Shown here piece by piece: positions 1-64,000 of a stretch of 64,000 nt of DNA (its first letter is position 1; each line of letters begins with the position of its first letter). Below the pieces are notes generated by a model, which did not search any database, had not been told where the DNA came from, and saw only the letters and a program-made list of their open reading frames with translations. The translations under genes were made by a program, and so were the position numbers. The stretch lies in contig CBDBLV010000005.1 in assembly GCA_965207225.1 (NCBI GenBank), positions 320,001 through 384,000 on the forward strand, written 5' to 3'. The DNA is from Dehalococcoidia bacterium. Its GTDB lineage: Bacteria > Chloroflexota > Dehalococcoidia > Plut-88900.

Positions 1-31
1 CGCCGTGCTCTTCGAACATTACTGCCTTCAT
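1..31 (-). CDS. 5' end of a probable zinc-binding dehydrogenase/quinone oxidoreductase (runs off the window)
   Basis: GGAGG RBS then ATG at 31; reads MKAVMFEEHG, a typical MDR-family N-terminus. Confidence 0.55.
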   Translation of the reverse strand, partial: MKAVMFEEHG

Positions 32-263
32 GGTTTCCTCCGCGTTGAATTACGGTAGTTGTAAAGTGTCGTAAAGTGGGGGATAAGGGTCTCGATCACA
101 GCAGTTGTAAAGGATAGCTTATTTGGGGTGGAGGGGCAATTTGGGCTTGAGCGAGCTACACGATTATGATTACGTCTGCTTGAAGGCACGGCAGTCAAAA
201 GTTACTTATACTCAAACCTAACGTTTTGCACTAGGAGAGACGGCTCGAAACAACATACGGGCA

Positions 264-1022
264 ATGCGAACCGACTGGAATGACAACCACGAATTTCTGC
301 TTTGGCGAGGTGGCCTACATCCTTCACTCTGGAGCAAAAGACGCCCTACGGGTCCCTTTACCCTGGGACAAGATTGTGTCGCCGTCGAGACACCGCCCAA
401 TCTAACTCATTACATCGGCCTAGGGGCTATGTGCCTAATATGGCGATGGAAGATAGGTGGCGAAGGCTACGGACTTATCAGTCTGCCTAACAAACGAGTT
501 AAAGTGCATCGCCTAACGTATGCGCTGTCGCGTGAAATCGACATTACCGACATTAGAGGCGACATCCTTCATATGTGCAATCGCCCCTATTGTGTCCAAC
601 CCGGTCATCTTTATGAAGGTGCGGCTGCACAAAACGGCCGTGACAGAGCCAATCACAAACGCATGTTTCCAAAGGGTGGCTGGCCCGAGTTAACAGAGCT
701 GTGGGAACTAGCCAGTGAGCCAGCTCAGCACCTGTGGATGGCCCCGGATCCGCCTGCGTTACCCCCTGGTTTGCATGCCCCACCACCATCTTTGGCGCCT
801 CATCATCGCCACGTTGGTGAGGCGCCCGGGGGTGATGTTGCAATTTGCAATACGTGCGGCATTGGCACACCTTCTGACTTTGAGCGTTGGAAGGTCATCC
901 AGTTCGGCGACCGCGGACATACATTGCGTGTCCCGAGCTTTCAAGTGGCTCGAACAGGATGGGCCGCAGACAATCGTCGCGTTTGGTGGAAATACTGGCT
1001 CGGCGACGAACACCCACCGTAG
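264..1022 (+). CDS. Free-standing HNH (His-Cys type) endonuclease
   Basis: Motif C-x-x-W...GYG...VHRLTY...ILHMCNRPYCVQPGHLYEG...N-x-x-D; C-terminal CxxC; DNA visibly more AT-rich than neighbours. Confidence 0.75.
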   Translation: MRTDWNDNHEFLLWRGGLHPSLWSKRRPTGPFTLGQDCVAVETPPNLTHYIGLGAMCLIWRWKIGGEGYGLISLPNKRVKVHRLTYALSREIDITDIRGDILHMCNRPYCVQPGHLYEGAAAQNGRDRANHKRMFPKGGWPELTELWELASEPAQHLWMAPDPPALPPGLHAPPPSLAPHHRHVGEAPGGDVAICNTCGIGTPSDFERWKVIQFGDRGHTLRVPSFQVARTGWAADNRRVWWKYWLGDEHPP

Positions 1023-1166
1023 GACCTTTACTCCCTACCCTCTAGTCCAGCAGAAACTTGACAACAAGACAATTATGCCCCTGTCTTGTGCTCCCCTCCC
1101 AATTGACTCTCCCCGCCCCCCAATGCTACGCTGGTAACAGGATCCGATGCACACTTCAGGGGAGGA

Positions 1167-2192
1167 ATGGTTGTGGCTCGTGTAACCGCAGATGTTCGGG
1201 TCTCCCCGACCGATCTCGGACTCAGTTCCACTGATCTAATCGCCATCTACCGTGATATGTTCACCGCGCGCGCCGTCTCGGAGCGGTTGTGGCTACTGGG
1301 CCGGCAGGGCAAGGTCTACTTCCTCGTCTCCTGCGAAGGCCATGAGGCTGCGCAAGTGGGCAGCGTCTACGGCATGAGGCCCGGCTCCGACATCTTCGTT
1401 CCTTACTACCGAGACCTCGGCGTGGCCCTCGCCCTCGGCTCCGAGCCCATAGACATGGTCCTCCACGCCCTCGGCAAGTCCGCCGACCCCTACAGCGGCG
1501 GCAGGCAGCTCCCGGGTCACTACAGCAGCAGGGAGCGCAACATCGTCAGCGGCTCCAGCTGTGTTGCGACCCAGATCCTGCACGGAGTCGGGACTGCCTT
1601 CGCATCAAAATACCGAGGCGAGGATGTGGCCTCCATCACCTACTTCGGCGACGGGGCCACCAGCAAGGGCGATTTCCACGAAGCCATGAACTTCGCCGCC
1701 GTTCACAAGCTGCCTGTCGTCTTCTTCTGCGAAAACAACGGCTGGGCCATATCCGTGCCCCAGGACAAGCAGATGGTCGTCCAGGACATATCCAAGAAGG
1801 CCGAGGGTTACGGCATGCCCGGCGTCTCCGTCGACGGTATGAACGTCCTCGACGTCGTCCGGGCCACGAGGAAGGCTAGGGACCGCGCCCTCCGCGGCGA
1901 AGGCCCGACCCTAATAGAGGCCAAAGTCCACCGCTTCAGCTCCCACAGTAGCAACGACGACCACCGCCGTTACCGCACCCCCGAGGAACTCGCCGCCGAA
2001 CGCGAGGCCGACCCCGTCGCCCGCTACAGGGACCTCCTCATCAACATCTCCGTTCTCGATGAAGCCCGTGCCTCGCAGATAGAACAAGACGTCATAAACG
2101 CCCTTGACGATGCCGTAGATGCAGCAGAGGCCAGCCCCGACCCCACCCCCGATAGTGCCTACACCCGCATCTATTCTACGGAGGAGGTGTAG
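1167..2192 (+). CDS. TPP-dependent 2-oxoacid (branched-chain/pyruvate) dehydrogenase E1 alpha
   Basis: TPP motif GDGATSKGDFHEAMN...ENN; GGAGG RBS; in operon with E1 beta and E2. Confidence 0.95.
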   Translation: MVVARVTADVRVSPTDLGLSSTDLIAIYRDMFTARAVSERLWLLGRQGKVYFLVSCEGHEAAQVGSVYGMRPGSDIFVPYYRDLGVALALGSEPIDMVLHALGKSADPYSGGRQLPGHYSSRERNIVSGSSCVATQILHGVGTAFASKYRGEDVASITYFGDGATSKGDFHEAMNFAAVHKLPVVFFCENNGWAISVPQDKQMVVQDISKKAEGYGMPGVSVDGMNVLDVVRATRKARDRALRGEGPTLIEAKVHRFSSHSSNDDHRRYRTPEELAAEREADPVARYRDLLINISVLDEARASQIEQDVINALDDAVDAAEASPDPTPDSAYTRIYSTEEV

Positions 2193-2193
2193 G

Positions 2194-3177
2194 GTGGCCG
2201 AGAAGACTGTACTCGAAGCCATAAAAGACGGCCTCGCCGAGGAGCTTGAGCGCGACGACAGTGTCGTCATCATGGGTGAGGACGTGGGCAACATGGGAGG
2301 CGCCTTCCGCGCCACGGAGGGATTCCTGTCCCGGTTCGGCGAGCGCCAGATAATAGACACCCCCCTCGCAGAGACCTCCATCGTCGGCATCGCCATCGGC
2401 ATGGCCGTCAACGGCATGCGCCCCATCGCCGAGATCCAGTTCGCCGACTTCATGTTCCCCGCCTACGACCAGATCGTCAACGAAGCCGCCAAGTTCCGCT
2501 ACCGCTCCAACGGCGAGTTCAGCGTCCCCATGGTAATGCGCACCCCCTACGGCGCAGGAATACACGGTGGCCTCTACCACTCCCAGAGCATTGAAGTCCA
2601 GCTTGCCCACATTCCCGGCCTCAAGGTAGTCGCCCCGAGCACCCCCTACGATGCCAAGGGCCTGCTCAAGTCCAGTATCCGGGACCCCGACCCCGTCATG
2701 TTCCTCGAACATAAGCGCACTTACCGGCTCATCAAGGGCGAGGTTCCCGACGAAGACTACACCCTCCCCATCGGCCAGGCCGACATCAAGCGCGAGGGCT
2801 CTGACATCACCATCCTCACCTACGGCCTGATGCTCCACTTCTCCCTGGAGGCCGCGGAAGAACTAGATGGGGAAGGTGTCAGTGTCGAGGTCATCGACCT
2901 CAGGTCCCTTCTCCCACTGGACAAGGAGACCATCCTGGACTCGGTGAAAAAGACCAGCAAGGCCCTCATCGTCTACGAAGACAACCTCACCCTCGGCTAC
3001 GGCGCCGAACTCTCAGCCATCCTCGCCTCCGAGGCGTTTGAATACTTGGACGGCCCCGTCATGCGAGTCGCCTCCCCCGACATCCCCTCCATGCCCTTCC
3101 ACCCCGCTATGGAATTCGAGGCCCTCCCCAATCCCGCCAAGATCGCCGATGCACTACGCAAACTCGCAGCCTATTGA
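2194..3177 (+). CDS. 2-oxoacid dehydrogenase E1 beta
   Basis: GEDVG, DTPLAE, AEIQFADF, HSQS motifs; GTG start after GGAGG RBS. Confidence 0.95.
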   Translation: MAEKTVLEAIKDGLAEELERDDSVVIMGEDVGNMGGAFRATEGFLSRFGERQIIDTPLAETSIVGIAIGMAVNGMRPIAEIQFADFMFPAYDQIVNEAAKFRYRSNGEFSVPMVMRTPYGAGIHGGLYHSQSIEVQLAHIPGLKVVAPSTPYDAKGLLKSSIRDPDPVMFLEHKRTYRLIKGEVPDEDYTLPIGQADIKREGSDITILTYGLMLHFSLEAAEELDGEGVSVEVIDLRSLLPLDKETILDSVKKTSKALIVYEDNLTLGYGAELSAILASEAFEYLDGPVMRVASPDIPSMPFHPAMEFEALPNPAKIADALRKLAAY

Positions 3178-3221
3178 ACGTCCCCCCCTTACCCCGGCCC
3201 TGATACCGGAAGGAACCCGAC

Positions 3222-4382
3222 TTGCCCGTAACAGTCACCATGCCCGAGGTCGCCGAGACCATCGTCGAAGGCACTATCGCCAAGTGGCTCAAGCAGCCCG
3301 GCGATCCTGTTGAACGCTACGAGTCCATCGCCGAGATCGTCACCGACAAGGTCACCCTTGAACTCCCTTCCCCTGCCACCGGCATCATGGGCGAACTCCT
3401 CGTCGCCGAGGGCGACACCGTAACTATCGACGCCCCCATCGCCATCATCCATTCCGATGTACCGCTAGAGTCCCCCAATCCCATTGCAGCACCCGAGCCT
3501 GCCTCGACCGAAACCCCTGCCCCAAGTCCAAACGGCCGTACCGCCCGACACTCTCCCTTGGTGAAGAGGCTCGCCGAGGAACACGGCATAGACCTGTCTT
3601 TGATTAGAGGCACGGGCGCCGGGGGCCGCATCACCAAGGCAGATGTCCTGCAGGCCGCCGAGGCCCGTGTCACCAGACCGGCCACCGAATCTTCAGATGG
3701 CCGTGTTGATCCCGTGCGCCGTGCCATCGCCCAGAGAATGACCCAGAACGCCCACGACATACCTCACGTCTGGACGATGATGGAGGTAGATGTTTCAGGG
3801 CTCGTGGCCACTGTGAAGGCGCAAAAGGAAGCTTTCCAGCAACGGGAGGGTGTCAACCTCACCTACCTTCCCTTCGTCCTCCAGGCCGTAGCCCGTGCCC
3901 TCCGCTCTTCCCCCGAGATCAACTCCTCATGGCAGAACGACAGGATAGTCCTGAAGGACGAGATCAACCTGGGCATAGCCGTGGCCCGGGACAAGGGCCT
4001 CATCGTCCCCGTCCTCCGCAACGCCGACACCCTGTCCATCCCGGACCTCGCCCAACAAGCCAATACCCTCATCGAAAAGGCCCGGGATGACAAACTTAGC
4101 CCTCAGGACGTCCAGGGCGGAACCTTCACCGTCAACAACACCGGGGCCCTGGGCTCCATCCTGAGCATGCCCCTCATCAACCCTCCTCAGGCCGCCATCA
4201 TGACCACCGAGGCCATAGTCAATCGCCCTGTGGTAGTCGCCGACAACGCCATCGCCATCCGCTCAATGATGAACCTCTGCCTCTCCTTCGACCACCGCCC
4301 CCTCGACGGCCACCAGGCCCTCACCTTCCTCGGCCAGGTCAAGACAGTCCTCGAAGAAATTACACCCGAAACCGGGATCTAA
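3222..4382 (+). CDS. Dihydrolipoamide acyltransferase E2
   Basis: Lipoyl-Lys motif TDKV, E3-binding GTGAGGRITKADV, catalytic FDHR. Confidence 0.95.
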   Translation: MPVTVTMPEVAETIVEGTIAKWLKQPGDPVERYESIAEIVTDKVTLELPSPATGIMGELLVAEGDTVTIDAPIAIIHSDVPLESPNPIAAPEPASTETPAPSPNGRTARHSPLVKRLAEEHGIDLSLIRGTGAGGRITKADVLQAAEARVTRPATESSDGRVDPVRRAIAQRMTQNAHDIPHVWTMMEVDVSGLVATVKAQKEAFQQREGVNLTYLPFVLQAVARALRSSPEINSSWQNDRIVLKDEINLGIAVARDKGLIVPVLRNADTLSIPDLAQQANTLIEKARDDKLSPQDVQGGTFTVNNTGALGSILSMPLINPPQAAIMTTEAIVNRPVVVADNAIAIRSMMNLCLSFDHRPLDGHQALTFLGQVKTVLEEITPETGI

Positions 4383-4386
4383 AGCC

Positions 4387-5160
4387 CTACTTCCCCACCA
4401 CCCCATCCAGCCACTGACCCACCCCCCTCGCCAGCCCCGGAAGGACCCGTCGGTTCAGCACCAGGCCCCAGTGCGATGCTCCCTCCGCCTCTCTCAACTC
4501 CTCCCCCAGCCCCATCCCCTCGTACAGCGACTTCGGGAACACCCGGTCATCGCTTCCAGCTATTACCAGCAAGGGGCACGGCATCGACTCTATGACGACT
4601 CCCGCCTTCCGCTCATCCCTCGCAGTACGGGACTCCTGTGACAGCGACCCCAGCGCCACCCCCCGCTCCTCCTCGTCCAGGTCGGGCATCGCCGGTTGCT
4701 TGGCAGGGTCCATGGTCTTTATCCCGTACACCTCCGACCCGTAAACGCCTCCCCGGATTCGCACACTTTCGTTCCGCTCCCTGGTTGGTGGTGTCGGGGA
4801 AAGGGCCACGCACGCCCTCGCCCGACCTTCCGCCGCGAACTTCAGCGCTACCAGGCCACCCATGCTCCACCCCATCACCACCGGCTTGCTCGGCAGCTCA
4901 TCCGCCACCCTCGCCACGTCCGACACGTAGTCGTCCATCGTCGCCCCGTCCACCGAGCCCCCGCTCTTCCCATGCCCCCGCAGGTCTATGGCATGATTGC
5001 TCCACCCCGTCCGCGCCAGGGCCTTTTGGAAGAATTTCCACGCCGCCCCTGAGTTCGCAGCCCCGTGAATTAACAGCACGTGCGGCCTAGCCGACACTAT
5101 CGCCGCACGGACGAACGTCGCGGCTGGCATATCGGGTGGGTTTTTCTCGGAGTCTGTCAT
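4387..5160 (-). CDS. Alpha/beta-fold hydrolase
   Basis: HG oxyanion motif, DLRGHG, nucleophile elbow GWSMGG, late His. Confidence 0.9.
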   Translation of the reverse strand: MTDSEKNPPDMPAATFVRAAIVSARPHVLLIHGAANSGAAWKFFQKALARTGWSNHAIDLRGHGKSGGSVDGATMDDYVSDVARVADELPSKPVVMGWSMGGLVALKFAAEGRARACVALSPTPPTRERNESVRIRGGVYGSEVYGIKTMDPAKQPAMPDLDEEERGVALGSLSQESRTARDERKAGVVIESMPCPLLVIAGSDDRVFPKSLYEGMGLGEELREAEGASHWGLVLNRRVLPGLARGVGQWLDGVVGK

Positions 5161-5178
5161 GTTAGTCCTGGTTCGGGT

Positions 5179-5613
5179 CTATGGTATTTTCACCCCGACG
5201 GCCCACACGTAACCGTCCGGGTCTGCGATCATGGTCTCCCGCCACCCGTGGGGCTTGTCCTTCGCCTCTTCAACTATCGTCGCCCGAGCCCCCCTCGCCC
5301 GTGCCTCGACCTCGTCCGGGTCCAGGCCCAGCGCCCTCAATTCCGCCCCCACCCCCCTCATCACCCCCGACGCCAGGGGGTCGACCCACGGGTGCTCTTC
5401 GTATGTGTGGTCGGCATGCAGCATGAAGTCCACCCCGCCGATCTTCAGCGCCGCAAAGTCTTCGTCCCAGTACACAACTTCCGCCTGAAGCACTTCCTCG
5501 TAGAACTCAACCGAGCGAGCCGGTCTGCGGACCAGTAAATTGAGTGAAAGCGGAGGAAGACTCCGACCATATTCGTCGGCGGGCATCCAGGGGGTTTTGG
5601 TCGACTTCTGCAT
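5179..5613 (-). CDS. VOC (glyoxalase/bleomycin resistance) family protein
   Basis: FY-x-x-VL N-terminal motif; DKPHGWRE...DPDGY-x-W. Confidence 0.85.
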   Translation of the reverse strand: MQKSTKTPWMPADEYGRSLPPLSLNLLVRRPARSVEFYEEVLQAEVVYWDEDFAALKIGGVDFMLHADHTYEEHPWVDPLASGVMRGVGAELRALGLDPDEVEARARGARATIVEEAKDKPHGWRETMIADPDGYVWAVGVKIP

Positions 5614-5679
5614 GTGTTAGCTACTCTCCGGACGGTAATCTTGACAGAATCTCGACCTGCTGACTAGTATTCCCCCGTT

Positions 5680-5913
5680 ATGCCCCTCTACGAATACCGC
5701 TGCTCCGATTGCGGCCACCAGTTCGACATGCTCCGACCCATGAGTGAGGCCGACGAGCCCGCCGTCTGCCGTGCCTGTAATAACGGCGCCCAGAGAGTGC
5801 TCTCCGTCTTTGCCTCCTTCACCTCCACCGAAGCTGGCGCTTCCCTCCCCATGGCCGGAGCAGGCGTTGGCTGCGGAGGCTGCGGCCCTGCCGGATGCGG
5901 CTGCGCCCACTAG
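5680..5913 (+). CDS. FmdB-family zinc-ribbon protein
   Basis: MPLYEYRCSDCGHQF...CRAC and Cys-rich tail. Confidence 0.9.
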   Translation: MPLYEYRCSDCGHQFDMLRPMSEADEPAVCRACNNGAQRVLSVFASFTSTEAGASLPMAGAGVGCGGCGPAGCGCAH

Positions 5914-6641
5914 CCGGCCCGACTCCCCCTCTCCACCCCCACCCGACGGCTCATCCTCCACCCGAGCCCCACGCTCACCAGCAGCAGCGCCTGCCCAATC
6001 GCCATCAGCGCCACGAATAGCGTCGCGTCCCGGAAGAAGGGCTCGGGGAACATCGCGATTAGGTTGTGAATCCTGGGATTCAGCCGCCAGAAGTCGTTTG
6101 CGAAACTCAACTGGTGAAATGCCAGAAACAGCGACTCAAACCCGACTACCGACCCTATCCCCAGCGCCCCTATAATCAGCAGTGTCGCCACCCCTCCCCA
6201 GAACCCCACCCTAACAACTCCTCCTACCGCCTCCTTGCGCCTCAGCCAGGCATAGGCCGCCACCGCCGCTAATAGGTACCCCAGCGTAATCCACTGGAAC
6301 ATGTAGACGCCCTGGATCAGCCCCTTCACGTCCTTCATGTGGATGATCTCCCGCTCGGTGAACAGAGGCACTAGCTCTCCGTAGATGACGGCGTCTATGT
6401 CGATTAGCTCGGCGTCGTCGTTGAAGTAGTCCCGTATCTCCCCCCCGAGCCTCGACAGCTCCTCCCGCACTATCCCCGTGCGCAGGCTGATGTCGTACCG
6501 GTCGAACCCGTACTCGTACAGCCCCCCGGCGTTGATGGCAAAGCGGAGGCTGCTGGTCACCAGCAGTATGGCAATGGCGACTATCGCGAGGGCGGTTGCT
6601 ACACGCAGGGCGATGCGAAGGGCGGGGGTGTTGGGTGTCAT
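5910..6641 (-). CDS. TIGR01906/DUF1461 membrane protein (Lit-like)
   Basis: REIIHMKDVK and F-x-x-FHQLSF-x-N-x-x-W motifs; several TM helices. Confidence 0.8.
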   Translation of the reverse strand: MTPNTPALRIALRVATALAIVAIAILLVTSSLRFAINAGGLYEYGFDRYDISLRTGIVREELSRLGGEIRDYFNDDAELIDIDAVIYGELVPLFTEREIIHMKDVKGLIQGVYMFQWITLGYLLAAVAAYAWLRRKEAVGGVVRVGFWGGVATLLIIGALGIGSVVGFESLFLAFHQLSFANDFWRLNPRIHNLIAMFPEPFFRDATLFVALMAIGQALLLVSVGLGWRMSRRVGVERGSRAG

Positions 6642-6735
6642 TACGTGGATGGTAGGTATCGGCTGATTTTGTTGTCAAGGAGTCGGGCTGGCCGGTATAA
6701 TCGCCCTCGGCCCCTCTAGGCGGGGGAGGAGCCCC

Positions 6736-7533
6736 ATGCCCCTCAACCAAGACCATTCCAACTTCGACGCCCTCACTCAGATTGTCGCGACCCTGCGCGC
6801 CCCCGGCGGCTGTCCCTGGGACCGCAAGCAGACCCACCAGTCCCTCGGCAAGCACCTCGTCGAGGAGTGCTACGAGGCCCTCGAAGCCTTCGATGAGGAC
6901 GACCCCGCCAAGATCAAGGAGGAGCTCGGCGACATCCTGCTCCAGGTTATGCTCCACTCGCGAATCGCCGAGGACAAGGGCCTCTTCAGCGTGGACGATG
7001 TGATATCTGTGCTCTCCGACAAGCTGGTCAGCCGGCACCCCCACGTCTTCGGCGACGATGACGCAGCCACCGCCGAGGACGTCGAGGCCCGCTGGGAGGT
7101 CCGCAAGCGCAAGGAGAAGGGCCGCAAGTCCGTCCTGGACGGCGTCCCGAGCGCCCTTCCCGCGCTCGCCCACAGCCAGTCCATCCACCGCCGCGCTGCC
7201 AACGCCGGCTTCGACTGGGATGACGTGGACGGTGCTATGGAGAAGCTGGACGAAGAGATCGCCGAACTCCGTCAAGCCTCCACCCCCGAGGAACTTGAAG
7301 AAGAGCTCGGCGATGTCCTGTCTACCCTCGTAAACATGGGTCGCAAGCTCGACCTCGACATGGAAGCGGCCCTCCGAAAGTCGAACCGGAAATTCATTAG
7401 ACGCTTCACCCGCATGGAGGAACTCTCCCAGGAGCGCAGTCTCGACCTGGCGGAGATGGGATTCGCGGAGCTTGAAGCGCTCTGGCAGGAGGCCAAGGGC
7501 AAATTAGCCCTGGAGGAAAAAGCCTATGGGTAA
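6736..7533 (+). CDS. mazG: Nucleoside triphosphate pyrophosphohydrolase MazG
   Basis: LRAPGGCPWD, EECYE, EELGD, RHPHVF; two MazG domains. Confidence 0.95.
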   Translation: MPLNQDHSNFDALTQIVATLRAPGGCPWDRKQTHQSLGKHLVEECYEALEAFDEDDPAKIKEELGDILLQVMLHSRIAEDKGLFSVDDVISVLSDKLVSRHPHVFGDDDAATAEDVEARWEVRKRKEKGRKSVLDGVPSALPALAHSQSIHRRAANAGFDWDDVDGAMEKLDEEIAELRQASTPEELEEELGDVLSTLVNMGRKLDLDMEAALRKSNRKFIRRFTRMEELSQERSLDLAEMGFAELEALWQEAKGKLALEEKAYG

Positions 7534-8749
7534 CAACGGCAGCAGCAGCCTGCCCCTCGCCGGGGTCAGGGTGCTGGACATGAGCCAGGCCCTGGCGGGC
7601 CCCTTCGGCTCGCGGATCCTGGGAGACCTCGGCGCCGAGGTCCTGAAAATCGAGCAGCCCGGAGTCGGGGATTCCAGCCGACGCTTCCCGCCCTACTACC
7701 TGGAGGGCGAAAGCGCCTACTTCCTCGGCATGAACCGCAACAAGAAGGGCCTGACCCTCAACCTGAAGAGCGAAAAGGGCAAGGAAATCTTCCAGGGCCT
7801 GGTAAAGGTCTCGGACGTGGTCTACGAGAACTTCAGGCCCGGCGTCCTGGACCGGCTCGGCTTCGGCTACGAGGCCCTGAAAGAGATAAACCCCCGAATC
7901 ATCTACTGCTCGATCTCGGGTTTCGGCACCTCCGGGCCGTTGAGAGACGGCCCCGCCTTCGATGGCATGATCCAGGCCATGGGCGGCGCCATGAGCGTGA
8001 CAGGATTCAAGGGCGGCCCCCCGGCCCTCATGGGCTACCCCATGGGTGATGTTGGCGGCGGCCTCTACGCTGTCCAGGGTATCCTCGCCGCCCTATACTC
8101 CCGAGAGCAGAAGGGCGTCGGCCAGGAGATAAGCATCAGCCTCTTGGACGTTCAGATCGCCCTGCAGGCCCACGTCGGACAGCTCTTCCTGGTCTCCGGC
8201 AACCTCCCGAATCCCGTGGGCAACAGCCACGAGACCAACGTCCCCATCGGCGCTTTCGGCACCAGTGATGGCGCCTACGTTCAGATTAGCTGCCCGACCC
8301 AGAAGTTCTACGAAAACCTCGCCGACATCATCTCCCGCATGGATGGCTTCGCCGACCTCCCCTCCGACCCCCGCTTCGCTTCCCCCAACCTCCGCCACGA
8401 GCACAAGGCCGAGCTGGAGGAGATAATTCAAAGAGCCTTCTCCATGAAATCCGTCGAGCAGTGGCTCAAGGAGCTCTCCGAGGGCCAGGTCCCGGCAGCC
8501 AAGGTAAACAACTTCGCCGAGGCCCTATCCAACCCTCAGATAATCCACCGCAAAATGGTCGTCGAGCAGCAGCACCCCGTAAGCGGCCGGTACAAGGCCG
8601 CTGGCAACCCCATCAAGATGTCCGAAACCGAGGCCGAGTCTTTTGCCCCCGCCCCCACCCTCGGCCAGCACAACCGCGAAATCCTGACTGACCTCCTCGA
8701 CTACTCCGCCGACGAGGTCGACGCCCTGGAGAAAGAGGGAGCCATCTAG
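7526..8749 (+). CDS. CoA-transferase family III (CaiB/BaiF)
   Basis: PLAGVRVLD, AGP, NRNKK, ENFRPG, catalytic Asp in PMGD. Confidence 0.95.
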   Translation: MGNNGSSSLPLAGVRVLDMSQALAGPFGSRILGDLGAEVLKIEQPGVGDSSRRFPPYYLEGESAYFLGMNRNKKGLTLNLKSEKGKEIFQGLVKVSDVVYENFRPGVLDRLGFGYEALKEINPRIIYCSISGFGTSGPLRDGPAFDGMIQAMGGAMSVTGFKGGPPALMGYPMGDVGGGLYAVQGILAALYSREQKGVGQEISISLLDVQIALQAHVGQLFLVSGNLPNPVGNSHETNVPIGAFGTSDGAYVQISCPTQKFYENLADIISRMDGFADLPSDPRFASPNLRHEHKAELEEIIQRAFSMKSVEQWLKELSEGQVPAAKVNNFAEALSNPQIIHRKMVVEQQHPVSGRYKAAGNPIKMSETEAESFAPAPTLGQHNREILTDLLDYSADEVDALEKEGAI

Positions 8750-8751
8750 CC

Positions 8752-9978
8752 ATGCCTGAAGACCCTGCCACCCACCCCATCCTCAGCGAGATCAACCGGA
8801 ACGAGCTTGTGGAGCTGGGGAAAGACCTCATCCGCATACCCAGCAAAATAGGCGAAGAGACCCCCGCTGCCCGCTGGACCGCCGAGTACATGAAGTCCCG
8901 CGGCCTTGAGGTCGAGCTTCAGGAGGTAGAGCCCGGCTGGTACCAGGCCATCGGCGTGGTAAAGGGCTCGGGTGGCGGGCGCAGCATCATGCTCAACGGC
9001 CACCTGGACAGTAACCCCATCGCCTCAGGCTGGACCCGAAACCCCTACGACCCCTGGGTAGAGGGCAACCGGCTATACGGCGCGGGCATCAGGAACATGA
9101 AGAGTGGCGTCGCCTCCATGATCCACGCCGCCGACGCCATCTTAAAGTCGGGCGTGAAGCTCAAGGGCGACGTGGTCGTCGCGTGCGTCCTCGCCGAGCT
9201 CCAGGGGGGCCTCGGGACCCTGCATGCCATCGAGAACGGCTACAAGACCGACGTTGCCGTCGTCACCGAGCCATATGGCGCTCATCAGGTCTGCACCAAG
9301 CACGGCGGCATGAGCAAGTTCTCCCTGCACGTCAAGGGCCGACACCCCCACGGCGCCGATGTCCACGGCGTCGACGCCATTCCCAAGATGATGAAAGCCA
9401 TCGAGGCAATTTATGCCACCAAGCTAACCCATGCCCCCTGGGTGATAGAGGGCCTCCCCTGGCTCAAGATCGGCTCTATAATCGGCGGCCGCGGCGAGTC
9501 ATACGACATGCGCTCAGTCAGCCGAAACGCCGACCTCTGTACCGCCTTTATCGCCGTTAGCACCGTTCCCGGCATGACCGCCGACACCCTCCGCGCCGAC
9601 TTCGAAGGCACATTGGACAGGCTGAAGGCCGAAGACCCCGACTTTGAATATGAACTGGTCCATCCCATCGAGCGTAAGTTCAACACCTGGATCCTGGACC
9701 ACCCTCCCATGGACATGGATGAGGACGAGGAGATCGTCAAAGTCGTCTCCGATAGCTACCGTCGGGTCACGGGCAACGAGGTCAGGCAGGTCGGGCCGCC
9801 GGAGTCAGCCCTCTCTGCCCGCTACGGCGATGACGACGCCCACCTCTGGCTCGCCGGCATCCCCGCACCCATCTATGGCCCTTCCGGCGGCTCCTACGGT
9901 GTCGACTATTCCGACATCGATGAGATGGAGCTCTGCAGCCGGGTCCTCGCCCTCACCGCCGAGTCCATTTGTTCCTAG
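8752..9978 (+). CDS. M20 family metallopeptidase/deacylase (ArgE/DapE-like)
   Basis: LNGHLD, RLYGAG-x-x-NMKSG, VTEP; some metal ligands non-canonical. Confidence 0.85.
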   Translation: MPEDPATHPILSEINRNELVELGKDLIRIPSKIGEETPAARWTAEYMKSRGLEVELQEVEPGWYQAIGVVKGSGGGRSIMLNGHLDSNPIASGWTRNPYDPWVEGNRLYGAGIRNMKSGVASMIHAADAILKSGVKLKGDVVVACVLAELQGGLGTLHAIENGYKTDVAVVTEPYGAHQVCTKHGGMSKFSLHVKGRHPHGADVHGVDAIPKMMKAIEAIYATKLTHAPWVIEGLPWLKIGSIIGGRGESYDMRSVSRNADLCTAFIAVSTVPGMTADTLRADFEGTLDRLKAEDPDFEYELVHPIERKFNTWILDHPPMDMDEDEEIVKVVSDSYRRVTGNEVRQVGPPESALSARYGDDDAHLWLAGIPAPIYGPSGGSYGVDYSDIDEMELCSRVLALTAESICS

Positions 9979-9994
9979 CACGGAAGCGCTTGAT

Positions 9995-10585
9995 ATGTTC
10001 CTCCCCCGACTCCTCATAGGCAAAGGCCTGCAAAGGCGCATCCTGGCCATGGCCTTCGTGCAGGTCGCTGAGATGGCCGTTTCCGAAAACGTCGGCGTCC
10101 TCTCCGGCCCCTCCGCCCGACGCTGGGCCGACTCCCTCGCCAAGTCCGCAGGCACATCGGGGTTGGGAGGGGGTCTGGCCTCACTCCTCGGCCCCCGGCT
10201 GGCTGCAAGCCTCTTGCGGCAAACACCCTTGGGAAACATCGTTCCCGGTCAGAACAAAGACGTAGACCCTGCCCTGTCAATGAGTGCGCTGACCACAGCT
10301 CTGGGCATTCTCGGCAAGGACGACTCGAAAGACCTCAGAAAGAGCCTGCTTCCCCAGTTGTTGGACGCTATACCCGGAGTAGGCACTGCAAAGGAAGTGG
10401 CCCTGCTCGACGGCAACCTCCTCTTCCACGAACCCTCCCTCTACCTGCGCCACTCCAGGAGGGCGCTTGACGACGCCCTGTCCATTCTTCCCGTCGAGTT
10501 TGGGGCCCTGGTTCTGGCCGCCCAGACCCTCTTCAAAGGTGAAAAAGTCAGGGTCTCGGAGCCGACGGATCAGCCGAGGGGTTGA
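9995..10585 (+). CDS. Hypothetical protein
   Basis: In-frame ATG just after the upstream stop; host-like codon usage; fills the gap between genes. Confidence 0.55.
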   Translation: MFLPRLLIGKGLQRRILAMAFVQVAEMAVSENVGVLSGPSARRWADSLAKSAGTSGLGGGLASLLGPRLAASLLRQTPLGNIVPGQNKDVDPALSMSALTTALGILGKDDSKDLRKSLLPQLLDAIPGVGTAKEVALLDGNLLFHEPSLYLRHSRRALDDALSILPVEFGALVLAAQTLFKGEKVRVSEPTDQPRG

Positions 10586-11327
10586 ACAGCGGGCACATCT
10601 CCGAAAAGTCACACGGGCAGGACGGGTTCAGCCGGGGGTCGAATTCTTCATTCGCTATCGATTGAGAGACCGATGTGACTGTCTCCTCCGCCTCCCTGAG
10701 CGTCGACTCGTCCCGAGCCTCGACCTCCACGTTAGTGTTGGAACGAAGGTGATACAGCGAAAGCTTCTCCACCGGCAGAAGCCAGGTCCCCTGCGCCCCG
10801 AGCTGGTACATGCTCAACTGGAGGCTCCCCTCCACCTCGCTCGTGGTGATGTCCCGCTTGCCACTCTTGTAGTCCAGGATGTTCAGGCCGCCGGTCGGCG
10901 ATATGTCCACCCGGTCTATGTACCCCCTGAACGGCACCCCGCCTATGTCCACCGTGAACCACTTCTCCGTCGCCAGCGGCATCCGGTAGGCCCTGGAGTT
11001 CAGCTCCCAGAACCGGGTCAGTATCTCCCTGCCCGTCTGCTTGTCCGACGCCTCCCGCTTCTTGCTGAAATACCCCCACGAGCTCCACGTCCGATCGTAA
11101 AACTCCAGGAATTCCTCCAGCGTTGGTGGCCCCTGTCCCCTCTTGAAGAAATACTGCGCGCAACGGTGCAGCGTATTCCCGAAACTGAAATAGGACTTGG
11201 GTTTGGTCGGCAGCTTGTCGATGTACTGAAACCTGTAGAATAGGCCGCAGGTCTGATAAGCTGATATCTGGGAGTAGCTGAGGGGTCGCACCAGCCGAGT
11301 ATAGGAACCGTCGGCGCCGCGGGTCAA
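10548..11327 (-). CDS. PD-(D/E)XK nuclease, RecB/Cas4-like with putative Fe-S cysteines (start may be GTG at 11291)
   Basis: LSYSQ...C, FGNTLH, GYIDRVD, DYKSG, QLSMY, C-x-C-x5-CP. Confidence 0.9.
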   Translation of the reverse strand: MTRGADGSYTRLVRPLSYSQISAYQTCGLFYRFQYIDKLPTKPKSYFSFGNTLHRCAQYFFKRGQGPPTLEEFLEFYDRTWSSWGYFSKKREASDKQTGREILTRFWELNSRAYRMPLATEKWFTVDIGGVPFRGYIDRVDISPTGGLNILDYKSGKRDITTSEVEGSLQLSMYQLGAQGTWLLPVEKLSLYHLRSNTNVEVEARDESTLREAEETVTSVSQSIANEEFDPRLNPSCPCDFSEMCPLFNPSADPSAPRP

Positions 11328-11362
11328 TACAAAGTCCCATTCCCCTCAAAGGAGATGACCAA

Positions 11363-12793
11363 ATGGCCAAGACCTTCAAGACACCCCAGGACTACATCGA
11401 AAGCATCCGGGATGGCAGGGTCATCTACGCCGACGGCGAGAAGATCACCGACGTCATGGACCATCCCGTCACCCGACACGGCGCCCTTTCATATTCCCGA
11501 CAATACGCCCGCTTCCACGACCCCGCAGTCAAAGATATCTTCACCGCCCCCGACCCCGAGACCGGCGAACCCGTCGACCTCTTCCTCACACCCCCCAGGT
11601 CCGCCGACGACCTGCTCAGGCGGGCCAAGGCGCTGGCTCTCTCTGAAGAGCTGGGATATGGGGGGGCTCCCGCATTGAGCGATGCCATGCTTTCCCTCTT
11701 CATGGTCTCCCAGGAAATCGCCGAAGCCAACCCGATGTACAAGGCCAACATCGATAACTTCTACCGTCGCTTTCGCGAAGAAGACCTCATCATGGCCATC
11801 GCCATGTCCGACACCAAGGGCGACCGTTCCCTTCACCCCGGCCAGCAGTCCGACCCCGACCTATACGTCCGAAAGGTGGAAGAACGAGACGACGGCATCG
11901 TCATTCGCGGCATGAAGGCCCACATCACGGGGGCCGCCTACATGCACGAACTGGTGGTGATGCCCACCAAGAAGATGAGACCCGACGAGTCGGATTACTC
12001 CGTGACCTGCATAGTTTCCCCGGGTACCGAGGGCGTGAAGCTGCTCATGAGGCCCCGACGCATGGTGGGCTCAGACTTTGAGTACCCGGTCAGCCACGAC
12101 GAGCCGGGCGCCGAGTGTTTCGTCTGGTTCGACGACGTTTTCGTACCATGGGAGAGGGTGATCCAGAACGGGGAAGACTGGCTCTCTCAGCCCATTGCCC
12201 GGGGCCTGGGTCTCCTGCTGCGCTATTCAGCCCTCTGCAGCATGAAGCACACCGCAGAAGTGCTGGCGGGAGCAGCGTACCTGCTGGCCCAGTACAACGG
12301 CGTCGAAAAGGCCCCCCACATCCGCGATCACTTCTTCGAATTCGCCATGCTGGCCAGCGCCATGGACGCCTTCGTCACTTCCGCCGCCATGACCTGCACC
12401 ATGTCCGACGGCATGGCGATACCCAACGGCGTTATAACCAACGTCGCCAAGTACATGTTTACCGACAAACTAAGCGACATGTACAAGCACCTCATCGATA
12501 TCGGCGGGGCAATCATCGCCACCCAGCCCTGGGAAACCGACTACAACAACCCCGAACTTCACTCCGCCTTTAGAAAGTACCTCTCGGGCGGCGACAGGGC
12601 TACCGCCGACCAGCGCATGAGGCTCTACAATTTCGTGCGTGACATCGCTGCCGACGAATATGCCAGCCACTTCCTGATGACCGAATACCACGGCGCAGGC
12701 TCGCCCCAGGCCCAGAAGATGATGACTATCTTCGGCTACGACTTTGATGCCGCGGCGGAAAAGGTCAGGCGCCTGGCCCGGATAGAAGAGTAG
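11363..12793 (+). CDS. 4-hydroxyphenylacetate 3-hydroxylase / 4-hydroxybutyryl-CoA dehydratase family flavoprotein
   Basis: YIESIRDGR, D-x-KGDRS, DGIVIRG-x-KAH-x-T, FDDVFVPWERV, HGAGSPQAQ. Confidence 0.9.
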   Translation: MAKTFKTPQDYIESIRDGRVIYADGEKITDVMDHPVTRHGALSYSRQYARFHDPAVKDIFTAPDPETGEPVDLFLTPPRSADDLLRRAKALALSEELGYGGAPALSDAMLSLFMVSQEIAEANPMYKANIDNFYRRFREEDLIMAIAMSDTKGDRSLHPGQQSDPDLYVRKVEERDDGIVIRGMKAHITGAAYMHELVVMPTKKMRPDESDYSVTCIVSPGTEGVKLLMRPRRMVGSDFEYPVSHDEPGAECFVWFDDVFVPWERVIQNGEDWLSQPIARGLGLLLRYSALCSMKHTAEVLAGAAYLLAQYNGVEKAPHIRDHFFEFAMLASAMDAFVTSAAMTCTMSDGMAIPNGVITNVAKYMFTDKLSDMYKHLIDIGGAIIATQPWETDYNNPELHSAFRKYLSGGDRATADQRMRLYNFVRDIAADEYASHFLMTEYHGAGSPQAQKMMTIFGYDFDAAAEKVRRLARIEE

Positions 12794-12799
12794 CTGGCT

Positions 12800-13201
12800 T
12801 TACTCGGTGAATATCGGCGACCCGTGATGGTGGACCATCAGCCACCGGTCACCCTGTAGCGTGTACAGGTTGGTGGCCTGCACGAGCCCCATGTTCTCCT
12901 GCCCGCCCGACACGCTTCGTAGGTTCTCCATGCACGTTACCCGCGCCCACGGCCCCGACACCAGCACCTCCACCCTCGTCAGGTTGAACTCCATATAGCT
13001 CGTGTTCCTGAAAATCACCGCCCAGCTCTCCCTCACCTCCCCCCACCCCGACTTTAGCGTCCAGCCAGGGTGTATCACCTGCGCCGTATCGTCCTGCACC
13101 CACACCCCGGCCATCTGCTCAATGTCCAGGCTCTCAAACGCCCGGTAGAACCGCTCATTCGCCGCGGTGACTTCGGCTATGGCATCTCCCTCGGAAACCA
13201 T
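12800..13201 (-). CDS. SnoaL/NTF2-like protein
   Basis: AN-x-x-FYRAFE, IHPGW, ATN, HHHGS. Confidence 0.85.
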   Translation of the reverse strand: MVSEGDAIAEVTAANERFYRAFESLDIEQMAGVWVQDDTAQVIHPGWTLKSGWGEVRESWAVIFRNTSYMEFNLTRVEVLVSGPWARVTCMENLRSVSGGQENMGLVQATNLYTLQGDRWLMVHHHGSPIFTE

Positions 13202-13207
13202 GACACC

Positions 13208-14146
13208 CTAATTGGCAGTCCGGACCGGATAAGGCGCCTTCACCATCCCCCCGAACTTCGTCCCTTCATCCGAGAACAGTTCCGGGTGGAAAATCTGCGC
13301 CAGGATCTCTAGGCCGTCAACCACCCGGGGCCCGGGCCTGTTGAAGTACGACGACCCGTCCACCACGTACACCTCCCCCTTCCCCACCGCATCCAGCCCG
13401 TACCACTCATCGGGGAAGTTCGTCTTCTCCATCTCATCCAACGCCCTACCGGCGCTGAACCCACAGGGCATCACCACGATCAGGTCGGGGTTGTATTCGG
13501 CAATCCGGGGCCAGTCCACCTGGAAAGATGGTTTGCCTGCAACGCCCAGCCCATCCTCCCCTCCCGCCATAGCCACCATCTCCGGAACCCAGTGCCCGCC
13601 TATGAACACCGGGTCCAGCCACTCCATGCACAGCACCCAAGGCTTGCTTTGCGCCTCTGAAGCAATCCTCTCCACCCTCTCCACCCGAGCCCTCAGCCCG
13701 CCTATCACCTCCTCCGCCCGACCCTCGACCCCCGCCATCTCCCCCACTATCCTGATAGTGTCCAGTATCTCACCGACGGAGCTCGGCTCCAGTGATACCA
13801 CCCGGGTATCGCACTGCAGCATTGATGCTGCTGCTTCCACCTGGTGATAGGACACGGCGCAAACATCGCACAGTTCCTGGGTCAGGATCAGATCAGGGCT
13901 TGCCTCGTCCAGCAGTTCCTGGTCCAGGTTGTAAATGCTGCTCCCGCCGTGGACCAACCCCGTGATAGCGTCGTGGATATCCTTACCGCTCATAGACTCC
14001 CCGTTCACCACGCTGGACGTCACCGAGGCAATGCCTGCCGTCTCCGCCGGATAGTCGCATTCGTGCGTTACCCCGACCAGCGAGTCCCCCAATCCCAACG
14101 CGAACACTATCTCTGTGCTGCTTGGGAGCAGGGAGCATATCTTCAC
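13208..14146 (-). CDS. Cobalamin-binding (BtuF-like) periplasmic binding protein family
   Basis: KICSLLPSSTEI, GVTHECDYP, QELCDVCAV, GHWVPE, FNRPGPR; GTG start overlaps the upstream stop. Confidence 0.85.
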   Translation of the reverse strand: MKICSLLPSSTEIVFALGLGDSLVGVTHECDYPAETAGIASVTSSVVNGESMSGKDIHDAITGLVHGGSSIYNLDQELLDEASPDLILTQELCDVCAVSYHQVEAAASMLQCDTRVVSLEPSSVGEILDTIRIVGEMAGVEGRAEEVIGGLRARVERVERIASEAQSKPWVLCMEWLDPVFIGGHWVPEMVAMAGGEDGLGVAGKPSFQVDWPRIAEYNPDLIVVMPCGFSAGRALDEMEKTNFPDEWYGLDAVGKGEVYVVDGSSYFNRPGPRVVDGLEILAQIFHPELFSDEGTKFGGMVKAPYPVRTAN

Positions 14147-14994
14147 GCCGCCGCCCTCGCCGCCGACACCTCCCTGCTGAGTCGTGCCAGTATTTCCGCA
14201 GTGTGCCCTGCCTCCATGTTGTCCACCGTGTACACCTTCTCCCCCGAGATTCCGTCCACCCCTCCCGCGTCTATCCACTTCTTCACCATCTTGAACTCTT
14301 CATCGACAGTGGGAAGCAGATCTTTACCCGTTAGAGCAGAAAGACATGCCACCAGACCATACCCTCCCCAGTTTGAAACACTGGCAATGATCAGCTGCTC
14401 GGCGGGCGTTACAGCCGGGTCCGGGACCAGCGTCGAGACCTTCGGAATGTGCTCATACACCGACCCCATTCCTATCTCGTTGCCGCCGTCTCCAATCGCC
14501 ACGGTCCTGTCCACCGCCTGGAACAGGTAGTCAAGCTTCGCCGTATTCTCAGATATATCCACGCCCCTCATGTTCAGGTACAGCTTCGACTCCCTCGTCA
14601 TTCCCGCCCGCTCTATCGAGATCGCTAGCCCCGGCTTCAACTCCGTCAGGAGGCTCCTTGACTCCAGCTTGCTGATTTCGTGGCCTGCAATTGCGAATTC
14701 CCGGACCTTCTTCCTGGCCCCTCCCACCAGCTTTCGCAGCATCGGCGCCGCTCCATCGGTGACGTAGGTCACCTTCCTGCCCAGCTTTTCCAGCGCCCGA
14801 CCTATCGCCACCGCCCCCGGAGGTCCGTCCGTCTCCCACGATCCCTTCACGTAGAAGCCCGTGAGTATGATCACCGGCCCCTCCGACTCCAGCACGTACT
14901 CCGCCGCCCGATTGCAGAAATCGGGTGGCAATTTGCGTCTCAAGCGGGAAACGCCGCGTGTGTCTCGACTCAGGATGATGTCTTCTATAGTCAT
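14143..14994 (-). CDS. DUF4392 (D-glutamate cyclase C-terminal-like) protein
   Basis: TGF, ETDGPPGA, IER, YLNMRG, IGDGGNEIGMG, VSNWGGY. Confidence 0.85.
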   Translation of the reverse strand: MTIEDIILSRDTRGVSRLRRKLPPDFCNRAAEYVLESEGPVIILTGFYVKGSWETDGPPGAVAIGRALEKLGRKVTYVTDGAAPMLRKLVGGARKKVREFAIAGHEISKLESRSLLTELKPGLAISIERAGMTRESKLYLNMRGVDISENTAKLDYLFQAVDRTVAIGDGGNEIGMGSVYEHIPKVSTLVPDPAVTPAEQLIIASVSNWGGYGLVACLSALTGKDLLPTVDEEFKMVKKWIDAGGVDGISGEKVYTVDNMEAGHTAEILARLSREVSAARAAA

Positions 14995-15005
14995 AGACTT
15001 ACTTT

Positions 15006-15791
15006 CTACAAGGCTGCCGTCGTCTCGTTCGGTATGTCCGTCACGAACATGTAGCCCGGAGCATGGGTGATCATCAGCGACGGTCGAGACTTCTCGGCCA
15101 CCGCCTGTGGAGTAACTCCGCACGCCCAGAACACCGGCGTTTCGTTCTCCTTGAACTCCACGGGGTCTCCGTAGTCGGGCTTCGAAATGTCCTTTATCCC
15201 GATAGACCCCGGCTCCCCCACATGCACCGGCGCCCCATGCACGTCCGGGTACCGGGAAGTCACCTGCACCGCCTTGACAACCTGCGAGTGGGCTACCGGC
15301 CTCATACTCACCACCATCGGCCCCGAGAACACCCCCGCGCTCTGGGTCTCCATGTTCGTCACGTACATCGATACGTTGGACCCCTGCTCGATGTGGCGCA
15401 TCGGGATCTGGGCCCGCATCAACGCTTCCTCGAACGTGAAGCTGCACCCCAGCAGGAACGACACCATATCATCTCGCCAGTACTCTGCGATGTCCGGCAC
15501 CTCGGCTTCCAGCACCCCATCCCGGTACACCCGGTAGGCTGGTAGGTCCGTGCGTATGTCCGCCCCCGGCGCCGACACCCGAGGCTCAACCTGTCCAGGC
15601 TCCAGCACCTCGATCAGGGGACACGGCTTCCGGTTCCGCTGGCAAAATAGCAGGAAGTCGAAAGCGTACTCCTTCGGAAGGATTGCCAGGTTCGCCTGCG
15701 TATAACCGGGCGCAACGCCCGCCGTGACCCCCGCAAACGCCCCCGACCGCGTCTCGGCCCTGAACTCCGCGGGGTTGTTGTGGTTGCTCAT
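15006..15791 (-). CDS. DUF1445 putative hydro-lyase (D-glutamate cyclase/YcsI family)
   Basis: QANL, FCQRN-x-[37 protein letters not shown]. Confidence 0.9.
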
Positions 15792-15905
15792 ATCGAGTGC
15801 CCTCCTCTCCGCGTAATATACCACCCTCCCCCTCCTTCCCCAACATCCAACCCCTGCACCTCCACCATTCCGATGCCCCGCGAGGAATCTGGCGTGGTCT
15901 CCGGT

Positions 15906-15966
15906 CCCCTCTCCCTCGACGGGTCGAAGATGCGCCTCAGGCGTGAGAGGGTTAGGGTGAGGGTGA
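15906..15966. repeat. REP-like palindromic element
   Basis: CCCCTCTCCC...GAGAGGGTTAGGGTGAGGG resembles a common extragenic palindrome; single copy with an internal insertion. Confidence 0.45.
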
Positions 15967-16059
15967 ACTACTGCAAAGAATCAACCAAGGCAAAGTTCCT
16001 AACAGGCAACACTGCGGTGACCTTCCTGGCCGTGTTAGCATAACCCTATGAGTTTCAGT

Positions 16060-16323
16060 ATGTCGCAATCGATTCCCGCCGACCTCTCCGCTCGCGGCGC
16101 ATCCCTTTACGAACAAAGCATCCGCTCTCAGGTCGAACCCCAAGAAAACGGAAAATTCGTTGTCATTGACATCTTTAGCGGCGACTTTGAGGTCGGAATC
16201 CGTGATGCCGACGCCACCAAACGCCTTCTCGACCGTCACCCCGACGCCATGACATGGGCCGTCCGAGTCGGCCACCCGACTCCCTACGTCTGGCTTTCCA
16301 GGCGGTCTCCTTTCAATGATTAG
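16060..16323 (+). CDS. Small hypothetical protein, partner of the downstream aspartic protease
   Basis: G-x-FVVID-x-x-SGD-x-E motif; homologous to 31922..32197; 8-nt overlap with the protease gene. Confidence 0.75.
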   Translation: MSQSIPADLSARGASLYEQSIRSQVEPQENGKFVVIDIFSGDFEVGIRDADATKRLLDRHPDAMTWAVRVGHPTPYVWLSRRSPFND

Positions 16324-16696
16324 AGGTCGGGTAACCGCCGACGGGGCCCCGAGGGTTCGTATCGAAATCCTGGATGAAATGGGTCAGGCTAGACCTATAG
16401 CAGCCGTGTTAGACACCGGATTTACAGGTGACCTATCGCTTCCTTCCTCTAGTCTGAGCAGTCTTGGATTGAGGCCGGTTGGGCAGCGCATGTTTAGACT
16501 CGCGGATGGAGGAACATCCGTGATGAATACTTATGCAGGATCCGTGAACTGGCATGATAAAGCTCGGGATATTCTGGTCGTGGAATCCGAGGGAACGGCA
16601 ATGGTCGGTATGAACTTGATTTGGGGTAGCCGGGTTACTTTGGAGGCCCGAGAAGATGGGGACATTGTCATCGAACCCCTTCCTAGACCAGCCTAA
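16316..16696 (+). CDS. Clan AA (retropepsin-like) aspartic protease
   Basis: LDTGFTG-x-L, LADG flap, VGM-x-L. Confidence 0.85.
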   Translation: MIRGRVTADGAPRVRIEILDEMGQARPIAAVLDTGFTGDLSLPSSSLSSLGLRPVGQRMFRLADGGTSVMNTYAGSVNWHDKARDILVVESEGTAMVGMNLIWGSRVTLEAREDGDIVIEPLPRPA

Positions 16697-16714
16697 ATTA
16701 GCAACTAGAAAGAA

Positions 16715-18811
16715 ATGACCACCAATCGCCTCGCCCACGAATCCAGCGCCTACCTCAAAAGCGCCGCTCACCAACCCATCGACTGGCACCCCTGGGGCGA
16801 CGAACCCTTCCTCCTCGCCGCCCGACAGAATAAGCCCGTTCTCCTCGACATCGGCGCAGTTTGGTGCCACTGGTGCCACGTCATGGACCGCGAGAGCTAC
16901 GAAGACCCCGAAGTCGCCGCCATCATCAACGACCGTTTTATCGCCGTTAAGGTCGACCGGGACGAAAGGCCCGAGGTCGACCGCCGCTATCAGGGGGCTG
17001 TCGGGGCCATCACCGGCCAGGGTGGCTGGCCCCTCACCGCCTTCCTCACCGACAAGGGCCAGGTCTTCTACGGCGGCACCTACTTCCCCAAAAACGACAT
17101 GCACGGCAGGCCCGGCTACAAGACCCTCCTGGCCCGCATCAGCGACCTCTACAGGGACGACCGGAACTCCGCCCTGGAAAACGCCCGCAAGATTAAGGAG
17201 CACCTCGGCAAGCTCACCGTGCAGGCGGAGGACGGCCACGTGCTCCAAGACGCCGCCATCGACGCCGCCCTCGAGGCCATAGGCCAAGGCTTCGACATAG
17301 TCCACGGCGGATTTGGCCGCGCCCCGAAATTCCCTCACACCTCCGCTATCGAGCTAGCCCTTTCCCGACACTACGCCTCCGGCGAAGATTGGTTGAACAT
17401 CATCATCAACAAGACCCTGGACAAGATGGCCCTAGGCGGCGTCTACGATCAGCTCGGCGGCGGCTTCCACCGCTACTCCGTAGACGAACGCTGGATAGTC
17501 CCCCACTTCGAGAAGATGTCCTACGACAACTCGGAGCTGCTCAGGAACTATGTCCACGCTTACCAGGCCACGGGCTCGGCCCTGTTCAGGGAGGTCGCCG
17601 AGGGCATTGTCGCTTGGGTCTCAGAGGTCGCCTCAGACCCCGACCGCGGCGGCTTCTATGCCAGCCAGGACGCCGACGTCGGGCTCGATGACGACGGCGA
17701 CTATTTCACATGGACCCTTAAAGAGGTTGAACAGGCCCTCCCACCCGAGGACGCCCGCATCATCTCCCTCCACTACAACGTCGAGCCCCGCGGCGAAATG
17801 CACCACAACCCCGCTAAGAACGTCCTCTTCGTAGATGCCTCCCCCGACATCATCGCCCGCCGCATTGACCTCGAAGAGGATAACGTCACCGAACGCATCG
17901 CCGCCGCCAAAGAGACCCTGCTCCAGGCCCGTGCCCTTAGACCCGAGCCCTACGTCGACACCACCGTCTACTCCGGCTGGAACGGCATGATGGCCTCGGC
18001 CCACCTGGAGGCTTACAAGGGTCTCGGGTTTGAAAGTTGCCGAGAGTCTGCCCTGAAGGCCATTGACCGGCTCATAGACGAGGCTTACAAGCCCGGTCGG
18101 GGCTTCTTCCACAGCCTCGTAGACGGCGTGGCTAAGGTCGAAGGCCTCCTGGACGACCAGGTCCACATGGCCCGAGCCCTCCTCGACGCCCACGAAGCCA
18201 CCACCGAAACCCGCTACCTCACCCTTGCTCAAGAGCTGATGGACTTCACCATAGAGCACTTCTGGGACGACATCGAAGGTGGTTTCTTCGATCTGGCCGA
18301 CTTCAAACGGGGTTCGGTAGGGCTGGAAGAAGCCGACAAGCCCATACAGGACTCCCCCACCCCCGGCACCAACTCCTTAGCCGCCCTCACCCTCGACAGG
18401 CTCTTCTATCTCACCCATCGTGAGGAATATCGCGATAAAGCGGAACAAACCCTGAAGCTCTTCGGCCCGTTGGCCGGCCAGTACGGCCTCTTCGCCAGCA
18501 CCTACTTCCTTGCCCTCGACCAGCACCTCAACCCGCCCGCCCACGCCGTAATCGTCGGCCCCGACTCAGACCCCCTCACCCAAACCCTCTGGAAGAAGGC
18601 CCTCGCAACCTACCGACCCCACAAGATCGTCTCTTTCTATGACCCGGAAAAGAGTGACCCCTCCCTCCTCCCGCCCGCGGTGCAGGGCATGATGTCCAGG
18701 GATGTCGGGCCCCAAGCCTACGTCTGCGCCGGAAACACCTGCGCCCTCCCCACCAACGACCCCGCCGTCCTGGAGGCCAACCTCAGGACCTTCGGCCTCC
18801 CGACCCGCTAG
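16715..18811 (+). CDS. YyaL/SSP411-like thioredoxin-domain protein
   Basis: NRL-x-x-E-x-S-x-YL, WCHWCHVM, GGWPL, APKFP, PHFEKM. Confidence 0.95.
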   Translation: MTTNRLAHESSAYLKSAAHQPIDWHPWGDEPFLLAARQNKPVLLDIGAVWCHWCHVMDRESYEDPEVAAIINDRFIAVKVDRDERPEVDRRYQGAVGAITGQGGWPLTAFLTDKGQVFYGGTYFPKNDMHGRPGYKTLLARISDLYRDDRNSALENARKIKEHLGKLTVQAEDGHVLQDAAIDAALEAIGQGFDIVHGGFGRAPKFPHTSAIELALSRHYASGEDWLNIIINKTLDKMALGGVYDQLGGGFHRYSVDERWIVPHFEKMSYDNSELLRNYVHAYQATGSALFREVAEGIVAWVSEVASDPDRGGFYASQDADVGLDDDGDYFTWTLKEVEQALPPEDARIISLHYNVEPRGEMHHNPAKNVLFVDASPDIIARRIDLEEDNVTERIAAAKETLLQARALRPEPYVDTTVYSGWNGMMASAHLEAYKGLGFESCRESALKAIDRLIDEAYKPGRGFFHSLVDGVAKVEGLLDDQVHMARALLDAHEATTETRYLTLAQELMDFTIEHFWDDIEGGFFDLADFKRGSVGLEEADKPIQDSPTPGTNSLAALTLDRLFYLTHREEYRDKAEQTLKLFGPLAGQYGLFASTYFLALDQHLNPPAHAVIVGPDSDPLTQTLWKKALATYRPHKIVSFYDPEKSDPSLLPPAVQGMMSRDVGPQAYVCAGNTCALPTNDPAVLEANLRTFGLPTR

Positions 18812-19800
18812 TCCCCCTCCCGTCTCCCGACCCTCTCCACAAACTCACACACCGTCGGGCCATCGGCAGTTTCAGCGATCAACTTCGCTTCCGGCTCCGC
18901 GTACTTCTTCCTCACGTACCCCAGCGCAGCCCTCCGCCCCGACACCGCCACCGGCGCCACCGACGTGATCTTCCCCGCTTCCTTCCCATCTACTGTCAAC
19001 GTTGCACCGGGGTCCGGTATTTCACCATCTTCTAAACTCAACCTAGAAAGGTATCGCTTCACCTTCTCATAGGTGTTCAGCCGAGCCACTACTTCCTGCC
19101 CGACATAGCAACCCTTCGTGAAACTCACGGCCTCCCAAAGCCCGGCCTCCAGGGGGTTCACTTCCTCCCCCAACTCCGCCCCGAAAACCGGAGCCCCCAC
19201 CCCCACCCGGAACACCTCGTATGACTCCGAATCCATCTCCTGGGCACCTGCCACCACCAGCTCCTTCCACACCTCTCCCACCGAGCCCGAAGGTGCAATG
19301 ACGTTATACGCGCCCCCCATCCCCACACCACCCCTGTACACGATCGCCTCAACGCCCGCAATTGTTGCTTCAACACAGTGATAGGGTTCTAGCGCCGCTA
19401 CCCCCACCGCCTCCGCTCCCCGTGGCCCGATTACCAAGAGAAGGCCCTTCTCTTCCGTCACGTCCTCCAGCTCTATCTCCTCCCCGAATGTGAACTCCTC
19501 AATCCAATCGACGACCTTCTGCTGGTTTCCCGGCGAGGTCAGCACGAGCCAGTGGTCGGACATATATAGAATCGTAAGCAGGTCCACCACCCGCCCCTTG
19601 TTCGTCGTCAACACCGTCGCCACCCCCGACCCTGCAGGCCTCTCAACGACCTCATTCGTCGAAAGCCGGTCCACCAGGTCCAGCGCATCCTCTCCCGTCA
19701 TCCGCAGCACGCCGGGCATCGGTGGCCGGGCCACCGCCGCGGACTCCTCTGCGGCACTCATGGCTATATCGGTTGATGTAAGGTCTGCAGTCTGTGTCAT
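18808..19800 (-). CDS. ygfZ: Folate-binding protein YgfZ / GcvT family
   Basis: Signature KGCYVGQEVVAR. Confidence 0.85.
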   Translation of the reverse strand: MTQTADLTSTDIAMSAAEESAAVARPPMPGVLRMTGEDALDLVDRLSTNEVVERPAGSGVATVLTTNKGRVVDLLTILYMSDHWLVLTSPGNQQKVVDWIEEFTFGEEIELEDVTEEKGLLLVIGPRGAEAVGVAALEPYHCVEATIAGVEAIVYRGGVGMGGAYNVIAPSGSVGEVWKELVVAGAQEMDSESYEVFRVGVGAPVFGAELGEEVNPLEAGLWEAVSFTKGCYVGQEVVARLNTYEKVKRYLSRLSLEDGEIPDPGATLTVDGKEAGKITSVAPVAVSGRRAALGYVRKKYAEPEAKLIAETADGPTVCEFVERVGRREGD

Positions 19801-19845
19801 CGCACTCGTCGTCCCAGGGATTTGTATATCAAATCCTAAAAGAAA

Positions 19846-19873
19846 GGGGCCTTCCTATCAACCGGAAGACCCC
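19846..19873 (-). terminator. Probable intrinsic terminator downstream of iscA
   Basis: GGGGCCTTCC/GGAAGACCCC stem followed by a T-rich tract on the minus strand. Confidence 0.55.
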
Positions 19874-19901
19874 CGAGTCACCTCTTCTATGTGGCTTGCG
19901 T

Positions 19902-20249
19902 CTACACCGAGAAGGAGTTCCCGCACCCGCACGTCGTCTTGGCGTTCGGGTTCGTGAACTCGAAACCCTTGCCGTTCAGCCCTCCAGAGAAGTCCAGGAC
20001 CGTGCCCCCGAGATAGAACATGCTCTTGAAGTCCACGTACAGCTTCACGCCGTGCTCCTCGATGACTTTATCGTCCTTCTTTGGCGTCTCGGCGAAGCCC
20101 AGCTTGTACGTCAGCCCCGAGCAACCGCCGCCCTTGACCGACATTCGAAGGCCAAAGTCGTCGTAGCCTTCCTTGGAAGCAAGTTTCTGCATCTGCTTGG
20201 CGGCCTGCTCCGTTACGTGGATTGTGGGCAAAGTTGTTGCTGTTGTCAT
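19902..20249 (-). CDS. iscA: Iron-sulfur cluster assembly accessory protein (HesB/IscA)
   Basis: GGGCSG and NPNA-x-x-TCGCG-x-SF. Confidence 0.9.
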   Translation of the reverse strand: MTTATTLPTIHVTEQAAKQMQKLASKEGYDDFGLRMSVKGGGCSGLTYKLGFAETPKKDDKVIEEHGVKLYVDFKSMFYLGGTVLDFSGGLNGKGFEFTNPNAKTTCGCGNSFSV

Positions 20250-20313
20250 GGCTGCCTTCCGGCTGTTGGTGGAATTCCTCTATCGAGATTTTAGGAAGCA
20301 CAAGGCATCAATG

Positions 20314-21540
20314 TCAAGGATTGCGCCCCGATGCCAGGTTCCCCCGCCTGCTCGGCAGAAACCTCTCCGATCCCCCCGACGGCAGATGGTCCGCATATAC
20401 GCTCGGCTCGGACGACAGGAACCGCAATGCCCACCTGTACGCCGAGTCGGGGTTCTCTGCCGGCTGTCTCCCGTACCGGTAGTCGTGCAGCGCAATGAAG
20501 TCGTCCAGCTCCCCGATAAGCGTGTTCAGTCTTTCCAGTTGGTCCTTAAGGAATGCTCCTCCCGCCTCCCCATCGAGCAACTCCAATGCCCGAGTCAGGT
20601 GCCTCAAACACAGCAGGTCCCGCGCCCCGTACTCTCTGATCTGCGAAATCGCTTCATCCAAGGCCCGATTCTCCAGTTCATCGGATTTCTCGCACATCGG
20701 GCAACCCTTTTCCTTCGTTTGCCCTTCGGATCCCTCCGTCGGATCAAGGTGAGCAAAGAGCCTGCTGCCCGCCGTCTTGGTTCCCCGGTAATGGGCCAGG
20801 CAAAGCCCTAACCTGCCCGACATTGGCGCAGCCCAATCCCCCTCCAGCCTCAACAGCCGCTCACACACCGGACACCGCTCCGATGCATTGACGTAAATAC
20901 TCTCCGATCTCACCGGCACCGGAAACATACCCGGAATCGGCAAAACCGCCGCCTCCACCCGCCTTTCTCTGGCCTCCCTCGATAGACCCGCGTTCTGAAG
21001 CTCGTATAACCGGGACCGTGCCTCGGGTTTGCGCACCGCTGACACCATGCCCTCGAAATGCGCCCGACAAAACGGAAACCCCGATTCAAGCCAGTCCGGC
21101 GGCTTGTCAACCGTGGCCGCCAAGAGCAGTCGCGCCCGAGCCCTCCGCCCCGCACCCTTCGCAGTCTCACATGCCTGGCACTCCCGACCCAGCTCAAATC
21201 TCCATGGCGCCGTCCCAATCCACCTCTCCCCCGAACGCCCACTCTCCAGCGCCCGGGTCACGACCTTCACCAGGTGCTGGAACACCATCGCCACACCCAG
21301 CGAGTTCTTGATTACGTTCCGCGCCACCTCTACCGAGCGCCAGAGGTCGGCCGGACAGAGCCCGCCGGCAGCTATGAATTCATCACGGGTGTCGGGGTCG
21401 TTGACGTGCTCCCAGAGAAAGCTCCATATCCAGTTATATCGGGACTCCCCCTCGAAGGCACAGACGGGGCATATGTCCCCGGCACACGCTTTTTCTAGCT
21501 GGATAGTCAGGTAGTCGTTGGGCAGCGACCGCCGGAACAT
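20314..21540 (-). CDS. DUF6062-like Cys-rich protein
   Basis: CPVC...E-x-VND...GGLC; repeated CxxC and C-x-x-H motifs. Confidence 0.65.
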   Translation of the reverse strand: MFRRSLPNDYLTIQLEKACAGDICPVCAFEGESRYNWIWSFLWEHVNDPDTRDEFIAAGGLCPADLWRSVEVARNVIKNSLGVAMVFQHLVKVVTRALESGRSGERWIGTAPWRFELGRECQACETAKGAGRRARARLLLAATVDKPPDWLESGFPFCRAHFEGMVSAVRKPEARSRLYELQNAGLSREARERRVEAAVLPIPGMFPVPVRSESIYVNASERCPVCERLLRLEGDWAAPMSGRLGLCLAHYRGTKTAGSRLFAHLDPTEGSEGQTKEKGCPMCEKSDELENRALDEAISQIREYGARDLLCLRHLTRALELLDGEAGGAFLKDQLERLNTLIGELDDFIALHDYRYGRQPAENPDSAYRWALRFLSSEPSVYADHLPSGGSERFLPSRRGNLASGRNP

Positions 21541-21569
21541 GAACGAAAGGAAAGAAGGCAGGCCGGGGC

Positions 21570-23051
21570 TCACGGATAAAAAAGCTTCCGCGCTTCCCGA
21601 CGCAACTCGGCGCGGAAGTCCGGGTGCGCCACGCTGATCAATTCCTCGGCCCTCTGCCTGAACGTCTTGCCGAACAGGCTCGCCACCCCGTATTCCGTCA
21701 CCACGTAGTCCGCATACCCCCGAGGCACCGTGATCGCTGTCCCCGCCTCGTGTTGCGGCACGATACGCGACACCACCCCCTTCATCGCTGTCGACCTCAG
21801 GCACGTGATCGCCCGACCTCCTCGCGAGCTTAGCGCTCCCATGTGAAGCTCCGGCTGCCCTCCGGTCCCCGCTATCAACCTCCCCCCGAACACCGTTTCC
21901 GCAGTGATCTGCCCCGTCAGGTCTATGGCTATCGCACTGTTCACCGATACCATGTTGTCGTTCGCCGCCACGCTGGCCATGTTTACCACGTAGGACGTAT
22001 CCCTCAGCTCGAACATCGGGTTATTGTGTGCGAACTGGATCTCGTCCTGCGTGCAATTGGAAAGCGACGAGGCCACGTATTTCCCCGCGTGAAAGTTCTT
22101 GCGCTTGCCCGTAACTACTCCCTTACGCACGAGGTCGATCAGGCCCCTCGGTGACATCTCCGAATGGAACCCGAGGTCATGCTTTTCTTCCAGCACCCCC
22201 ATGCTCGGTAGCAGTGTGGACGGCGTCCCACCCCCGACCTGAAGGCAAGACCCATCGGTAATAAGCTCCGCGACCTGCCGGCATATTGCCAGGGCTACAG
22301 GCTCCGGCTCACTTTGAAACCCCATCGATTCAGCCCATCGCCGCATCGCTTGGGCTTCCATATTCGTCAGCTTCGGAATTAGCTCGTAGCGCCTCAATGG
22401 CTCTATCCGGCTGGATATGGCCTTCAGCTCCTCCTTCGCCTCTTCGTCCTCCATGCCCCGGATAATCGACTCCATCTCTTCATCGGGCATCGCCCTCGAC
22501 GAGTTATCTACGAACCGGTCAATCTCGGATACATGGATATAGTTGGTTCCATACGTCCGGATGTAGGTATCGTTGACCTCTGCCAGCACCACCTTGGCGT
22601 GTCTGGCCAGTTGCCTCTTGTACCACAGGTACGGCCCGAAACTGCAATATCCGTTCTTGTCCGGCGGCGACACCGTGCACATAAACACATCAACGGGCGG
22701 AGCGTCAGCGCGGCGGTCGTCCAACGGCTTGTGCCATAGGGAGAACAGTGAAGGCAGATAGTCGCCCCGCCTCTCGTCGATCATCATCCCACCCCCACTC
22801 ATCCCCACATGGACGGTCAGCGTAGTGGATAACGACCCCTCCTGTCCCGGCTCATACCACGGCATGTCGTAGGCCGGCTCGGACATAACAGTCTCAACGC
22901 CCTTCAGTTCGGTCCAACGCTCCCCCAGCGCCGGCGGCAAAACCGAGGGCGTCGGCGACATGGCTATCTCCACCCTGTCCCCCGACTTCACCAGCTTCAC
23001 CGCCTCGTCCGCGCTGACCAGCTTCCGCTTGTAGTGCTCTTGCCAGTCCAT
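21570..23051 (-). CDS. Acetyl-CoA hydrolase/transferase (4-hydroxybutyrate CoA-transferase-like), paralogue 1
   Basis: VSPPDKNGYCSFG, HSEM catalytic Glu, GTGGQ, VVTEYG, AHPDFR. Confidence 0.9.
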   Translation of the reverse strand: MDWQEHYKRKLVSADEAVKLVKSGDRVEIAMSPTPSVLPPALGERWTELKGVETVMSEPAYDMPWYEPGQEGSLSTTLTVHVGMSGGGMMIDERRGDYLPSLFSLWHKPLDDRRADAPPVDVFMCTVSPPDKNGYCSFGPYLWYKRQLARHAKVVLAEVNDTYIRTYGTNYIHVSEIDRFVDNSSRAMPDEEMESIIRGMEDEEAKEELKAISSRIEPLRRYELIPKLTNMEAQAMRRWAESMGFQSEPEPVALAICRQVAELITDGSCLQVGGGTPSTLLPSMGVLEEKHDLGFHSEMSPRGLIDLVRKGVVTGKRKNFHAGKYVASSLSNCTQDEIQFAHNNPMFELRDTSYVVNMASVAANDNMVSVNSAIAIDLTGQITAETVFGGRLIAGTGGQPELHMGALSSRGGRAITCLRSTAMKGVVSRIVPQHEAGTAITVPRGYADYVVTEYGVASLFGKTFRQRAEELISVAHPDFRAELRREARKLFYP

Positions 23052-23058
23052 CAGCGGT

Positions 23059-24540
23059 TCACGGGTAGAATAGCTTTTGGGCTTCCTGTCGTAGTTCCGC
23101 CCGGAAGTCAGGGTGGGCGACGTTGATTAGCTCCTCCGCCCTTTGCCGGAAGGTCTTGCCCAGCAGGCTGGCCACCCCGTATTCCGTCACCACGTAGTCC
23201 GCAAACCCCCGGGTCACCGTGATTCCCGCTCCGGCGTCGTGTTGCGGCACGATCCTAGATACCACACCCCCCATCGCCGTAGACCTCAAACACGTGATCG
23301 CCCGACCTCCCCTGGAGTTTATGGCCCCCATGTGCAGCTCCGGCTGCCCTCCCGTCCCCGCAATCAACCTCCCCCCGAACACCGTCTCGGCGGTTATCTG
23401 GCCCGTCAGGTCTATCGCCAGCGCGCTGTTTATGGACACCATGTTGTCGTTGGCCGCCACGTTGGCGATGTTTACGACATAGTGAGAGTCGTAAAGCTCG
23501 AACATCGGATTGTTGTGTGCAAACCTGATTTCGTCTTGCGTACATGCCGTCAGCGCCGAGACTATGTACTTCCCCGGATGAAAATTCTTCCGCTTCCCCG
23601 TGACCACCCCTTTGCGCACCAGCTCCACCAGCCCCCGAGCAGACATCTCCGAATGCACCCCCAGGTGGTGCTTCTCGTCCAGCACCCCCATCCCCGGTAT
23701 CAGCGTCGATGGTGTCCCTCCGCCTACCTGCAGGCACGACCCGTCTGGTATAAGCTCGGCTACGTACTGCCCGATTGTGAGGGCTATCGGTTCCGTTTCG
23801 CTCTGGTACCCGTAGACCTGGGCCCATGCCCGGATCGTGGCGCCGTCCATCAGCGCCAGCTTGGGTATGAAGTCGTACCGACGCTCGATTTCCACCCGCT
23901 CCGATACTGCCCTCAGTTCCCGGCTCCCCTCCTCGTCCGGCATACCCTGGATGATTTGCTCCAACTCCTCGTCAGGCATGATCTTCGGAGAGTTATCAAC
24001 GAACCGGTCTACCTCCGACACATGGATGTAGTTCGTCCCGTGTGTCCTGATGAACGTATCGTCCACCTCTGCCAGCACTACCTTCGCATGTCTCGCCAGC
24101 ACGCGCTTGTTCCATAAATGCCCCCCGAAGCTGCAGTACCCGTTCTTGTCCGGCGGAGACACGGTGCACATGAAAACGTCGATAGGCGGCGCAGTCTCGG
24201 GTCTGTCGATGTGTGGCTTGTGCCACAGCGAGAATAGAATCGGGTAGTAATCGGACCGTTTCTCATCGATTACCGGCCTTGCCCCCCCCATCCCCACGTG
24301 GACCTCCAGCGTCGATGAAAACGACTCCTCGAACCCCGGCTCGAACCAGGGCATCGGGTACGTCGGCTCCGGCATCACTGTCTCGACGCCACGCAACTCC
24401 CCCCTGCGTTTATGAAGGGCCGGTGGCAGCAGCGATGGCGTCGGAAAGATGGATATCTCCACCCTGTCCCCCGACTTCACCATCCCCACAGCATCCTCCG
24501 CCGAAACCAGCTTCCGCTTATATTCTTCTCGCCAGTTCAT
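23059..24540 (-). CDS. Acetyl-CoA hydrolase/transferase, paralogue 2
   Basis: Same motifs and same length (493 aa) as the adjacent gene. Confidence 0.9.
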   Translation of the reverse strand: MNWREEYKRKLVSAEDAVGMVKSGDRVEISIFPTPSLLPPALHKRRGELRGVETVMPEPTYPMPWFEPGFEESFSSTLEVHVGMGGARPVIDEKRSDYYPILFSLWHKPHIDRPETAPPIDVFMCTVSPPDKNGYCSFGGHLWNKRVLARHAKVVLAEVDDTFIRTHGTNYIHVSEVDRFVDNSPKIMPDEELEQIIQGMPDEEGSRELRAVSERVEIERRYDFIPKLALMDGATIRAWAQVYGYQSETEPIALTIGQYVAELIPDGSCLQVGGGTPSTLIPGMGVLDEKHHLGVHSEMSARGLVELVRKGVVTGKRKNFHPGKYIVSALTACTQDEIRFAHNNPMFELYDSHYVVNIANVAANDNMVSINSALAIDLTGQITAETVFGGRLIAGTGGQPELHMGAINSRGGRAITCLRSTAMGGVVSRIVPQHDAGAGITVTRGFADYVVTEYGVASLLGKTFRQRAEELINVAHPDFRAELRQEAQKLFYP

Positions 24541-24707
24541 GTTTATATCTATTCAAATTTTATGTTACTTCATTATATGATTATGCCCGCGAAGTAACCC
24601 AGTCAATTTGCTGACAGCGGGCTGGGCAGCTCCCCCGAAGTGTGCAGGCCCCACCAGTCCCGCATTCTCATTCCCTAAATATCCGTAAAAGTGGAGGCAA
24701 TAATAGG

Positions 24708-27068
24708 ATGAAGAAGAGACGTATTGCACTTCCCGTCATGGCTATAATAGTCATGGTCACGCTGGCCGCCGTTGGCAGCGGGTTCACCTTGGACAACACG
24801 GCTCAGTCCGAGATGAGCCTCCCCCTCCCCGCCCCCACCAACGTGCAGGTGGTCAATGGCGACAATCCCGGCGAGGTGGTGGTGTCCTGGGACGAGGTTC
24901 CCGGCGCCTCCGGTTACCACATCCAATGGGTGGACCAGGACGCCGCTTGGGACACTCACTACGCAGGCCATGACTGGCAGCGCCTCATCCTGTCCTTTGA
25001 AGTTGCGGGGAGCGAAACCACTTCCCATACTCTGATGGTCAGCAACCCGACTACCGGTGCGGTGCAGTACCAGTTCAGAGCAGGCAGCAAGGGCGTCTCC
25101 AACGCAGAACCCGCAACTTGGTCGGTGTGGCAGGGACTGGAGGTGCAGGGAGACGCCGACAAGGACCTTCAGGCTCTCGCCGCCGCGATTCGTATTTCAA
25201 GGCTCGCCGGGCAGTTGGTTGCCTTGTCCGGCCCTACTACCACTTCTATGACCCAGGACGCCCTCGACCAATCTGGGGCAGCAATCGCTGGCCACAAGGC
25301 CGACCTCGCTGCTCAACTGAAAGTACTGGCCGGAACCGGCTATGACGCTCGGGCCGGCGAGATTGAAAGATTAGTCAACAATTTGGGATCTAACGCGGAC
25401 CTTATCCAGGAAGGCAGAGGCCCATTGCTGGCTGAGCTCCTTTTGGGGATAAGAAACTGGCAGAGCGTGACTATAGACAGCACCATAAAAATAGTCCCTG
25501 CCGCCGAGACCATACTCGATGACGAGTTCTATGACCTCGTCACCGGTGCCGATGATGCGGGATCAGCCCATCTCTCCAACCTCGACCTTCTCCGCTACTC
25601 CCATCTGAAAAATTTGACGACAACCTTGGACCTCGCAACTCCCACTCTCCTGGGCGCCAGCACGCAGGATAATCCTGCCCTGGCAGGCCAACTCCACGAA
25701 TTATTTGACGGGAGGGCTGCCGCTGCTGCCCGCGACATTGAATTTCTGAAGGAGCTTGAGGACCCTCGATTGGCGGACGTGCTCCGCCTCATTGAGGAAA
25801 TGTTTGCCCGCGGGCAGGGGGATAAGAACCTCTGGGATGGCTTGTATCGTCGGCTTGGCTTGATAACGCGGGAAAGAGTCCTGGTTGCGAACGTCGCCAA
25901 CATTCAGCAACAGTTGCTCGGTGAAATTAACGGCCTCGTGGCCGACGTTCAGGGCGACCCACAACCCTCGACAACTCCCCTGGTCGAAGCTGGCGAGCCC
26001 GGCATTACTGACAATGAGATTAAGTTCGGGCAATCGGCTGTTTTGACGGGGCCCACTGCCGCATTGGGTGAAGGGATGCGGCTCGGCGTCCAGGCTGCCT
26101 TCCACGAAGTGAACCAGGCAGGCGGGATCCATGGCCGACAGCTGACCCTCAAGACCCTCAACGACCATTACGAACCCTTCTTTGCCTTTTCCGCCACCAG
26201 TCAGCTGGTCAATAGGGACCGTGTATTCGGGATGATCGGCGCCGTGGGCACGCCCACTACTCGTGCTGCCCTGCCCTCGGTGGAAGCCGGCCATGTTCCT
26301 TTCGTAGGAGCGTTCACCGGAGCCCAGCTGATCCGGCGCGATGATCAGACTTACGTCCTCAACGTGCGGGCCTCCTACCACGACGAAGCCAGGGCAATGG
26401 TGGATTCCCTGGAAGAAATGGGCAAGACCAGGGTGGCGGTCCTCTATCAGAACGACTCCTTCGGCCTTGACGGCCTGATAGGCGTGGAAAAGGCGCTGCA
26501 AGGGCGCGATGACATGGAACTGGTGGCTTCCTGGTATTACGTCCGCAACACCTCCGCTGTGAAGTCGGCAGCCTATCGTATCGCCAATGCCAATCCCGAC
26601 GCAGTCATCATCGTCGGGTCTTACACTCCGGCGGCCGAATTCATCAGGTACACCCGCCTCAGGCTTGCCGATGCCCCCATCTTTATGGCCGTCTCATTCG
26701 TTAGCAGCGACGCACTCAAGGACCGCCTTGAAGAACTCGACCAATCCCTGGCAGACGTTTACGTGACCGAGGTGACGCCTTCGCCCTACGATGAAAGCAA
26801 CCCCTTGGTTGCCGGGTATCAAGCCGCCCTGTCCGCATTCGACCCAGAGGCGGAACCCGGTTTCACCTCCCTCGAAGGCTATATGGCCGGACGCCTGGCC
26901 ATCGCACGGTTGCAGGAGTGCGGCCCCGATGTCACTCGGGAATGCTTCCTTGACGTCTTTGATGAGACCACAACTGTAGACATAGACGGCCTCCAACTCG
27001 AATTCGGGCCCATGGATAACCAGGGCTCTGACAACGTGTCCCTGATGGCCATTCAGCAGGAGGACTAG
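24708..27068 (+). CDS. Secreted multidomain protein: Fn3-like + helical domain + LivJ/LivK-type substrate-binding domain
   Basis: Signal peptide; PAPTNV...VSWDEVPGASGY; PGIT-x-x-EI-x-FGQSA-x-LTGP, N-x-x-GGIHGR, YQND-x-FG. Confidence 0.8.
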   Translation: MKKRRIALPVMAIIVMVTLAAVGSGFTLDNTAQSEMSLPLPAPTNVQVVNGDNPGEVVVSWDEVPGASGYHIQWVDQDAAWDTHYAGHDWQRLILSFEVAGSETTSHTLMVSNPTTGAVQYQFRAGSKGVSNAEPATWSVWQGLEVQGDADKDLQALAAAIRISRLAGQLVALSGPTTTSMTQDALDQSGAAIAGHKADLAAQLKVLAGTGYDARAGEIERLVNNLGSNADLIQEGRGPLLAELLLGIRNWQSVTIDSTIKIVPAAETILDDEFYDLVTGADDAGSAHLSNLDLLRYSHLKNLTTTLDLATPTLLGASTQDNPALAGQLHELFDGRAAAAARDIEFLKELEDPRLADVLRLIEEMFARGQGDKNLWDGLYRRLGLITRERVLVANVANIQQQLLGEINGLVADVQGDPQPSTTPLVEAGEPGITDNEIKFGQSAVLTGPTAALGEGMRLGVQAAFHEVNQAGGIHGRQLTLKTLNDHYEPFFAFSATSQLVNRDRVFGMIGAVGTPTTRAALPSVEAGHVPFVGAFTGAQLIRRDDQTYVLNVRASYHDEARAMVDSLEEMGKTRVAVLYQNDSFGLDGLIGVEKALQGRDDMELVASWYYVRNTSAVKSAAYRIANANPDAVIIVGSYTPAAEFIRYTRLRLADAPIFMAVSFVSSDALKDRLEELDQSLADVYVTEVTPSPYDESNPLVAGYQAALSAFDPEAEPGFTSLEGYMAGRLAIARLQECGPDVTRECFLDVFDETTTVDIDGLQLEFGPMDNQGSDNVSLMAIQQED

Positions 27069-27132
27069 CGCCTACTGGCCCATGGGCATCGAACCTTGGA
27101 CTCGCGCCATCGCGCTGCGGTCAAAGCGGTTT

Positions 27133-27170
27133 TATCCATAGGGGCGAATAACCATTCGCCCCTATGGATA
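27133..27170. terminator. Perfect 17-bp-stem hairpin (REP-like, probable bidirectional terminator)
   Basis: TATCCATAGGGGCGAAT-aacc-ATTCGCCCCTATGGATA between convergent genes. Confidence 0.7.
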
Positions 27171-27299
27171 CATCATCCTCTCCGCCTCCCGACGCAGTTC
27201 TGCCCTGAAGTCCGGGTGCGCAATGCTGATTAGCTCCTCCGCCCTCTGCCGGTTCGACTTCCCCATCAGCTGCGCCACCCCGAACTCCGTTATCACGGT
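27162..27299 (-). pseudogene. Orphaned 3' end of a third acetyl-CoA hydrolase/transferase gene, split by the element
   Basis: Reads [45 protein letters not shown], matching the C-termini of the two intact paralogues; homology stops at the recombinase end. Confidence 0.85.
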
Positions 27300-28918
27300 A
27301 TGGCAGACGCAATCGCTACAGAATCATCCGTAGGGGATTCAGGTTCGGGAGCATCTGTCCCGAGGGGGTCGTCGTCGATGGGAATGGCCAGGGTAATGTC
27401 CACGTTGTTGTCCCTGTCGATGACCACCTGCTCCACCACCATCAGGAGAATCTCCCTGCGCTGCTCATCGGTTAGGGCGTTCAGGCCCTTGCCTACTTCT
27501 CTGGCCCAAACCAGGACACTCTCCAGCATACGCCGCTTCTCGACCTCGCTGGCTTCCTGAGCGCGGTAGTAGTCCAGCTTCGCCCTGGCGCTCTCCAGTC
27601 GCTCGGTGATGTACCTGCGCTGGTGGTCCAGTTGGGGCTCGGTTATCTTCCCCGACACGAACAGCCTGATGGCCCGGTCCTCCTCCATCTGGATGCTCCG
27701 CACGTCCCGCTCTGCCTGGGCTATCTCCTCGTCCAGCCCGCCGCCATCCTGGGAATCGAGGGTCTCGATGCCCGCAATGATCAAGTCCGGGCTTTGAAGC
27801 ATCCGCTTGACCTCGCTCCAGACCGGCTCCTCCAGCCGCTCGGCCCTGATGTATTGACGGTCTCTGCACTTGATGCGGAGGCTGTGCATCCCGTGGCACT
27901 TGTAGTAGCGCTTGGGAGTCGTCAGGTCGTAGCGGTACTTCTTGCCGTTGTGAATGCTGGAGGTCCTCCACTGGGCCTTGGCGTGGAAGTTGTGGCCGCA
28001 CTCGCCGCATTTGAGAAGGTGCTGCAACAGGTAGAGCACCTTGGTATTCCTCTTGGCCCTCCTGCTCCGCTGCTTCTTGAGGGCCTGCGCCCGCTCCCAG
28101 GTCTCGTCGTCGATGATCTGCGGCACGGGCACCTCTATCCAGGTGTCCTCCGGCTGTTCGTAGACCTTCATGCCGTCTTCGGTTGAGAGGTGGCGTTCCT
28201 TGCCGTACATCCAGGCGCCGGTGTAGGTCTCGTTCTTCAGAACGTTGTGGACGTATGCCTGGCTCCACCGCGTATTGCCGGTCTGGGTGGGAATGCCCTC
28301 GTCGGTGAGCCGCAGGGCAATGGAGGGAGAGCCCACGCCCTCTTCGAGGTACATCTGGAAGATGCGGCGCACGACCTCGGCCTGCTCTTCCACCACCTCC
28401 GGCCTGCCGTCGTCTCCGATGCGGTAGCCATAGGGAAGTCTGCCTGTGGGCACCCGCCCCTGCTTGGCGGTGCCGCGCTTGCCCAGGGTGGAGCGCTCGC
28501 GGAAGTTGTCCAGCTCTATCTTGCCGATGGCTGCCATGAGGCCGAAGGTCTTCATGTCGATGGCGTCCATGACAGCTTCAAGGCGTATCTGGTGGGCTTC
28601 GACGACCTCCATGAGGGCTGCTGCGGGGTACATGCCCCGGCTGAGCCGGTCGGACTTCCAGCATACGATGACATCGAATCGTCCACGTCTGGCGTCGGCC
28701 AGCATCCTCTGGAACTCCGGGCGCTTCTTTGACCATCCCCTGCCGACCTCGTGGTATCTGGCAACGATGGTCAGTCCCTTATCCTTGCAGTAGGCTTCCA
28801 TCTCGCCCATCTGCTCGGAGATGGAGGTCTTGTCCTCGGTGTCCTGGCTCTTGTCGGAGACGCGTGCGTAAATAGCCGCCCGGTTCGGCTCCGTCCTTCT
28901 ATTGGTAGTTCTGGCCAT
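27293..28918 (-). CDS. Large serine recombinase (integrase) 1
   Basis: YARVS, DRLSR, PYGY, Zn-ribbon CGECG...C...C, coiled coil. Confidence 0.95.
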
Positions 28919-28949
28919 CACTCCTCCTCAAGTACGAATCCGACTGGAA

Positions 28950-29336
28950 TCAGGCGACCTCGATGTCGGTCAATTCGAAGTCACTGCCCTTGAATAGCAG
29001 AGGCTCCCGCGTAGTTTCTGCAAGGGCGTAGGAGAAACAGTCGCCAAAGTTCAGCCCCGCTGGGTGGTTACGCTTGCCGAACCTCCGCCAGGCCCGTCTT
29101 GCCGCGTGCGCCTGTTCAGGGGTGACCGGCTCAAGCTCGATCCCCGCCTCTTGCAGGAAGGCGTCAAGCTCGTAACCGGCGGCTGGACCGCTGCGACTTT
29201 CGAGGACAATGCTCGTTTCCAAAAGGGTAGCCGCCGACATGCGACGGGTCGGCGCCGACGTGATGGCCCTGGCGAAGCGCGCAGCGTCCGGCTCGCGGAA
29301 CAGGATGGCAAGCACTGCCGAAGTGTCTAGGATCAC
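28950..29336 (-). CDS. vapC: VapC PIN-domain toxin
   Basis: ILDTSA...E...LNFGDCFSYALA...LLFKG-x-DF. Confidence 0.9.
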   Translation of the reverse strand: MILDTSAVLAILFREPDAARFARAITSAPTRRMSAATLLETSIVLESRSGPAAGYELDAFLQEAGIELEPVTPEQAHAARRAWRRFGKRNHPAGLNFGDCFSYALAETTREPLLFKGSDFELTDIEVA

Positions 29337-29590
29337 TTGGGCAGCCCCCACTCGTCATACAAGAAATCGCCGTGTTCAACGGCAGAGGGGCCGTCGCCCA
29401 TCATGCTGGCGCAGCGCTCTCCTATAGCGAGAAGTCTTTCGACCTGTGCCTCGGCGCTGCGCTCACTCCTCTCGCGTTCCAGCCGCTCCCTGAGGGCCAC
29501 CGTTATAGCGCCGGTCATGGTATCGCCGGTGAGTTGCGCCAACTCGCTGGCCAACCGACACGTCTCTTCGTTCTTGATGTTGATGCTCAC
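29333..29590 (-). CDS. vapB: VapB antitoxin (Rv0623-like)
   Basis: SINIKN-x-ET-x-RLA-x-ELA...LYDE-x-GLPK; overlaps the toxin start. Confidence 0.9.
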   Translation of the reverse strand: MSINIKNEETCRLASELAQLTGDTMTGAITVALRERLERERSERSAEAQVERLLAIGERCASMMGDGPSAVEHGDFLYDEWGLPK

Positions 29591-29607
29591 CGGCCCCTCC
29601 TCATACG

Positions 29608-29634
29608 GGTAGACTCTACATATATAAGTCTACC
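29608..29634. promoter_or_regulatory. Inverted-repeat operator upstream of vapBC
   Basis: GGTAGACT-N11-AGTCTACC. Confidence 0.6.
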
Positions 29635-29770
29635 ATACACCCTATCGTCGCCCTCTGCAACTGGTCCAGGGGCGACTTTGACAGGTCTGGGGACGGCAAG
29701 CCTGCATCAGTCATTCGCTCCACATTCGTCCTGCACGTCCTGGGTGGCGTACCTGATTGCCTCGAACAGA

Positions 29771-30181
29771 TCACGCCTCCAGCCAGTTCTCCACCGACAA
29801 TTCAGGGATGCGCTGAAAGTGCCGGATGTTGCCAGTGACAACCGTCAGGCCGCGAGAGAGGGCTATGGCGCCAATTCTGAGGTCCGCCTCCCCCAGAGGC
29901 GTTCCCTGGCGTTCCAGTTCCGCTCTCACTTCACCGTAACGACGTGCTGCATCTCCATCGAACGGGAGCACTGGCAGATTGGGCAGTAGGGCCTTTTCCA
30001 GCCGGTCCAGAAGTAGGGTGGTGTGCGTTTGCAGCTTGTAAGCCCCGTAGATCATTTCACCCAGGGTGATGCTGGATGTGAACTGGGCCTCCTGGGGCAC
30101 CGAAGCCAGCTTGGCGACAAGAGCGGTGGAGGGTGTGCGTTTGGCGATGTTGCTCAGAATGTCCGTGTCGAGGAGGTACAT
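29771..30181 (-). CDS. vapC: VapC/FitB PIN-domain toxin
   Basis: YLLDTD, E-x-x-YG, DLRI, VVT-x-N-x-x-HF. Confidence 0.9.
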   Translation of the reverse strand: MYLLDTDILSNIAKRTPSTALVAKLASVPQEAQFTSSITLGEMIYGAYKLQTHTTLLLDRLEKALLPNLPVLPFDGDAARRYGEVRAELERQGTPLGEADLRIGAIALSRGLTVVTGNIRHFQRIPELSVENWLEA

Positions 30182-30483
30182 CAGATGCTCATCTCCACCG
30201 GGCGTCCCAGGTCGTTGTCCCGCTCGGTATAGATCTCCTCTAGCAGAGACTCCACGTCGGCATCGTCGATTTCCCGCCACGCCCCCGCCAGGGCGAGAGC
30301 TCCCTGGGGTCTTTCGGATGTCGTCTGAGCCTGCCCAAGGTATTCCAGGTCGGAGACCCTCACCAAGGCTACCCAGGGTTTGTTTCGCCGTTCGATGATG
30401 ACGTGCGGCCCCCCGTAGGCCACCTCTGACGCTATGGCCGAAAGTTGAGCCTTGGCCTGCGCTGCGCTCACTCTTCTAACCAT
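30181..30483 (-). CDS. Phd/YefM-family antitoxin
   Basis: VSAAQAKAQLS...IIERRNKP-x-x-ALV; AGGAGG RBS; coupled to the toxin. Confidence 0.85.
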   Translation of the reverse strand: MVRRVSAAQAKAQLSAIASEVAYGGPHVIIERRNKPWVALVRVSDLEYLGQAQTTSERPQGALALAGAWREIDDADVESLLEEIYTERDNDLGRPVEMSI

Positions 30484-30662
30484 TGTTCGCACCTCCTGCT
30501 GTATGACTGATTAGCCGACATGACCAATTGTATCTCATATAGACTACAATGACCAGAAGGTCTGTGTGCTGGTATGCACTGGGCTGGGCGAATGTCGGCG
30601 CGTTGGTGGATGCGCTCGACGTCTCTTCGCCTACCATGAGGGACATGCTTCTCCGGCGGATT

Positions 30663-30974
30663 CTATGCGGGTTGGTAGCGCTGGACGCTGACCTCGCTCT
30701 CCCTGGCCCGCATCCGCGAGGCGTCGTGCCAAGCCTGCATACGCAGCAGCATGTCCATGTTCACGTCAAACGCCTTTTCGATGCGAAGGGCCATCTCCGG
30801 CGACAGTGAGGCGTTGGCGTTGAGAAGGTCGGATAGGGTCGCCCTGCGAACGCCGAGTATCTCGGCCGCCCTCTTCACGCTTAGTCCCAACTGCTCGATG
30901 ACCTCCGTGCGGACGAAGTCGCCCGGATGGGAAGGCGTCATGCGTACTTTGATATTGCTATCGTCGTTGACCAT
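30663..30974 (-). CDS. higA: HigA antitoxin
   Basis: HPG-x-x-x-R-x-E, HTH, SPEMALR. Confidence 0.9.
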   Translation of the reverse strand: MVNDDSNIKVRMTPSHPGDFVRTEVIEQLGLSVKRAAEILGVRRATLSDLLNANASLSPEMALRIEKAFDVNMDMLLRMQAWHDASRMRARESEVSVQRYQPA

Positions 30975-31264
30975 CAGTGGTAGTCCTCCAAGTTCAGCCG
31001 ATATATGTGTCCGTCGTCCTCTTCAAAGGTGATCCGCCAGTTGCCGGATACCGAGACGCTCCATTCTCGTCTTCGGTCTCCCGAGAGCCTGTGAACGCGC
31101 CAGCCGGGAGGCGCGTCGGCGATGAAGGCGTCCATGCGATCGGCCAGGATGACGACAGTCAGAATCCTGCGGACCCGGTCAACCAGCTCATGGGGCAGGA
31201 ATCGGCAGTCATCGTCTTCCAGCAGCCTGCGCAATCCCCTGTGGCGGACGGATCGGACGATCAT
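30974..31264 (-). CDS. higB: HigB/RelE-like toxin
   Basis: RHRGL, H-x-L-x-GDR, WSVSVSGNWRITF, EDYH. Confidence 0.9.
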   Translation of the reverse strand: MIVRSVRHRGLRRLLEDDDCRFLPHELVDRVRRILTVVILADRMDAFIADAPPGWRVHRLSGDRRREWSVSVSGNWRITFEEDDGHIYRLNLEDYH

Positions 31265-31266
31265 GC

Positions 31267-31297
31267 CACAAGTGTACGTCCATACCGTACATTTGTG
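31267..31297. promoter_or_regulatory. Inverted-repeat operator upstream of higBA
   Basis: CACAAGTGTACG-N7-CGTACATTTGTG (11/12 match). Confidence 0.6.
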
Positions 31298-31548
31298 CAA
31301 GTCCCTCCTATAGACAGGCTAGGAGAAGACTGGCGGCGGACATGGAAGAGGGGTTGGCCAGAGGGAATGAAGGTGACAGAAGAGTACAACAGGTGCGCGT
31401 CGGGCATTCGCGCCTGTTCGCGCAGTTGGCGCCACGGCCAAGGGGATTTGAGGCATCGCTGGGCCAACTTTCCGGCAGAATGAAACCCGATCGGAAAATT
31501 GGCGTCAAATTGCTGCGTGCCGTGGAGGGCGGCGTTCTGGCAACTCAC

Positions 31549-31929
31549 TCACGATGCGGGTTGGAGTTCCTCAATCGTGACCTCTGCGTCACTGTAAGCG
31601 TCCATCGTAACCCGGCTACCCCAGATCAGTGCCATGCCCAGCAGCGGAGCGCTATCCGATTGCAACACCAGAACGTCGCTTATGCGGCTATGCCAAGAGA
31701 CTGAGCCAAGGTAGACCTGGAAATCAAATAGCTCACCGTTGGCCAGCTCGAAAGTCCGCTGACCGACGGACGGCAACCCCAGATCGCTGACGGTTCGTGG
31801 GGACAGAGTAAGGTATCCGGTGAAACCGGTGTCGAGGACCACCTCGACTGGCTGGAGACGCCCATAGCCATCCATGATGTCTACGACAATCAGGGCCTGT
31901 TGGTCGCCACTTACGCTTCCCCTAATCAC
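31549..31929 (-). CDS. Clan AA (retropepsin-like) aspartic protease
   Basis: LDTGFTGYL, LANG flap, PLLGM; homologue of 16316..16696. Confidence 0.85.
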   Translation of the reverse strand: MIRGSVSGDQQALIVVDIMDGYGRLQPVEVVLDTGFTGYLTLSPRTVSDLGLPSVGQRTFELANGELFDFQVYLGSVSWHSRISDVLVLQSDSAPLLGMALIWGSRVTMDAYSDAEVTIEELQPAS

Positions 31930-32197
31930 GGTGTACAGGCGTCCGAAAACCGCCGACGTGACTGTATGCCGCGCGATGGCCGACGCGCACCCCGTAGGTC
32001 ACTGCGTTCGGTCTACGCTTCAGCAGCCGTCGCGTGGCGGCAGCGTCTCTTGCGTCGATTTCGTAGTCGCCGGACTCGACGTCGATGACTACGAACGTGC
32101 CCCTTTCCACAGAGCCAATTCGGTCTTGGATCTTCTCCTTGTAGATGGATGCTCCAAGGGCCGTTATCTCCCCGGGGCCGTAGTCTCGATGTGCCAT
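31922..32197 (-). CDS. Small hypothetical protein, partner of the aspartic protease
   Basis: Homologue of 16060..16323; GGAGG RBS; 8-nt overlap with the protease gene. Confidence 0.75.
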   Translation of the reverse strand: MAHRDYGPGEITALGASIYKEKIQDRIGSVERGTFVVIDVESGDYEIDARDAAATRRLLKRRPNAVTYGVRVGHRAAYSHVGGFRTPVHRD

Positions 32198-32283
32198 AGC
32201 GCCCTCCTCCAATTGTTCTTTGGGAAGCGTCCTGACGACTCTAAAGATACGCTTCACAGCGTTCTTCAGTCAATCCAATGCGG

Positions 32284-32541
32284 TCAGTCTCCACGGCCCC
32301 CGTCGACTTCTTTTTCAATCCCGTCCGTTGCCGTGCCACCGGCGTGCGGAAGGTCCGAGGTGGTGTCCTCCCCCTGCGCGTCCTGACAATCCTGGGTGGC
32401 GTATCTGATCATCAGGGACATGAGACGGCGCAGCCGGTCCTCGGCGTCGGGTCCCGGCTTGGAGAATACCCTTACCCTGCCTATCTCCGAGGCTTCGCTG
32501 CGGGGCTTGGCCCGCCTTTTGTGTCCGTTGCTATCCTTCAT
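32284..32541 (-). CDS. Small hypothetical protein
   Basis: 85-aa ORF co-directional with the HTH cassette and the recombinase. Confidence 0.55.
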   Translation of the reverse strand: MKDSNGHKRRAKPRSEASEIGRVRVFSKPGPDAEDRLRRLMSLMIRYATQDCQDAQGEDTTSDLPHAGGTATDGIEKEVDGGRGD

Positions 32542-32722
32542 ATCCGTCTATTCACTCGGCCAATTTCAGGGCGCAGGTGTACCCCTGCGCTCACCCCATC
32601 GGCTTTTCGGAAGCAGCCGCTGTGCGGTATCTGCCTCTCTATCGGTCCTACTCCCTTCTCGCGTCGGTGCGAGCGTTCTTCAAAGGCTGGAGCCGTCCTG
32701 CGCGGGGTCTGCGGCCCCGCGC

Positions 32723-33028
32723 CTACTCAGCCCGGATTTGGTCCGTCGGCCCGTGAATGGGCGCGTCCGCGACTCTCATGGCGGGCAGCAGATGCCCCAG
32801 TCCCAGGTCTTGGGCGAGGTCGTGCAGGGCCAGGAGATAGCGGTAGCTGGGCCTGCTCAATCCCCTTCGCCATCTGTGCAGCGTGGTAGTGGTCGTTCCG
32901 AGCCGCCATGCGATCTCGTCCCAACTCATCCCCGACGCCTCTTTGAAGTTCTCCAGCACCTGGGGGAAGCCGTAATCCGGGAGAGCGTTTCGGCGGACGC
33001 TCCTCTGAGGTGTCCGCCCATGCGACAT
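32723..33028 (-). CDS. XRE-like HTH protein (cassette gene C)
   Basis: FKEASGMSWDEIAWRLGT-x4-LHRWRRG; homologue of 62232..62522. Confidence 0.75.
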   Translation of the reverse strand: MSHGRTPQRSVRRNALPDYGFPQVLENFKEASGMSWDEIAWRLGTTTTTLHRWRRGLSRPSYRYLLALHDLAQDLGLGHLLPAMRVADAPIHGPTDQIRAE

Positions 33029-33035
33029 GGGACCG

Positions 33036-33368
33036 CTAGACCCACCGGATGGAGGCCATGTATCCGTTGCCCATGAGGATGTCGAGGCCGCCCGGAATGA
33101 GCGCCGCGATCCTCACGAGGGCGTAGAACCCGTCGCCGTCGGGCTTGATGGGCTTGCGGCCCTTCTTCTTGGGTCTGCGCCACCTGTGCACGCGCTTCTT
33201 GTCGATGCCGATGGCGTCGGCGAAGGCGTTCCAGGTGAGGTTGCTGGCCTCCTTGAGCATTTCCAGCCGCTCGGGGAAGTCCTCGGGCAGCACGCCGCTC
33301 TGGTAGGGCGCAATGAGTCCCGCGACGTTGATGCCGGTCTCGTCGGGGTTGCCGTTACGGTGTTCCAT
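33036..33368 (-). CDS. XRE-like HTH protein (cassette gene B)
   Basis: LPEDFPERL-x-x-LKEAS-x-LTW; homologue of 61888..62220. Confidence 0.75.
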   Translation of the reverse strand: MEHRNGNPDETGINVAGLIAPYQSGVLPEDFPERLEMLKEASNLTWNAFADAIGIDKKRVHRWRRPKKKGRKPIKPDGDGFYALVRIAALIPGGLDILMGNGYMASIRWV

Positions 33369-33645
33369 CTTGCTCCTCCTCTTCGTCGAGCCTGAACAGC
33401 TCGCTGAAGTCCTCGATGCCGAGGGCCTTGAGCATCCGCCTGCGGATGCGGCCGGAGGGAGCGCGGCCTGCGGTGACCAGCTTGGACATGTAGCCGGAGC
33501 TGATGCCTATCTCCTGGGCGAGCCAGTTCTGGGAGCGGTTCAGCAGCGCCAACCGCTTCCAGAGGGACCGGGCGTCGAGGCGCACGGTCGAGCCTGCGCC
33601 CCGCCTCCGGCGGCCTCTCGGTCGGTCTGTCCTGTTCGATGTCAT
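33355..33645 (-). CDS. XRE-family HTH protein (cassette gene A)
   Basis: SQNWLAQEIGISSGYMSKL; homologue of 61652..61891. Confidence 0.8.
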   Translation of the reverse strand: MTSNRTDRPRGRRRRGAGSTVRLDARSLWKRLALLNRSQNWLAQEIGISSGYMSKLVTAGRAPSGRIRRRMLKALGIEDFSELFRLDEEEEQDGTP

Positions 33646-33712
33646 GGTTCGAAGACCTCCTTTCTGGACGGGCCGGGAGCCGCCGCTCCACTCCCGCCCC
33701 GTTCCGGGGGAT

Positions 33713-35338
33713 TCATCGGTTCCGCAGGACGTGGGCGGGTTCCCAGTCGTGGGGAGTCCTCCACGTCCTTCCCAGCGGCCCCAGGGACGCGATTGACTCC
33801 CTGTGGGATACCCACAGGGGCACGCCGACGGCGGTGCGGTTTATCTCGCGCCGGGCCACTCTCAGGAAGTTGGCTGCGGCCAGGTCGTCGTCGAAGACGA
33901 TGAGGACGGCGGGCCGTACTCCGTGGTCGTCGATGGGACCGTGAGATGAGTAGTAGCGCAGATAGGGTGCAAGGCGGGTCGCCATGGTCGAGGGTCGCAC
34001 GGCCCGTCGCTCCCACTCCAGGAAGAATGCCCACGCAGCCGGACCTCTTCCGAGGAGGCCAAAGGCGTCGGGGTTGACGGATCGCCTTCGGCCTTCGTGC
34101 CTGAAGTGGCGCGATGCCCTCTTGGGCGGGTCGATCTGGACGACCTGCCATCCCAGGGTGTTGGCCTGTCTCGCCAGGGATGCAATGAAGGCGTGAACGG
34201 CGTCGGTATGCTGGACGTTCCTGAGCAGTTGACGGGTTCTGCCGCCGGACACGTTGCGCCACTCGCACGGGGCGTCGCCGTCCTGGAGGGCGACGCTCCA
34301 TCGCCTTCTCGCCACGGCGACGGAGGTTCGGTCTCTGCGGGCCAGCAGCGCGATCCCCCGGTCAGTGAGGGCCAGGCGTCCGCTGCTCTTGATGGGCCGG
34401 GTCACGAGGCCGAACCCTTCCAGGGGGTTCACGATCTGGGAGACTCGGCGGGTGGAGACGACCATGAGGCTGGCGAGTTCGGTGCGGGACATCCAGGGCC
34501 AGTCGAAGATGAGGTCGAGAGCCCGCTTCTCAGCGGGCCTGAGCAGTACGGGCAGCGCGGGGGCCGTGTTCGTGTCTGAGTCTTCCGGCATGAGCGCCGC
34601 CGACGGAGGAGCCTCAACGGGTATCTCTCCGCCGGGTTGGAGTTGGTCCAGGGCGTTCCGCAGATCCGTCGCTGGGCCGGAGGCCGAGGGAAGCCACACC
34701 GGGTCTTCGGGCGCGGCGAGAACGGCGTCCTGCTCCAAGGCCAACAGCCCGTTCACCCTGCGGGGCGTCATCCTGCGCGCGTGCCTCAACCGTACCTCGT
34801 CGGTGGCGAGGACGAACACCGTCCCGGGCGATTCTCCCTGTCCCAGCTTCCACAGCCGTCGTGAGAATCCCGTCCTGTCGGATGCGTGTCCCTGTCTTGC
34901 GATCCCCAGGGTCCTGCCGCCGGGGAGGGTCATGGCGGCGTCGAGGGGGCCGGAGCGGTAGAGCCGCAGGCCGATGGGGAAGGCGACGGCAGCCACGGTG
35001 GAGGCCAGGCGGTAGACGACGGCGAGGGCGTCGAGCCTGTCCGTCAGGATGCGCAGCCACTGCGCGGAGACAGGCCGTGAGCGCAGAAGGTCATCGAGGG
35101 AAGAGTCCTCGGCTTTTGCAACTGCCCGCAGCCCTGTGCCGGTGATGCGGTAACGACGGGTGGGCGGGGTCAGGTCGGCGGCGTGGGGAATGGAGGCGAC
35201 AAGTCCCGCGGCCTCCAGCCTTCGGACTGTCTCGTACACCGCGCTCCTGGACATGCCCGACATGGCGGCCAACTCCAGCCGGTCGATGAAGGGCATGTCG
35301 ACAAGCTCTTGAAGCAGTTCAAGGTCGGCGGGCCTCAT
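33713..35338 (-). CDS. Replication-relaxation family protein with duplicated wHTH modules
   Basis: C-half wHTH + HT, PDAFG, FFLEWER; N-half a degenerate repeat; coupled to the T4CP stop. Confidence 0.7.
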   Translation of the reverse strand: MRPADLELLQELVDMPFIDRLELAAMSGMSRSAVYETVRRLEAAGLVASIPHAADLTPPTRRYRITGTGLRAVAKAEDSSLDDLLRSRPVSAQWLRILTDRLDALAVVYRLASTVAAVAFPIGLRLYRSGPLDAAMTLPGGRTLGIARQGHASDRTGFSRRLWKLGQGESPGTVFVLATDEVRLRHARRMTPRRVNGLLALEQDAVLAAPEDPVWLPSASGPATDLRNALDQLQPGGEIPVEAPPSAALMPEDSDTNTAPALPVLLRPAEKRALDLIFDWPWMSRTELASLMVVSTRRVSQIVNPLEGFGLVTRPIKSSGRLALTDRGIALLARRDRTSVAVARRRWSVALQDGDAPCEWRNVSGGRTRQLLRNVQHTDAVHAFIASLARQANTLGWQVVQIDPPKRASRHFRHEGRRRSVNPDAFGLLGRGPAAWAFFLEWERRAVRPSTMATRLAPYLRYYSSHGPIDDHGVRPAVLIVFDDDLAAANFLRVARREINRTAVGVPLWVSHRESIASLGPLGRTWRTPHDWEPAHVLRNR

Positions 35339-37902
35339 TACTTCGCCTCCCCGTCCTTGCGTTTGCGCCCACGGCCGCTGGTGTGCTTCCATCGTTCAGC
35401 GCCGTGGGGAGTCTTTCCCTTGGCCTCAGTCGCGGGAGCTTCGTCTCCTTTCAGCTCTCCCAAGCCTCTGCGATACTCGCTCACCTTCCCATCGCCCTCC
35501 GATTCGCCGTGGGCGATCTGCTGGGCCGATAGGGTGTATTCGGATGTTGCGGCGCGAACGCGGGCGGCGACGGCGGAGTCTCCCTCCTCGGGCTTGCGCA
35601 CCTCCATCGAGAAGGCGGGCATCCGCTCGGTGCCCACGGTGGCACGGACGTAGCAGTTATGGACGGGCAGGGACACGACGTCGTCCTCGGACACCCGGTC
35701 CTTGCCAAGCTCCCACACCAGGGTCCTGGCGTCGGAGCCCGCCACCTGGAAGACGGCCAGGCACCCTACGTTGGCGAGGATGGTGTCCCGCATGGTGCGG
35801 GAGAGGTCGTCCAGCTTGGCCAGGCTCTGGGTCGCCAGCACGAAGGACGCTCCGAACTTCCCAAGCTCGCTGAGCATCGACTCGTAGTCCACGCCGGGCA
35901 TGGACTGCATCTCGTCCACGACGACCAGCGCGCCGCGACGTTCCCTGAGAGACAGGCTTCCCTGCTCCCGTATCACGGCGTCCACCAGGTTCAGGAGCGA
36001 CGCGCCCACCAGGGCGGCCACGTCCCTGCCCACCGTTCCCTGGGAGGTGGAGACCAGCAGCACGCCGCCGTCGTGGATGGTCCTTCTCAGGTCGATGGTG
36101 GAGCGGCGCTGCCCGAGGATGGCCCTCGCCCGCTTGGAGGACGCGTAGTAGGAGAGACGGGTCTGGACGGGGGCCAGGGCCTCCGCCTTGTACTGGCGGC
36201 CCCACTTGCCGAAGTCCCTGGCCCACCACTCCAGCAGGTAGGGGTCGGAGACCCTCTTGCGCACCTGCTTGGCGAACTCATCGTCCGAGAGCAGCTTCAG
36301 GCCGTCGAGGATGGTGTACTGCTGTTCGGCCTCCATCTGCTCGTTGGCCTCGTGGAGGGTCTTGACGGTCTGCTCGAGGATGGACTGCATCCTCGGCCCC
36401 CACTGTTCCCAGAGGCCCCTGGCGACCCGGACCACAGAGTCAGCGGTGCGGTCCCGGTCGGTGAAGACGCGGGTGTCCAGCAGGTTGACGCCGGGGGAGC
36501 GGGAGGCGTCGGACAGGTCGAGAAGGCGCACCCGGTTGACGAGGGACTCTGGGACCTGTTCGAGGATGCCCGCCACCAGGTCGGTGTGGGGGTCGATGAC
36601 GACGATGGCGTCGGAGTCCCTGCCTGCCGCCTTCTCCTTCATCTTGTGGGCGACGATGTGGTGCATGAGCGTTGACTTGCCCATGCGGGTGCGGGCCACG
36701 TAAAGGTGGTGCCGCCTGAGCAGGTCGTCGGGGAAGTGGACGGGCATTGGTTTGCCCGCCGTGGTGTCGCCCACCAGCGCCCCGGCTCTGATGCCTCTCG
36801 CCGATGGGATGAGACCCTTCGCTCCCGACCGCTCCACCAATGGCGTCTCGTCGCCCGCTCCGGGCGGGTGCCACAGGCAGGCTGCCTCTCGGACTCCCAG
36901 CACGCTGCGCCTCCCCAACAGGCCGGCGCCTGAGGGGTGAAGCACGTTGGAGTCAAGAACCACCCGCTTGACCTTCCCCACCTTGAGCCTGGCTCCGGCG
37001 GGGTTGTCGAAGTGGCGGTAGGCGGCGGCCACCGGCTCAAGCAGCTCGGCCGCGCGTTGATGTCCCGTGCCGGAGGGCATGATCGCCGTCACCTGTATCT
37101 CTGCGTCGAAGGCGATGCGGGAGACCTTCTCCTTGATGAGCAGGGGGTCTTCAACCCGGTTCCTCGCCTTCTTGAAGCGGTGCCATGCCCAGCCACCGAT
37201 GCCAAGCCCCAGGGCCGTTCCGATGCCAAGCAGCACCGTCTTCCACGTCTCGCCGCCCTGCACCCACAGGTAGCCCTGGAGGGCGGCCAGTGCCCCGATG
37301 CCGAGGACGGCCATGGTCACCCCGTCCATCTGGAGCGGCTTGGTCTGGTAGGTGTAGGAGGGCTCCCGCTGCTCCTGGCCGGGCCGCTTGTGGGCCTTCT
37401 CCATGTGGTGCTGGGACCAGTCGGGGCCGAGGGAGTTCAGCTTGAGTTGAGCCACCACCCGCTCCCCCTCGTGGAGGGACGACAGCGCGCCCATGAGGGC
37501 GATGAGGGGGTCGGAGCCGGGGTCGAGGAGGTCGTCGTCGCGGAAGGTGCGCAGGGGGACATACTCGGGGCCGTCGGCCCTGAGCGTCATCGACCACGCC
37601 TGCTCGCCGTCTCCCAGGCGCAAGGGATCGTTGTTTGGGTCCACCTTCTGTATGCGGGCCTGGGGATAGTGGGCGGCGATCTGGCCGCGTACCACCCGGT
37701 CGTCGATGCAGCGGGCCATCAGCGTCACGCCGTCCATGTCCCCGGCAAGCTCCAGGGAGAAGGGTTCGGGCACGGCGATGGACTGGAGCAGGTTCTCCAC
37801 GCCCAGCAGGGTGCGCTCCCCCGTCCTCGGCGGCGTCACCGCAAGCAGCGCCGGGGTCTTGTCGGGGCCTCCAAACAGTCTTCGTATCGGGTTCTGTTTC
37901 AT
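35338..37902 (-). CDS. Type IV coupling protein (VirD4/TraD-like ATPase)
   Basis: TM pair, HLYVARTRMGKS, IDPH, VVDEMQ, LATQ, ILANVG. Confidence 0.85.
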   Translation of the reverse strand: MKQNPIRRLFGGPDKTPALLAVTPPRTGERTLLGVENLLQSIAVPEPFSLELAGDMDGVTLMARCIDDRVVRGQIAAHYPQARIQKVDPNNDPLRLGDGEQAWSMTLRADGPEYVPLRTFRDDDLLDPGSDPLIALMGALSSLHEGERVVAQLKLNSLGPDWSQHHMEKAHKRPGQEQREPSYTYQTKPLQMDGVTMAVLGIGALAALQGYLWVQGGETWKTVLLGIGTALGLGIGGWAWHRFKKARNRVEDPLLIKEKVSRIAFDAEIQVTAIMPSGTGHQRAAELLEPVAAAYRHFDNPAGARLKVGKVKRVVLDSNVLHPSGAGLLGRRSVLGVREAACLWHPPGAGDETPLVERSGAKGLIPSARGIRAGALVGDTTAGKPMPVHFPDDLLRRHHLYVARTRMGKSTLMHHIVAHKMKEKAAGRDSDAIVVIDPHTDLVAGILEQVPESLVNRVRLLDLSDASRSPGVNLLDTRVFTDRDRTADSVVRVARGLWEQWGPRMQSILEQTVKTLHEANEQMEAEQQYTILDGLKLLSDDEFAKQVRKRVSDPYLLEWWARDFGKWGRQYKAEALAPVQTRLSYYASSKRARAILGQRRSTIDLRRTIHDGGVLLVSTSQGTVGRDVAALVGASLLNLVDAVIREQGSLSLRERRGALVVVDEMQSMPGVDYESMLSELGKFGASFVLATQSLAKLDDLSRTMRDTILANVGCLAVFQVAGSDARTLVWELGKDRVSEDDVVSLPVHNCYVRATVGTERMPAFSMEVRKPEEGDSAVAARVRAATSEYTLSAQQIAHGESEGDGKVSEYRRGLGELKGDEAPATEAKGKTPHGAERWKHTSGRGRKRKDGEAK

Positions 37903-37950
37903 TTCTGTTACTCCTCCCTATGTATGGGTCTCTTCTGCGTTTTCGCCGTC

Positions 37951-40173
37951 CTATCGCTGTCCGCCCGGCCTCCACTCGATCACTTCCGTCTCCTCCGGGG
38001 TGGCCTCGATGCGGACGGGGAAGCGGTGTCCCTTCGCCAGCAGGAGGCCATCTCCACGGGGGCATGAGAGCAGCCACCTCTGGAGGTCTTCGGGCAGGTC
38101 GAAGGCGTCACCCACGGTGCCTATGGCCGCCGCGTCCTGCTGCAAGAGCAGCTTGAAGGCGGCGTTCTGGAGAAGCGCCCTCCCCGAATGGCCGGTGATG
38201 GTTCTCGACGAGTCCTCGGACAAAAGGTCCTGGACGTCCTGGGTGATGAACTGAAGCCCCAGCCGGTGTTTCCTGGCGCGTTTCGCCATAGACACCATGA
38301 AGGCCGCGCCCTCGGGGTGCTGCATGATGCTCCATACCTCGTCCACCACCAGCAGCCTCGGCTTGGGGTTCTGGGCGGCCGCCGCCCACACCGTCTCGGT
38401 GCAGACCATCGCCGCTGCGGGACGGAGCTCCGGCTCCAGCAGCCGCAGGTCGAAGACGGTCACCAACGCCTCGTTGCCGAGCAGGTCGTCCCCCTCGTCG
38501 GAGAGGAGGTTGCGCAGGCTGCCGGTGGCGAAGGGCCGAAGTAGGTGCGCTATGTCAGGGGCTTCACCTTCCAGATACTTGTAGAAGTCTCGGAAGCCGG
38601 TGCGCTCCCGGCTGTGGGCGTAGTAGCCCGCCAGGGCGTGGTCGAGGGACGCCCTTCGCTCCGCGCCGAGGCTCTCTCCCACCATCACCTCGATGAGCCG
38701 CCTGAGGCTGCCGATGCGCTGTAACAGCTCCTCGTCGTCTCCCCGGTCGATGACGAAGGGGTTCATGCCCTGGCCCTCAACTCCGGGGGACAGCACACGG
38801 CCTCCGGCGGCGCGAGCCATGTCCGCGTACTCCCCTTCAGGGTCGATGACGTAGGCGGTGACGCCGCGCGTCAATCCCCTGAGCACGCCCAGCTTGGTTG
38901 CGAAAGACTTGCCGCTGCCCGACCGTGCGAGGACTGCCGTGTTGGCGTTGAGATGGGTGCCGTCCCAGGGGTCGTAGACCACGGGGGAGCAGGCCCGCAT
39001 GTCGATGCCGTAGAGGGTGCCGCTTCTTGTGTCCAGGTCCGGCGGCGAGAAGGGGAAGAGCCTCGCAAGGCTGGACGTGTCCAGGGTCCTCCACTCGGCC
39101 ACGGCGTTCAGGGCCAGGGGCAATGTCGATAGCAGCCCCTCCCGCTGCCTGAACGCCAGGTTGTCCAGCTTGCCGAGAGTGGCGGCAAAATGGGCCTTGG
39201 CCCTCTGGGTCATCTCCTTCAGCGACGCCTCGTCCTTCGCGTGGAGGGTCACGGATAAAGAGGAGTGAAATAGGCGCTCCCTGCCCCTCTGCACCTCGTT
39301 CCTGAGCCTGGTCACGTCCTCCAGGGCGATCTCGGCCTCGGGCGACATGGTTCGCCCCCGCTTGAAGGAGAGTGATTGCGCCGACTCGAATCTGACCTTC
39401 TGCCATTCGAGGGTGCGGGCCGCCTGCTCGGCGGGGATCGGCCCCAGATGAATGGACAGGTCCATGGGCGCTCCCGCCGCCATGAGTCCTTGCAGGAACC
39501 CCGGGGCCAGCGATCTCGGCCACTTGCCCAGGTGAAGGGAGCGGATGAGATGCGTGCCAATGCGCATGTCGCGCCGGTTGACCTGCACCTCGATCTCTTC
39601 GTTCTCGTCCACGTCAACAGGCGAGCCACCCAGGGCTGCGGCTACAAGGAACATTCGAAGCTGCCTGCCCCTGAGGGGGTGGACGGAGAGTCCGGCCCTC
39701 GCCAGCAGACCCCGCAGCTCGTCGATGCGGGCGTGCCCGCAGACGGCGTAGAAGCGCCGGTCCAGGATGCCGTCCCGGGCCTCCAGGTCGGTCAGCAGCC
39801 GGTTCAGCGAGTCGGCGGCGGCTCTCGTCTGCGGCGGCAGGTCGTCGGGTTGGGCCGCTTGCAGCTTCTCCCGCAGACCGCCAAGGCGCGGCGGGTGCTG
39901 GCGCATGAGCAGCTGCACCGGGAAGTCGAGGGCGTTGAGCGCCCCGGCGAAGGCCCCCAGCTTCGGCTCGTCGATCTCAAGCCCCATCACCTCGCACACT
40001 CCCACCTTCACCCCGTCCAGCCGCACGGGGCCGTCCTCCTCCAGGTGCGACAGCATGAAGAAGAAGGGCAGACCGGGCGGCGGCTTCGGAACCGGAGCGG
40101 TCCCTTCGGGCGGCGCGGCGTCCGCCGTCCGCTCCGTGTTTCGTCTCTTGATTCGTTCAAGCAGCTCTTTCAA
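37951..40173 (-). CDS. VirB4-like conjugative ATPase
   Basis: ARSGSGKS, IDPEGEY, VVDEVW, KRARK, ITQDV-x-D; TTG start after AAGGAG. Confidence 0.9.
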   Translation of the reverse strand: MKELLERIKRRNTERTADAAPPEGTAPVPKPPPGLPFFFMLSHLEEDGPVRLDGVKVGVCEVMGLEIDEPKLGAFAGALNALDFPVQLLMRQHPPRLGGLREKLQAAQPDDLPPQTRAAADSLNRLLTDLEARDGILDRRFYAVCGHARIDELRGLLARAGLSVHPLRGRQLRMFLVAAALGGSPVDVDENEEIEVQVNRRDMRIGTHLIRSLHLGKWPRSLAPGFLQGLMAAGAPMDLSIHLGPIPAEQAARTLEWQKVRFESAQSLSFKRGRTMSPEAEIALEDVTRLRNEVQRGRERLFHSSLSVTLHAKDEASLKEMTQRAKAHFAATLGKLDNLAFRQREGLLSTLPLALNAVAEWRTLDTSSLARLFPFSPPDLDTRSGTLYGIDMRACSPVVYDPWDGTHLNANTAVLARSGSGKSFATKLGVLRGLTRGVTAYVIDPEGEYADMARAAGGRVLSPGVEGQGMNPFVIDRGDDEELLQRIGSLRRLIEVMVGESLGAERRASLDHALAGYYAHSRERTGFRDFYKYLEGEAPDIAHLLRPFATGSLRNLLSDEGDDLLGNEALVTVFDLRLLEPELRPAAAMVCTETVWAAAAQNPKPRLLVVDEVWSIMQHPEGAAFMVSMAKRARKHRLGLQFITQDVQDLLSEDSSRTITGHSGRALLQNAAFKLLLQQDAAAIGTVGDAFDLPEDLQRWLLSCPRGDGLLLAKGHRFPVRIEATPEETEVIEWRPGGQR

Positions 40174-40192
40174 CTCGGTTGTCTCCTTCGTG

Positions 40193-40429
40193 CTAGGGGG
40201 TGGGGAACGGGCCGATGCCGCTGCGCAGCAGTGCGGCGACGGCCTTGGCCAGCAGCACCAGCACAAGGCCCACGGCTGCCATGACCACGGCGGTCCTGGC
40301 CCTGCCGCCGCCACGCTCCTCCGCGCCCTCGGCCATCAGGACGAAGCCCGCCCAGACGACGGCGAAGACGGCGAGTCCGGCGGCGGCGTAGGCCATTGCG
40401 GTCAGCACCGCGTCGAAGGCGGCCAGCAT
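40193..40429 (-). CDS. Pilin-like (VirB2/TrbC-type) two-TM protein
   Basis: Two hydrophobic helices around G...RAR; lies in the T4SS operon. Confidence 0.6.
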   Translation of the reverse strand: MLAAFDAVLTAMAYAAAGLAVFAVVWAGFVLMAEGAEERGGGRARTAVVMAAVGLVLVLLAKAVAALLRSGIGPFPTP

Positions 40430-40506
40430 CGCTTCCTTCTCCGCCGGGGCCGCGCCGACGGTCGCCAGCGCAGCCCAGGCAAGGAGGATTGCCGTCCATG
40501 CCCGTC

Positions 40507-42186
40507 TCACCAGGGCCACTCCCATCCCAACCGGCGGAACCAGTCGGTCAGGTCGCCGCCGGGCGTCTGCTCGGCGGGCGGGTCTTCGGGCTCAGGCTGA
40601 GGCAGTGCCAGCAGGGCAAAGGCGTCGTCGGAACCGATTTCCGAGGCCAGCGATAGCGACTCTTCCCTTGTCCTGGTGAGGGGTTCTCGGTCGGTCGTCT
40701 CAGCCTTGACGTGCTCGGGATGGACGATGGTGAGGGTCACGTCCCTCTGCACCGTCTCGCCGGGCACCGACAGGGTGGCGGAGACGGTGTGCTCCGTGGT
40801 AGTTCCGTCATCGTTGGTGACGGTGACCGTTTCGCTGACGGTTTGGGTCGTCCCCGGCCTCCACAGACTCACCGTCTCGGTGCGCTTCTCCGTCCGCTCC
40901 GGGTGGTGGGTGAGCGTCGTCAGCGGAGGGATGGGGATGCGGAGGGTAGCCTCAAGACTCACGTCCAGGCTCACGGCGTGAATCGCCTCGCCGGTGGGCG
41001 CGGCGAGCCGGAAGCTCGTCTCCCCGTCGGGGACGAATGCGACGCTCGCGGTCGATGCTCCCGTCGTGGCAACGACCGTTCCCGTGATGGCAGTCACCCC
41101 GGCGTCCATGAGCGCCGTCTCGGTGACGCTCTCGTGTCCGGCCACCGTCTGAAGCTCGACCGGGTGCTCGACGGCGTCAACGCAGTCGGACTCGACGACG
41201 CCGGTGACGATCCCCGGCGTCCAGCCGAAGGAGATCACGTTCAGGTTGCACAGCTCGCCCTCGACTTCGGGGAGCGGGTACGGTATCCGGTCATGCTCCC
41301 AGGTGAGCGCTCCCGCCTGTCCCAGCGCGTCCTCCCAGGAAACGGCAAAGGAGGGCATTGGTCCGTTGAGGGGCAGCGAATAGTCGATGCTCTCTCCCTC
41401 TGTCAGCGTCGCCGAGCCCCAGAAGCGCAGGGTCGTGCCCTGGCCGCCGCCGAAGGCTCTCACCCGGATGTCCAGGTCGGTGGCCGCTCTCAGGGTCACT
41501 GCGGCCCGGTCGCCGGAGACGGTAAGCGCCTCGACGAATATCCGCCGTCCCTCCACCGGCTCCGTGACCTCGAAGTCGATCTCGTCCCGCCAGGGCTCGT
41601 GGCCGTCGGCAAGGACCGACTGGGGGACGGTCGCGGCCATCGCCACTGCGACGACCGCCATGACCGCTATCCAGCCCTTCGGTCCGTGGCCCTGGCTGTC
41701 GCGGCCCGCCTTGCGGGAACGGCGCTTGCCGAACCAGCAGTGGGGTCGGAATGGCTTTCTTTCACCGTTGCGCTTCTGCTTCCTGCGGCGGCGCAGCCTC
41801 TTGAGGGTCTTTCCGGCCCGCCTCGCCATCAGCCGCAGGGGGCCGGGGCCGCCCTTCACCGGCTGCAACGTGACCGGCGGCTCAGGACGCACCAGTTGGG
41901 ACACAGGCCCGGCGTAGACCCTGGCTCCCAGCCGGTACTTGAGCAGGTCGGCGGCCACCAGCGGCAGCCGCCGACCTCCTATCTTTCCCACCACTACTGC
42001 GATGCCCATCAGCCCGAACAGGACGGCGAATCCCATCCGCACCTCGTTCGGCCCAACGGGGGCGTAGCGGTATGCGCCGTAGGACAGGGCGCACACCGCC
42101 ACCACCGCCACGATCTGCGGGAAGGTGAACCACAGCAGCACCCTGTCCTCGGCCTGCACGTGGGTCGGTACCTCGTGTTCTCTCAT
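40507..42186 (-). CDS. PrgI-like membrane protein fused to a large beta-rich domain
   Basis: VP-x-x-VQ-x-EDR...T-x-x-Q plus 2 TMs upstream of VirB4; Thr/Val-rich C-terminal region. Confidence 0.6.
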   Translation of the reverse strand: MREHEVPTHVQAEDRVLLWFTFPQIVAVVAVCALSYGAYRYAPVGPNEVRMGFAVLFGLMGIAVVVGKIGGRRLPLVAADLLKYRLGARVYAGPVSQLVRPEPPVTLQPVKGGPGPLRLMARRAGKTLKRLRRRRKQKRNGERKPFRPHCWFGKRRSRKAGRDSQGHGPKGWIAVMAVVAVAMAATVPQSVLADGHEPWRDEIDFEVTEPVEGRRIFVEALTVSGDRAAVTLRAATDLDIRVRAFGGGQGTTLRFWGSATLTEGESIDYSLPLNGPMPSFAVSWEDALGQAGALTWEHDRIPYPLPEVEGELCNLNVISFGWTPGIVTGVVESDCVDAVEHPVELQTVAGHESVTETALMDAGVTAITGTVVATTGASTASVAFVPDGETSFRLAAPTGEAIHAVSLDVSLEATLRIPIPPLTTLTHHPERTEKRTETVSLWRPGTTQTVSETVTVTNDDGTTTEHTVSATLSVPGETVQRDVTLTIVHPEHVKAETTDREPLTRTREESLSLASEIGSDDAFALLALPQPEPEDPPAEQTPGGDLTDWFRRLGWEWPW

Positions 42187-42204
42187 TGCTTTCTCTCCCT
42201 TCAC

Positions 42205-42489
42205 CTATTCCTCGGGGGTGGGTGTGGCTGGGTTGGGCACGTCGATCTCCACGGGGTTGCCCACCACCGCGTTCATCACCAGCTCGACGACCCCGTAGGC
42301 CACCATCGCCAGGACGATGCCCGCCAGGGCGGTCATCATGGCGCTCTTGCCCCGCTCCATCTGGTGGGGCGCTCCCGATGCCGTCAGGTACAGGTAGGCC
42401 CCGTAGATGAAGAAGCCCACGCCCACGACTCCCACGATCCCCAGCAAAATGCCCACCAGGTTCGATATGGTCTGTGTCAGGTCTTCCAT
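42205..42489 (-). CDS. Pilin (VirB2/TrbC family)
   Basis: IYGAYLYLTASG-x-P-x-Q-x-x-RGK-x-x-x-x-x-ALAG. Confidence 0.8.
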   Translation of the reverse strand: MEDLTQTISNLVGILLGIVGVVGVGFFIYGAYLYLTASGAPHQMERGKSAMMTALAGIVLAMVAYGVVELVMNAVVGNPVEIDVPNPATPTPEE

Positions 42490-42645
42490 CTGTTTTCGCT
42501 CCTCTCGTTCTTCGAGCCTTTCGCTCGTCTCTATCGGTCTCGTTCTCGTTGTCCTTCTAGCTGCACATCTCTCCCCCTCCGTCGTCGCGTTGGTCGGCGC
42601 ACTCTTTGCCGCGCCTTGGTGATTTCGTTGTCCTTGTTGTTGAGG

Positions 42646-43626
42646 TCACTCGTTGGCGCTCCTAGGAGCCTCGCCGCCCGCGTCTCCACCGCCCGACGGG
42701 GTCGCCATCGAAGCCGCCGAGCTGAGGCCGCCAGCCGCAGCCGACAGCCCCGCGCTGGCCGCAACCGCTCCGACCGCAACGCCTCCAGGCCCGCCCGCCG
42801 CTCCCCCAGCCATCAGCCCGATGGTCCGGGCCGACCGCACCATCGACGCGGGCAGGTTCATGCCGAAATAGAGCATCGACAGCCAGCTATCGAAGGTGCC
42901 GGCGTTGCCAAGCAATGACGGCACCCTGGTCGCCATGTAGACGAAGGCCAGACTCATCAAGAGCTTCCAGACCAGGTCCTGCACCGGCTCGAAGGCCGCT
43001 ATCTGCGCCACCTCGTTCAGGAACCCGAACCCCAACGCCAACGCGATGAGCTGGATCGCCTGCTGGAAGGTGGTCGTCATGAAGAGCCTGAGCCAGTGCC
43101 TTCCCCATCCCGCCGTGTGCGGCAGAATCCACAGACCCAGGGCTATAGGAGCCAGGGCGAGAAGAATGTCGATCAACGCAAGGCGTAGGATCATCTGCAC
43201 GATGACGTAGAGGACGAAGAAGCCGTAGACCAGGTAGAGAAGGGCCAGCAGCAACGCCATGCCCACGCTCCCCGCCTGAACTGCGGTGAGCAGAGTCTTG
43301 AGGGTGGAGCGGAGCATGTCCCCGGCGGTGACGTTCAGAGATACCGCGACGAAGCCGGACACGGCGTCGGCAACGTCGATGACCAGCGCGCACCACCACA
43401 GGGAGGACGCGGCGGCCACAAGCCCCAGCACCAGACGGGGGACCATCTCCCGCCATCCGGCCTGACGGCTGCCAAGGTGCTCGCTGACGATGAACGTGAG
43501 GCCCATCCAGCCCAGGATCACAATGAGCGCGCCCGACGTGACGGCCCAGACGACCATCCACGCCTGCTGGACAAGGTCGTGGGCGTAGGTGAGGTCGGGA
43601 GGAGTCCCGGTGAGGATGTCGCTCAT
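42646..43626 (-). CDS. VirB6/TrbL-like polytopic membrane protein
   Basis: Multiple TMs, LAP-x-AL-x-x-WILP-x-T, Gly/Ala-rich tail. Confidence 0.75.
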   Translation of the reverse strand: MSDILTGTPPDLTYAHDLVQQAWMVVWAVTSGALIVILGWMGLTFIVSEHLGSRQAGWREMVPRLVLGLVAAASSLWWCALVIDVADAVSGFVAVSLNVTAGDMLRSTLKTLLTAVQAGSVGMALLLALLYLVYGFFVLYVIVQMILRLALIDILLALAPIALGLWILPHTAGWGRHWLRLFMTTTFQQAIQLIALALGFGFLNEVAQIAAFEPVQDLVWKLLMSLAFVYMATRVPSLLGNAGTFDSWLSMLYFGMNLPASMVRSARTIGLMAGGAAGGPGGVAVGAVAASAGLSAAAGGLSSAASMATPSGGGDAGGEAPRSANE

Positions 43627-43629
43627 GAG

Positions 43630-44244
43630 CTAACTCCCCTCACAGTTGTCGGCGTCCTCCCCCGAGGCCCGCTCAACGACACCGCACAGCGTCCCGTGGA
43701 CTCCCTCGATCACCCAGCCGGCTGCGGCCCTGGCCCAACGGGAGGGGTTGAGGGCGCTCAGAATCTTGTCCCAGATGCGTCCCGGCTCGTGGATGGGGAC
43801 GACGGCATAGAAGTCGCCCCGGTTGCCGTCCTCCGCCACCGCCAGCATGACCAGCAGGTAGGCGCGGTCCGGGTCGAGGTCGGGCTGCTCGTCCAGCTTG
43901 GGATACTCCCAGGAGTACTCCCAGCCGTCGGAGTGCTTCTTCTCGCCGCCCCGGACCCGGTACATGGCGGATATCCAGTCGCCGGTGTCGGCGTCTCTGA
44001 CGGCGTAGAAGAGGTCTTGGAGCTTGCGGTCGAAGAGGGGCCGTGCGACGAACTCGCCGCCCTTCTTGCGCTCGACGAATTCTCTGTCGGTGTTGACCAG
44101 GGTGATGTCGCCAGCGGGCGGCGATTGGGCCAGGGCGAGGTTGCTGGTGGGGACGGCCACAAGCGCCGCCAGCAGCAGCGCAATCGCCGTCGGAATGAGC
44201 CGCCCTGCCGGCCGGAGCTTCGATTTCTGCGCCAAGACGTTCAC
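43630..44244 (-). CDS. Secreted hypothetical protein, first gene of the T4SS operon
   Basis: Signal peptide ending ALA-Q; GAGG RBS before GTG. Confidence 0.65.
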   Translation of the reverse strand: MNVLAQKSKLRPAGRLIPTAIALLLAALVAVPTSNLALAQSPPAGDITLVNTDREFVERKKGGEFVARPLFDRKLQDLFYAVRDADTGDWISAMYRVRGGEKKHSDGWEYSWEYPKLDEQPDLDPDRAYLLVMLAVAEDGNRGDFYAVVPIHEPGRIWDKILSALNPSRWARAAAGWVIEGVHGTLCGVVERASGEDADNCEGS

Positions 44245-44524
44245 CTCTCTGCGGTTTCGTGCGGCCTATCGGTTTGGGCCGCCGCAGGAGAGTGTGAACA
44301 AATCAAACGCCGAAAAAGACCCCACGCATGGTGGCACCATCCATGCCCTCTTATCTGAGGCCCGTTTCGTGCAGTATTGGGGGTGTACAGGAAATGGACT
44401 TTTGTGACTGAGTGGTCAAAGTCGTGATTTCGTAGCTAAATCAGGGGCAAAACCCCCTCTACAGGAGGTGAACGGTGAGCAATCTGATGAAAGGGCGGAG
44501 TCCGGTCTCCAATGACAAAAAGAG

Positions 44525-44617
44525 GCTTGAGGTGGGGGTGCATGACGCGGCCAAAATCGACGGCCCGATGACAAAAACGGCCGAAAAGTCCGCTTGAGGT
44601 GGGGGTGCGTTACGCGG
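44525..44617. repeat. 17-bp direct repeat x2 in the divergent intergenic region
   Basis: GCTTGAGGTGGGGGTGC at 44525-44541 and 44592-44608, each followed by N3-ACGCGG and preceded by ATGACAAAAA. Confidence 0.75.
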
Positions 44618-44693
44618 GGCGAGAGATCGGGCGAATCACGGACTTGGTGGAATTCATAGCTGGAACGAGTTTTCGGAGAAGGAGGAAATTGCC

Positions 44694-45551
44694 ATGAAGA
44701 CGACCGAACACGGCATCGAGGACAGCAGAGACGTGGAGAACATGTACCACATGAGGCTCATGACGTTGCTGCAAGAGCTGGTGCGGGAGCGGGGATACAA
44801 GGGCGCGGCGCGGGTGTTGGAGATCGACCAGCGCACGGTGGCCGAGAGCGCCAGGACGGGACGGCTGTCGCGGCGGATGCGGGAGGCCCTGGAGCGGGCC
44901 TTGCAGGAGGGCGTGGGTTCTGCGGCGGCCCGCCAGCGAGAGCGCAACGACGCCTTGGAGGAGCGCCTGGGGGAGTTGGAGAACGCGGTGGAGTCGCTGG
45001 GCAAGGAGGCGCGCAGGCGGCTGTCCAGGGTGGAAGGCGCGGTGGAGGCTCTGGCAAAGGAGGGCACAGTGAGTCCGAAGACGACCGGGGCCGGTCACGC
45101 CGGCGCCGGTCCCTCGGAGCAGAGCGCTGATAAAGGAGAGGATGCAGGGTCAGTGAGCGAAGGAAGTCCTGCGTCAAAGTCCTCGATGCGGCGCGAGTAC
45201 CCCGAGCTGGTGACCCTTGAGCCCGCCGATGACGACGAGGAGGTCTTCGGAGACGCCTGGTCCCTGATCGTCCGGTGGCGGGCGTTGAAGGAGTCTCACC
45301 CCAACGAGGGAAGGGGTTTTGAGTGGCTCGTCGAGCGAGAAAGTCTGCTGGAGGTAGAACTGGCGCTCCTCGAAGAACACGGGATGACGCTCCCCCCGGA
45401 GAAGCAGCCCCTGCACGGCCTCGACCGCAGCGGCCAGGTCAGCTGGCGCAGGAAGGCCCTCTTCGACACGCGGAGAGCGCGGGCCAGGCGCGAGGTCGTG
45501 ACCAAGGTGTGGCGGGCGCTCACTCTGAGGTGGCGGCGGCCCTCGCAGTAG
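44694..45551 (+). CDS. Hypothetical protein (N-terminal HTH-like + coiled coil)
   Basis: AAGGAGG RBS; KGAARVLEIDQRTV; heptad-rich middle. Confidence 0.75.
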   Translation: MKTTEHGIEDSRDVENMYHMRLMTLLQELVRERGYKGAARVLEIDQRTVAESARTGRLSRRMREALERALQEGVGSAAARQRERNDALEERLGELENAVESLGKEARRRLSRVEGAVEALAKEGTVSPKTTGAGHAGAGPSEQSADKGEDAGSVSEGSPASKSSMRREYPELVTLEPADDDEEVFGDAWSLIVRWRALKESHPNEGRGFEWLVERESLLEVELALLEEHGMTLPPEKQPLHGLDRSGQVSWRRKALFDTRRARARREVVTKVWRALTLRWRRPSQ

Positions 45552-45719
45552 CGCCCGGCGTTGCGGATGCGGGAGTGAACTTTGAAGCAATTTTCGGGGT
45601 GGGGGCATGCGTGGGGTCTTTTCGGCGTCGGAGACCTGCGATAATTGCCTCACTGTTTGGCTTTCTCCAAGGTTTCCGACCACAGAAACCTGGGTGCGTG
45701 ATCCCTGTTGCACGGGCTT

Positions 45720-46215
45720 CGCCCAAGAGGGAATGCTGGCAATGCGGAGTTTGACGTTGGTCCTTCGCAACCAGCGCGGGCCGATTCGACGGAGTTGACG
45801 CAAGGGCCTCCGTCCCCGGCTCAGTCCGGCGGTTGAAGTTTGACGTTGGTCCCTCACCCGCAGGGCATAGGTCTGACGGCTGGGGTTGATCGCCGTATCC
45901 GTCGGGCAAAAGGGGACGGGTGCGCGTTCAGCGTATCGCCCCCCGCAAACTGGTCGAAAGCGCGTCTGTCGCTTCGACCGGTTCAGCACGTCTGCGGCAC
46001 AACCGACATGCGGTTGGGTCGCAGCTTCGACACGCGCCGGTCTGCCGTCTCAAGCAGGCTGGCCGCTTCACGTCTCGCAGCTCTTCCCCACTGACCGACT
46101 TCACCTTGGGCGAGCTGCGTCTTCTTTCACCCCGGTCTCCCCTGCGTTCGCATCGCTGGCGGCCCGGGTGCGTCTTCGGAACGGAGTCAACGGCACACAA
46201 CACAGAAGGAGGTAA
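45720..46215 (+). other. Highly structured non-coding region (structured RNA leader or ssDNA element)
   Basis: Consecutive hairpins with G-T pairs favouring the + strand; 16-bp direct repeat. Confidence 0.5.
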
Positions 46216-46220
46216 CGCAC

Positions 46221-46736
46221 ATGGACGAATCAAGGACACAGGACAACGGAGAAGGAGGTACGAGCATGGCGGAACGGTACACCGGACCCAGCGCGGCGCG
46301 GATCGCAGACCTGCTGGCGCATCGCGTCAGCTTCGACAGAGGCTGGTTCTGGACCAGCACGGCGGTGTGCCACGGCGGGAAGTCCGACGGGCTGGCGTTT
46401 CGGCAGCGACCCGACGGCAACGGCATCGACGTACGGTGCCACACACGGGGCTGCGGTCGCGGCGTGATAGTCACCGAGCTTGAGGCCCTCACCGGTCTGC
46501 CGATCTGGACGGCCTACGAGCCGGTCAGGGACGCGGCGGTTGGGGCTGAGGCCAAGAAACCCTGGTGGAAGCGGAAGAAGGTCGTGGTGGCCGGGGTCGT
46601 CGCCCTGGTCGTCGCCGCGCCGCTGCTCACCCTCGACCTGGAGCTGTTCTTCCTGAACCTGTTCGGTCTGGGCATCGGCTGGCTGCTGCTCAGGCGGTTC
46701 ATGCCCCGTCGTTCGGCGCGGAGGTTCCGTCGCTGA
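46221..46736 (+). CDS. Hypothetical protein, Zn-finger-like domain + C-terminal TM helices (alternative start 46266)
   Basis: CH...CH-x-x-x-C; hydrophobic C-terminus; strong RBS. Confidence 0.7.
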   Translation: MDESRTQDNGEGGTSMAERYTGPSAARIADLLAHRVSFDRGWFWTSTAVCHGGKSDGLAFRQRPDGNGIDVRCHTRGCGRGVIVTELEALTGLPIWTAYEPVRDAAVGAEAKKPWWKRKKVVVAGVVALVVAAPLLTLDLELFFLNLFGLGIGWLLLRRFMPRRSARRFRR

Positions 46737-46771
46737 CGGCTTCGGGCTTCTCACAACCCATCACAACACGC

Positions 46772-46808
46772 AGGGGTCGCTCTCTCCGAGGGCGGCCCCT
46801 ACTTCTTT
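46772..46808 (+). terminator. Intrinsic terminator-like hairpin
   Basis: AGGGGTCGCTCTC/GAGGGCGGCCCCT followed by ACTTCTTT. Confidence 0.55.
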
Positions 46809-46865
46809 GCCCGAAAGCGGGCGTAACGGATTCAAGGCAACACACAGGCACGAAGGAGGTGCGAA

Positions 46866-47369
46866 ATGACGACGGCGACATTGGCGACTCGCGGACAGAC
46901 GATGGACACGGAGACAGAGCGGCCCCGGCGCAGCTTGGAGGAACTGGTGGACCGGGTGTTCGCGGCGATGGGATTCACGGGGGAGACGGAGACTCAGCCG
47001 GTTGAGCGGAGCGCAACCCGCTCCATCCACGAGGCCCGACGGCTCAGGCAGGCCGGGGACATCGACAACGCGCTGGCGGCGCTGGGCAGTGCGAACGTGG
47101 CGCAGGCCACGCCGAGGGAGGCTCGCTGGGCCTTCTCCGAGTGGAAGCAGATGGTCAGGCGGCGGTTCGAAGACCGGGGCGCCGTGCTCTACAGCCAGGG
47201 CACGGGCAGGGCCTCGGCGCTGGTTCCCCACGGCGACGGGACGCTGGAGGTGGCTGCGGTCCTGGGGATGCGCTGGCGGCCCGGCAAGGTCGTTTCGGGG
47301 CGCAGCCTCCGGGGCCTCCAGCCTCTCGTATCGAGTACGAGGCAGGCTCTAGCGAAGGCTTGCCCTTGA
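46866..47369 (+). CDS. Hypothetical protein
   Basis: AAGGAGG RBS, 167-aa ORF. Confidence 0.7.
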   Translation: MTTATLATRGQTMDTETERPRRSLEELVDRVFAAMGFTGETETQPVERSATRSIHEARRLRQAGDIDNALAALGSANVAQATPREARWAFSEWKQMVRRRFEDRGAVLYSQGTGRASALVPHGDGTLEVAAVLGMRWRPGKVVSGRSLRGLQPLVSSTRQALAKACP

Positions 47370-47829
47370 TCCGGCTCTCCGCACCCTCCTCGGTCGCATC
47401 GGCGGCGCGGTTGTTCTTGCAACCCCTGCGAGGACGCGCTGCCTTCTTACACCTGCTTGCTTGGGCCGAGTGCGCCGCTAGCTAGCGCTCCCCTCGTCCC
47501 GGCTCTCCACATCGTTTGCCACGCCGGAGCCTGACCGCTCCGCCCCCTTGCTTGCGGGACCCAGTCCCGCACCACCCATCCACTAACCCACCCAGGAGGA
47601 ACTATGCCCAACGCACGGCGGGCATTGACATTGCCCGCGCACGGCTTCCCCACGTAGAGCCTGCCCAGTACAGCGATACGGAGGACGCCGCAGCCGGCCA
47701 TCGGCCACAACGACAACACAAAACCCAAGGAGACAGTCCCGGCCATTCGGGACGCCAATTCAGAGCGGGACTGTCTCCACCCCACGGGGGTGGCGGCCGT
47801 CCCGCTTCTTCATTCAAAGGAGAAGCGAC

Positions 47830-48978
47830 ATGACGACGGCAACCGCCACGACGATCAACTCGACGAGGACAACGACGAATGCGGCAGCGTCCGAAGAGCG
47901 CAGGGGCAGGCCGGAGAGCGAGCTCAGGGCCGCCGCCAGGAAGCGCGGCCTCACCTTGAAGGAGCTTGCGGCCCTGATGGGCGTCAGCGCAAGCCACCTC
48001 TCCCAGGTCGGCACAGGCAAGAAGCCCTGGACCCCCAACCTGCGGGAGAAGGCGATGGCCGTGCTGGGCGAGGTCCCTGGGCAGGGGATCGTCTACCGAC
48101 AGACCCGCGAGGTAGATGCAGAAAGTACCTTCATCCGGGAGCGCGCACGCGAGATAGGAATCACCATGCTGGAACTGTCCGACCGGTCGGGAGTGAGCTA
48201 CGGCTACCTGACGCAGGTGGCAAGGGGACGCCGGAACATGGGACCCAAGGTGCAGGCCAGCATCGAGTCGGCGCTTGGGGTGGCGGCCAGGGTCGCCCCC
48301 GCACAGTGCGCCAACCGCCAGGGCGACGTGATCGAGAGTGAGGCCAGCAGCTTCATCAGGGAGACCGCCCGCGCCCTCGGACTAACCATGAGGGAGCTGG
48401 CCGAGAAGGTCGGTGTGTCCGCCGGGTACCTCAGCCAGGTGTCCAGAGGGCACCGTAGCATGGGGGTGAAGCTCCAGGCCAGGGTCGAGGCCATGCTTGG
48501 GGGACGGGCGAAGATCGAGTCCGCCCAGTGTCCCAACCTCGACCAACAGGCCGTCTGGGACCGGATGAAGGAGCTCGACGTCAGCCAGAACGAGGTGGCG
48601 CGTAGGGCGGGCATCAGCTCCGGTCACCTCTCCCAGATCATGAACGGCAGAAGCACCCCGTCAGCCGTGGTTCTGAGGAAGCTCCACGGGGCGCTGTTCC
48701 AGCGGACGAAGGCCGATGAGCGGGTGATGCCCGCGGCCTTGAAGGTGCTGGGCTGGAAGAAGGGGGAGCGCAGCGGCATGGTGGTGCACGGCGCTCGCGG
48801 TAGAGACGGCACGGCCAGGGGCGGTGCGGTGCGCGTCGGCGGGCGCGTGCCCTGGGGCGCGGAGGTGGAGTACGCCTTCCGCACCGGATACGACGGCACG
48901 GGGAAGGTGTCGGTGGACCACGTGGTGGCCCCGGGCTACTCCGCACTGCTGATGCGGCCGGGGGCGGCGACCGCTTAG
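47830..48978 (+). CDS. Protein with four tandem XRE HTH domains + unknown C-terminal domain
   Basis: Four repeats of T/S-x-x-E-L/V-A/S-x-x-x-G-V/I-S-x-x-H/Y-L-S/T-Q-V/I. Confidence 0.85.
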   Translation: MTTATATTINSTRTTTNAAASEERRGRPESELRAAARKRGLTLKELAALMGVSASHLSQVGTGKKPWTPNLREKAMAVLGEVPGQGIVYRQTREVDAESTFIRERAREIGITMLELSDRSGVSYGYLTQVARGRRNMGPKVQASIESALGVAARVAPAQCANRQGDVIESEASSFIRETARALGLTMRELAEKVGVSAGYLSQVSRGHRSMGVKLQARVEAMLGGRAKIESAQCPNLDQQAVWDRMKELDVSQNEVARRAGISSGHLSQIMNGRSTPSAVVLRKLHGALFQRTKADERVMPAALKVLGWKKGERSGMVVHGARGRDGTARGGAVRVGGRVPWGAEVEYAFRTGYDGTGKVSVDHVVAPGYSALLMRPGAATA

Positions 48979-48983
48979 GTACA

Positions 48984-49022
48984 AGAGAGGGAGGCTATCC
49001 GAATTGGATGGCCTCCCTCTCT
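48984..49022. terminator. Long hairpin between convergent genes
   Basis: AGAGAGGGAGGCTATCC-gaatt-GGATGGCCTCCCTCTCT. Confidence 0.7.
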
Positions 49023-49152
49023 ACCGGCATGTATCCCGCTCTCTTTGCGTTTCACCAAGTCCGCATCGGCACCGGCGCGTTAGCGTCCAATGGTCGGCAG
49101 CCGAACTGCCGCCTTCAGCCCATGGCCCCGTGGGGACGCCGACCGGTTGCTT

Positions 49153-52100
49153 CTAGTCAATGATGGTGATGGTGAGCTCGGTGGGCTCCTCGACGGTGTA
49201 GCCCGGGCCGTTCAGCACCCGGAGAATAACCGTCTCGCCGCCTTCCCGCTCCTGGTCTCGTATCGGGTCGAACGTGAACCTGGCCCAACGGAAGCCCGCT
49301 TCCCTGTCGGAGTCGTGGGGGGACTCAAGGGACCGGACCGTGAAGGTGTCGCCCACCTTCTCGATCTGACCGTCTATGTTGAACAAGCGGAAGTCCTCGT
49401 CCAGGGTCGCCGTTCCGCCGACGTACTGGAAGATCACATCCTCCGCGAAGTTCCCGGTCACGTACCACGTCGGGATCCGCGTATGGCCTTCGTAGACTTC
49501 AAAATGTGTCGAGCCCTGCCCGTGGGCATGGGGATGGTCGCGACTGGCCACCGGGGTGTTCTCGTCCGCGTCGTTGTCCACGATGGTCAGCGTGTACTCC
49601 GTGGGCTTGTCCTGCGACAGGGAGTACCCCGTGCCGGGCTCCAGCGTCAGTACGACCACCTCGTCGGCCTCGTTGAGGTTGTCGTCGGTGATGGTTATTT
49701 CGATCTCGGTTTCGAGCATCCCCGCCGGAATCATAACGCTGCCGGGAATGGGGCTGTGGACATCGGTGTTGTCAGAGCCGATATTGGGCGGGAAGCTGAC
49801 GTTGACGCCCACTGTCACCGGATTGTCCGTCTGCCCGTCCAGCCTGACCAGCACCACGTGCGTGCCGGAGCCCTCGCCCGGCTCGCCCGAGGCCGCCGTG
49901 AACGATACCTCCGGCGCGTCGTCGTCCAGGATGGTCAGTTCGTAGATGGTCGCCGATGTATCGAGGGCGTAGCCGTCGCCGCTGTCCAGCGTTAACGTCA
50001 GAGTCTCGTCGCCCTCGGCGTCGGCGTCGTTGACGATGGTTATCGGCACGAAGACCTGGTTCCGCCCGCGCGGGACCGTGACCGTCCCGGAGTTGCTGAT
50101 GGTGAAGTCGTCGCCCGGGCCGTGCTGGCCGTGCACTCCCTCCGTGGCCGTGCCGCTGCTGTCAACGGTGTAGCCGATGGTGATGGCCTCGTGGGGCGCA
50201 GGCTCCAGGGTGATGACCGCCCGGTGCGTGCGGCCCGTCTCACTCACGCTGGCCTCCGCCGTCTCAAAGGCGACCATAGGCAGGTTGTTGTCCGTGATGG
50301 TCAGCGTATGCACGCTTTCTTCGCCCACGTTGTTTCCCGAGCCGACCCGCAGCGTCAGCTCCACCGTCTCGTCCGGCTCGCTTTCGCCGTTGTGGATGAT
50401 CGAAACCGGAATGTCAACGCTCTCGGCGTCTTCCGAAACCTGCACCGTGCCGGAGGCGCGGTAGTCCCGGTTGCGCGTGGCCGTGCTTCTCACGCCATAG
50501 CTCAGGGTCAGGCCGCCCGCGGGCGCGGCAGGGCGGAGATTGACCGTCACGGGGTGCGTGGTGTCCGCCTCGACGACGGTGGATTCAGCGGAGGCAAACT
50601 CCGCCCGCGGCCGGTCGTCGTCCAGGATGGTCAGCGTGTGCGTCCGAGTCGTCCCGACGGTGTAGTCCGAGCTGTTCCCCAGCGTCAGCACCACCGTCTC
50701 GTCGGGCTCGGAGTCGCCGTCGGGGTTGATGGTTACCGGGATGCCGACGCTGTTGATCCCGGCGGAGACCGTCACCGACCCGGAAGAGCCGGTTAAGCCT
50801 TCGATGCTGTAGTCGCCGCTCTGAGCCGTGCCGCCGCCAAGGGTGTAGTTTATGGTCACGTCCTCGGTGGGCGCCGGGACCAGGTTGACGGTGACGCCCA
50901 CGCTCCCGTCGGACTCGCCAACCTCGCTATCGGCCCGGGCGAACTGCGCCCCGGGGCCGTCGTTGTCGGTGATGGTCAGCGTGTAGCGGGACGGAGTTCC
51001 CACGTCGTAGTTCTCTCCCGCGCGCAGGTAGATGTCCACCCACTCATCATCCTCGCTCGTACCGTCGTCGCTCAGCCGCACCCGGATGGGAACGCTGCTT
51101 TGCCCGGGGCCGGCGGTGACCGTCCCGAAGCCGTTGCTCAGGCCGCCGATCGTGAAATCCTCGCCGGCCTCGGCGACGCCCCCGATCTGGTACCTGATGG
51201 TGGTGGCGGCGTGGGGCGCCGGAACCAGGTTGACCACCACGTCGTAAGTGCCATCTCCCTCGCTCACGGTGGCCGTGGCCGGGTCGTCGGCGAAGGACAC
51301 CTCGGGATTGTCGTTGTCCCTCACCTCGACACTGGCCGACCGGTCCGAAGACGCCGTGTAGCCCTCGCCGTTGTTCAGGGTGACGAATATCTCCCCGTCG
51401 GCGTCGTCGGTATCGTTCCCCACGGTGGGCACGGTTATGGTGGCGCGGCCGCTGTTGCCTATGGTCGCCTCCTTCCGGCCCAACTCTCCGGCGGCTACGT
51501 AGCCGCCACGCTGGATCACCGTGTAGTGGAAGGTGAGGCTGTCGTCGGCGGCGGGCGCCGGGGAGGCCCTGACCGTGAATTGGGCGGCGTCGCCCTCGTT
51601 GACCGGATCGCCGCCCCGCACCCATAGTCGCGGCTGGCCCGGGATCTCGTCGGTCGCCATCACGGGCTCCGACCAGAAGCCGGGTGTGCCGTCGTTGTTC
51701 ACCGCCCGCACGGCGTAGCAGGTGGGGGTGTCCGGGTCTATGGAGTAGTCCAGGTGGATGGTTATACTCCGTTCCACCACGGCGTCATCCTCCCCGGGGG
51801 TCTGGCACGGCGCCGGGGCCGACCACACCTCGTAGTGCGACACCACTAGGCCGTGCACCGACTCCAGCTCGTCCCACAGCACGATGGCTATGGGAGGGTC
51901 GGGGTAGAACTGCGCCCGCAGGCCGTGCGACTCTCTCTCGCCCGTTCCGGTGCGGGACTGGATGAAGGCTTCGTTGTTGTCGTCTACGTAGTCGAAGTAG
52001 TCGGTGGAGTGCCAGCTGTTGCCGCTGGTCGCCTCGCAGGCTGTCTGGCTCGCCGGTTTCGGCAACACATCACGGCCGTCGCCGTCGATGATGCACACGG

Positions 52101-54117
52101 TATACTTGGAGGCAGCGATGGCGGCCTGGATGCGGTTGACGACCTCCACGCCAAGCGGGGGGATGAGGGTCAGTGTCGGTAACAGCAACTGGTCTCTGGG
52201 GGCTTCGGCCGGGGTGACGGGCACGCGTCCGATGTCCCAGACCGCATCGCAGACTCCATTTGCGCAGGACACTTCCCGGTACGTTCCGTCAGTGGTAATG
52301 GCCTCCACGCCCTTGGGCACGCCGGTGAGGGTTACCACCGCCGGGGGCTCGTCCGGGCCGTTGTTCGCCGCCTTGATGGTGTAGGCTCGCTGGTCCGATA
52401 CTACTAGCGGGCTGTGCCCTCCGTCCCGCACTTCCAACTCCGCTATCGGCCCCACGCGGAAGGTGTAATTGCCATCGTCTTCATATTCCGTTCCGTCGGT
52501 GCGGGTCGCCAGCGCGTGGAAGTTCACCACGTAGGTGCCCAGGCTGTCGAACTCCATGAAAAAATCAGTATGCCTTGTGACTGGCCTTGTCAGATTAAAC
52601 GTTCTCGAGGCCGTGGGGTTGGGATCAAGTAACGTACCTGCGGTTAAACTGTCAAAGCGGGCTTTGACCCTTCCCGGGGCAGCCGCGCCGTTCAGTCCGC
52701 TCACCGTCATGGTCCAGACCGTATCGCGCCAGTCGGCTAAGTTGTCGTTGAAACCCATCCTGGAATACCAAATCCGGACGCCTGACTTAGCGAGGTGGGC
52801 GGGCGCCTCCTTCCGTGCGGTCTGCCACGAGACAGTGGTGCTGTCCGTTACACTATCGCTGTCGGCATCAATTTCGCGCCCAACGCGGTCCTGTACATGG
52901 AAGAGCATTGACCTCGGTTCATAGTAAGACCTCGGTTCAGAGTAAAAGGCACTAGGCAGCCGGTGTAAACTGGGCACATCGAAATCATCACCGTCCGTCC
53001 ACGCGAACAGCTTAATGCCACCATCGTCTCCGCAGGGGTGGGCCGTAACGCCCACGCAGTCGTGGAGCCACCATAAGAGGATCTCGCCTTCGCTGATCGG
53101 CGGCAATCCGCTGCTCAAGCACAAAATGGCTACGTCGTTCGCCCGCTTGCGTGTGTCCAGATCGAAGGGGGGAAAGACCTCCTCCACCGACGCGGTCAGG
53201 CAGCGTTGCCCCAATGGCATATCTTCCAGCCCGAGACTCACCGGAATCTCTAGATATCCCCCACTCCGATCCAACGTGCCCACATCCCAGAGCCCTGTGA
53301 TGGGGTCAAAGTGGGTTCCGTCCGACGCATCTACACTTCCGGCGAGCCGTAAGCCCTCCAACTCGACATGGACCACTACGCCATACGAAGTGAGATCAAC
53401 ATCGCTGCTAGTTATAAGGCCTATAGCGTGCCTGTCTCTCAAACGCTTGTTAAATACATTCACGCGGAAGGTCATCAGGCCATTCTCATCAGGAACTAGG
53501 CGATCAGTACGGATATCCACGCCCGTGTCGCCGAATGCGTAATCCCCTCCCCACGGGTTTGAGAGACTTTTAAAGATGAACCATTGCTCAATCGCATTGT
53601 TCGCAGTTAGCTCTGGAGGCTCCCTCGGCACGGAATCGATTATGGCGGCCTGCAAGTGTAGCGGAAACACACCTTCAGGGGATGTCTCTTCGTAGGGGGA
53701 TCTTTGGAACAACTCCTGCCACCATCTGCTCCGAGCGCTTTCTCCTGATCGAATGAATGGGATCGTCCATATCCCCGTTAAAGGATCGAACGTCCCTGAC
53801 GACAACTCTAACTCTACATCGCAAAAGTTTCTTGGACAGTTCGTTACTTGCAGCGGAGTGATCTTGACCTTGACGTTCCACACGTCAACCGCTTGGCCAT
53901 CGATGGCATTGTTCCAGACGGTCAATTCCCAGCGTGGGCTGGACTGCCTCTCATAAGCTTGCGGATTCGATTCCAAGGAAAGGTCGAAGCGCAAAGGGGG
54001 CGGCGAGGCCGCCGCCGTGTCAGCGGTCGTGGTCGCCATCAGCGCGGCCAAGACGACTGACAGGCATAGAGCAACCAGTGTCCTGTGGGCGCGAATCTCT
54101 GAAAAGGAGTGTCTCAT
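49153..54117 (-). CDS. Large secreted adhesin-like protein (DUF11-like, Fn3-like, ~7 Calx-beta repeats)
   Basis: Signal peptide; NNGP motif; repeats ending TLTI-x-D-N/D-D with E-x-DET-x-x-LTL. Confidence 0.85.
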   Translation of the reverse strand: MRHSFSEIRAHRTLVALCLSVVLAALMATTTADTAAASPPPLRFDLSLESNPQAYERQSSPRWELTVWNNAIDGQAVDVWNVKVKITPLQVTNCPRNFCDVELELSSGTFDPLTGIWTIPFIRSGESARSRWWQELFQRSPYEETSPEGVFPLHLQAAIIDSVPREPPELTANNAIEQWFIFKSLSNPWGGDYAFGDTGVDIRTDRLVPDENGLMTFRVNVFNKRLRDRHAIGLITSSDVDLTSYGVVVHVELEGLRLAGSVDASDGTHFDPITGLWDVGTLDRSGGYLEIPVSLGLEDMPLGQRCLTASVEEVFPPFDLDTRKRANDVAILCLSSGLPPISEGEILLWWLHDCVGVTAHPCGDDGGIKLFAWTDGDDFDVPSLHRLPSAFYSEPRSYYEPRSMLFHVQDRVGREIDADSDSVTDSTTVSWQTARKEAPAHLAKSGVRIWYSRMGFNDNLADWRDTVWTMTVSGLNGAAAPGRVKARFDSLTAGTLLDPNPTASRTFNLTRPVTRHTDFFMEFDSLGTYVVNFHALATRTDGTEYEDDGNYTFRVGPIAELEVRDGGHSPLVVSDQRAYTIKAANNGPDEPPAVVTLTGVPKGVEAITTDGTYREVSCANGVCDAVWDIGRVPVTPAEAPRDQLLLPTLTLIPPLGVEVVNRIQAAIAASKYTVCIIDGDGRDVLPKPASQTACEATSGNSWHSTDYFDYVDDNNEAFIQSRTGTGERESHGLRAQFYPDPPIAIVLWDELESVHGLVVSHYEVWSAPAPCQTPGEDDAVVERSITIHLDYSIDPDTPTCYAVRAVNNDGTPGFWSEPVMATDEIPGQPRLWVRGGDPVNEGDAAQFTVRASPAPAADDSLTFHYTVIQRGGYVAAGELGRKEATIGNSGRATITVPTVGNDTDDADGEIFVTLNNGEGYTASSDRSASVEVRDNDNPEVSFADDPATATVSEGDGTYDVVVNLVPAPHAATTIRYQIGGVAEAGEDFTIGGLSNGFGTVTAGPGQSSVPIRVRLSDDGTSEDDEWVDIYLRAGENYDVGTPSRYTLTITDNDGPGAQFARADSEVGESDGSVGVTVNLVPAPTEDVTINYTLGGGTAQSGDYSIEGLTGSSGSVTVSAGINSVGIPVTINPDGDSEPDETVVLTLGNSSDYTVGTTRTHTLTILDDDRPRAEFASAESTVVEADTTHPVTVNLRPAAPAGGLTLSYGVRSTATRNRDYRASGTVQVSEDAESVDIPVSIIHNGESEPDETVELTLRVGSGNNVGEESVHTLTITDNNLPMVAFETAEASVSETGRTHRAVITLEPAPHEAITIGYTVDSSGTATEGVHGQHGPGDDFTISNSGTVTVPRGRNQVFVPITIVNDADAEGDETLTLTLDSGDGYALDTSATIYELTILDDDAPEVSFTAASGEPGEGSGTHVVLVRLDGQTDNPVTVGVNVSFPPNIGSDNTDVHSPIPGSVMIPAGMLETEIEITITDDNLNEADEVVVLTLEPGTGYSLSQDKPTEYTLTIVDNDADENTPVASRDHPHAHGQGSTHFEVYEGHTRIPTWYVTGNFAEDVIFQYVGGTATLDEDFRLFNIDGQIEKVGDTFTVRSLESPHDSDREAGFRWARFTFDPIRDQEREGGETVILRVLNGPGYTVEEPTELTITIID

Positions 54118-54161
54118 GCTTCGACCACCTTACGGTGAAATGCAGCACCAAGACGCACATC

Positions 54162-54194
54162 GAATCGGGCGGCGTGGTAAGCGCCGCCCGATTC
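54162..54194. terminator. Hairpin between the two surface-protein genes
   Basis: GAATCGGGCGGCG-N7-CGCCGCCCGATTC. Confidence 0.6.
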
Positions 54195-54200
54195 CAGGCG

Positions 54201-55883
54201 TCAGTTGCCCCAGGTCACCCGGACTTCCTGGGTAGTAATGAACTCGAGATGGTCTCCGTCTTGGTAGTTGATTCTTACGTGGTAGGTGTTGGACACGCCT
54301 CCTGATTCGCTGGTGGACCACTGGGTTGTGGGCCGCGGATTCACTTCGGGAGGCAGATCATGCCATTGCGAGCTATCGCCCCGGCGGATTCGCCAATCGT
54401 AGTGAGGAATGGTACCCGAGGGCAGTTCGAATACGGACACCGAGAAATGCACCGTCTCCCTAGCCGCCGGGGATTCGTTGTCAACGCTGAGGGTCACGTA
54501 CGGCCCCAGGTCTTCCAATTCGATCCTCACCGCCAGCGTATGGTCCACGCTGTGGTCGGGATTGCTCTCGTGATCTATCGTGTTGGTCACCCCCAGGGTG
54601 AGATCGTAGGTCGCCTTGGTCTCGTAGTCCAGGTTGGCGCCCTCGGCCACACTGATTTGGACGGAGTATGGATCGGCGTCCGTCGTGGATGCTACGGCGA
54701 AGTTCTCGTGGCCGTCGCCGGAGAGGCTGTACTCCAGATTACTCGATTCCGAGAAGACCAGGATCGGGTCGCCGACGTCGGTCCCTGCCGGGGAGTTCTC
54801 CGGCACGCTGCGGATGACGCCAAACGTAGGCGGCTCCACCTCGGCCAGCAAGTCGCCGACGTAGACGACGTACTTCTTCACCTCGCTGGTCACGGTGACA
54901 TTATCGCTGATCGGAGTCCAGTGCTCGTCGTAATCCTCTTCCCCAGGTTCATGAGGGTTGTCTTCGCGCACGTATGCAACCAGTTGTACCCAAATCTCGT
55001 AGGTGCCGGACTCGGTGAAGATCCACTGTAGGTTCTCTATTTCTGTCCCAGGCTCCATCTGCATTTCGCTGATGCCGGGCGCTGTGCTGGACCACACGAA
55101 TTCAGCGTGTGCCTGTGCGCCGTCGTTCGGCTTGGGGGCGCGGTAGGCCACGAAGCCCGGATGATTGCCCGGGTGTCCGGGATACCGCTCGACCACCAAT
55201 CGGTAGCGCAGGGGCGGGGCGCCGTCGTCCGCGTCCCAGTACTGGTCGTCGTCCAGGTGTCGCGTCGAGAATCCCAGGGTCAGGTCCGAGGTCTCGTTCT
55301 TGTCGGCGGTGTCCGGGTCGTCCAGTTGCAGCCACCAGACCTGGGTTCCCTGGGGTACCGGGTCATTCTTCCCAAGACCCAATAGCTTGCGGACCTCAGG
55401 ATACTCGTCCAGCACCAACTGTCCGGCGTTCGCCTCTGCGTTGGTGGCGACCACATCCACCTGGTAGTGTTCGTTCCTCACATGGAAGATGGCCTCTCCG
55501 ATGTCGATATCGGAGTCGGACAGGGTGGTGACTGTAATCTCCGCGCCCTCGTCGTCATACTCGGTGGTCGTGACCAACTCTGGCGGACACTCATTGAGGT
55601 GCAGGTAGTTCGCGTCCTCGCGATCGTCTTCGGAATCGTCCTCCTCGGTCACCCATTCCCAGTAGGCGTCGAAGAGGTAAAAGTGGCCCTCGGTGATCTC
55701 GTGGGGCTCTTCCATGAAGGCGTCCCCGGCACCGGGGCCGCAGGGCTGGGGGTCGGTGTAGTCGTTGTCCGGGCTCTGGGCTTGGGTGGGGGTCACCACT
55801 AAGGCGGCCACCGCTACAAGAGCCAGCGCCAGGACGACGCCGAAGAGTTTCAGGGGGATTGATGCGTTGGTAAAGCTGTTCAT
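54201..55883 (-). CDS. Secreted acidic protein with a cadherin-like domain
   Basis: Signal peptide; RSVPENSPAGT-x-VG-x-P...LDYETK-x-x-Y-x-L. Confidence 0.8.
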   Translation of the reverse strand: MNSFTNASIPLKLFGVVLALALVAVAALVVTPTQAQSPDNDYTDPQPCGPGAGDAFMEEPHEITEGHFYLFDAYWEWVTEEDDSEDDREDANYLHLNECPPELVTTTEYDDEGAEITVTTLSDSDIDIGEAIFHVRNEHYQVDVVATNAEANAGQLVLDEYPEVRKLLGLGKNDPVPQGTQVWWLQLDDPDTADKNETSDLTLGFSTRHLDDDQYWDADDGAPPLRYRLVVERYPGHPGNHPGFVAYRAPKPNDGAQAHAEFVWSSTAPGISEMQMEPGTEIENLQWIFTESGTYEIWVQLVAYVREDNPHEPGEEDYDEHWTPISDNVTVTSEVKKYVVYVGDLLAEVEPPTFGVIRSVPENSPAGTDVGDPILVFSESSNLEYSLSGDGHENFAVASTTDADPYSVQISVAEGANLDYETKATYDLTLGVTNTIDHESNPDHSVDHTLAVRIELEDLGPYVTLSVDNESPAARETVHFSVSVFELPSGTIPHYDWRIRRGDSSQWHDLPPEVNPRPTTQWSTSESGGVSNTYHVRINYQDGDHLEFITTQEVRVTWGN

Positions 55884-56251
55884 CGATTCTCCTAGCTTCC
55901 TTGCTTTCGAAATCTAGATCGAGTTGGTTCGTTGTTCTTTGCCTCGCGCCCAAGACGGGTGCGTGTTTCTACACTGGTTTTGCTCCGTGCGGGACGACTG
56001 ATATCACAATCGTCAGCTATCGTTTCCGCCATCGTGTTGAGTCTTAGTATCATTGTTCCCTGTCGTCGCCAACCGTGGAGTACGTTCGGATCATTGGTAT
56101 TGAGCTTCGTACGCGTCCAATCGACGAGGTACGGTCTCGACACGGACAGTGGGCAAGGCCACCATTACGTTGATAATTGAGATATAGTATCATTACTATC
56201 CATCAGTCAGCATAAACCACCGAAGCGGATGTTGTCAATAGCGCCGACCAA

Positions 56252-58139
56252 CCCAAATCCACCGCCTAAAGGTAGGAATCTGATTTTCTGACCTTTCGGT
56301 TGGGCCGGTGGGGGCGTCGATTGGCTACTGACAGGGTTAGCAGTGGTTTGGCGGGGCCGATGGTGGACGTATGAGGGTCTTGGGGTGCTGCTTTACGATG
56401 TTTTGCGTCGATTTTGAGCCGTTTGGCCTCGTAGGAGGACGCAGCGTCCCTACGACGGTTATCCACGTCGCTTGACCGATAGGCTGTGGCGCGGACCGTC
56501 TCAGATTCAGGGAGGGCCGTGAGCCAGCGCCGCTATTCTCCGGTGTGCCCCGACCAGCAGCGGGAACGATGGATGACCTCGCGCCAGTCGGATCAGCAGC
56601 TTCCTGGCATGGTAGACCACTCGACCGGCAAGGTCGATCAGAGCGAAGCGCACCGCCTTGAGCCGCTTGGTCACCCACTCATCACCCAGCGCCAACTGCT
56701 TGACCGCCGAGTTCAGGTTGAACGCCAGCACCGTTATCGCCCACCACGCTGCGTTGGCTCCGAACTGTCCCGACGGCAGTCTCCCGCCCGCCAGGTCCTC
56801 CTTCAGCACACTATGGACCTCCTCGCCTTTCCCGCATCTCTCACGGTACCACCGCACAACCTCGTCTCCCGGAAGCTCCCGGTTCGTCACTATCCCGCTG
56901 ATCTTGTACCAGCCGTGGTTCGGCATCTGCATGACCGGAACCGACAGCTCAAACTCACTCTCCATGCCCGGTAGCGGCGGTCGCCTCAGAGGTTCTCTGA
57001 CGGCTATGAAACGGTAGGCGGGACCCTCCTTGTAGCGACCTAATCGACTGGACATGAAGCCCACCTCGGCCCACTCCTGCCCCGTCTCCACCTCGAACTC
57101 CCCCATCATCCGGGGCAACTGACGCCACTCGCTCTCTTCCACCAGCGCCGCCTCATGCTTGAACTCGTCCGTGACGCGTACCCCAATCGCGAACTCGATC
57201 ACTCCGAACCGTTCGTCTCTCCCCTCGGCGCAGTACTCCAGAAGATCGTTCTGGTAGCCTGCCGTGTCGGACCGCAGCATCACCCGCTCCACTCCCTCGG
57301 GTACGCACTCCAACGCGTCTCGCAACACTCGTAGCTGCTCAAATCCCGCAGGAACGTTGCCGTCTCTGAACTCCGAGTGGACGACCAGGTCCGCCTCGGC
57401 CCAGTATGTCGTTAGCGGCTGATAGGCTTTGAATCCCTTGTAGCAGTAGAGCGCCTCCTGCTTGTGAGTCTCGACCAGCGTCGCGTCCATATCCAGTGTC
57501 GCCTGCCTATGCCCGACGTGGCCCTGGACAAAGCCCACCATCTCGGCGTTGACCTTCCCAAGTCCGTCCAGCGCGTCGTTGGCCTGGGGTATGAACGCCG
57601 TATGAGGCTGCCTCGCCTCCTCCTGGGATGCGTCGTGGAACTGGCTCAGATACCGGAACACCGCCGATGGAGACGGCACATAGCGGTGTCGGTCACGCCG
57701 CCACCGGTTGCGCACCGCCCTGCGCTCCGAAGCTCGCTGCCGGTGGGTCTCCACCCTTCCCAACATCCGGCCAAGGCCCTCGTCCGCCTCCAGCACGCGA
57801 AGGTCGTCCACCCCTTCGCCGCCCGCCAGGTTCAACAGCGTCAGTGAGGTGACCATCTGACGGTCCGTCCAACCCTGGCCTCCCTCTCTGACCCTCACGT
57901 GGCGTCTGATCGACTCGCCAAGGCCGATTGCCTCGGCCATCTCCAGGTAGACTGCCAACCCCGATAGCGCCGTCATGCCCCCGATGCGGTTCTCTGCCCT
58001 GTACTGGAACGGTAGGACTCCATGTTGCATAATAACTGCACCTCGTTGGTGATGGTTTGGGATTGTCACTTACCATCTTAGTCAGCTTTGCAGCCGACTC
58101 CAACGAGGTATTCTCATTCAATTAGGCGGTGGATTTGGG
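56252..58139 (-). mobile_element. Complete IS1380-family insertion sequence
   Basis: Perfect 18-bp TIRs (CCCAAATCCACCGCCTAA at 56252-56269, reverse complement at 58122-58139); CCAA duplicated at 56248-56251 and 58140-58143. Confidence 0.9.
56507..58030 (-). CDS. IS1380-family DDE transposase
   Basis: LDMDAT, YQPL, FRDGN, LRSDTA, Y-x-x-R...E-x-x-H-x-x-LK, F-x-ANAAW. Confidence 0.9.
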   Translation of the reverse strand: MQHGVLPFQYRAENRIGGMTALSGLAVYLEMAEAIGLGESIRRHVRVREGGQGWTDRQMVTSLTLLNLAGGEGVDDLRVLEADEGLGRMLGRVETHRQRASERRAVRNRWRRDRHRYVPSPSAVFRYLSQFHDASQEEARQPHTAFIPQANDALDGLGKVNAEMVGFVQGHVGHRQATLDMDATLVETHKQEALYCYKGFKAYQPLTTYWAEADLVVHSEFRDGNVPAGFEQLRVLRDALECVPEGVERVMLRSDTAGYQNDLLEYCAEGRDERFGVIEFAIGVRVTDEFKHEAALVEESEWRQLPRMMGEFEVETGQEWAEVGFMSSRLGRYKEGPAYRFIAVREPLRRPPLPGMESEFELSVPVMQMPNHGWYKISGIVTNRELPGDEVVRWYRERCGKGEEVHSVLKEDLAGGRLPSGQFGANAAWWAITVLAFNLNSAVKQLALGDEWVTKRLKAVRFALIDLAGRVVYHARKLLIRLARGHPSFPLLVGAHRRIAALAHGPP

Positions 58140-58268
58140 CCAAGAAAAGGCAGCGTTTCCATTGATGATCAGCAGCCATCAGGAGTATGATGAGGGCAGA
58201 ACGGTCTTGAGCACACATAGGACGCTGAGAGTTGCCCGAAGGCCGTAGCCATGTCAGAGGGGAGCGTC

Positions 58269-58535
58269 ATGATTGCGAACGTGAAGGCCAAGTACTCCAA
58301 CGGCGTTCTCACGCCCCTGGAGCCCTTGGACATTGCCGAGGGAGCGGAAGTGGCCCTGGTGATTGAGGAGATTCCCGTTCAAGCCGCGGCGAAGGGCGCG
58401 AATGCTATCGGAGACATGTCAATGTTGGCCAGGCACCTCATTGAGAAGTACCCGGATGACGGACGAGACCGACCCACCGATGGCTCTGTCAACTACAAAC
58501 ACTACATGTACGGTCATCCGAAGAAGGAACCGTAA
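58269..58535 (+). CDS. DUF104/AF2212-like antitoxin
   Basis: KAKYSNGVL-x-PLEPL-x-x-x-EG...DGS-x-NYKHY-x-YG; coupled to a PIN gene. Confidence 0.8.
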   Translation: MIANVKAKYSNGVLTPLEPLDIAEGAEVALVIEEIPVQAAAKGANAIGDMSMLARHLIEKYPDDGRDRPTDGSVNYKHYMYGHPKKEP

Positions 58536-58957
58536 TGCGTGTGGTGTTCGCTGACAGTGGATATTGGATCGCACTACTCGACAACCGAGACGACCTTCAC
58601 GCCCGCGCACTCGACTTGAGCTCAGAATCCATCGCGGACCAACTGGTCACGACCCATATGGTTGTGGTCGAGGTACTCAATTTCGCATCGACCCGTGGCG
58701 AGTACATGCGACAGCGTGCAACTGAATGGGCGAAGAGTCTTCGTGGCAGACCAAGCATTGAGGTTGTCTGGCTTACTGAGGACCAGTTTTGGACAGCGGT
58801 GGGACGATACGAGGCACGCCAGGATCAGACCTGGAGCCTAACGGACTGCGCGAGCTTCCTCATAATGGAAGAACGTGACCTGACTGAGGCGCTCGCCTAC
58901 GACCGAGACTTTGAGCAGGCTGGATTCGTCGCCCTGCTGAGAGGCAGTCACGAGTGA
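58535..58957 (+). CDS. vapC: VapC PIN-domain toxin
   Basis: VFADSGYWIAL...WSLTDCASF...D-x-DFEQAGF. Confidence 0.9.
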   Translation: MRVVFADSGYWIALLDNRDDLHARALDLSSESIADQLVTTHMVVVEVLNFASTRGEYMRQRATEWAKSLRGRPSIEVVWLTEDQFWTAVGRYEARQDQTWSLTDCASFLIMEERDLTEALAYDRDFEQAGFVALLRGSHE

Positions 58958-59071
58958 CGCAAAATGCTGGGATTGTGAATGCGTGCGCCCCATTGAATAT
59001 GCTGGAAGCCACGATAGGCGCAACGCTGGTAGGCAGCCCAAGAGAGACCACGCAACATCGTTTCGGTGGGT

Positions 59072-60709
59072 TTACAGACTGCCCAGCCTCAATTCGAAGA
59101 CGGTTCTGTCTACCGTCAAAATAGGCCCACCATCACGTTCTGTACTCATAACTCGTCCGGTCAGATCGACTTGCGCGGAATCCGCTCCCTTGATTGGACT
59201 ATCCTCTGGCGTCGGAATCGAGTAGACAATGACGGCCTTGCCCGGCCTGACTTCTATTTCCTTGACGAAGGACTGGACGAAGGCTCTGGTTTCTGTCACC
59301 TCGCTGCTCTTGAGGAACTCGCTCATCTCTTCTGCGAAGGCGGCGATGGTGTCGGCGCTGTCCAAAAACTGGCGGCGCTCTACCAATATCTTCCTCGCCT
59401 CCTCAGCGGCTATCTCCAGCCGCTCCTTGTTTGCCCGGTGCTCCCTGATGCGGTCCGCAGCATCTGTCATCTCGATGTCGCTGGTCTCTATGACATGCCA
59501 GATGCGGCCCAGCTTGCGCTTGACACCCTCCAGCTCTTTCTCCAGGGCCTCAAGCCTCTTTCTTTGCTGTCTCGCCACCCCATCCATCTCCTCGTCCAAT
59601 AACCTCACCAGGTCGCGGATATTCGACTCAGTGAGAACATTATTCCTGATCTGGTCGATTATGAGTTTCTCGAAGATCCTCGCGTTCAGCCTGGGCGTAT
59701 CGCAGGCCTCCGGTCCCTGCTTGAGCAAGGTTTGGCAAACATAGTAGTTGTACCTGCCACTCTTGGCCTCGCCCGCGGTCAGGGCCTTGCCGCAAACATC
59801 GCACCTCACCATCCCGCTCAACAGGTAGGGGCTTGAGGCCTGCCTGGGGTGCACCCGCGAGGGAGCTCGGGACCCCAAGAGTTTCTTTACACGGCGGTAC
59901 TCAGCCTTGGTCACGATTGCCGGGAAGGCGTTCTCCACCCTCACCGGGGGAGCGCCGTCCCTGGCCTCGGTACCCCACACCAGCGTCCCGGTGTAGACCT
60001 CATTGTCGAGTATGGACTGGATGGTTGTCTTGATCCACTTCCTGCCCTTGCGGGTGGGTATGCCCTCGGAGTTCAGGGTCCTGGTCACGTCCAGGAGGCT
60101 CCTGCCCTGGAGCGCCATCTCGAAGATGCGCCGCACCACGGCGTCGGCGGGCGGGTCAAGCTCCAGCTTGGGCCTCTTCTTTGCCCCGTCCTGGACGTAT
60201 ACCCTCCGGTAGCCATAAGGGGCCGTACCAGTAACCCAGAAACCACGGGACGACGCCTCTCGCATCCCCCTCGTAACCTCCTGGGCCAGATTCTCCGAGT
60301 AGAACTCGTCCACGCTCTCGATGATGGCCTCCATAAGCTTGCCTGTGGGGGTATCGTCGGCATGCTCGGTGATGGACACCACCCTGATGCCTCTCCGTCT
60401 TAGCATGGACTTGAAGGCAACCGCATGTTCCCGCTTGCGGGTGAACCGGGAGAACTTCCAGACCAGGATCTCCCGGAACGGGGCCTCCGGCCTGCCTGCC
60501 TCGTCCAGCATCCTCTGGAACTGGGGCCTGTGGGATATACGCCCGCTCTCGGCCTCATCAACGTATTCGCGTACGACGAGATAGCCGTTCCTCTTGGCAT
60601 GGTCCCTCAGCGCCCTCAACTGGGCGGCCACCGACAGGTCCACGTCCTGCCGGTCGCTGGACACGCGGGCGTAGAGGGCCGCCGGTATCAATTCGCTGTC
60701 TATTCTCAT
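59072..60709 (-). CDS. Large serine recombinase (integrase) 2
   Basis: YARVSS, SRFTR, PYGY, LLSG-x-x-x-CDVCG, YYVC, coiled coil. Confidence 0.95.
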   Translation of the reverse strand: MRIDSELIPAALYARVSSDRQDVDLSVAAQLRALRDHAKRNGYLVVREYVDEAESGRISHRPQFQRMLDEAGRPEAPFREILVWKFSRFTRKREHAVAFKSMLRRRGIRVVSITEHADDTPTGKLMEAIIESVDEFYSENLAQEVTRGMREASSRGFWVTGTAPYGYRRVYVQDGAKKRPKLELDPPADAVVRRIFEMALQGRSLLDVTRTLNSEGIPTRKGRKWIKTTIQSILDNEVYTGTLVWGTEARDGAPPVRVENAFPAIVTKAEYRRVKKLLGSRAPSRVHPRQASSPYLLSGMVRCDVCGKALTAGEAKSGRYNYYVCQTLLKQGPEACDTPRLNARIFEKLIIDQIRNNVLTESNIRDLVRLLDEEMDGVARQQRKRLEALEKELEGVKRKLGRIWHVIETSDIEMTDAADRIREHRANKERLEIAAEEARKILVERRQFLDSADTIAAFAEEMSEFLKSSEVTETRAFVQSFVKEIEVRPGKAVIVYSIPTPEDSPIKGADSAQVDLTGRVMSTERDGGPILTVDRTVFELRLGSL

Positions 60710-60773
60710 TGATTCACTCCCCTCCCTGAATCAGGATCGAAGGTTTTGATCTTCCATTCCTCTCTGGTTCCGG

Positions 60774-61205
60774 TCATTCCAGCAGCTTCTTGTTGGTGAA
60801 TCGCTCGTACATCTCTACTATGAAGCGCTTGGCACTGAGGGAGAGGGGACCGTATGGCCGGGTCCCCACCCGGAATACGGGGTCGTCTAGAACGTACCGG
60901 TAGGCCCGCTCCACCTCCAGGGCTTCCTCGCCGTAGGGGTCGGGTCTGCGGGTGTGTCCTGCTCGTTTCATCAGCTCCCCCCGGTCCACGTTGTACACGT
61001 CGGCCAGCTTGCCGATGATGTTAGAGCCCGGCCTGCGGTCTCCCCTCTCTATCTGGGAGAGGTAGGATGCGGAGATACCAGTGCGCTGCATAATGTCCCT
61101 CAGGCTCAGTTCTCCCCGCAGCCGCCGGAGCAGGGGCCCGATCTCCTCGTTGCCCTCTATCTCCCTGCTGACTTCAGGGTCCCGGTTGTCGCCAGGTTCG
61201 TCCAT
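60774..61205 (-). CDS. XRE-family repressor
   Basis: LSLRDI-x-x-RTGISASYLSQIERG. Confidence 0.9.
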   Translation of the reverse strand: MDEPGDNRDPEVSREIEGNEEIGPLLRRLRGELSLRDIMQRTGISASYLSQIERGDRRPGSNIIGKLADVYNVDRGELMKRAGHTRRPDPYGEEALEVERAYRYVLDDPVFRVGTRPYGPLSLSAKRFIVEMYERFTNKKLLE

Positions 61206-61481
61206 GGTGGTTCCCCCTGCGCCGCCTCATGAGCGGACGTTTATGGTATAAAGCCTCCTGCTGGAATGATGCAATATAATTGTTACACAGTTGGCACTAA
61301 TTGGCAAGCATTTTGGAGCATAAGCTTCAATACAGCGGTTATCATCTTGTGAATCACACTGCTAATTATTACACTTACGCTAACATAGTAATTATTCTAT
61401 ATGGTTCATTCCAGTATACGGCAGGAAAGGATTTCCGGGCTGCCCTCGCGGCGGTCCGGACCATCGGGAGCACCGGATCCA
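61206..61481. promoter_or_regulatory. AT-rich divergent promoter/operator region
   Basis: TAATT(G/A)TTACAC at 61277-61288 and 61363-61374 between divergent HTH genes. Confidence 0.55.
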
Positions 61482-61655
61482 ATGAGCGGCAGGCGGAAGC
61501 AAAGACTCACGGCGAGGCAGGAGCGCCAGCGCATCGAAGGGCTGCGAGTCCTGGCCCGCATTATTGCCCGCCACTACCTCTCCAACCCTCGCCTTTACGA
61601 CAACGGGGCGGTTCCGAAAGGGCTTGAGGCGGCCCGCAAGGAGGAACAACCATGA
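61482..61655 (+). CDS. Small hypothetical protein
   Basis: GGAG RBS; stop overlaps the next ATG. Confidence 0.55.
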   Translation: MSGRRKQRLTARQERQRIEGLRVLARIIARHYLSNPRLYDNGAVPKGLEAARKEEQP

Positions 61656-61891
61656 AGCGCAGGCAACCCTCATCAAAGGTCCGGCTCAACACGCGGAGGG
61701 TCTGGGAGCTGCTAAACCGGCTCAACATGTCCCAGAACGAGCTGGCTGCCAGGGCAGGCACTTCCTCGGGCTACCTCTCCCAGCTTATTTCCGGTACCCG
61801 TCGGCCCTCGCCGTCCCTTCGCAAGCGGCTCATGGAGGCATTGGGCGTCACCCGGTTCGACGACCTGTTTATCCTCGAGGTCGTGGAGTGA
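61652..61891 (+). CDS. XRE-family HTH protein (cassette gene A')
   Basis: SQNELAARAGTSSGYLSQL; homologue of 33355..33645. Confidence 0.85.
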   Translation: MKRRQPSSKVRLNTRRVWELLNRLNMSQNELAARAGTSSGYLSQLISGTRRPSPSLRKRLMEALGVTRFDDLFILEVVE

Positions 61892-62220
61892 GAAGCGGCC
61901 TCCTGCCTCCCCACCTTATCATCGAGGACGGCCTCTTGCCGGAGGATTTTGCAGGGCGCATCGAGGCCTTTAAGGAGGCGACCGGCCTTTCCTGGAATGC
62001 ACTGGCCGCCTGCCTGGGAGTGGATCCCCGCCAGCTTCAGCGCTGGCGCAGGGGCACCAAGCCCAGCGGGGACGGCCTGTGCGCCCTTATCCTTCTTGCC
62101 GCCCGCATACCGGGCGGGGTTCGCATCCTTATGGGGGTGGACGTGATGCAGCCCTTGGAGACGCATCAACCTTCCTACGTTCTGGGACTCGGCCGGTATG
62201 GGAACCATCGGGAGGGTTAG
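61888..62220 (+). CDS. XRE-like HTH protein (cassette gene B')
   Basis: GTGA overlap start; LPEDF...FKEATGLSW...ARIPGG. Confidence 0.75.
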   Translation: MRSGLLPPHLIIEDGLLPEDFAGRIEAFKEATGLSWNALAACLGVDPRQLQRWRRGTKPSGDGLCALILLAARIPGGVRILMGVDVMQPLETHQPSYVLGLGRYGNHREG

Positions 62221-62231
62221 GGCCTTTGGGG

Positions 62232-62522
62232 GTGCAGCATCGGGTCCGCAGACCCATTCAGTTCGACTTCCCGGCCGACTTTCCCGAGCGTTTGGCACTC
62301 TTCAAGGAGGCCAGTGGGCTGAGCTGGAGGGAACTGGCCCGGCTCCTGGGGGTCAGGCCCTACCGGCTCTGGCAGTGGCGGAAAAGGAGGGTGGTGCCCA
62401 ACGCCACCCACCTCTTCCTGCTGTTGACTGTGGCCGAGGCGATGGGGCTGCGGGACGGGGCCCTGATGTGTGCCGAGCGGGACCTGCCCGCGGGTGGGGA
62501 CCTGGGGGACCCTCAGCGATGA
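62232..62522 (+). CDS. XRE-like HTH protein (cassette gene C')
   Basis: DFPERL-x-x-FKEASGLSWRELARLLGV. Confidence 0.7.
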   Translation: MQHRVRRPIQFDFPADFPERLALFKEASGLSWRELARLLGVRPYRLWQWRKRRVVPNATHLFLLLTVAEAMGLRDGALMCAERDLPAGGDLGDPQR

Positions 62523-62983
62523 TGTGTCTGATGGAAATCGGCCCTGCCGGTCTGAGCAAAAGAGCCTATCCCTGTGGAATTGAGAATGAGGTTGAACTCG
62601 TCGTCTGTCTGATTTTTCTTGTCGGGCCTTTGCTGCACTCGAATGGTCAATCGTCCATCTCCCGCAACGGCCAGAGTGGGGTTTAGGATATCTCGGCTTT
62701 CCAAAAGGCTCTGTACCGAGAAGTCTAGTGTCGGGAGGGTGCGCAGCAGGTGGTGCCGCTCCAGGGAAATGCCTGAAATGATCAACTCGCGACCATGTCC
62801 ACCTTCATCGAAGACACCGACAGCCCCATACCGGGCGTTGGTCAGCGAATGGGCCCCTTCCACGACCTCCTGAAGCACGGTGTCGAGGTCCCAACTCTCG
62901 GTGATGCGACGGTTGACCTCGCTTAGCTTGGCAAGCCGAGTGCGCAACTTGTCAATCTCCCGGACTTCCAAGTCATTCCACAT
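62513..62983 (-). pseudogene. Truncated GAF-domain sensor/regulator remnant
   Basis: RL-x-x-LSE-x-x-RRI-x-ES-x-DLDTVLQEVV...ARYGA; GAF-like similarity decays after ~85 aa; no output domain. Confidence 0.55.
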
Positions 62984-63333
62984 AATTGACGGTTTCGCTT
63001 CTAATCTATTGCACGGAGCTGCGATGGTACGTGAAGAGCTTTCACAAAAGTACTCTAAGTTTTCACGGGCTCTTTCACGTAAAAGGGGTTGATTTTCACG
63101 CCTATTTCACAGCCCTCCTCTATGTTGAACGACATCAAGATTCCAGGAGGGGCGTCAGATGAATAGATTGTTAGTCAGAGACCAACGTATCCGGCCAAGG
63201 CCATGTACCTATCTAGGCTCCTGCAAGACGAAGATTGATTAATGATCGTGTTACTTTGCTTCTCGCTTTGCAGGAGCCGAACAACAAAAGATGAAGGACA
63301 TAGGCAAATGAGGCTTCAAATACCTAGTCGAAA

Positions 63334-64000
63334 ATGAGAAGTCCAATGAGTACAACGATCAAGCTCACCGCAATTCTGACACTAGCAATAGCTGTGATCT
63401 TGGGTTTCCATGTGGTAACCGCGCAGATGGTCGCAGCTGAAGGCCCTGATGAACCTCGGCTCCAAGGAGAGGGTGTAATTACCTATAATCCGCCTAATAG
63501 ACCCGCCTTGATGGACCCTGTTCGCAGTGTCGTTCAGGGCACTCGCGTGGATGGTGAATGCGTCATCACTTACACTGTATCGATAAACTCCAATGAACCA
63601 TCCAAAGTCACTCGTACGGTGGCCTTCAATCCGATCACATGTGAAGAACTTATTGAACAAGGAACATTGAGTCAGCAAGAGACCGAGGTGGATGGGTCCC
63701 CTACGAAGGAAACCACACCGAAGGACGAAGGAATTGGCACAGATTCTCAAGGCGGAGCAACTTATTCTGCGTCCTCTCTCCCAAGAAAGACCAAAACTTT
63801 CAAGGCAACTTGGGAGGATCCCGTTCACCTTGATGTGAATTGGCAAAAGACCAAAATGACATGGGAGTATGACAGCGAGAATAACATTGTTAATTACTTG
63901 AGCGGTCTGTGCACATGGTACTGGCTAACCACCACGGGGTGGACGGCAGACCCGGACGAGGAATGTAAACAATACTCGCAGGCTAACGGGTCTCGGCACG
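63334..64000 (+). CDS. Secreted hypothetical protein (runs off the window)
   Basis: Open frame from ATG 63334/63346 to the window end; signal peptide MSTTIKLTAILTLAIAVILG. Confidence 0.65.
   Translation, partial: MRSPMSTTIKLTAILTLAIAVILGFHVVTAQMVAAEGPDEPRLQGEGVITYNPPNRPALMDPVRSVVQGTRVDGECVITYTVSINSNEPSKVTRTVAFNPITCEELIEQGTLSQQETEVDGSPTKETTPKDEGIGTDSQGGATYSASSLPRKTKTFKATWEDPVHLDVNWQKTKMTWEYDSENNIVNYLSGLCTWYWLTTTGWTADPDEECKQYSQANGSRH

Follow-up and report, generated by a model that had tools for sequence, protein, structure and literature searches.

The genome of a sponge-associated Chloroflexota bacterium (Dehalococcoidia) harbours an element of about 32 kb with a DNA-transfer block, and its operon raises the question of how DNA might be processed for conjugation when no relaxase of the HUH type accompanies the transfer genes. 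The stretch of 64,000 nucleotides that was analysed, hereafter the window, had been presented in a preliminary description as containing a minimal operon of this kind. The reading favoured here, with a probability of roughly 0.78, is that the operon constitutes the mating-pore and DNA-processing module of a Dehalococcoidia integrative conjugative element (ICE; 27294–59132) employing a relaxase of the MOBC type.

An integrative element with exact ends

The element and its integrase are located as follows.
27294–59132, no strand assigned: integrative conjugative element, 31.8 kb including a 1.9-kb IS element
27293–28921, minus strand: large serine recombinase (integrase) with Resolvase, Recombinase and Zn_ribbon_recom domains

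The left end (27294) is fixed by a 9125-bp match in another genome, 97.83% identical, that starts exactly at this position, and the right end (59132) is the point at which the identity of three further copies in the same genome stops, their flanks being different. Across the five copies compared, the element ends are exact and the flanks all differ. The dinucleotide CA is present at both junctions and is probably the 2-bp crossover core. The stop codon of the integrase gene lies at the left end of the element, and the protein displays the three domains of a large serine recombinase (Pfam PF00239, 1.4e-24; PF07508, 8.5e-25; PF13408, 5.4e-11). Of 80 loci from other genomes, 51 likewise have a serine recombinase match (tblastn) on the downstream side of the operon. 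No tRNA gene was found in the window, so the target site is not a tRNA. An integrase, defined ends and the occurrence of the same element in five different flanks identify it as an ICE, and the exact ends and serine recombinase bear out the earlier proposal that the conjugation operon is part of an integrated element.

The genome carrying the 97.83%-identical copy is that of a Dehalococcoidia of another family, and the flank of this copy resembles the window genome only in short pieces of 65–79% nucleotide identity. The presence of so similar a copy in another family suggests that the element has been transferred.

A compact operon for a reduced mating pore

Eight genes form the operon, which is read on the minus strand from 43630–44244 down to 33713–35338; the open reading frames (ORFs) were confirmed at these places.
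43630–44244, minus strand: secreted or membrane-anchored protein of 204 aa with an N-terminal signal or transmembrane segment, first gene of the operon
42646–43626, minus strand: VirB6/TrbL-like polytopic membrane protein (PF04610, E 2.8e-5)
42205–42489, minus strand: VirB2-like pilin 1 (T4SS_pilin PF18895, E 4.7e-13)
40507–42204, minus strand: membrane protein of 565 aa with a PrgI/VirB3-like N-terminus and a large extracytoplasmic domain
40193–40525, minus strand: VirB2-like pilin 2 (PF18895, weak, E 2.2e-4)
37951–40314, minus strand: VirB4 ATPase (conju_CD1110, 2.5e-68; VirB4_plasma, 7e-46)
35338–37902, minus strand: VirD4-type coupling protein of 854 aa (TrwB_AAD_bind, TraG-D_C)
33713–35338, minus strand: relaxase candidate of 541 aa with two tandem wHTH and PD-(D/E)XK-like modules (PF13814)

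ORFs and profiles thus confirm the set first proposed, namely a secreted protein, a VirB6-like protein, two pilins, a PrgI-like protein, VirB4, VirD4 and a Replic_Relax protein. The arrangement is not due to chance, since the gene set recurs in the 80 loci, which were picked by VirB4 alone and scored for gene presence by tblastn: the coupling protein, the 565-aa protein, pilin 1 and VirB6 were each detected in 79, pilin 2 and the secreted protein in 78, and the relaxase in 77. The GC-rich DNA of these loci also displays long antisense ORFs.

The matches of the VirB4, VirB6 and PrgI proteins all fall below curated cut-offs, and their likeness to MPF_FATA and MPF_FA systems is to be read accordingly. 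VirB4 scores 231 bits on the NCBIfam model conju_CD1110 (cut-off 325) and 156 bits on VirB4_plasma (cut-off 590), and matches P-loop_TraG, AAA_10 and TraC_F_IV in Pfam; its ORF overlaps the upstream pilin gene, which leaves the precise start uncertain. The VirB6-like protein attains 24.4 bits on TrbL/VirB6, just below the cut-off of 25.9, and shows a median identity of 88% across 79 of the 80 loci. In the 565-aa protein only residues 1–101 match PrgI (PF12666), and weakly (E 0.0075, 17.2 bits, cut-off 27), with no Pfam family matched by residues 102–565. Pilin 1 also matches the Mycoplasma ICE pilin-like model NF045849 (Mbov_0395 family, 1.6e-9), and the sequence of pilin 2 reads as a signal peptide followed by two hydrophobic helices. 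The coupling protein matches TrwB_AAD_bind in Pfam above the cut-off (4.5e-6). The 204-aa protein matches no family in Pfam, NCBIfam or PHROGs, and its best ESM Atlas score, 0.76, is uninformative. A run from an RNA library yielded 22 contigs (90–99% alike) covering portions of the integrase, VirB4/pilin 2, 565-aa and 204-aa genes; as these stem from relatives of the window copy and may reflect DNA carry-over, they are not taken to indicate expression.

The secretion system is a reduced one, as initially perceived. No lytic transglycosylase or other hydrolase and no VirB8, VirB9, VirB10 or VirB11 was recognised among the main window ORFs, a subset of the 128 ORFs of at least 90 aa, that were scanned with Pfam and NCBIfam, and the same profiles, applied as sequence comparisons and not as comparisons of folds, detected neither a wall hydrolase of the PrgK/TrsG/CD419 type nor a VirB8-like protein among the operon products. 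A reduced type IV secretion system (T4SS) that is devoid of VirB7–11 or a wall hydrolase is normal in monoderm or wall-less hosts. MraY and PBP transpeptidase gave no match in the genome (92.3% complete), and the host thus appears, from its gene content, to be without peptidoglycan; a wall hydrolase would therefore not be needed.

A doubled candidate relaxase of the MOBC class

The last gene of the operon (ORF 33713–35392) encodes a MarR-type wHTH and a Replic_Relax domain (PF13814, 28.7 bits, cut-off 25.3). The C-terminal half alone scores 26.7 bits and the paralogues in the same genome 34–43 bits. As relatives are 541–545 aa long, the protein most likely starts at 35338 (541 aa) and not at 35392, and this start overlaps the stop codon of the coupling-protein gene by one base. 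PF13814 is the MobC profile of CONJscan (PMC5357655) and MOBC is one of nine described relaxase classes (PMC12857230, PMC11104534). Judged by its profile, the last operon gene belongs to this class, and the earlier statement that no recognisable MOB relaxase is present was mistaken. Its claim concerning HUH relaxases stands: the HUH, MOBH and MOBT families (PF03432, PF03389, PF08751, PF01076, PF07514 and PF02486) returned nothing across the entire 4.03-Mb genome (92.3% complete).

The two halves of the protein resemble each other (hhalign probability 97.8%, E 1.2e-12), the wHTH–nuclease module having been duplicated in tandem within it, a feature new here. The AF2 model of the whole protein (pLDDT 89.7) retrieved wHTH matches at Z 10–12 and was uninformative on the nuclease, as both Foldseek and VIA returned wHTH proteins only; for this reason the C-terminal domain was folded alone (pLDDT 83.6). 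Its fold search is dominated by restriction-type nucleases at middling Z scores of 5.2–8.4, among them the nickase N.BspD6I (Z 8.0) and NgoMIV (Z 7.1); judged by title, nucleases (restriction, nicking or other) account for at least 30 of the 50 rows. Foldseek returned no match for this domain at E ≤ 0.001. In an alignment of 28 sequences with 28–76% identity, H377, P423-D424, E441-x-E443 and R445 of the C-terminal module are invariant, and the acidic residues D424, E441 and E443 may have a catalytic role. In the N-terminal copy the ExE signature is missing from the corresponding alignment position; one half of the two-module protein looks inactive. The predicted restriction-nuclease-like fold and its invariant acidic residues support the earlier suggestion of a DNA-processing enzyme of the PD-(D/E)XK type. 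The family is large, with 1290 clusters at 50% identity (E ≤ 0.001). PHROGs returned only a generic regulator match, and a tblastn search of PLSDB plasmids with the relaxase gave no match.

The prototype of the MOBC class, TraX of the Enterococcus faecalis plasmid pAD1, combines an N-terminal wHTH with a restriction-endonuclease-like active site (PMC12857230). The window relaxase shares this order of domains, a wHTH followed by a restriction-nuclease-like domain, with TraX and with the protein of pTEF1, an enterococcal plasmid that is pAD1-like and MOBC-typed. In pTEF1 the genes also follow the same order (VirB4, coupling protein, Replic_Relax), with the relaxase directly after the coupling protein, and the pTEF1 product, a 'replication-relaxation family protein', scores 28.5 bits on PF13814 against 28.7 for the window relaxase. 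A direct profile comparison of the two is weak (probability 51%, E 1.5e-4, 97 columns). The enterococcal protein has 261 aa and the window protein 541 aa, as the wHTH–nuclease module is duplicated in tandem in the latter. The hosts of pAD1 and pTEF1 belong to another phylum and, unlike these plasmids, the window element is integrated and possesses a serine recombinase. None of six ORFs of CloDF13 (NC_002119, whose mob region is annotated in fragments) matched PF13814.

The Replic_Relax protein might instead initiate replication, serve in maintenance or act as a transcription factor, the nicking enzyme being another product such as that of 44694–45551 or 33113–33691; this is considered improbable. 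Such a reading draws on the name of the Pfam family, which refers to plasmid replication and relaxation, on the earliest view of the family, which took it for a transcriptional regulator fused to HTH domains (PMC3424549), on the dominance of the two wHTH domains in whole-protein fold searches and on the co-variation of two family-less proteins with the Replic_Relax protein described below. The nuclease-like C-terminal domain with its invariant PD...ExE signature and a gene position matching that of the MOBC gene in pTEF1 argue against it. ICE relaxases commonly double as replication initiators, so that one protein could fill both roles.

A candidate origin of transfer and co-varying proteins

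On either side of the operon lie further conserved features.
44245–44693, no strand assigned: divergent promoter region with a conserved core at approximately 44370–44500
44694–45551, plus strand: coiled-coil protein of 285 aa, candidate relaxosome accessory protein or regulator (73 of 80 loci)
45640–46150, plus strand: conserved non-coding multi-hairpin region, oriT candidate
46221–46736 and 46866–47369, plus strand: two small genes of no family (47 and 53 of 80 loci)
33113–33691, minus strand: protein of 192 aa, candidate relaxosome accessory protein (59 of 80 loci, tblastn)

The region 45640–46150 consists of tandem hairpin units that vary in number, and blastn matches to it are present in 69 of the 80 loci. 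Its predicted structure is conserved: 95.1% of cells are paired as against 39–44% in slid controls, and 25 compensatory pairs stand against 10.3 in shuffles. The signal is specific to the plus strand, and many G-U pairs lie on one strand. A protein-coding interpretation was rejected, as the six candidate ORFs in 45323–46239 reveal no conserved frame. An Rfam scan of 26000–57000 (evalue mode) gave no match.

Co-variation was assessed by Spearman's rho over 27–51 loci, which are related and non-independent; the region 44245–44693 was left out. The multi-hairpin region co-varies with the relaxase (rho 0.49–0.65) and with its N-terminal module (0.61–0.65). The 285-aa protein, which matches no Pfam family, co-varies with the relaxase (0.55–0.69) and with the C-terminal half of the coupling protein (0.69–0.73), in contrast to VirB4 and VirB6 (0.08–0.25). 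The 192-aa protein, for which Pfam, NCBIfam and PHROGs returned no known family, reaches 0.68–0.81 with the relaxase. The coupling protein itself is split in this respect: its C-terminal half co-varies with the relaxase (0.63–0.71) and its N-terminal half with the pore genes. No co-variation links the relaxase to the genes lying in between, VirB4 (0.24–0.32) and VirB6 (0.01–0.10), nor to 46866–47369 beyond (0.07–0.14), a gene that co-varies with the pore genes.

Because the relaxase and the C-terminal coupling-protein half vary in step with both the region 45640–46150 and the protein of 44694–45551, the region is a candidate oriT, a proposal built on conservation, structure and co-variation among non-independent loci. 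Alternatively it is a structured RNA; the many G-U pairs seen on one strand would suit RNA no less than single-stranded DNA. The interval 45552–46220, put forward in the preliminary description as a target for a nicking assay, spans the candidate and is well placed. TraX binds five direct repeats at 70–120 bp from nic (PMC12857230), and the repeats near the candidate oriT of the window recall these TraX-bound repeats. The divergent promoter region, whose conservation was computed over 66 sequences, contains two direct repeats (44509–44550 and 44565–44617), and homologues with 75–86% identity lie beside islands that have no T4SS.

Relationship to known conjugation systems

The best NCBIfam models for VirB4 and pilin 1 come from Mycoplasma ICEs and Firmicutes modules of the Tn916/CTn type, which share with the window system a small set of pore genes and a host with one membrane; every one of these scores falls short of its curated cut-off. 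Mycoplasma ICEs integrate by a DDE transposase, in contrast to the serine recombinase of the window element. Tn916 differs in its relaxase, which is of the MOBT class (PMC12857230), whereas the window relaxase is of the MOBC class.

Another related system is the streptococcal IME_Class_8, which unites a VirD4 coupling protein, a MobC/PF13814 relaxase and a serine integrase (Coluzzi et al. 2017, PMC5357655). The same triad, in the same compact order, is encountered in five islands of the present genome and at the 3' end of the window operon; the islands harbour a coupling protein (61–62%) and a relaxase (48–49%), followed by a serine recombinase, and no pore. Unlike IME_Class_8, the window element carries its own mating pore, which makes it an ICE and not a mobilizable island, and its proteins are far diverged. 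In total, the genome holds 31 Replic_Relax and 37 serine-recombinase matches, distributed over tiers of ICEs and mobilizable islands.

The reduced gene set also resembles monoderm, MPF_FATA-like systems and the T4SS of Patescibacteria. The latter, described in 2025, is depicted in PMC12102498 as related to MPF_FATA, mostly without a relaxase and thought to be co-opted, with VirB8 not recognised and VirB1 usually absent; where relaxases are present, MOBC is the commonest class (58 of 109), and Chloroflexota are the sister lineage. Given these counterparts, to call the operon the strongest candidate for a new system was an overstatement. The preliminary description had allowed for an operon of a described class with a known mechanism, and only the first half holds: the class is described, and its mechanism is poorly understood. 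MOBC is the least understood relaxase class: no covalent DNA intermediate is known for it, and its binding site is remote from nic (PMC12857230). The nuclease-type relaxase class is thus already known; the doubled relaxase and the co-varying multi-hairpin region and 44694–45551 protein are new.

The resemblance of the pilin, PrgI, VirB6 and VirB4 set to the mostly relaxase-less, presumably co-opted Patescibacteria T4SS (PMC12102498), together with the large surface proteins encoded on the element, could indicate that the window T4SS is not, or no longer, conjugative and serves cell–cell interaction, DNA uptake or protein delivery, with Replic_Relax as a regulator or other nuclease. Such a function is very improbable. 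Translational coupling ties the relaxase candidate and the coupling protein to the pore genes, and this linkage recurs in 77–79 of 80 loci, unlike the situation in Patescibacteria; the element around the block has an integrase and exact ends, and a 97.8% identical copy of it exists in another family; and the islands of the same genome with only a coupling protein, a relaxase and an integrase are sensible only for DNA mobilisation. The linkage and the bounded, integrase-bearing element make the window system look fully conjugative.

A model of transfer and its implications

In the conjugative reading, the serine recombinase would excise the element as a circle. The doubled wHTH–nuclease protein would act as a MOBC-type relaxase, binding and nicking at the multi-hairpin repeats of 45640–46150, probably with the help of the 44694–45551 and 33113–33691 proteins. 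The C-terminal half of the coupling protein would recognise this relaxosome and its N-terminal half would dock on the pore, which would comprise VirB4, the VirB6-like protein, the PrgI-like protein with its large ectodomain, the two VirB2-like pilins and the secreted protein and would move DNA across a single membrane. Toxin–antitoxin pairs at both ends may stabilise the element.

No publication describing a T4SS-type ICE from Dehalococcoidia or Chloroflexi emerged from a literature search, and conjugation in Chloroflexota is essentially undescribed. The relaxase family provides many natural variants of the poorly understood MOBC class, along with a co-varying candidate oriT and accessory protein, and the gene set forms a bridge between conjugation in monoderms and the T4SS of Patescibacteria. 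Relaxase-poor annotation pipelines will label such elements 'non-mobilizable'. A more ambitious proposition, tentative when taken as a whole, is that Dehalococcoidia possess a distinct and very successful conjugation system in which a pseudo-dimeric MOBC relaxase, a dedicated accessory protein and a tandem-hairpin oriT that co-evolves both with the relaxase and with that half of the coupling protein which recognises the substrate operate with a pilin-bearing, hydrolase-free pore, the fully conjugative counterpart and possibly the source of the Patescibacteria T4SS, and which supports a hierarchy of hitchers. These hitchers would be islands that all retain an integrase, some together with coupling protein and relaxase, some with the relaxase alone and some with only the non-coding regions and regulators; if the proposition is true, they would fill a sizeable part of the genome.

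Regulators, cargo and the integrity of the window copy

The remaining features of the element are the following.
28950–29351, minus strand: PIN-domain toxin (addiction module) adjoining the integrase (PF01850, E 2.1e-18)
29714–32377, no strand assigned: variable cargo stretch of lower GC (~0.59–0.61), no family matches
32723–33028, minus strand: HTH_31 (Xre-type) regulator downstream of the operon (PF13560, E 8e-6; 43 of 80 loci)
47830–48978, plus strand: regulator with four HTH_3 domains on the divergent side (PF01381, E 6.9e-28, four stretches)
49153–55883, minus strand: two large surface proteins, one of 1654 aa with Calx-beta and DUF11 and one of 560 aa, cadherin-like (Pfam)
56251–58139, minus strand: IS element, intergenic, with a 4-bp duplication and a DDE_Tnp_1_4 transposase (56507–58069)
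58251–58957, plus strand: pair of AF2212-like antitoxin and PIN toxin at the right end (PF01954, 6.2e-9; PF01850, 1.8e-9)

The surface-protein genes are common to other copies in the same genome (88–92% nucleotide identity) and gave no match in the 80 loci from other genomes, which extend only ~1.1 kb into the gene; the proteins are cargo of this genome's copies and possible adhesins.

The IS element, which has at least seven further copies at 99.9–100% identity and whose insertion spot was read against an uninterrupted copy, interrupts the right arm. Other copies in the same genome are visibly broken: VirB4 contains two in-frame TGA codons at C1:156032 and is split at C5:2020317/2023719, and at the start of C2 several element genes are in pieces. 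The window copy could accordingly be an inactive, transfer-incompetent remnant of a family that is itself mobile. This is unlikely, as the window copy retains both ends and undamaged genes for the integrase and the whole operon, the IS element lies in an intergenic spot, and sponge metagenomes from at least two other studies contain near-identical pieces of the window element.

The cargo stretch is variable. The ORFs 29372–29989 and 30977–31483 have no homologues in the 80 loci (tblastn), and in one metagenome contig the interval between 29714 and 32377 is replaced by 40 other letters.

Conjugative operon and its conservation

The element described here is conjugative and of a known general kind, in which a MOBC relaxase is combined with a serine integrase and a probable pore of the monoderm type. 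What appears to be new is the doubled build of the relaxase and a well-defined candidate oriT with its putative relaxosome. A literature search indicates that no T4SS-type ICE of Dehalococcoidia or Chloroflexi seems to be in print and, as far as that search shows, the element is placed in a lineage without a published example. The preliminary description regarded the operon, together with the divergent structured region, as the strongest candidate for a new system: the conjugative operon and the reduced T4SS stand, whereas the relaxase class and the general kind of element were already known.

The source genome (G000; 4.03 Mb, five contigs, C1–C5; the window is C5:320001–384000) harbours a GC-rich island at ∼32.5–52 kb of the window, with a GC content of 0.64–0.69 versus 0.58–0.62 in the surroundings. 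Eight closely packed ORFs occupy its minus strand. Families were assigned with Pfam and NCBIfam profiles, and the composition proposed earlier for the operon is borne out by the ORFs and their matches.

Genes of the operon, from first (5') to last (3')
43630–44244, minus: 204-aa protein with a signal/transmembrane segment, without family
42646–43626, minus: VirB6/TrbL-like protein, 24.4 bits, just under the cut-off of 25.9
42205–42489, minus: pilin 1, T4SS_pilin (PF18895), E 4.7e-13; also matches the Mycoplasma ICE pilin-like family NF045849
40507–42204, minus: 565-aa protein, residues 1–101 weakly PrgI/VirB3-like (E 0.0075)
40193–40525, minus: pilin 2, weaker T4SS_pilin match (Pfam)
37951–40314, minus: VirB4, conju_CD1110 231 bits and VirB4_plasma 156 bits, both under cut-off
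35338–37902, minus: VirD4-type coupling protein (Pfam/NCBIfam)
33713–35338, minus: relaxase candidate, MarR-type winged helix and Replic_Relax (PF13814), 28.7 bits against a cut-off of 25.3

As relatives of the relaxase candidate are 541–545 aa long, its start most likely lies at 35338, overlapping the stop of the coupling-protein gene by one base.

Searching a single genome from each species with VirB4 yielded 377 relatives. The best 80 of these loci, at 80–90% VirB4 identity, all belong to MAGs titled Dehalococcoidia or Chloroflexi, and several single chromosomes among them bear four or five copies. When the remaining genes were sought by tblastn in these 80 VirB4-picked loci, the coupling protein, the 565-aa protein, pilin 1 and VirB6 were each found in 79, pilin 2 and the secreted 204-aa protein each in 78, the relaxase candidate in 77 and the divergently oriented gene for a 285-aa protein (44694–45551, plus strand) in 73. 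The operon is conserved as a unit. The relaxase candidate was matched in 74 of the 301 Dehalococcoidia species genomes sampled (37 of 192 genera), and its family encompasses 1290 clusters (50% identity, E <= 0.001), 282 of which reach E <= 1e-30.

A relaxase candidate of doubled build

PF13814 is recognised as MobC by CONJscan (PMC5357655). MOBC is a described relaxase class, kin to restriction endonucleases, and its prototype, TraX of pAD1, possesses an N-terminal winged helix and binds five direct repeats 70–120 bp from nic; it is reported to show no covalent intermediate (PMC12857230). In the pAD1-like plasmid pTEF1, typed MOBC in PLSDB, the gene for a 'replication-relaxation family protein' immediately follows that for the coupling protein, with a VirB4-like gene further upstream, the same order as in the window. 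This protein scores 28.5 bits on PF13814, matching the window's candidate (28.7), and a profile-to-sequence comparison between the two is weakly positive (probability 51%, E 1.5e-4). The preliminary description recognised no HUH or MOB relaxase in the window; the match of the operon's last gene to PF13814, hence to MobC, contradicts this as regards MOB. Six further relaxase families (PF03432, PF03389, PF08751, PF01076, PF07514 and PF02486) gave zero matches in the source genome (92.3% complete).

Fold searches with the full-length protein, modelled confidently by AlphaFold (pLDDT 89.7, pTM 0.86), returned winged-helix proteins alone. The C-terminal domain modelled by itself (pLDDT 83.6) retrieved, in a search without Foldseek, mostly PD-(D/E)XK nucleases: of 50 rows, at least 30 carry nuclease titles and three are plainly unrelated, the matches including Cdn1 (Z 8.4), the N.BspD6I nickase (Z 8.0), Bax1 (Z 7.7) and NgoMIV (Z 7.1). 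Foldseek alone found no match to this model at E <= 0.001. The dominance of these nucleases agrees with the PD-(D/E)XK-type enzyme suggested earlier. Across 28 aligned relatives and paralogues (28–76% identity), residues H377, P423-D424, E441, E443 and R445 are invariant.

The candidate is a member of the known MOBC class, and its build is unusual. By hhalign, the N-terminal half (1–245) is homologous to the C-terminal half (262–541) across 209 columns (probability 97.8%, E 1.2e-12), which makes the protein a tandem duplication of a wHTH–nuclease module; the ExE signature is confined to the second module. Since full-length relatives with identities as low as 30% align across both halves, the doubled form is the norm for this family.

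Reduced secretion apparatus and host envelope

In diderm systems VirB7–VirB10 are part of the outer-membrane core, and in monoderm systems a wall hydrolase and a VirB8-like protein are normally added. Neither of the latter two was found among the operon proteins by profile search (Pfam/NCBIfam, at the sequence level), in keeping with the reduced T4SS of the preliminary description; the 204-aa or the 565-aa protein may nevertheless have a VirB8-like fold. The source genome (92% complete) has no match to MraY (TIGR00445) or PBP transpeptidases (PF00905); these profiles matched 10–12 of 14 control genomes. The host is probably devoid of peptidoglycan, in which case a wall hydrolase would be pointless.

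The T4SS reported in 2025 from Patescibacteria, the sister lineage of Chloroflexota, consists of VirB4, PrgI/VirB3-like and VirB6-like proteins and PF18895 pilins, which the gene set in the window resembles. In Patescibacteria the pilin arrays are broken up by non-pilin genes, VirB8 is absent and VirB1 rare, and a relaxase is mostly missing, MOBC being the commonest class (PMC12102498).

Boundaries, cargo and mobility

Window positions 27294–36411 are 97.83% identical to 9125 bp in a Dehalococcoidia genome of another GTDB family (G211:C1:422877–432000). The match begins exactly at the stop codon of a large serine recombinase gene (27293–28921), which marks the left end. At the right end, three other copies in the source genome are 100% identical up to 59132 and then diverge, the flank being different in each. 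The ICE is therefore delimited to 27294–59132. Both junctions carry 'CA', which fits the 2-bp crossover that a serine integrase would use.

The near-identical copy in so distant a host points to a recent move of the element and is the best evidence for it. The G211 host DNA beside the match resembles the source genome at 65–79% nucleotide identity, in short pieces only, which favours inter-family transfer. The G211 copy of the element end lies at a contig end, and a less likely alternative is mis-binning of a mobile contig end. Near-identical contig pieces of the element occur in sponge metagenomes from at least two further studies.

Cargo and regulatory features of the ICE
28950–29351 and 58251–58957: PIN toxin modules, one per ICE end
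29714–32377: variable cargo stretch, replaced by 40 letters in one metagenome contig
Regulators: Xre-type gene and 4x HTH_3 regulator (Pfam)
Cargo: two large Calx-beta/cadherin-like surface proteins (Pfam)
56251–58139: IS (1889 bp) with DDE_Tnp_1_4 transposase, intergenic insertion with a 4-bp duplication

The source genome holds at least seven further copies of this IS (99.9–100% identity), including a tandem pair at C5:461718–465501. The host flank left of the ICE (21570–24540) contains two tandem acetyl-CoA hydrolase/transferase paralogues of 493 aa each, with ∼74% nucleotide identity.

Candidate oriT and relaxosome

Two conserved non-coding stretches are present in the ICE. The first, 44245–44693, separates the operon from the 285-aa gene, has a conserved core at ∼44370–44500 and two long direct repeats, and recurs at 75–86% identity beside islands without T4SS. 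The second, 45640–46150, is the oriT candidate and has a blastn match in 69 of the 80 loci. None of six candidate ORFs in and around it (45323–46239) remains open in relatives. A 24-sequence alignment reveals a chain of hairpins, some being tandem units whose number differs among loci; 95.1% of cells are paired, versus 39–44% with partners slid, and 25 compensatory pairs are observed, versus 10.3 +/- 2.3 after shuffling (none of 500 shuffles attains 25). Only the plus strand supports the structure, which has 520 G-U cells; mirrored on the opposite strand, its unpaired cells rise from 183 to 644. Rfam returned no match for the region, which may alternatively be a structured RNA.

Pairwise distances across 27–51 loci, the pairs being non-independent, separate two co-varying groups. 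The first comprises both relaxase halves, the coupling protein's C-terminal half, the 192-aa protein (33113–33691, minus strand), the 285-aa protein and 45640–46150 (rho 0.49–0.84); the second consists of the coupling protein's N-terminal half, VirB4, the 565-aa protein, VirB6 and gene 46866–47369 (rho 0.38–0.68). Across groups rho is mostly 0.0–0.3, except that the N-terminal coupling-protein half attains 0.26–0.50 with group one. As the groups are interleaved along the element (one, two, one, two), a single cassette swap fails as an explanation. With the hairpin region read as oriT, group one may represent a relaxosome module, made up of the relaxase, its accessory proteins, the oriT and that part of the coupling protein which recognises the substrate, and group two a pore module; as the pairs are non-independent, this reading is exploratory.

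Related elements in the source genome

PF13814 has 31 matches in the source genome, all above cut-off, and tblastn detects 30 relaxase paralogues, 37 serine recombinases, 12 coupling proteins and 18 relatives of the 285-aa protein. By neighbourhood, seven of the 30 paralogues lie in full T4SS operons (one with a split VirB4), the T4SS operon copies numbering about eight. Five belong to compact coupling protein, relaxase and integrase units, the design of streptococcal IME_Class_8 (PMC5357655). The other 18 lack a coupling protein and are 30–33% identical (one 48%), 15 having an integrase within 12 kb; overall, a serine recombinase occurs within 12 kb of 27 of the 30. Example loci are C2:75393–82714, C3:24907–32225, C4:866743–880720 and C5:1036637–1043958. 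These relaxase-bearing islands likely form a hierarchy of mobilizable hitchers.

The copy at C1:181142–193395 corresponds to window 33721–45968, with 99–100% protein identity from the secreted protein through VirB4, 88% for the coupling protein and 59% for the relaxase. Its nucleotide identity falls within the relaxase gene, from 94% down to 34769 to 75% over 33721–34556, indicating recombination with a breakpoint between the two modules of the relaxase. Three loci (C2:122835–134258, C2:436635–441489 and C5:2070349–2074197) retain both conserved non-coding regions, 285-aa relatives and the 4x HTH regulator without T4SS or relaxase, one having an integrase 61% identical; they are either deletion derivatives or mobilizable in trans only. 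T4SS operon copies at C1:156032–158431, C5:2020317–2024717, C2:2–4540 and C4:722329–723295 look broken, the defects being a VirB4 with two in-frame TGA codons, a VirB4 split by ∼2.2 kb, multi-piece genes and a VirB6 in two frames; part of these could be long-read assembly errors.

A second element, one of the islands described above, adjoins the ICE from 59133 onwards (C5:379133–388679). Its serine recombinase ORF (59072–60709, minus strand) reaches 60 nt into the right end of the ICE and is followed by HTH genes, with a 673-aa Replic_Relax paralogue just outside the window and relaxase fragments at C5:385266–386191. Six tail-to-tail pairs of serine recombinase genes, ∼100–110 bp apart, are found in the source genome, a pattern suggesting that elements favour insertion beside a resident element, at its integrase end.

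Tail-to-tail serine recombinase gene pairs
C3:23312–26415
C3:57442–60527
C3:85317–88423
C4:734115–737227
C5:1960483–1963598
C5:2030768–2033880
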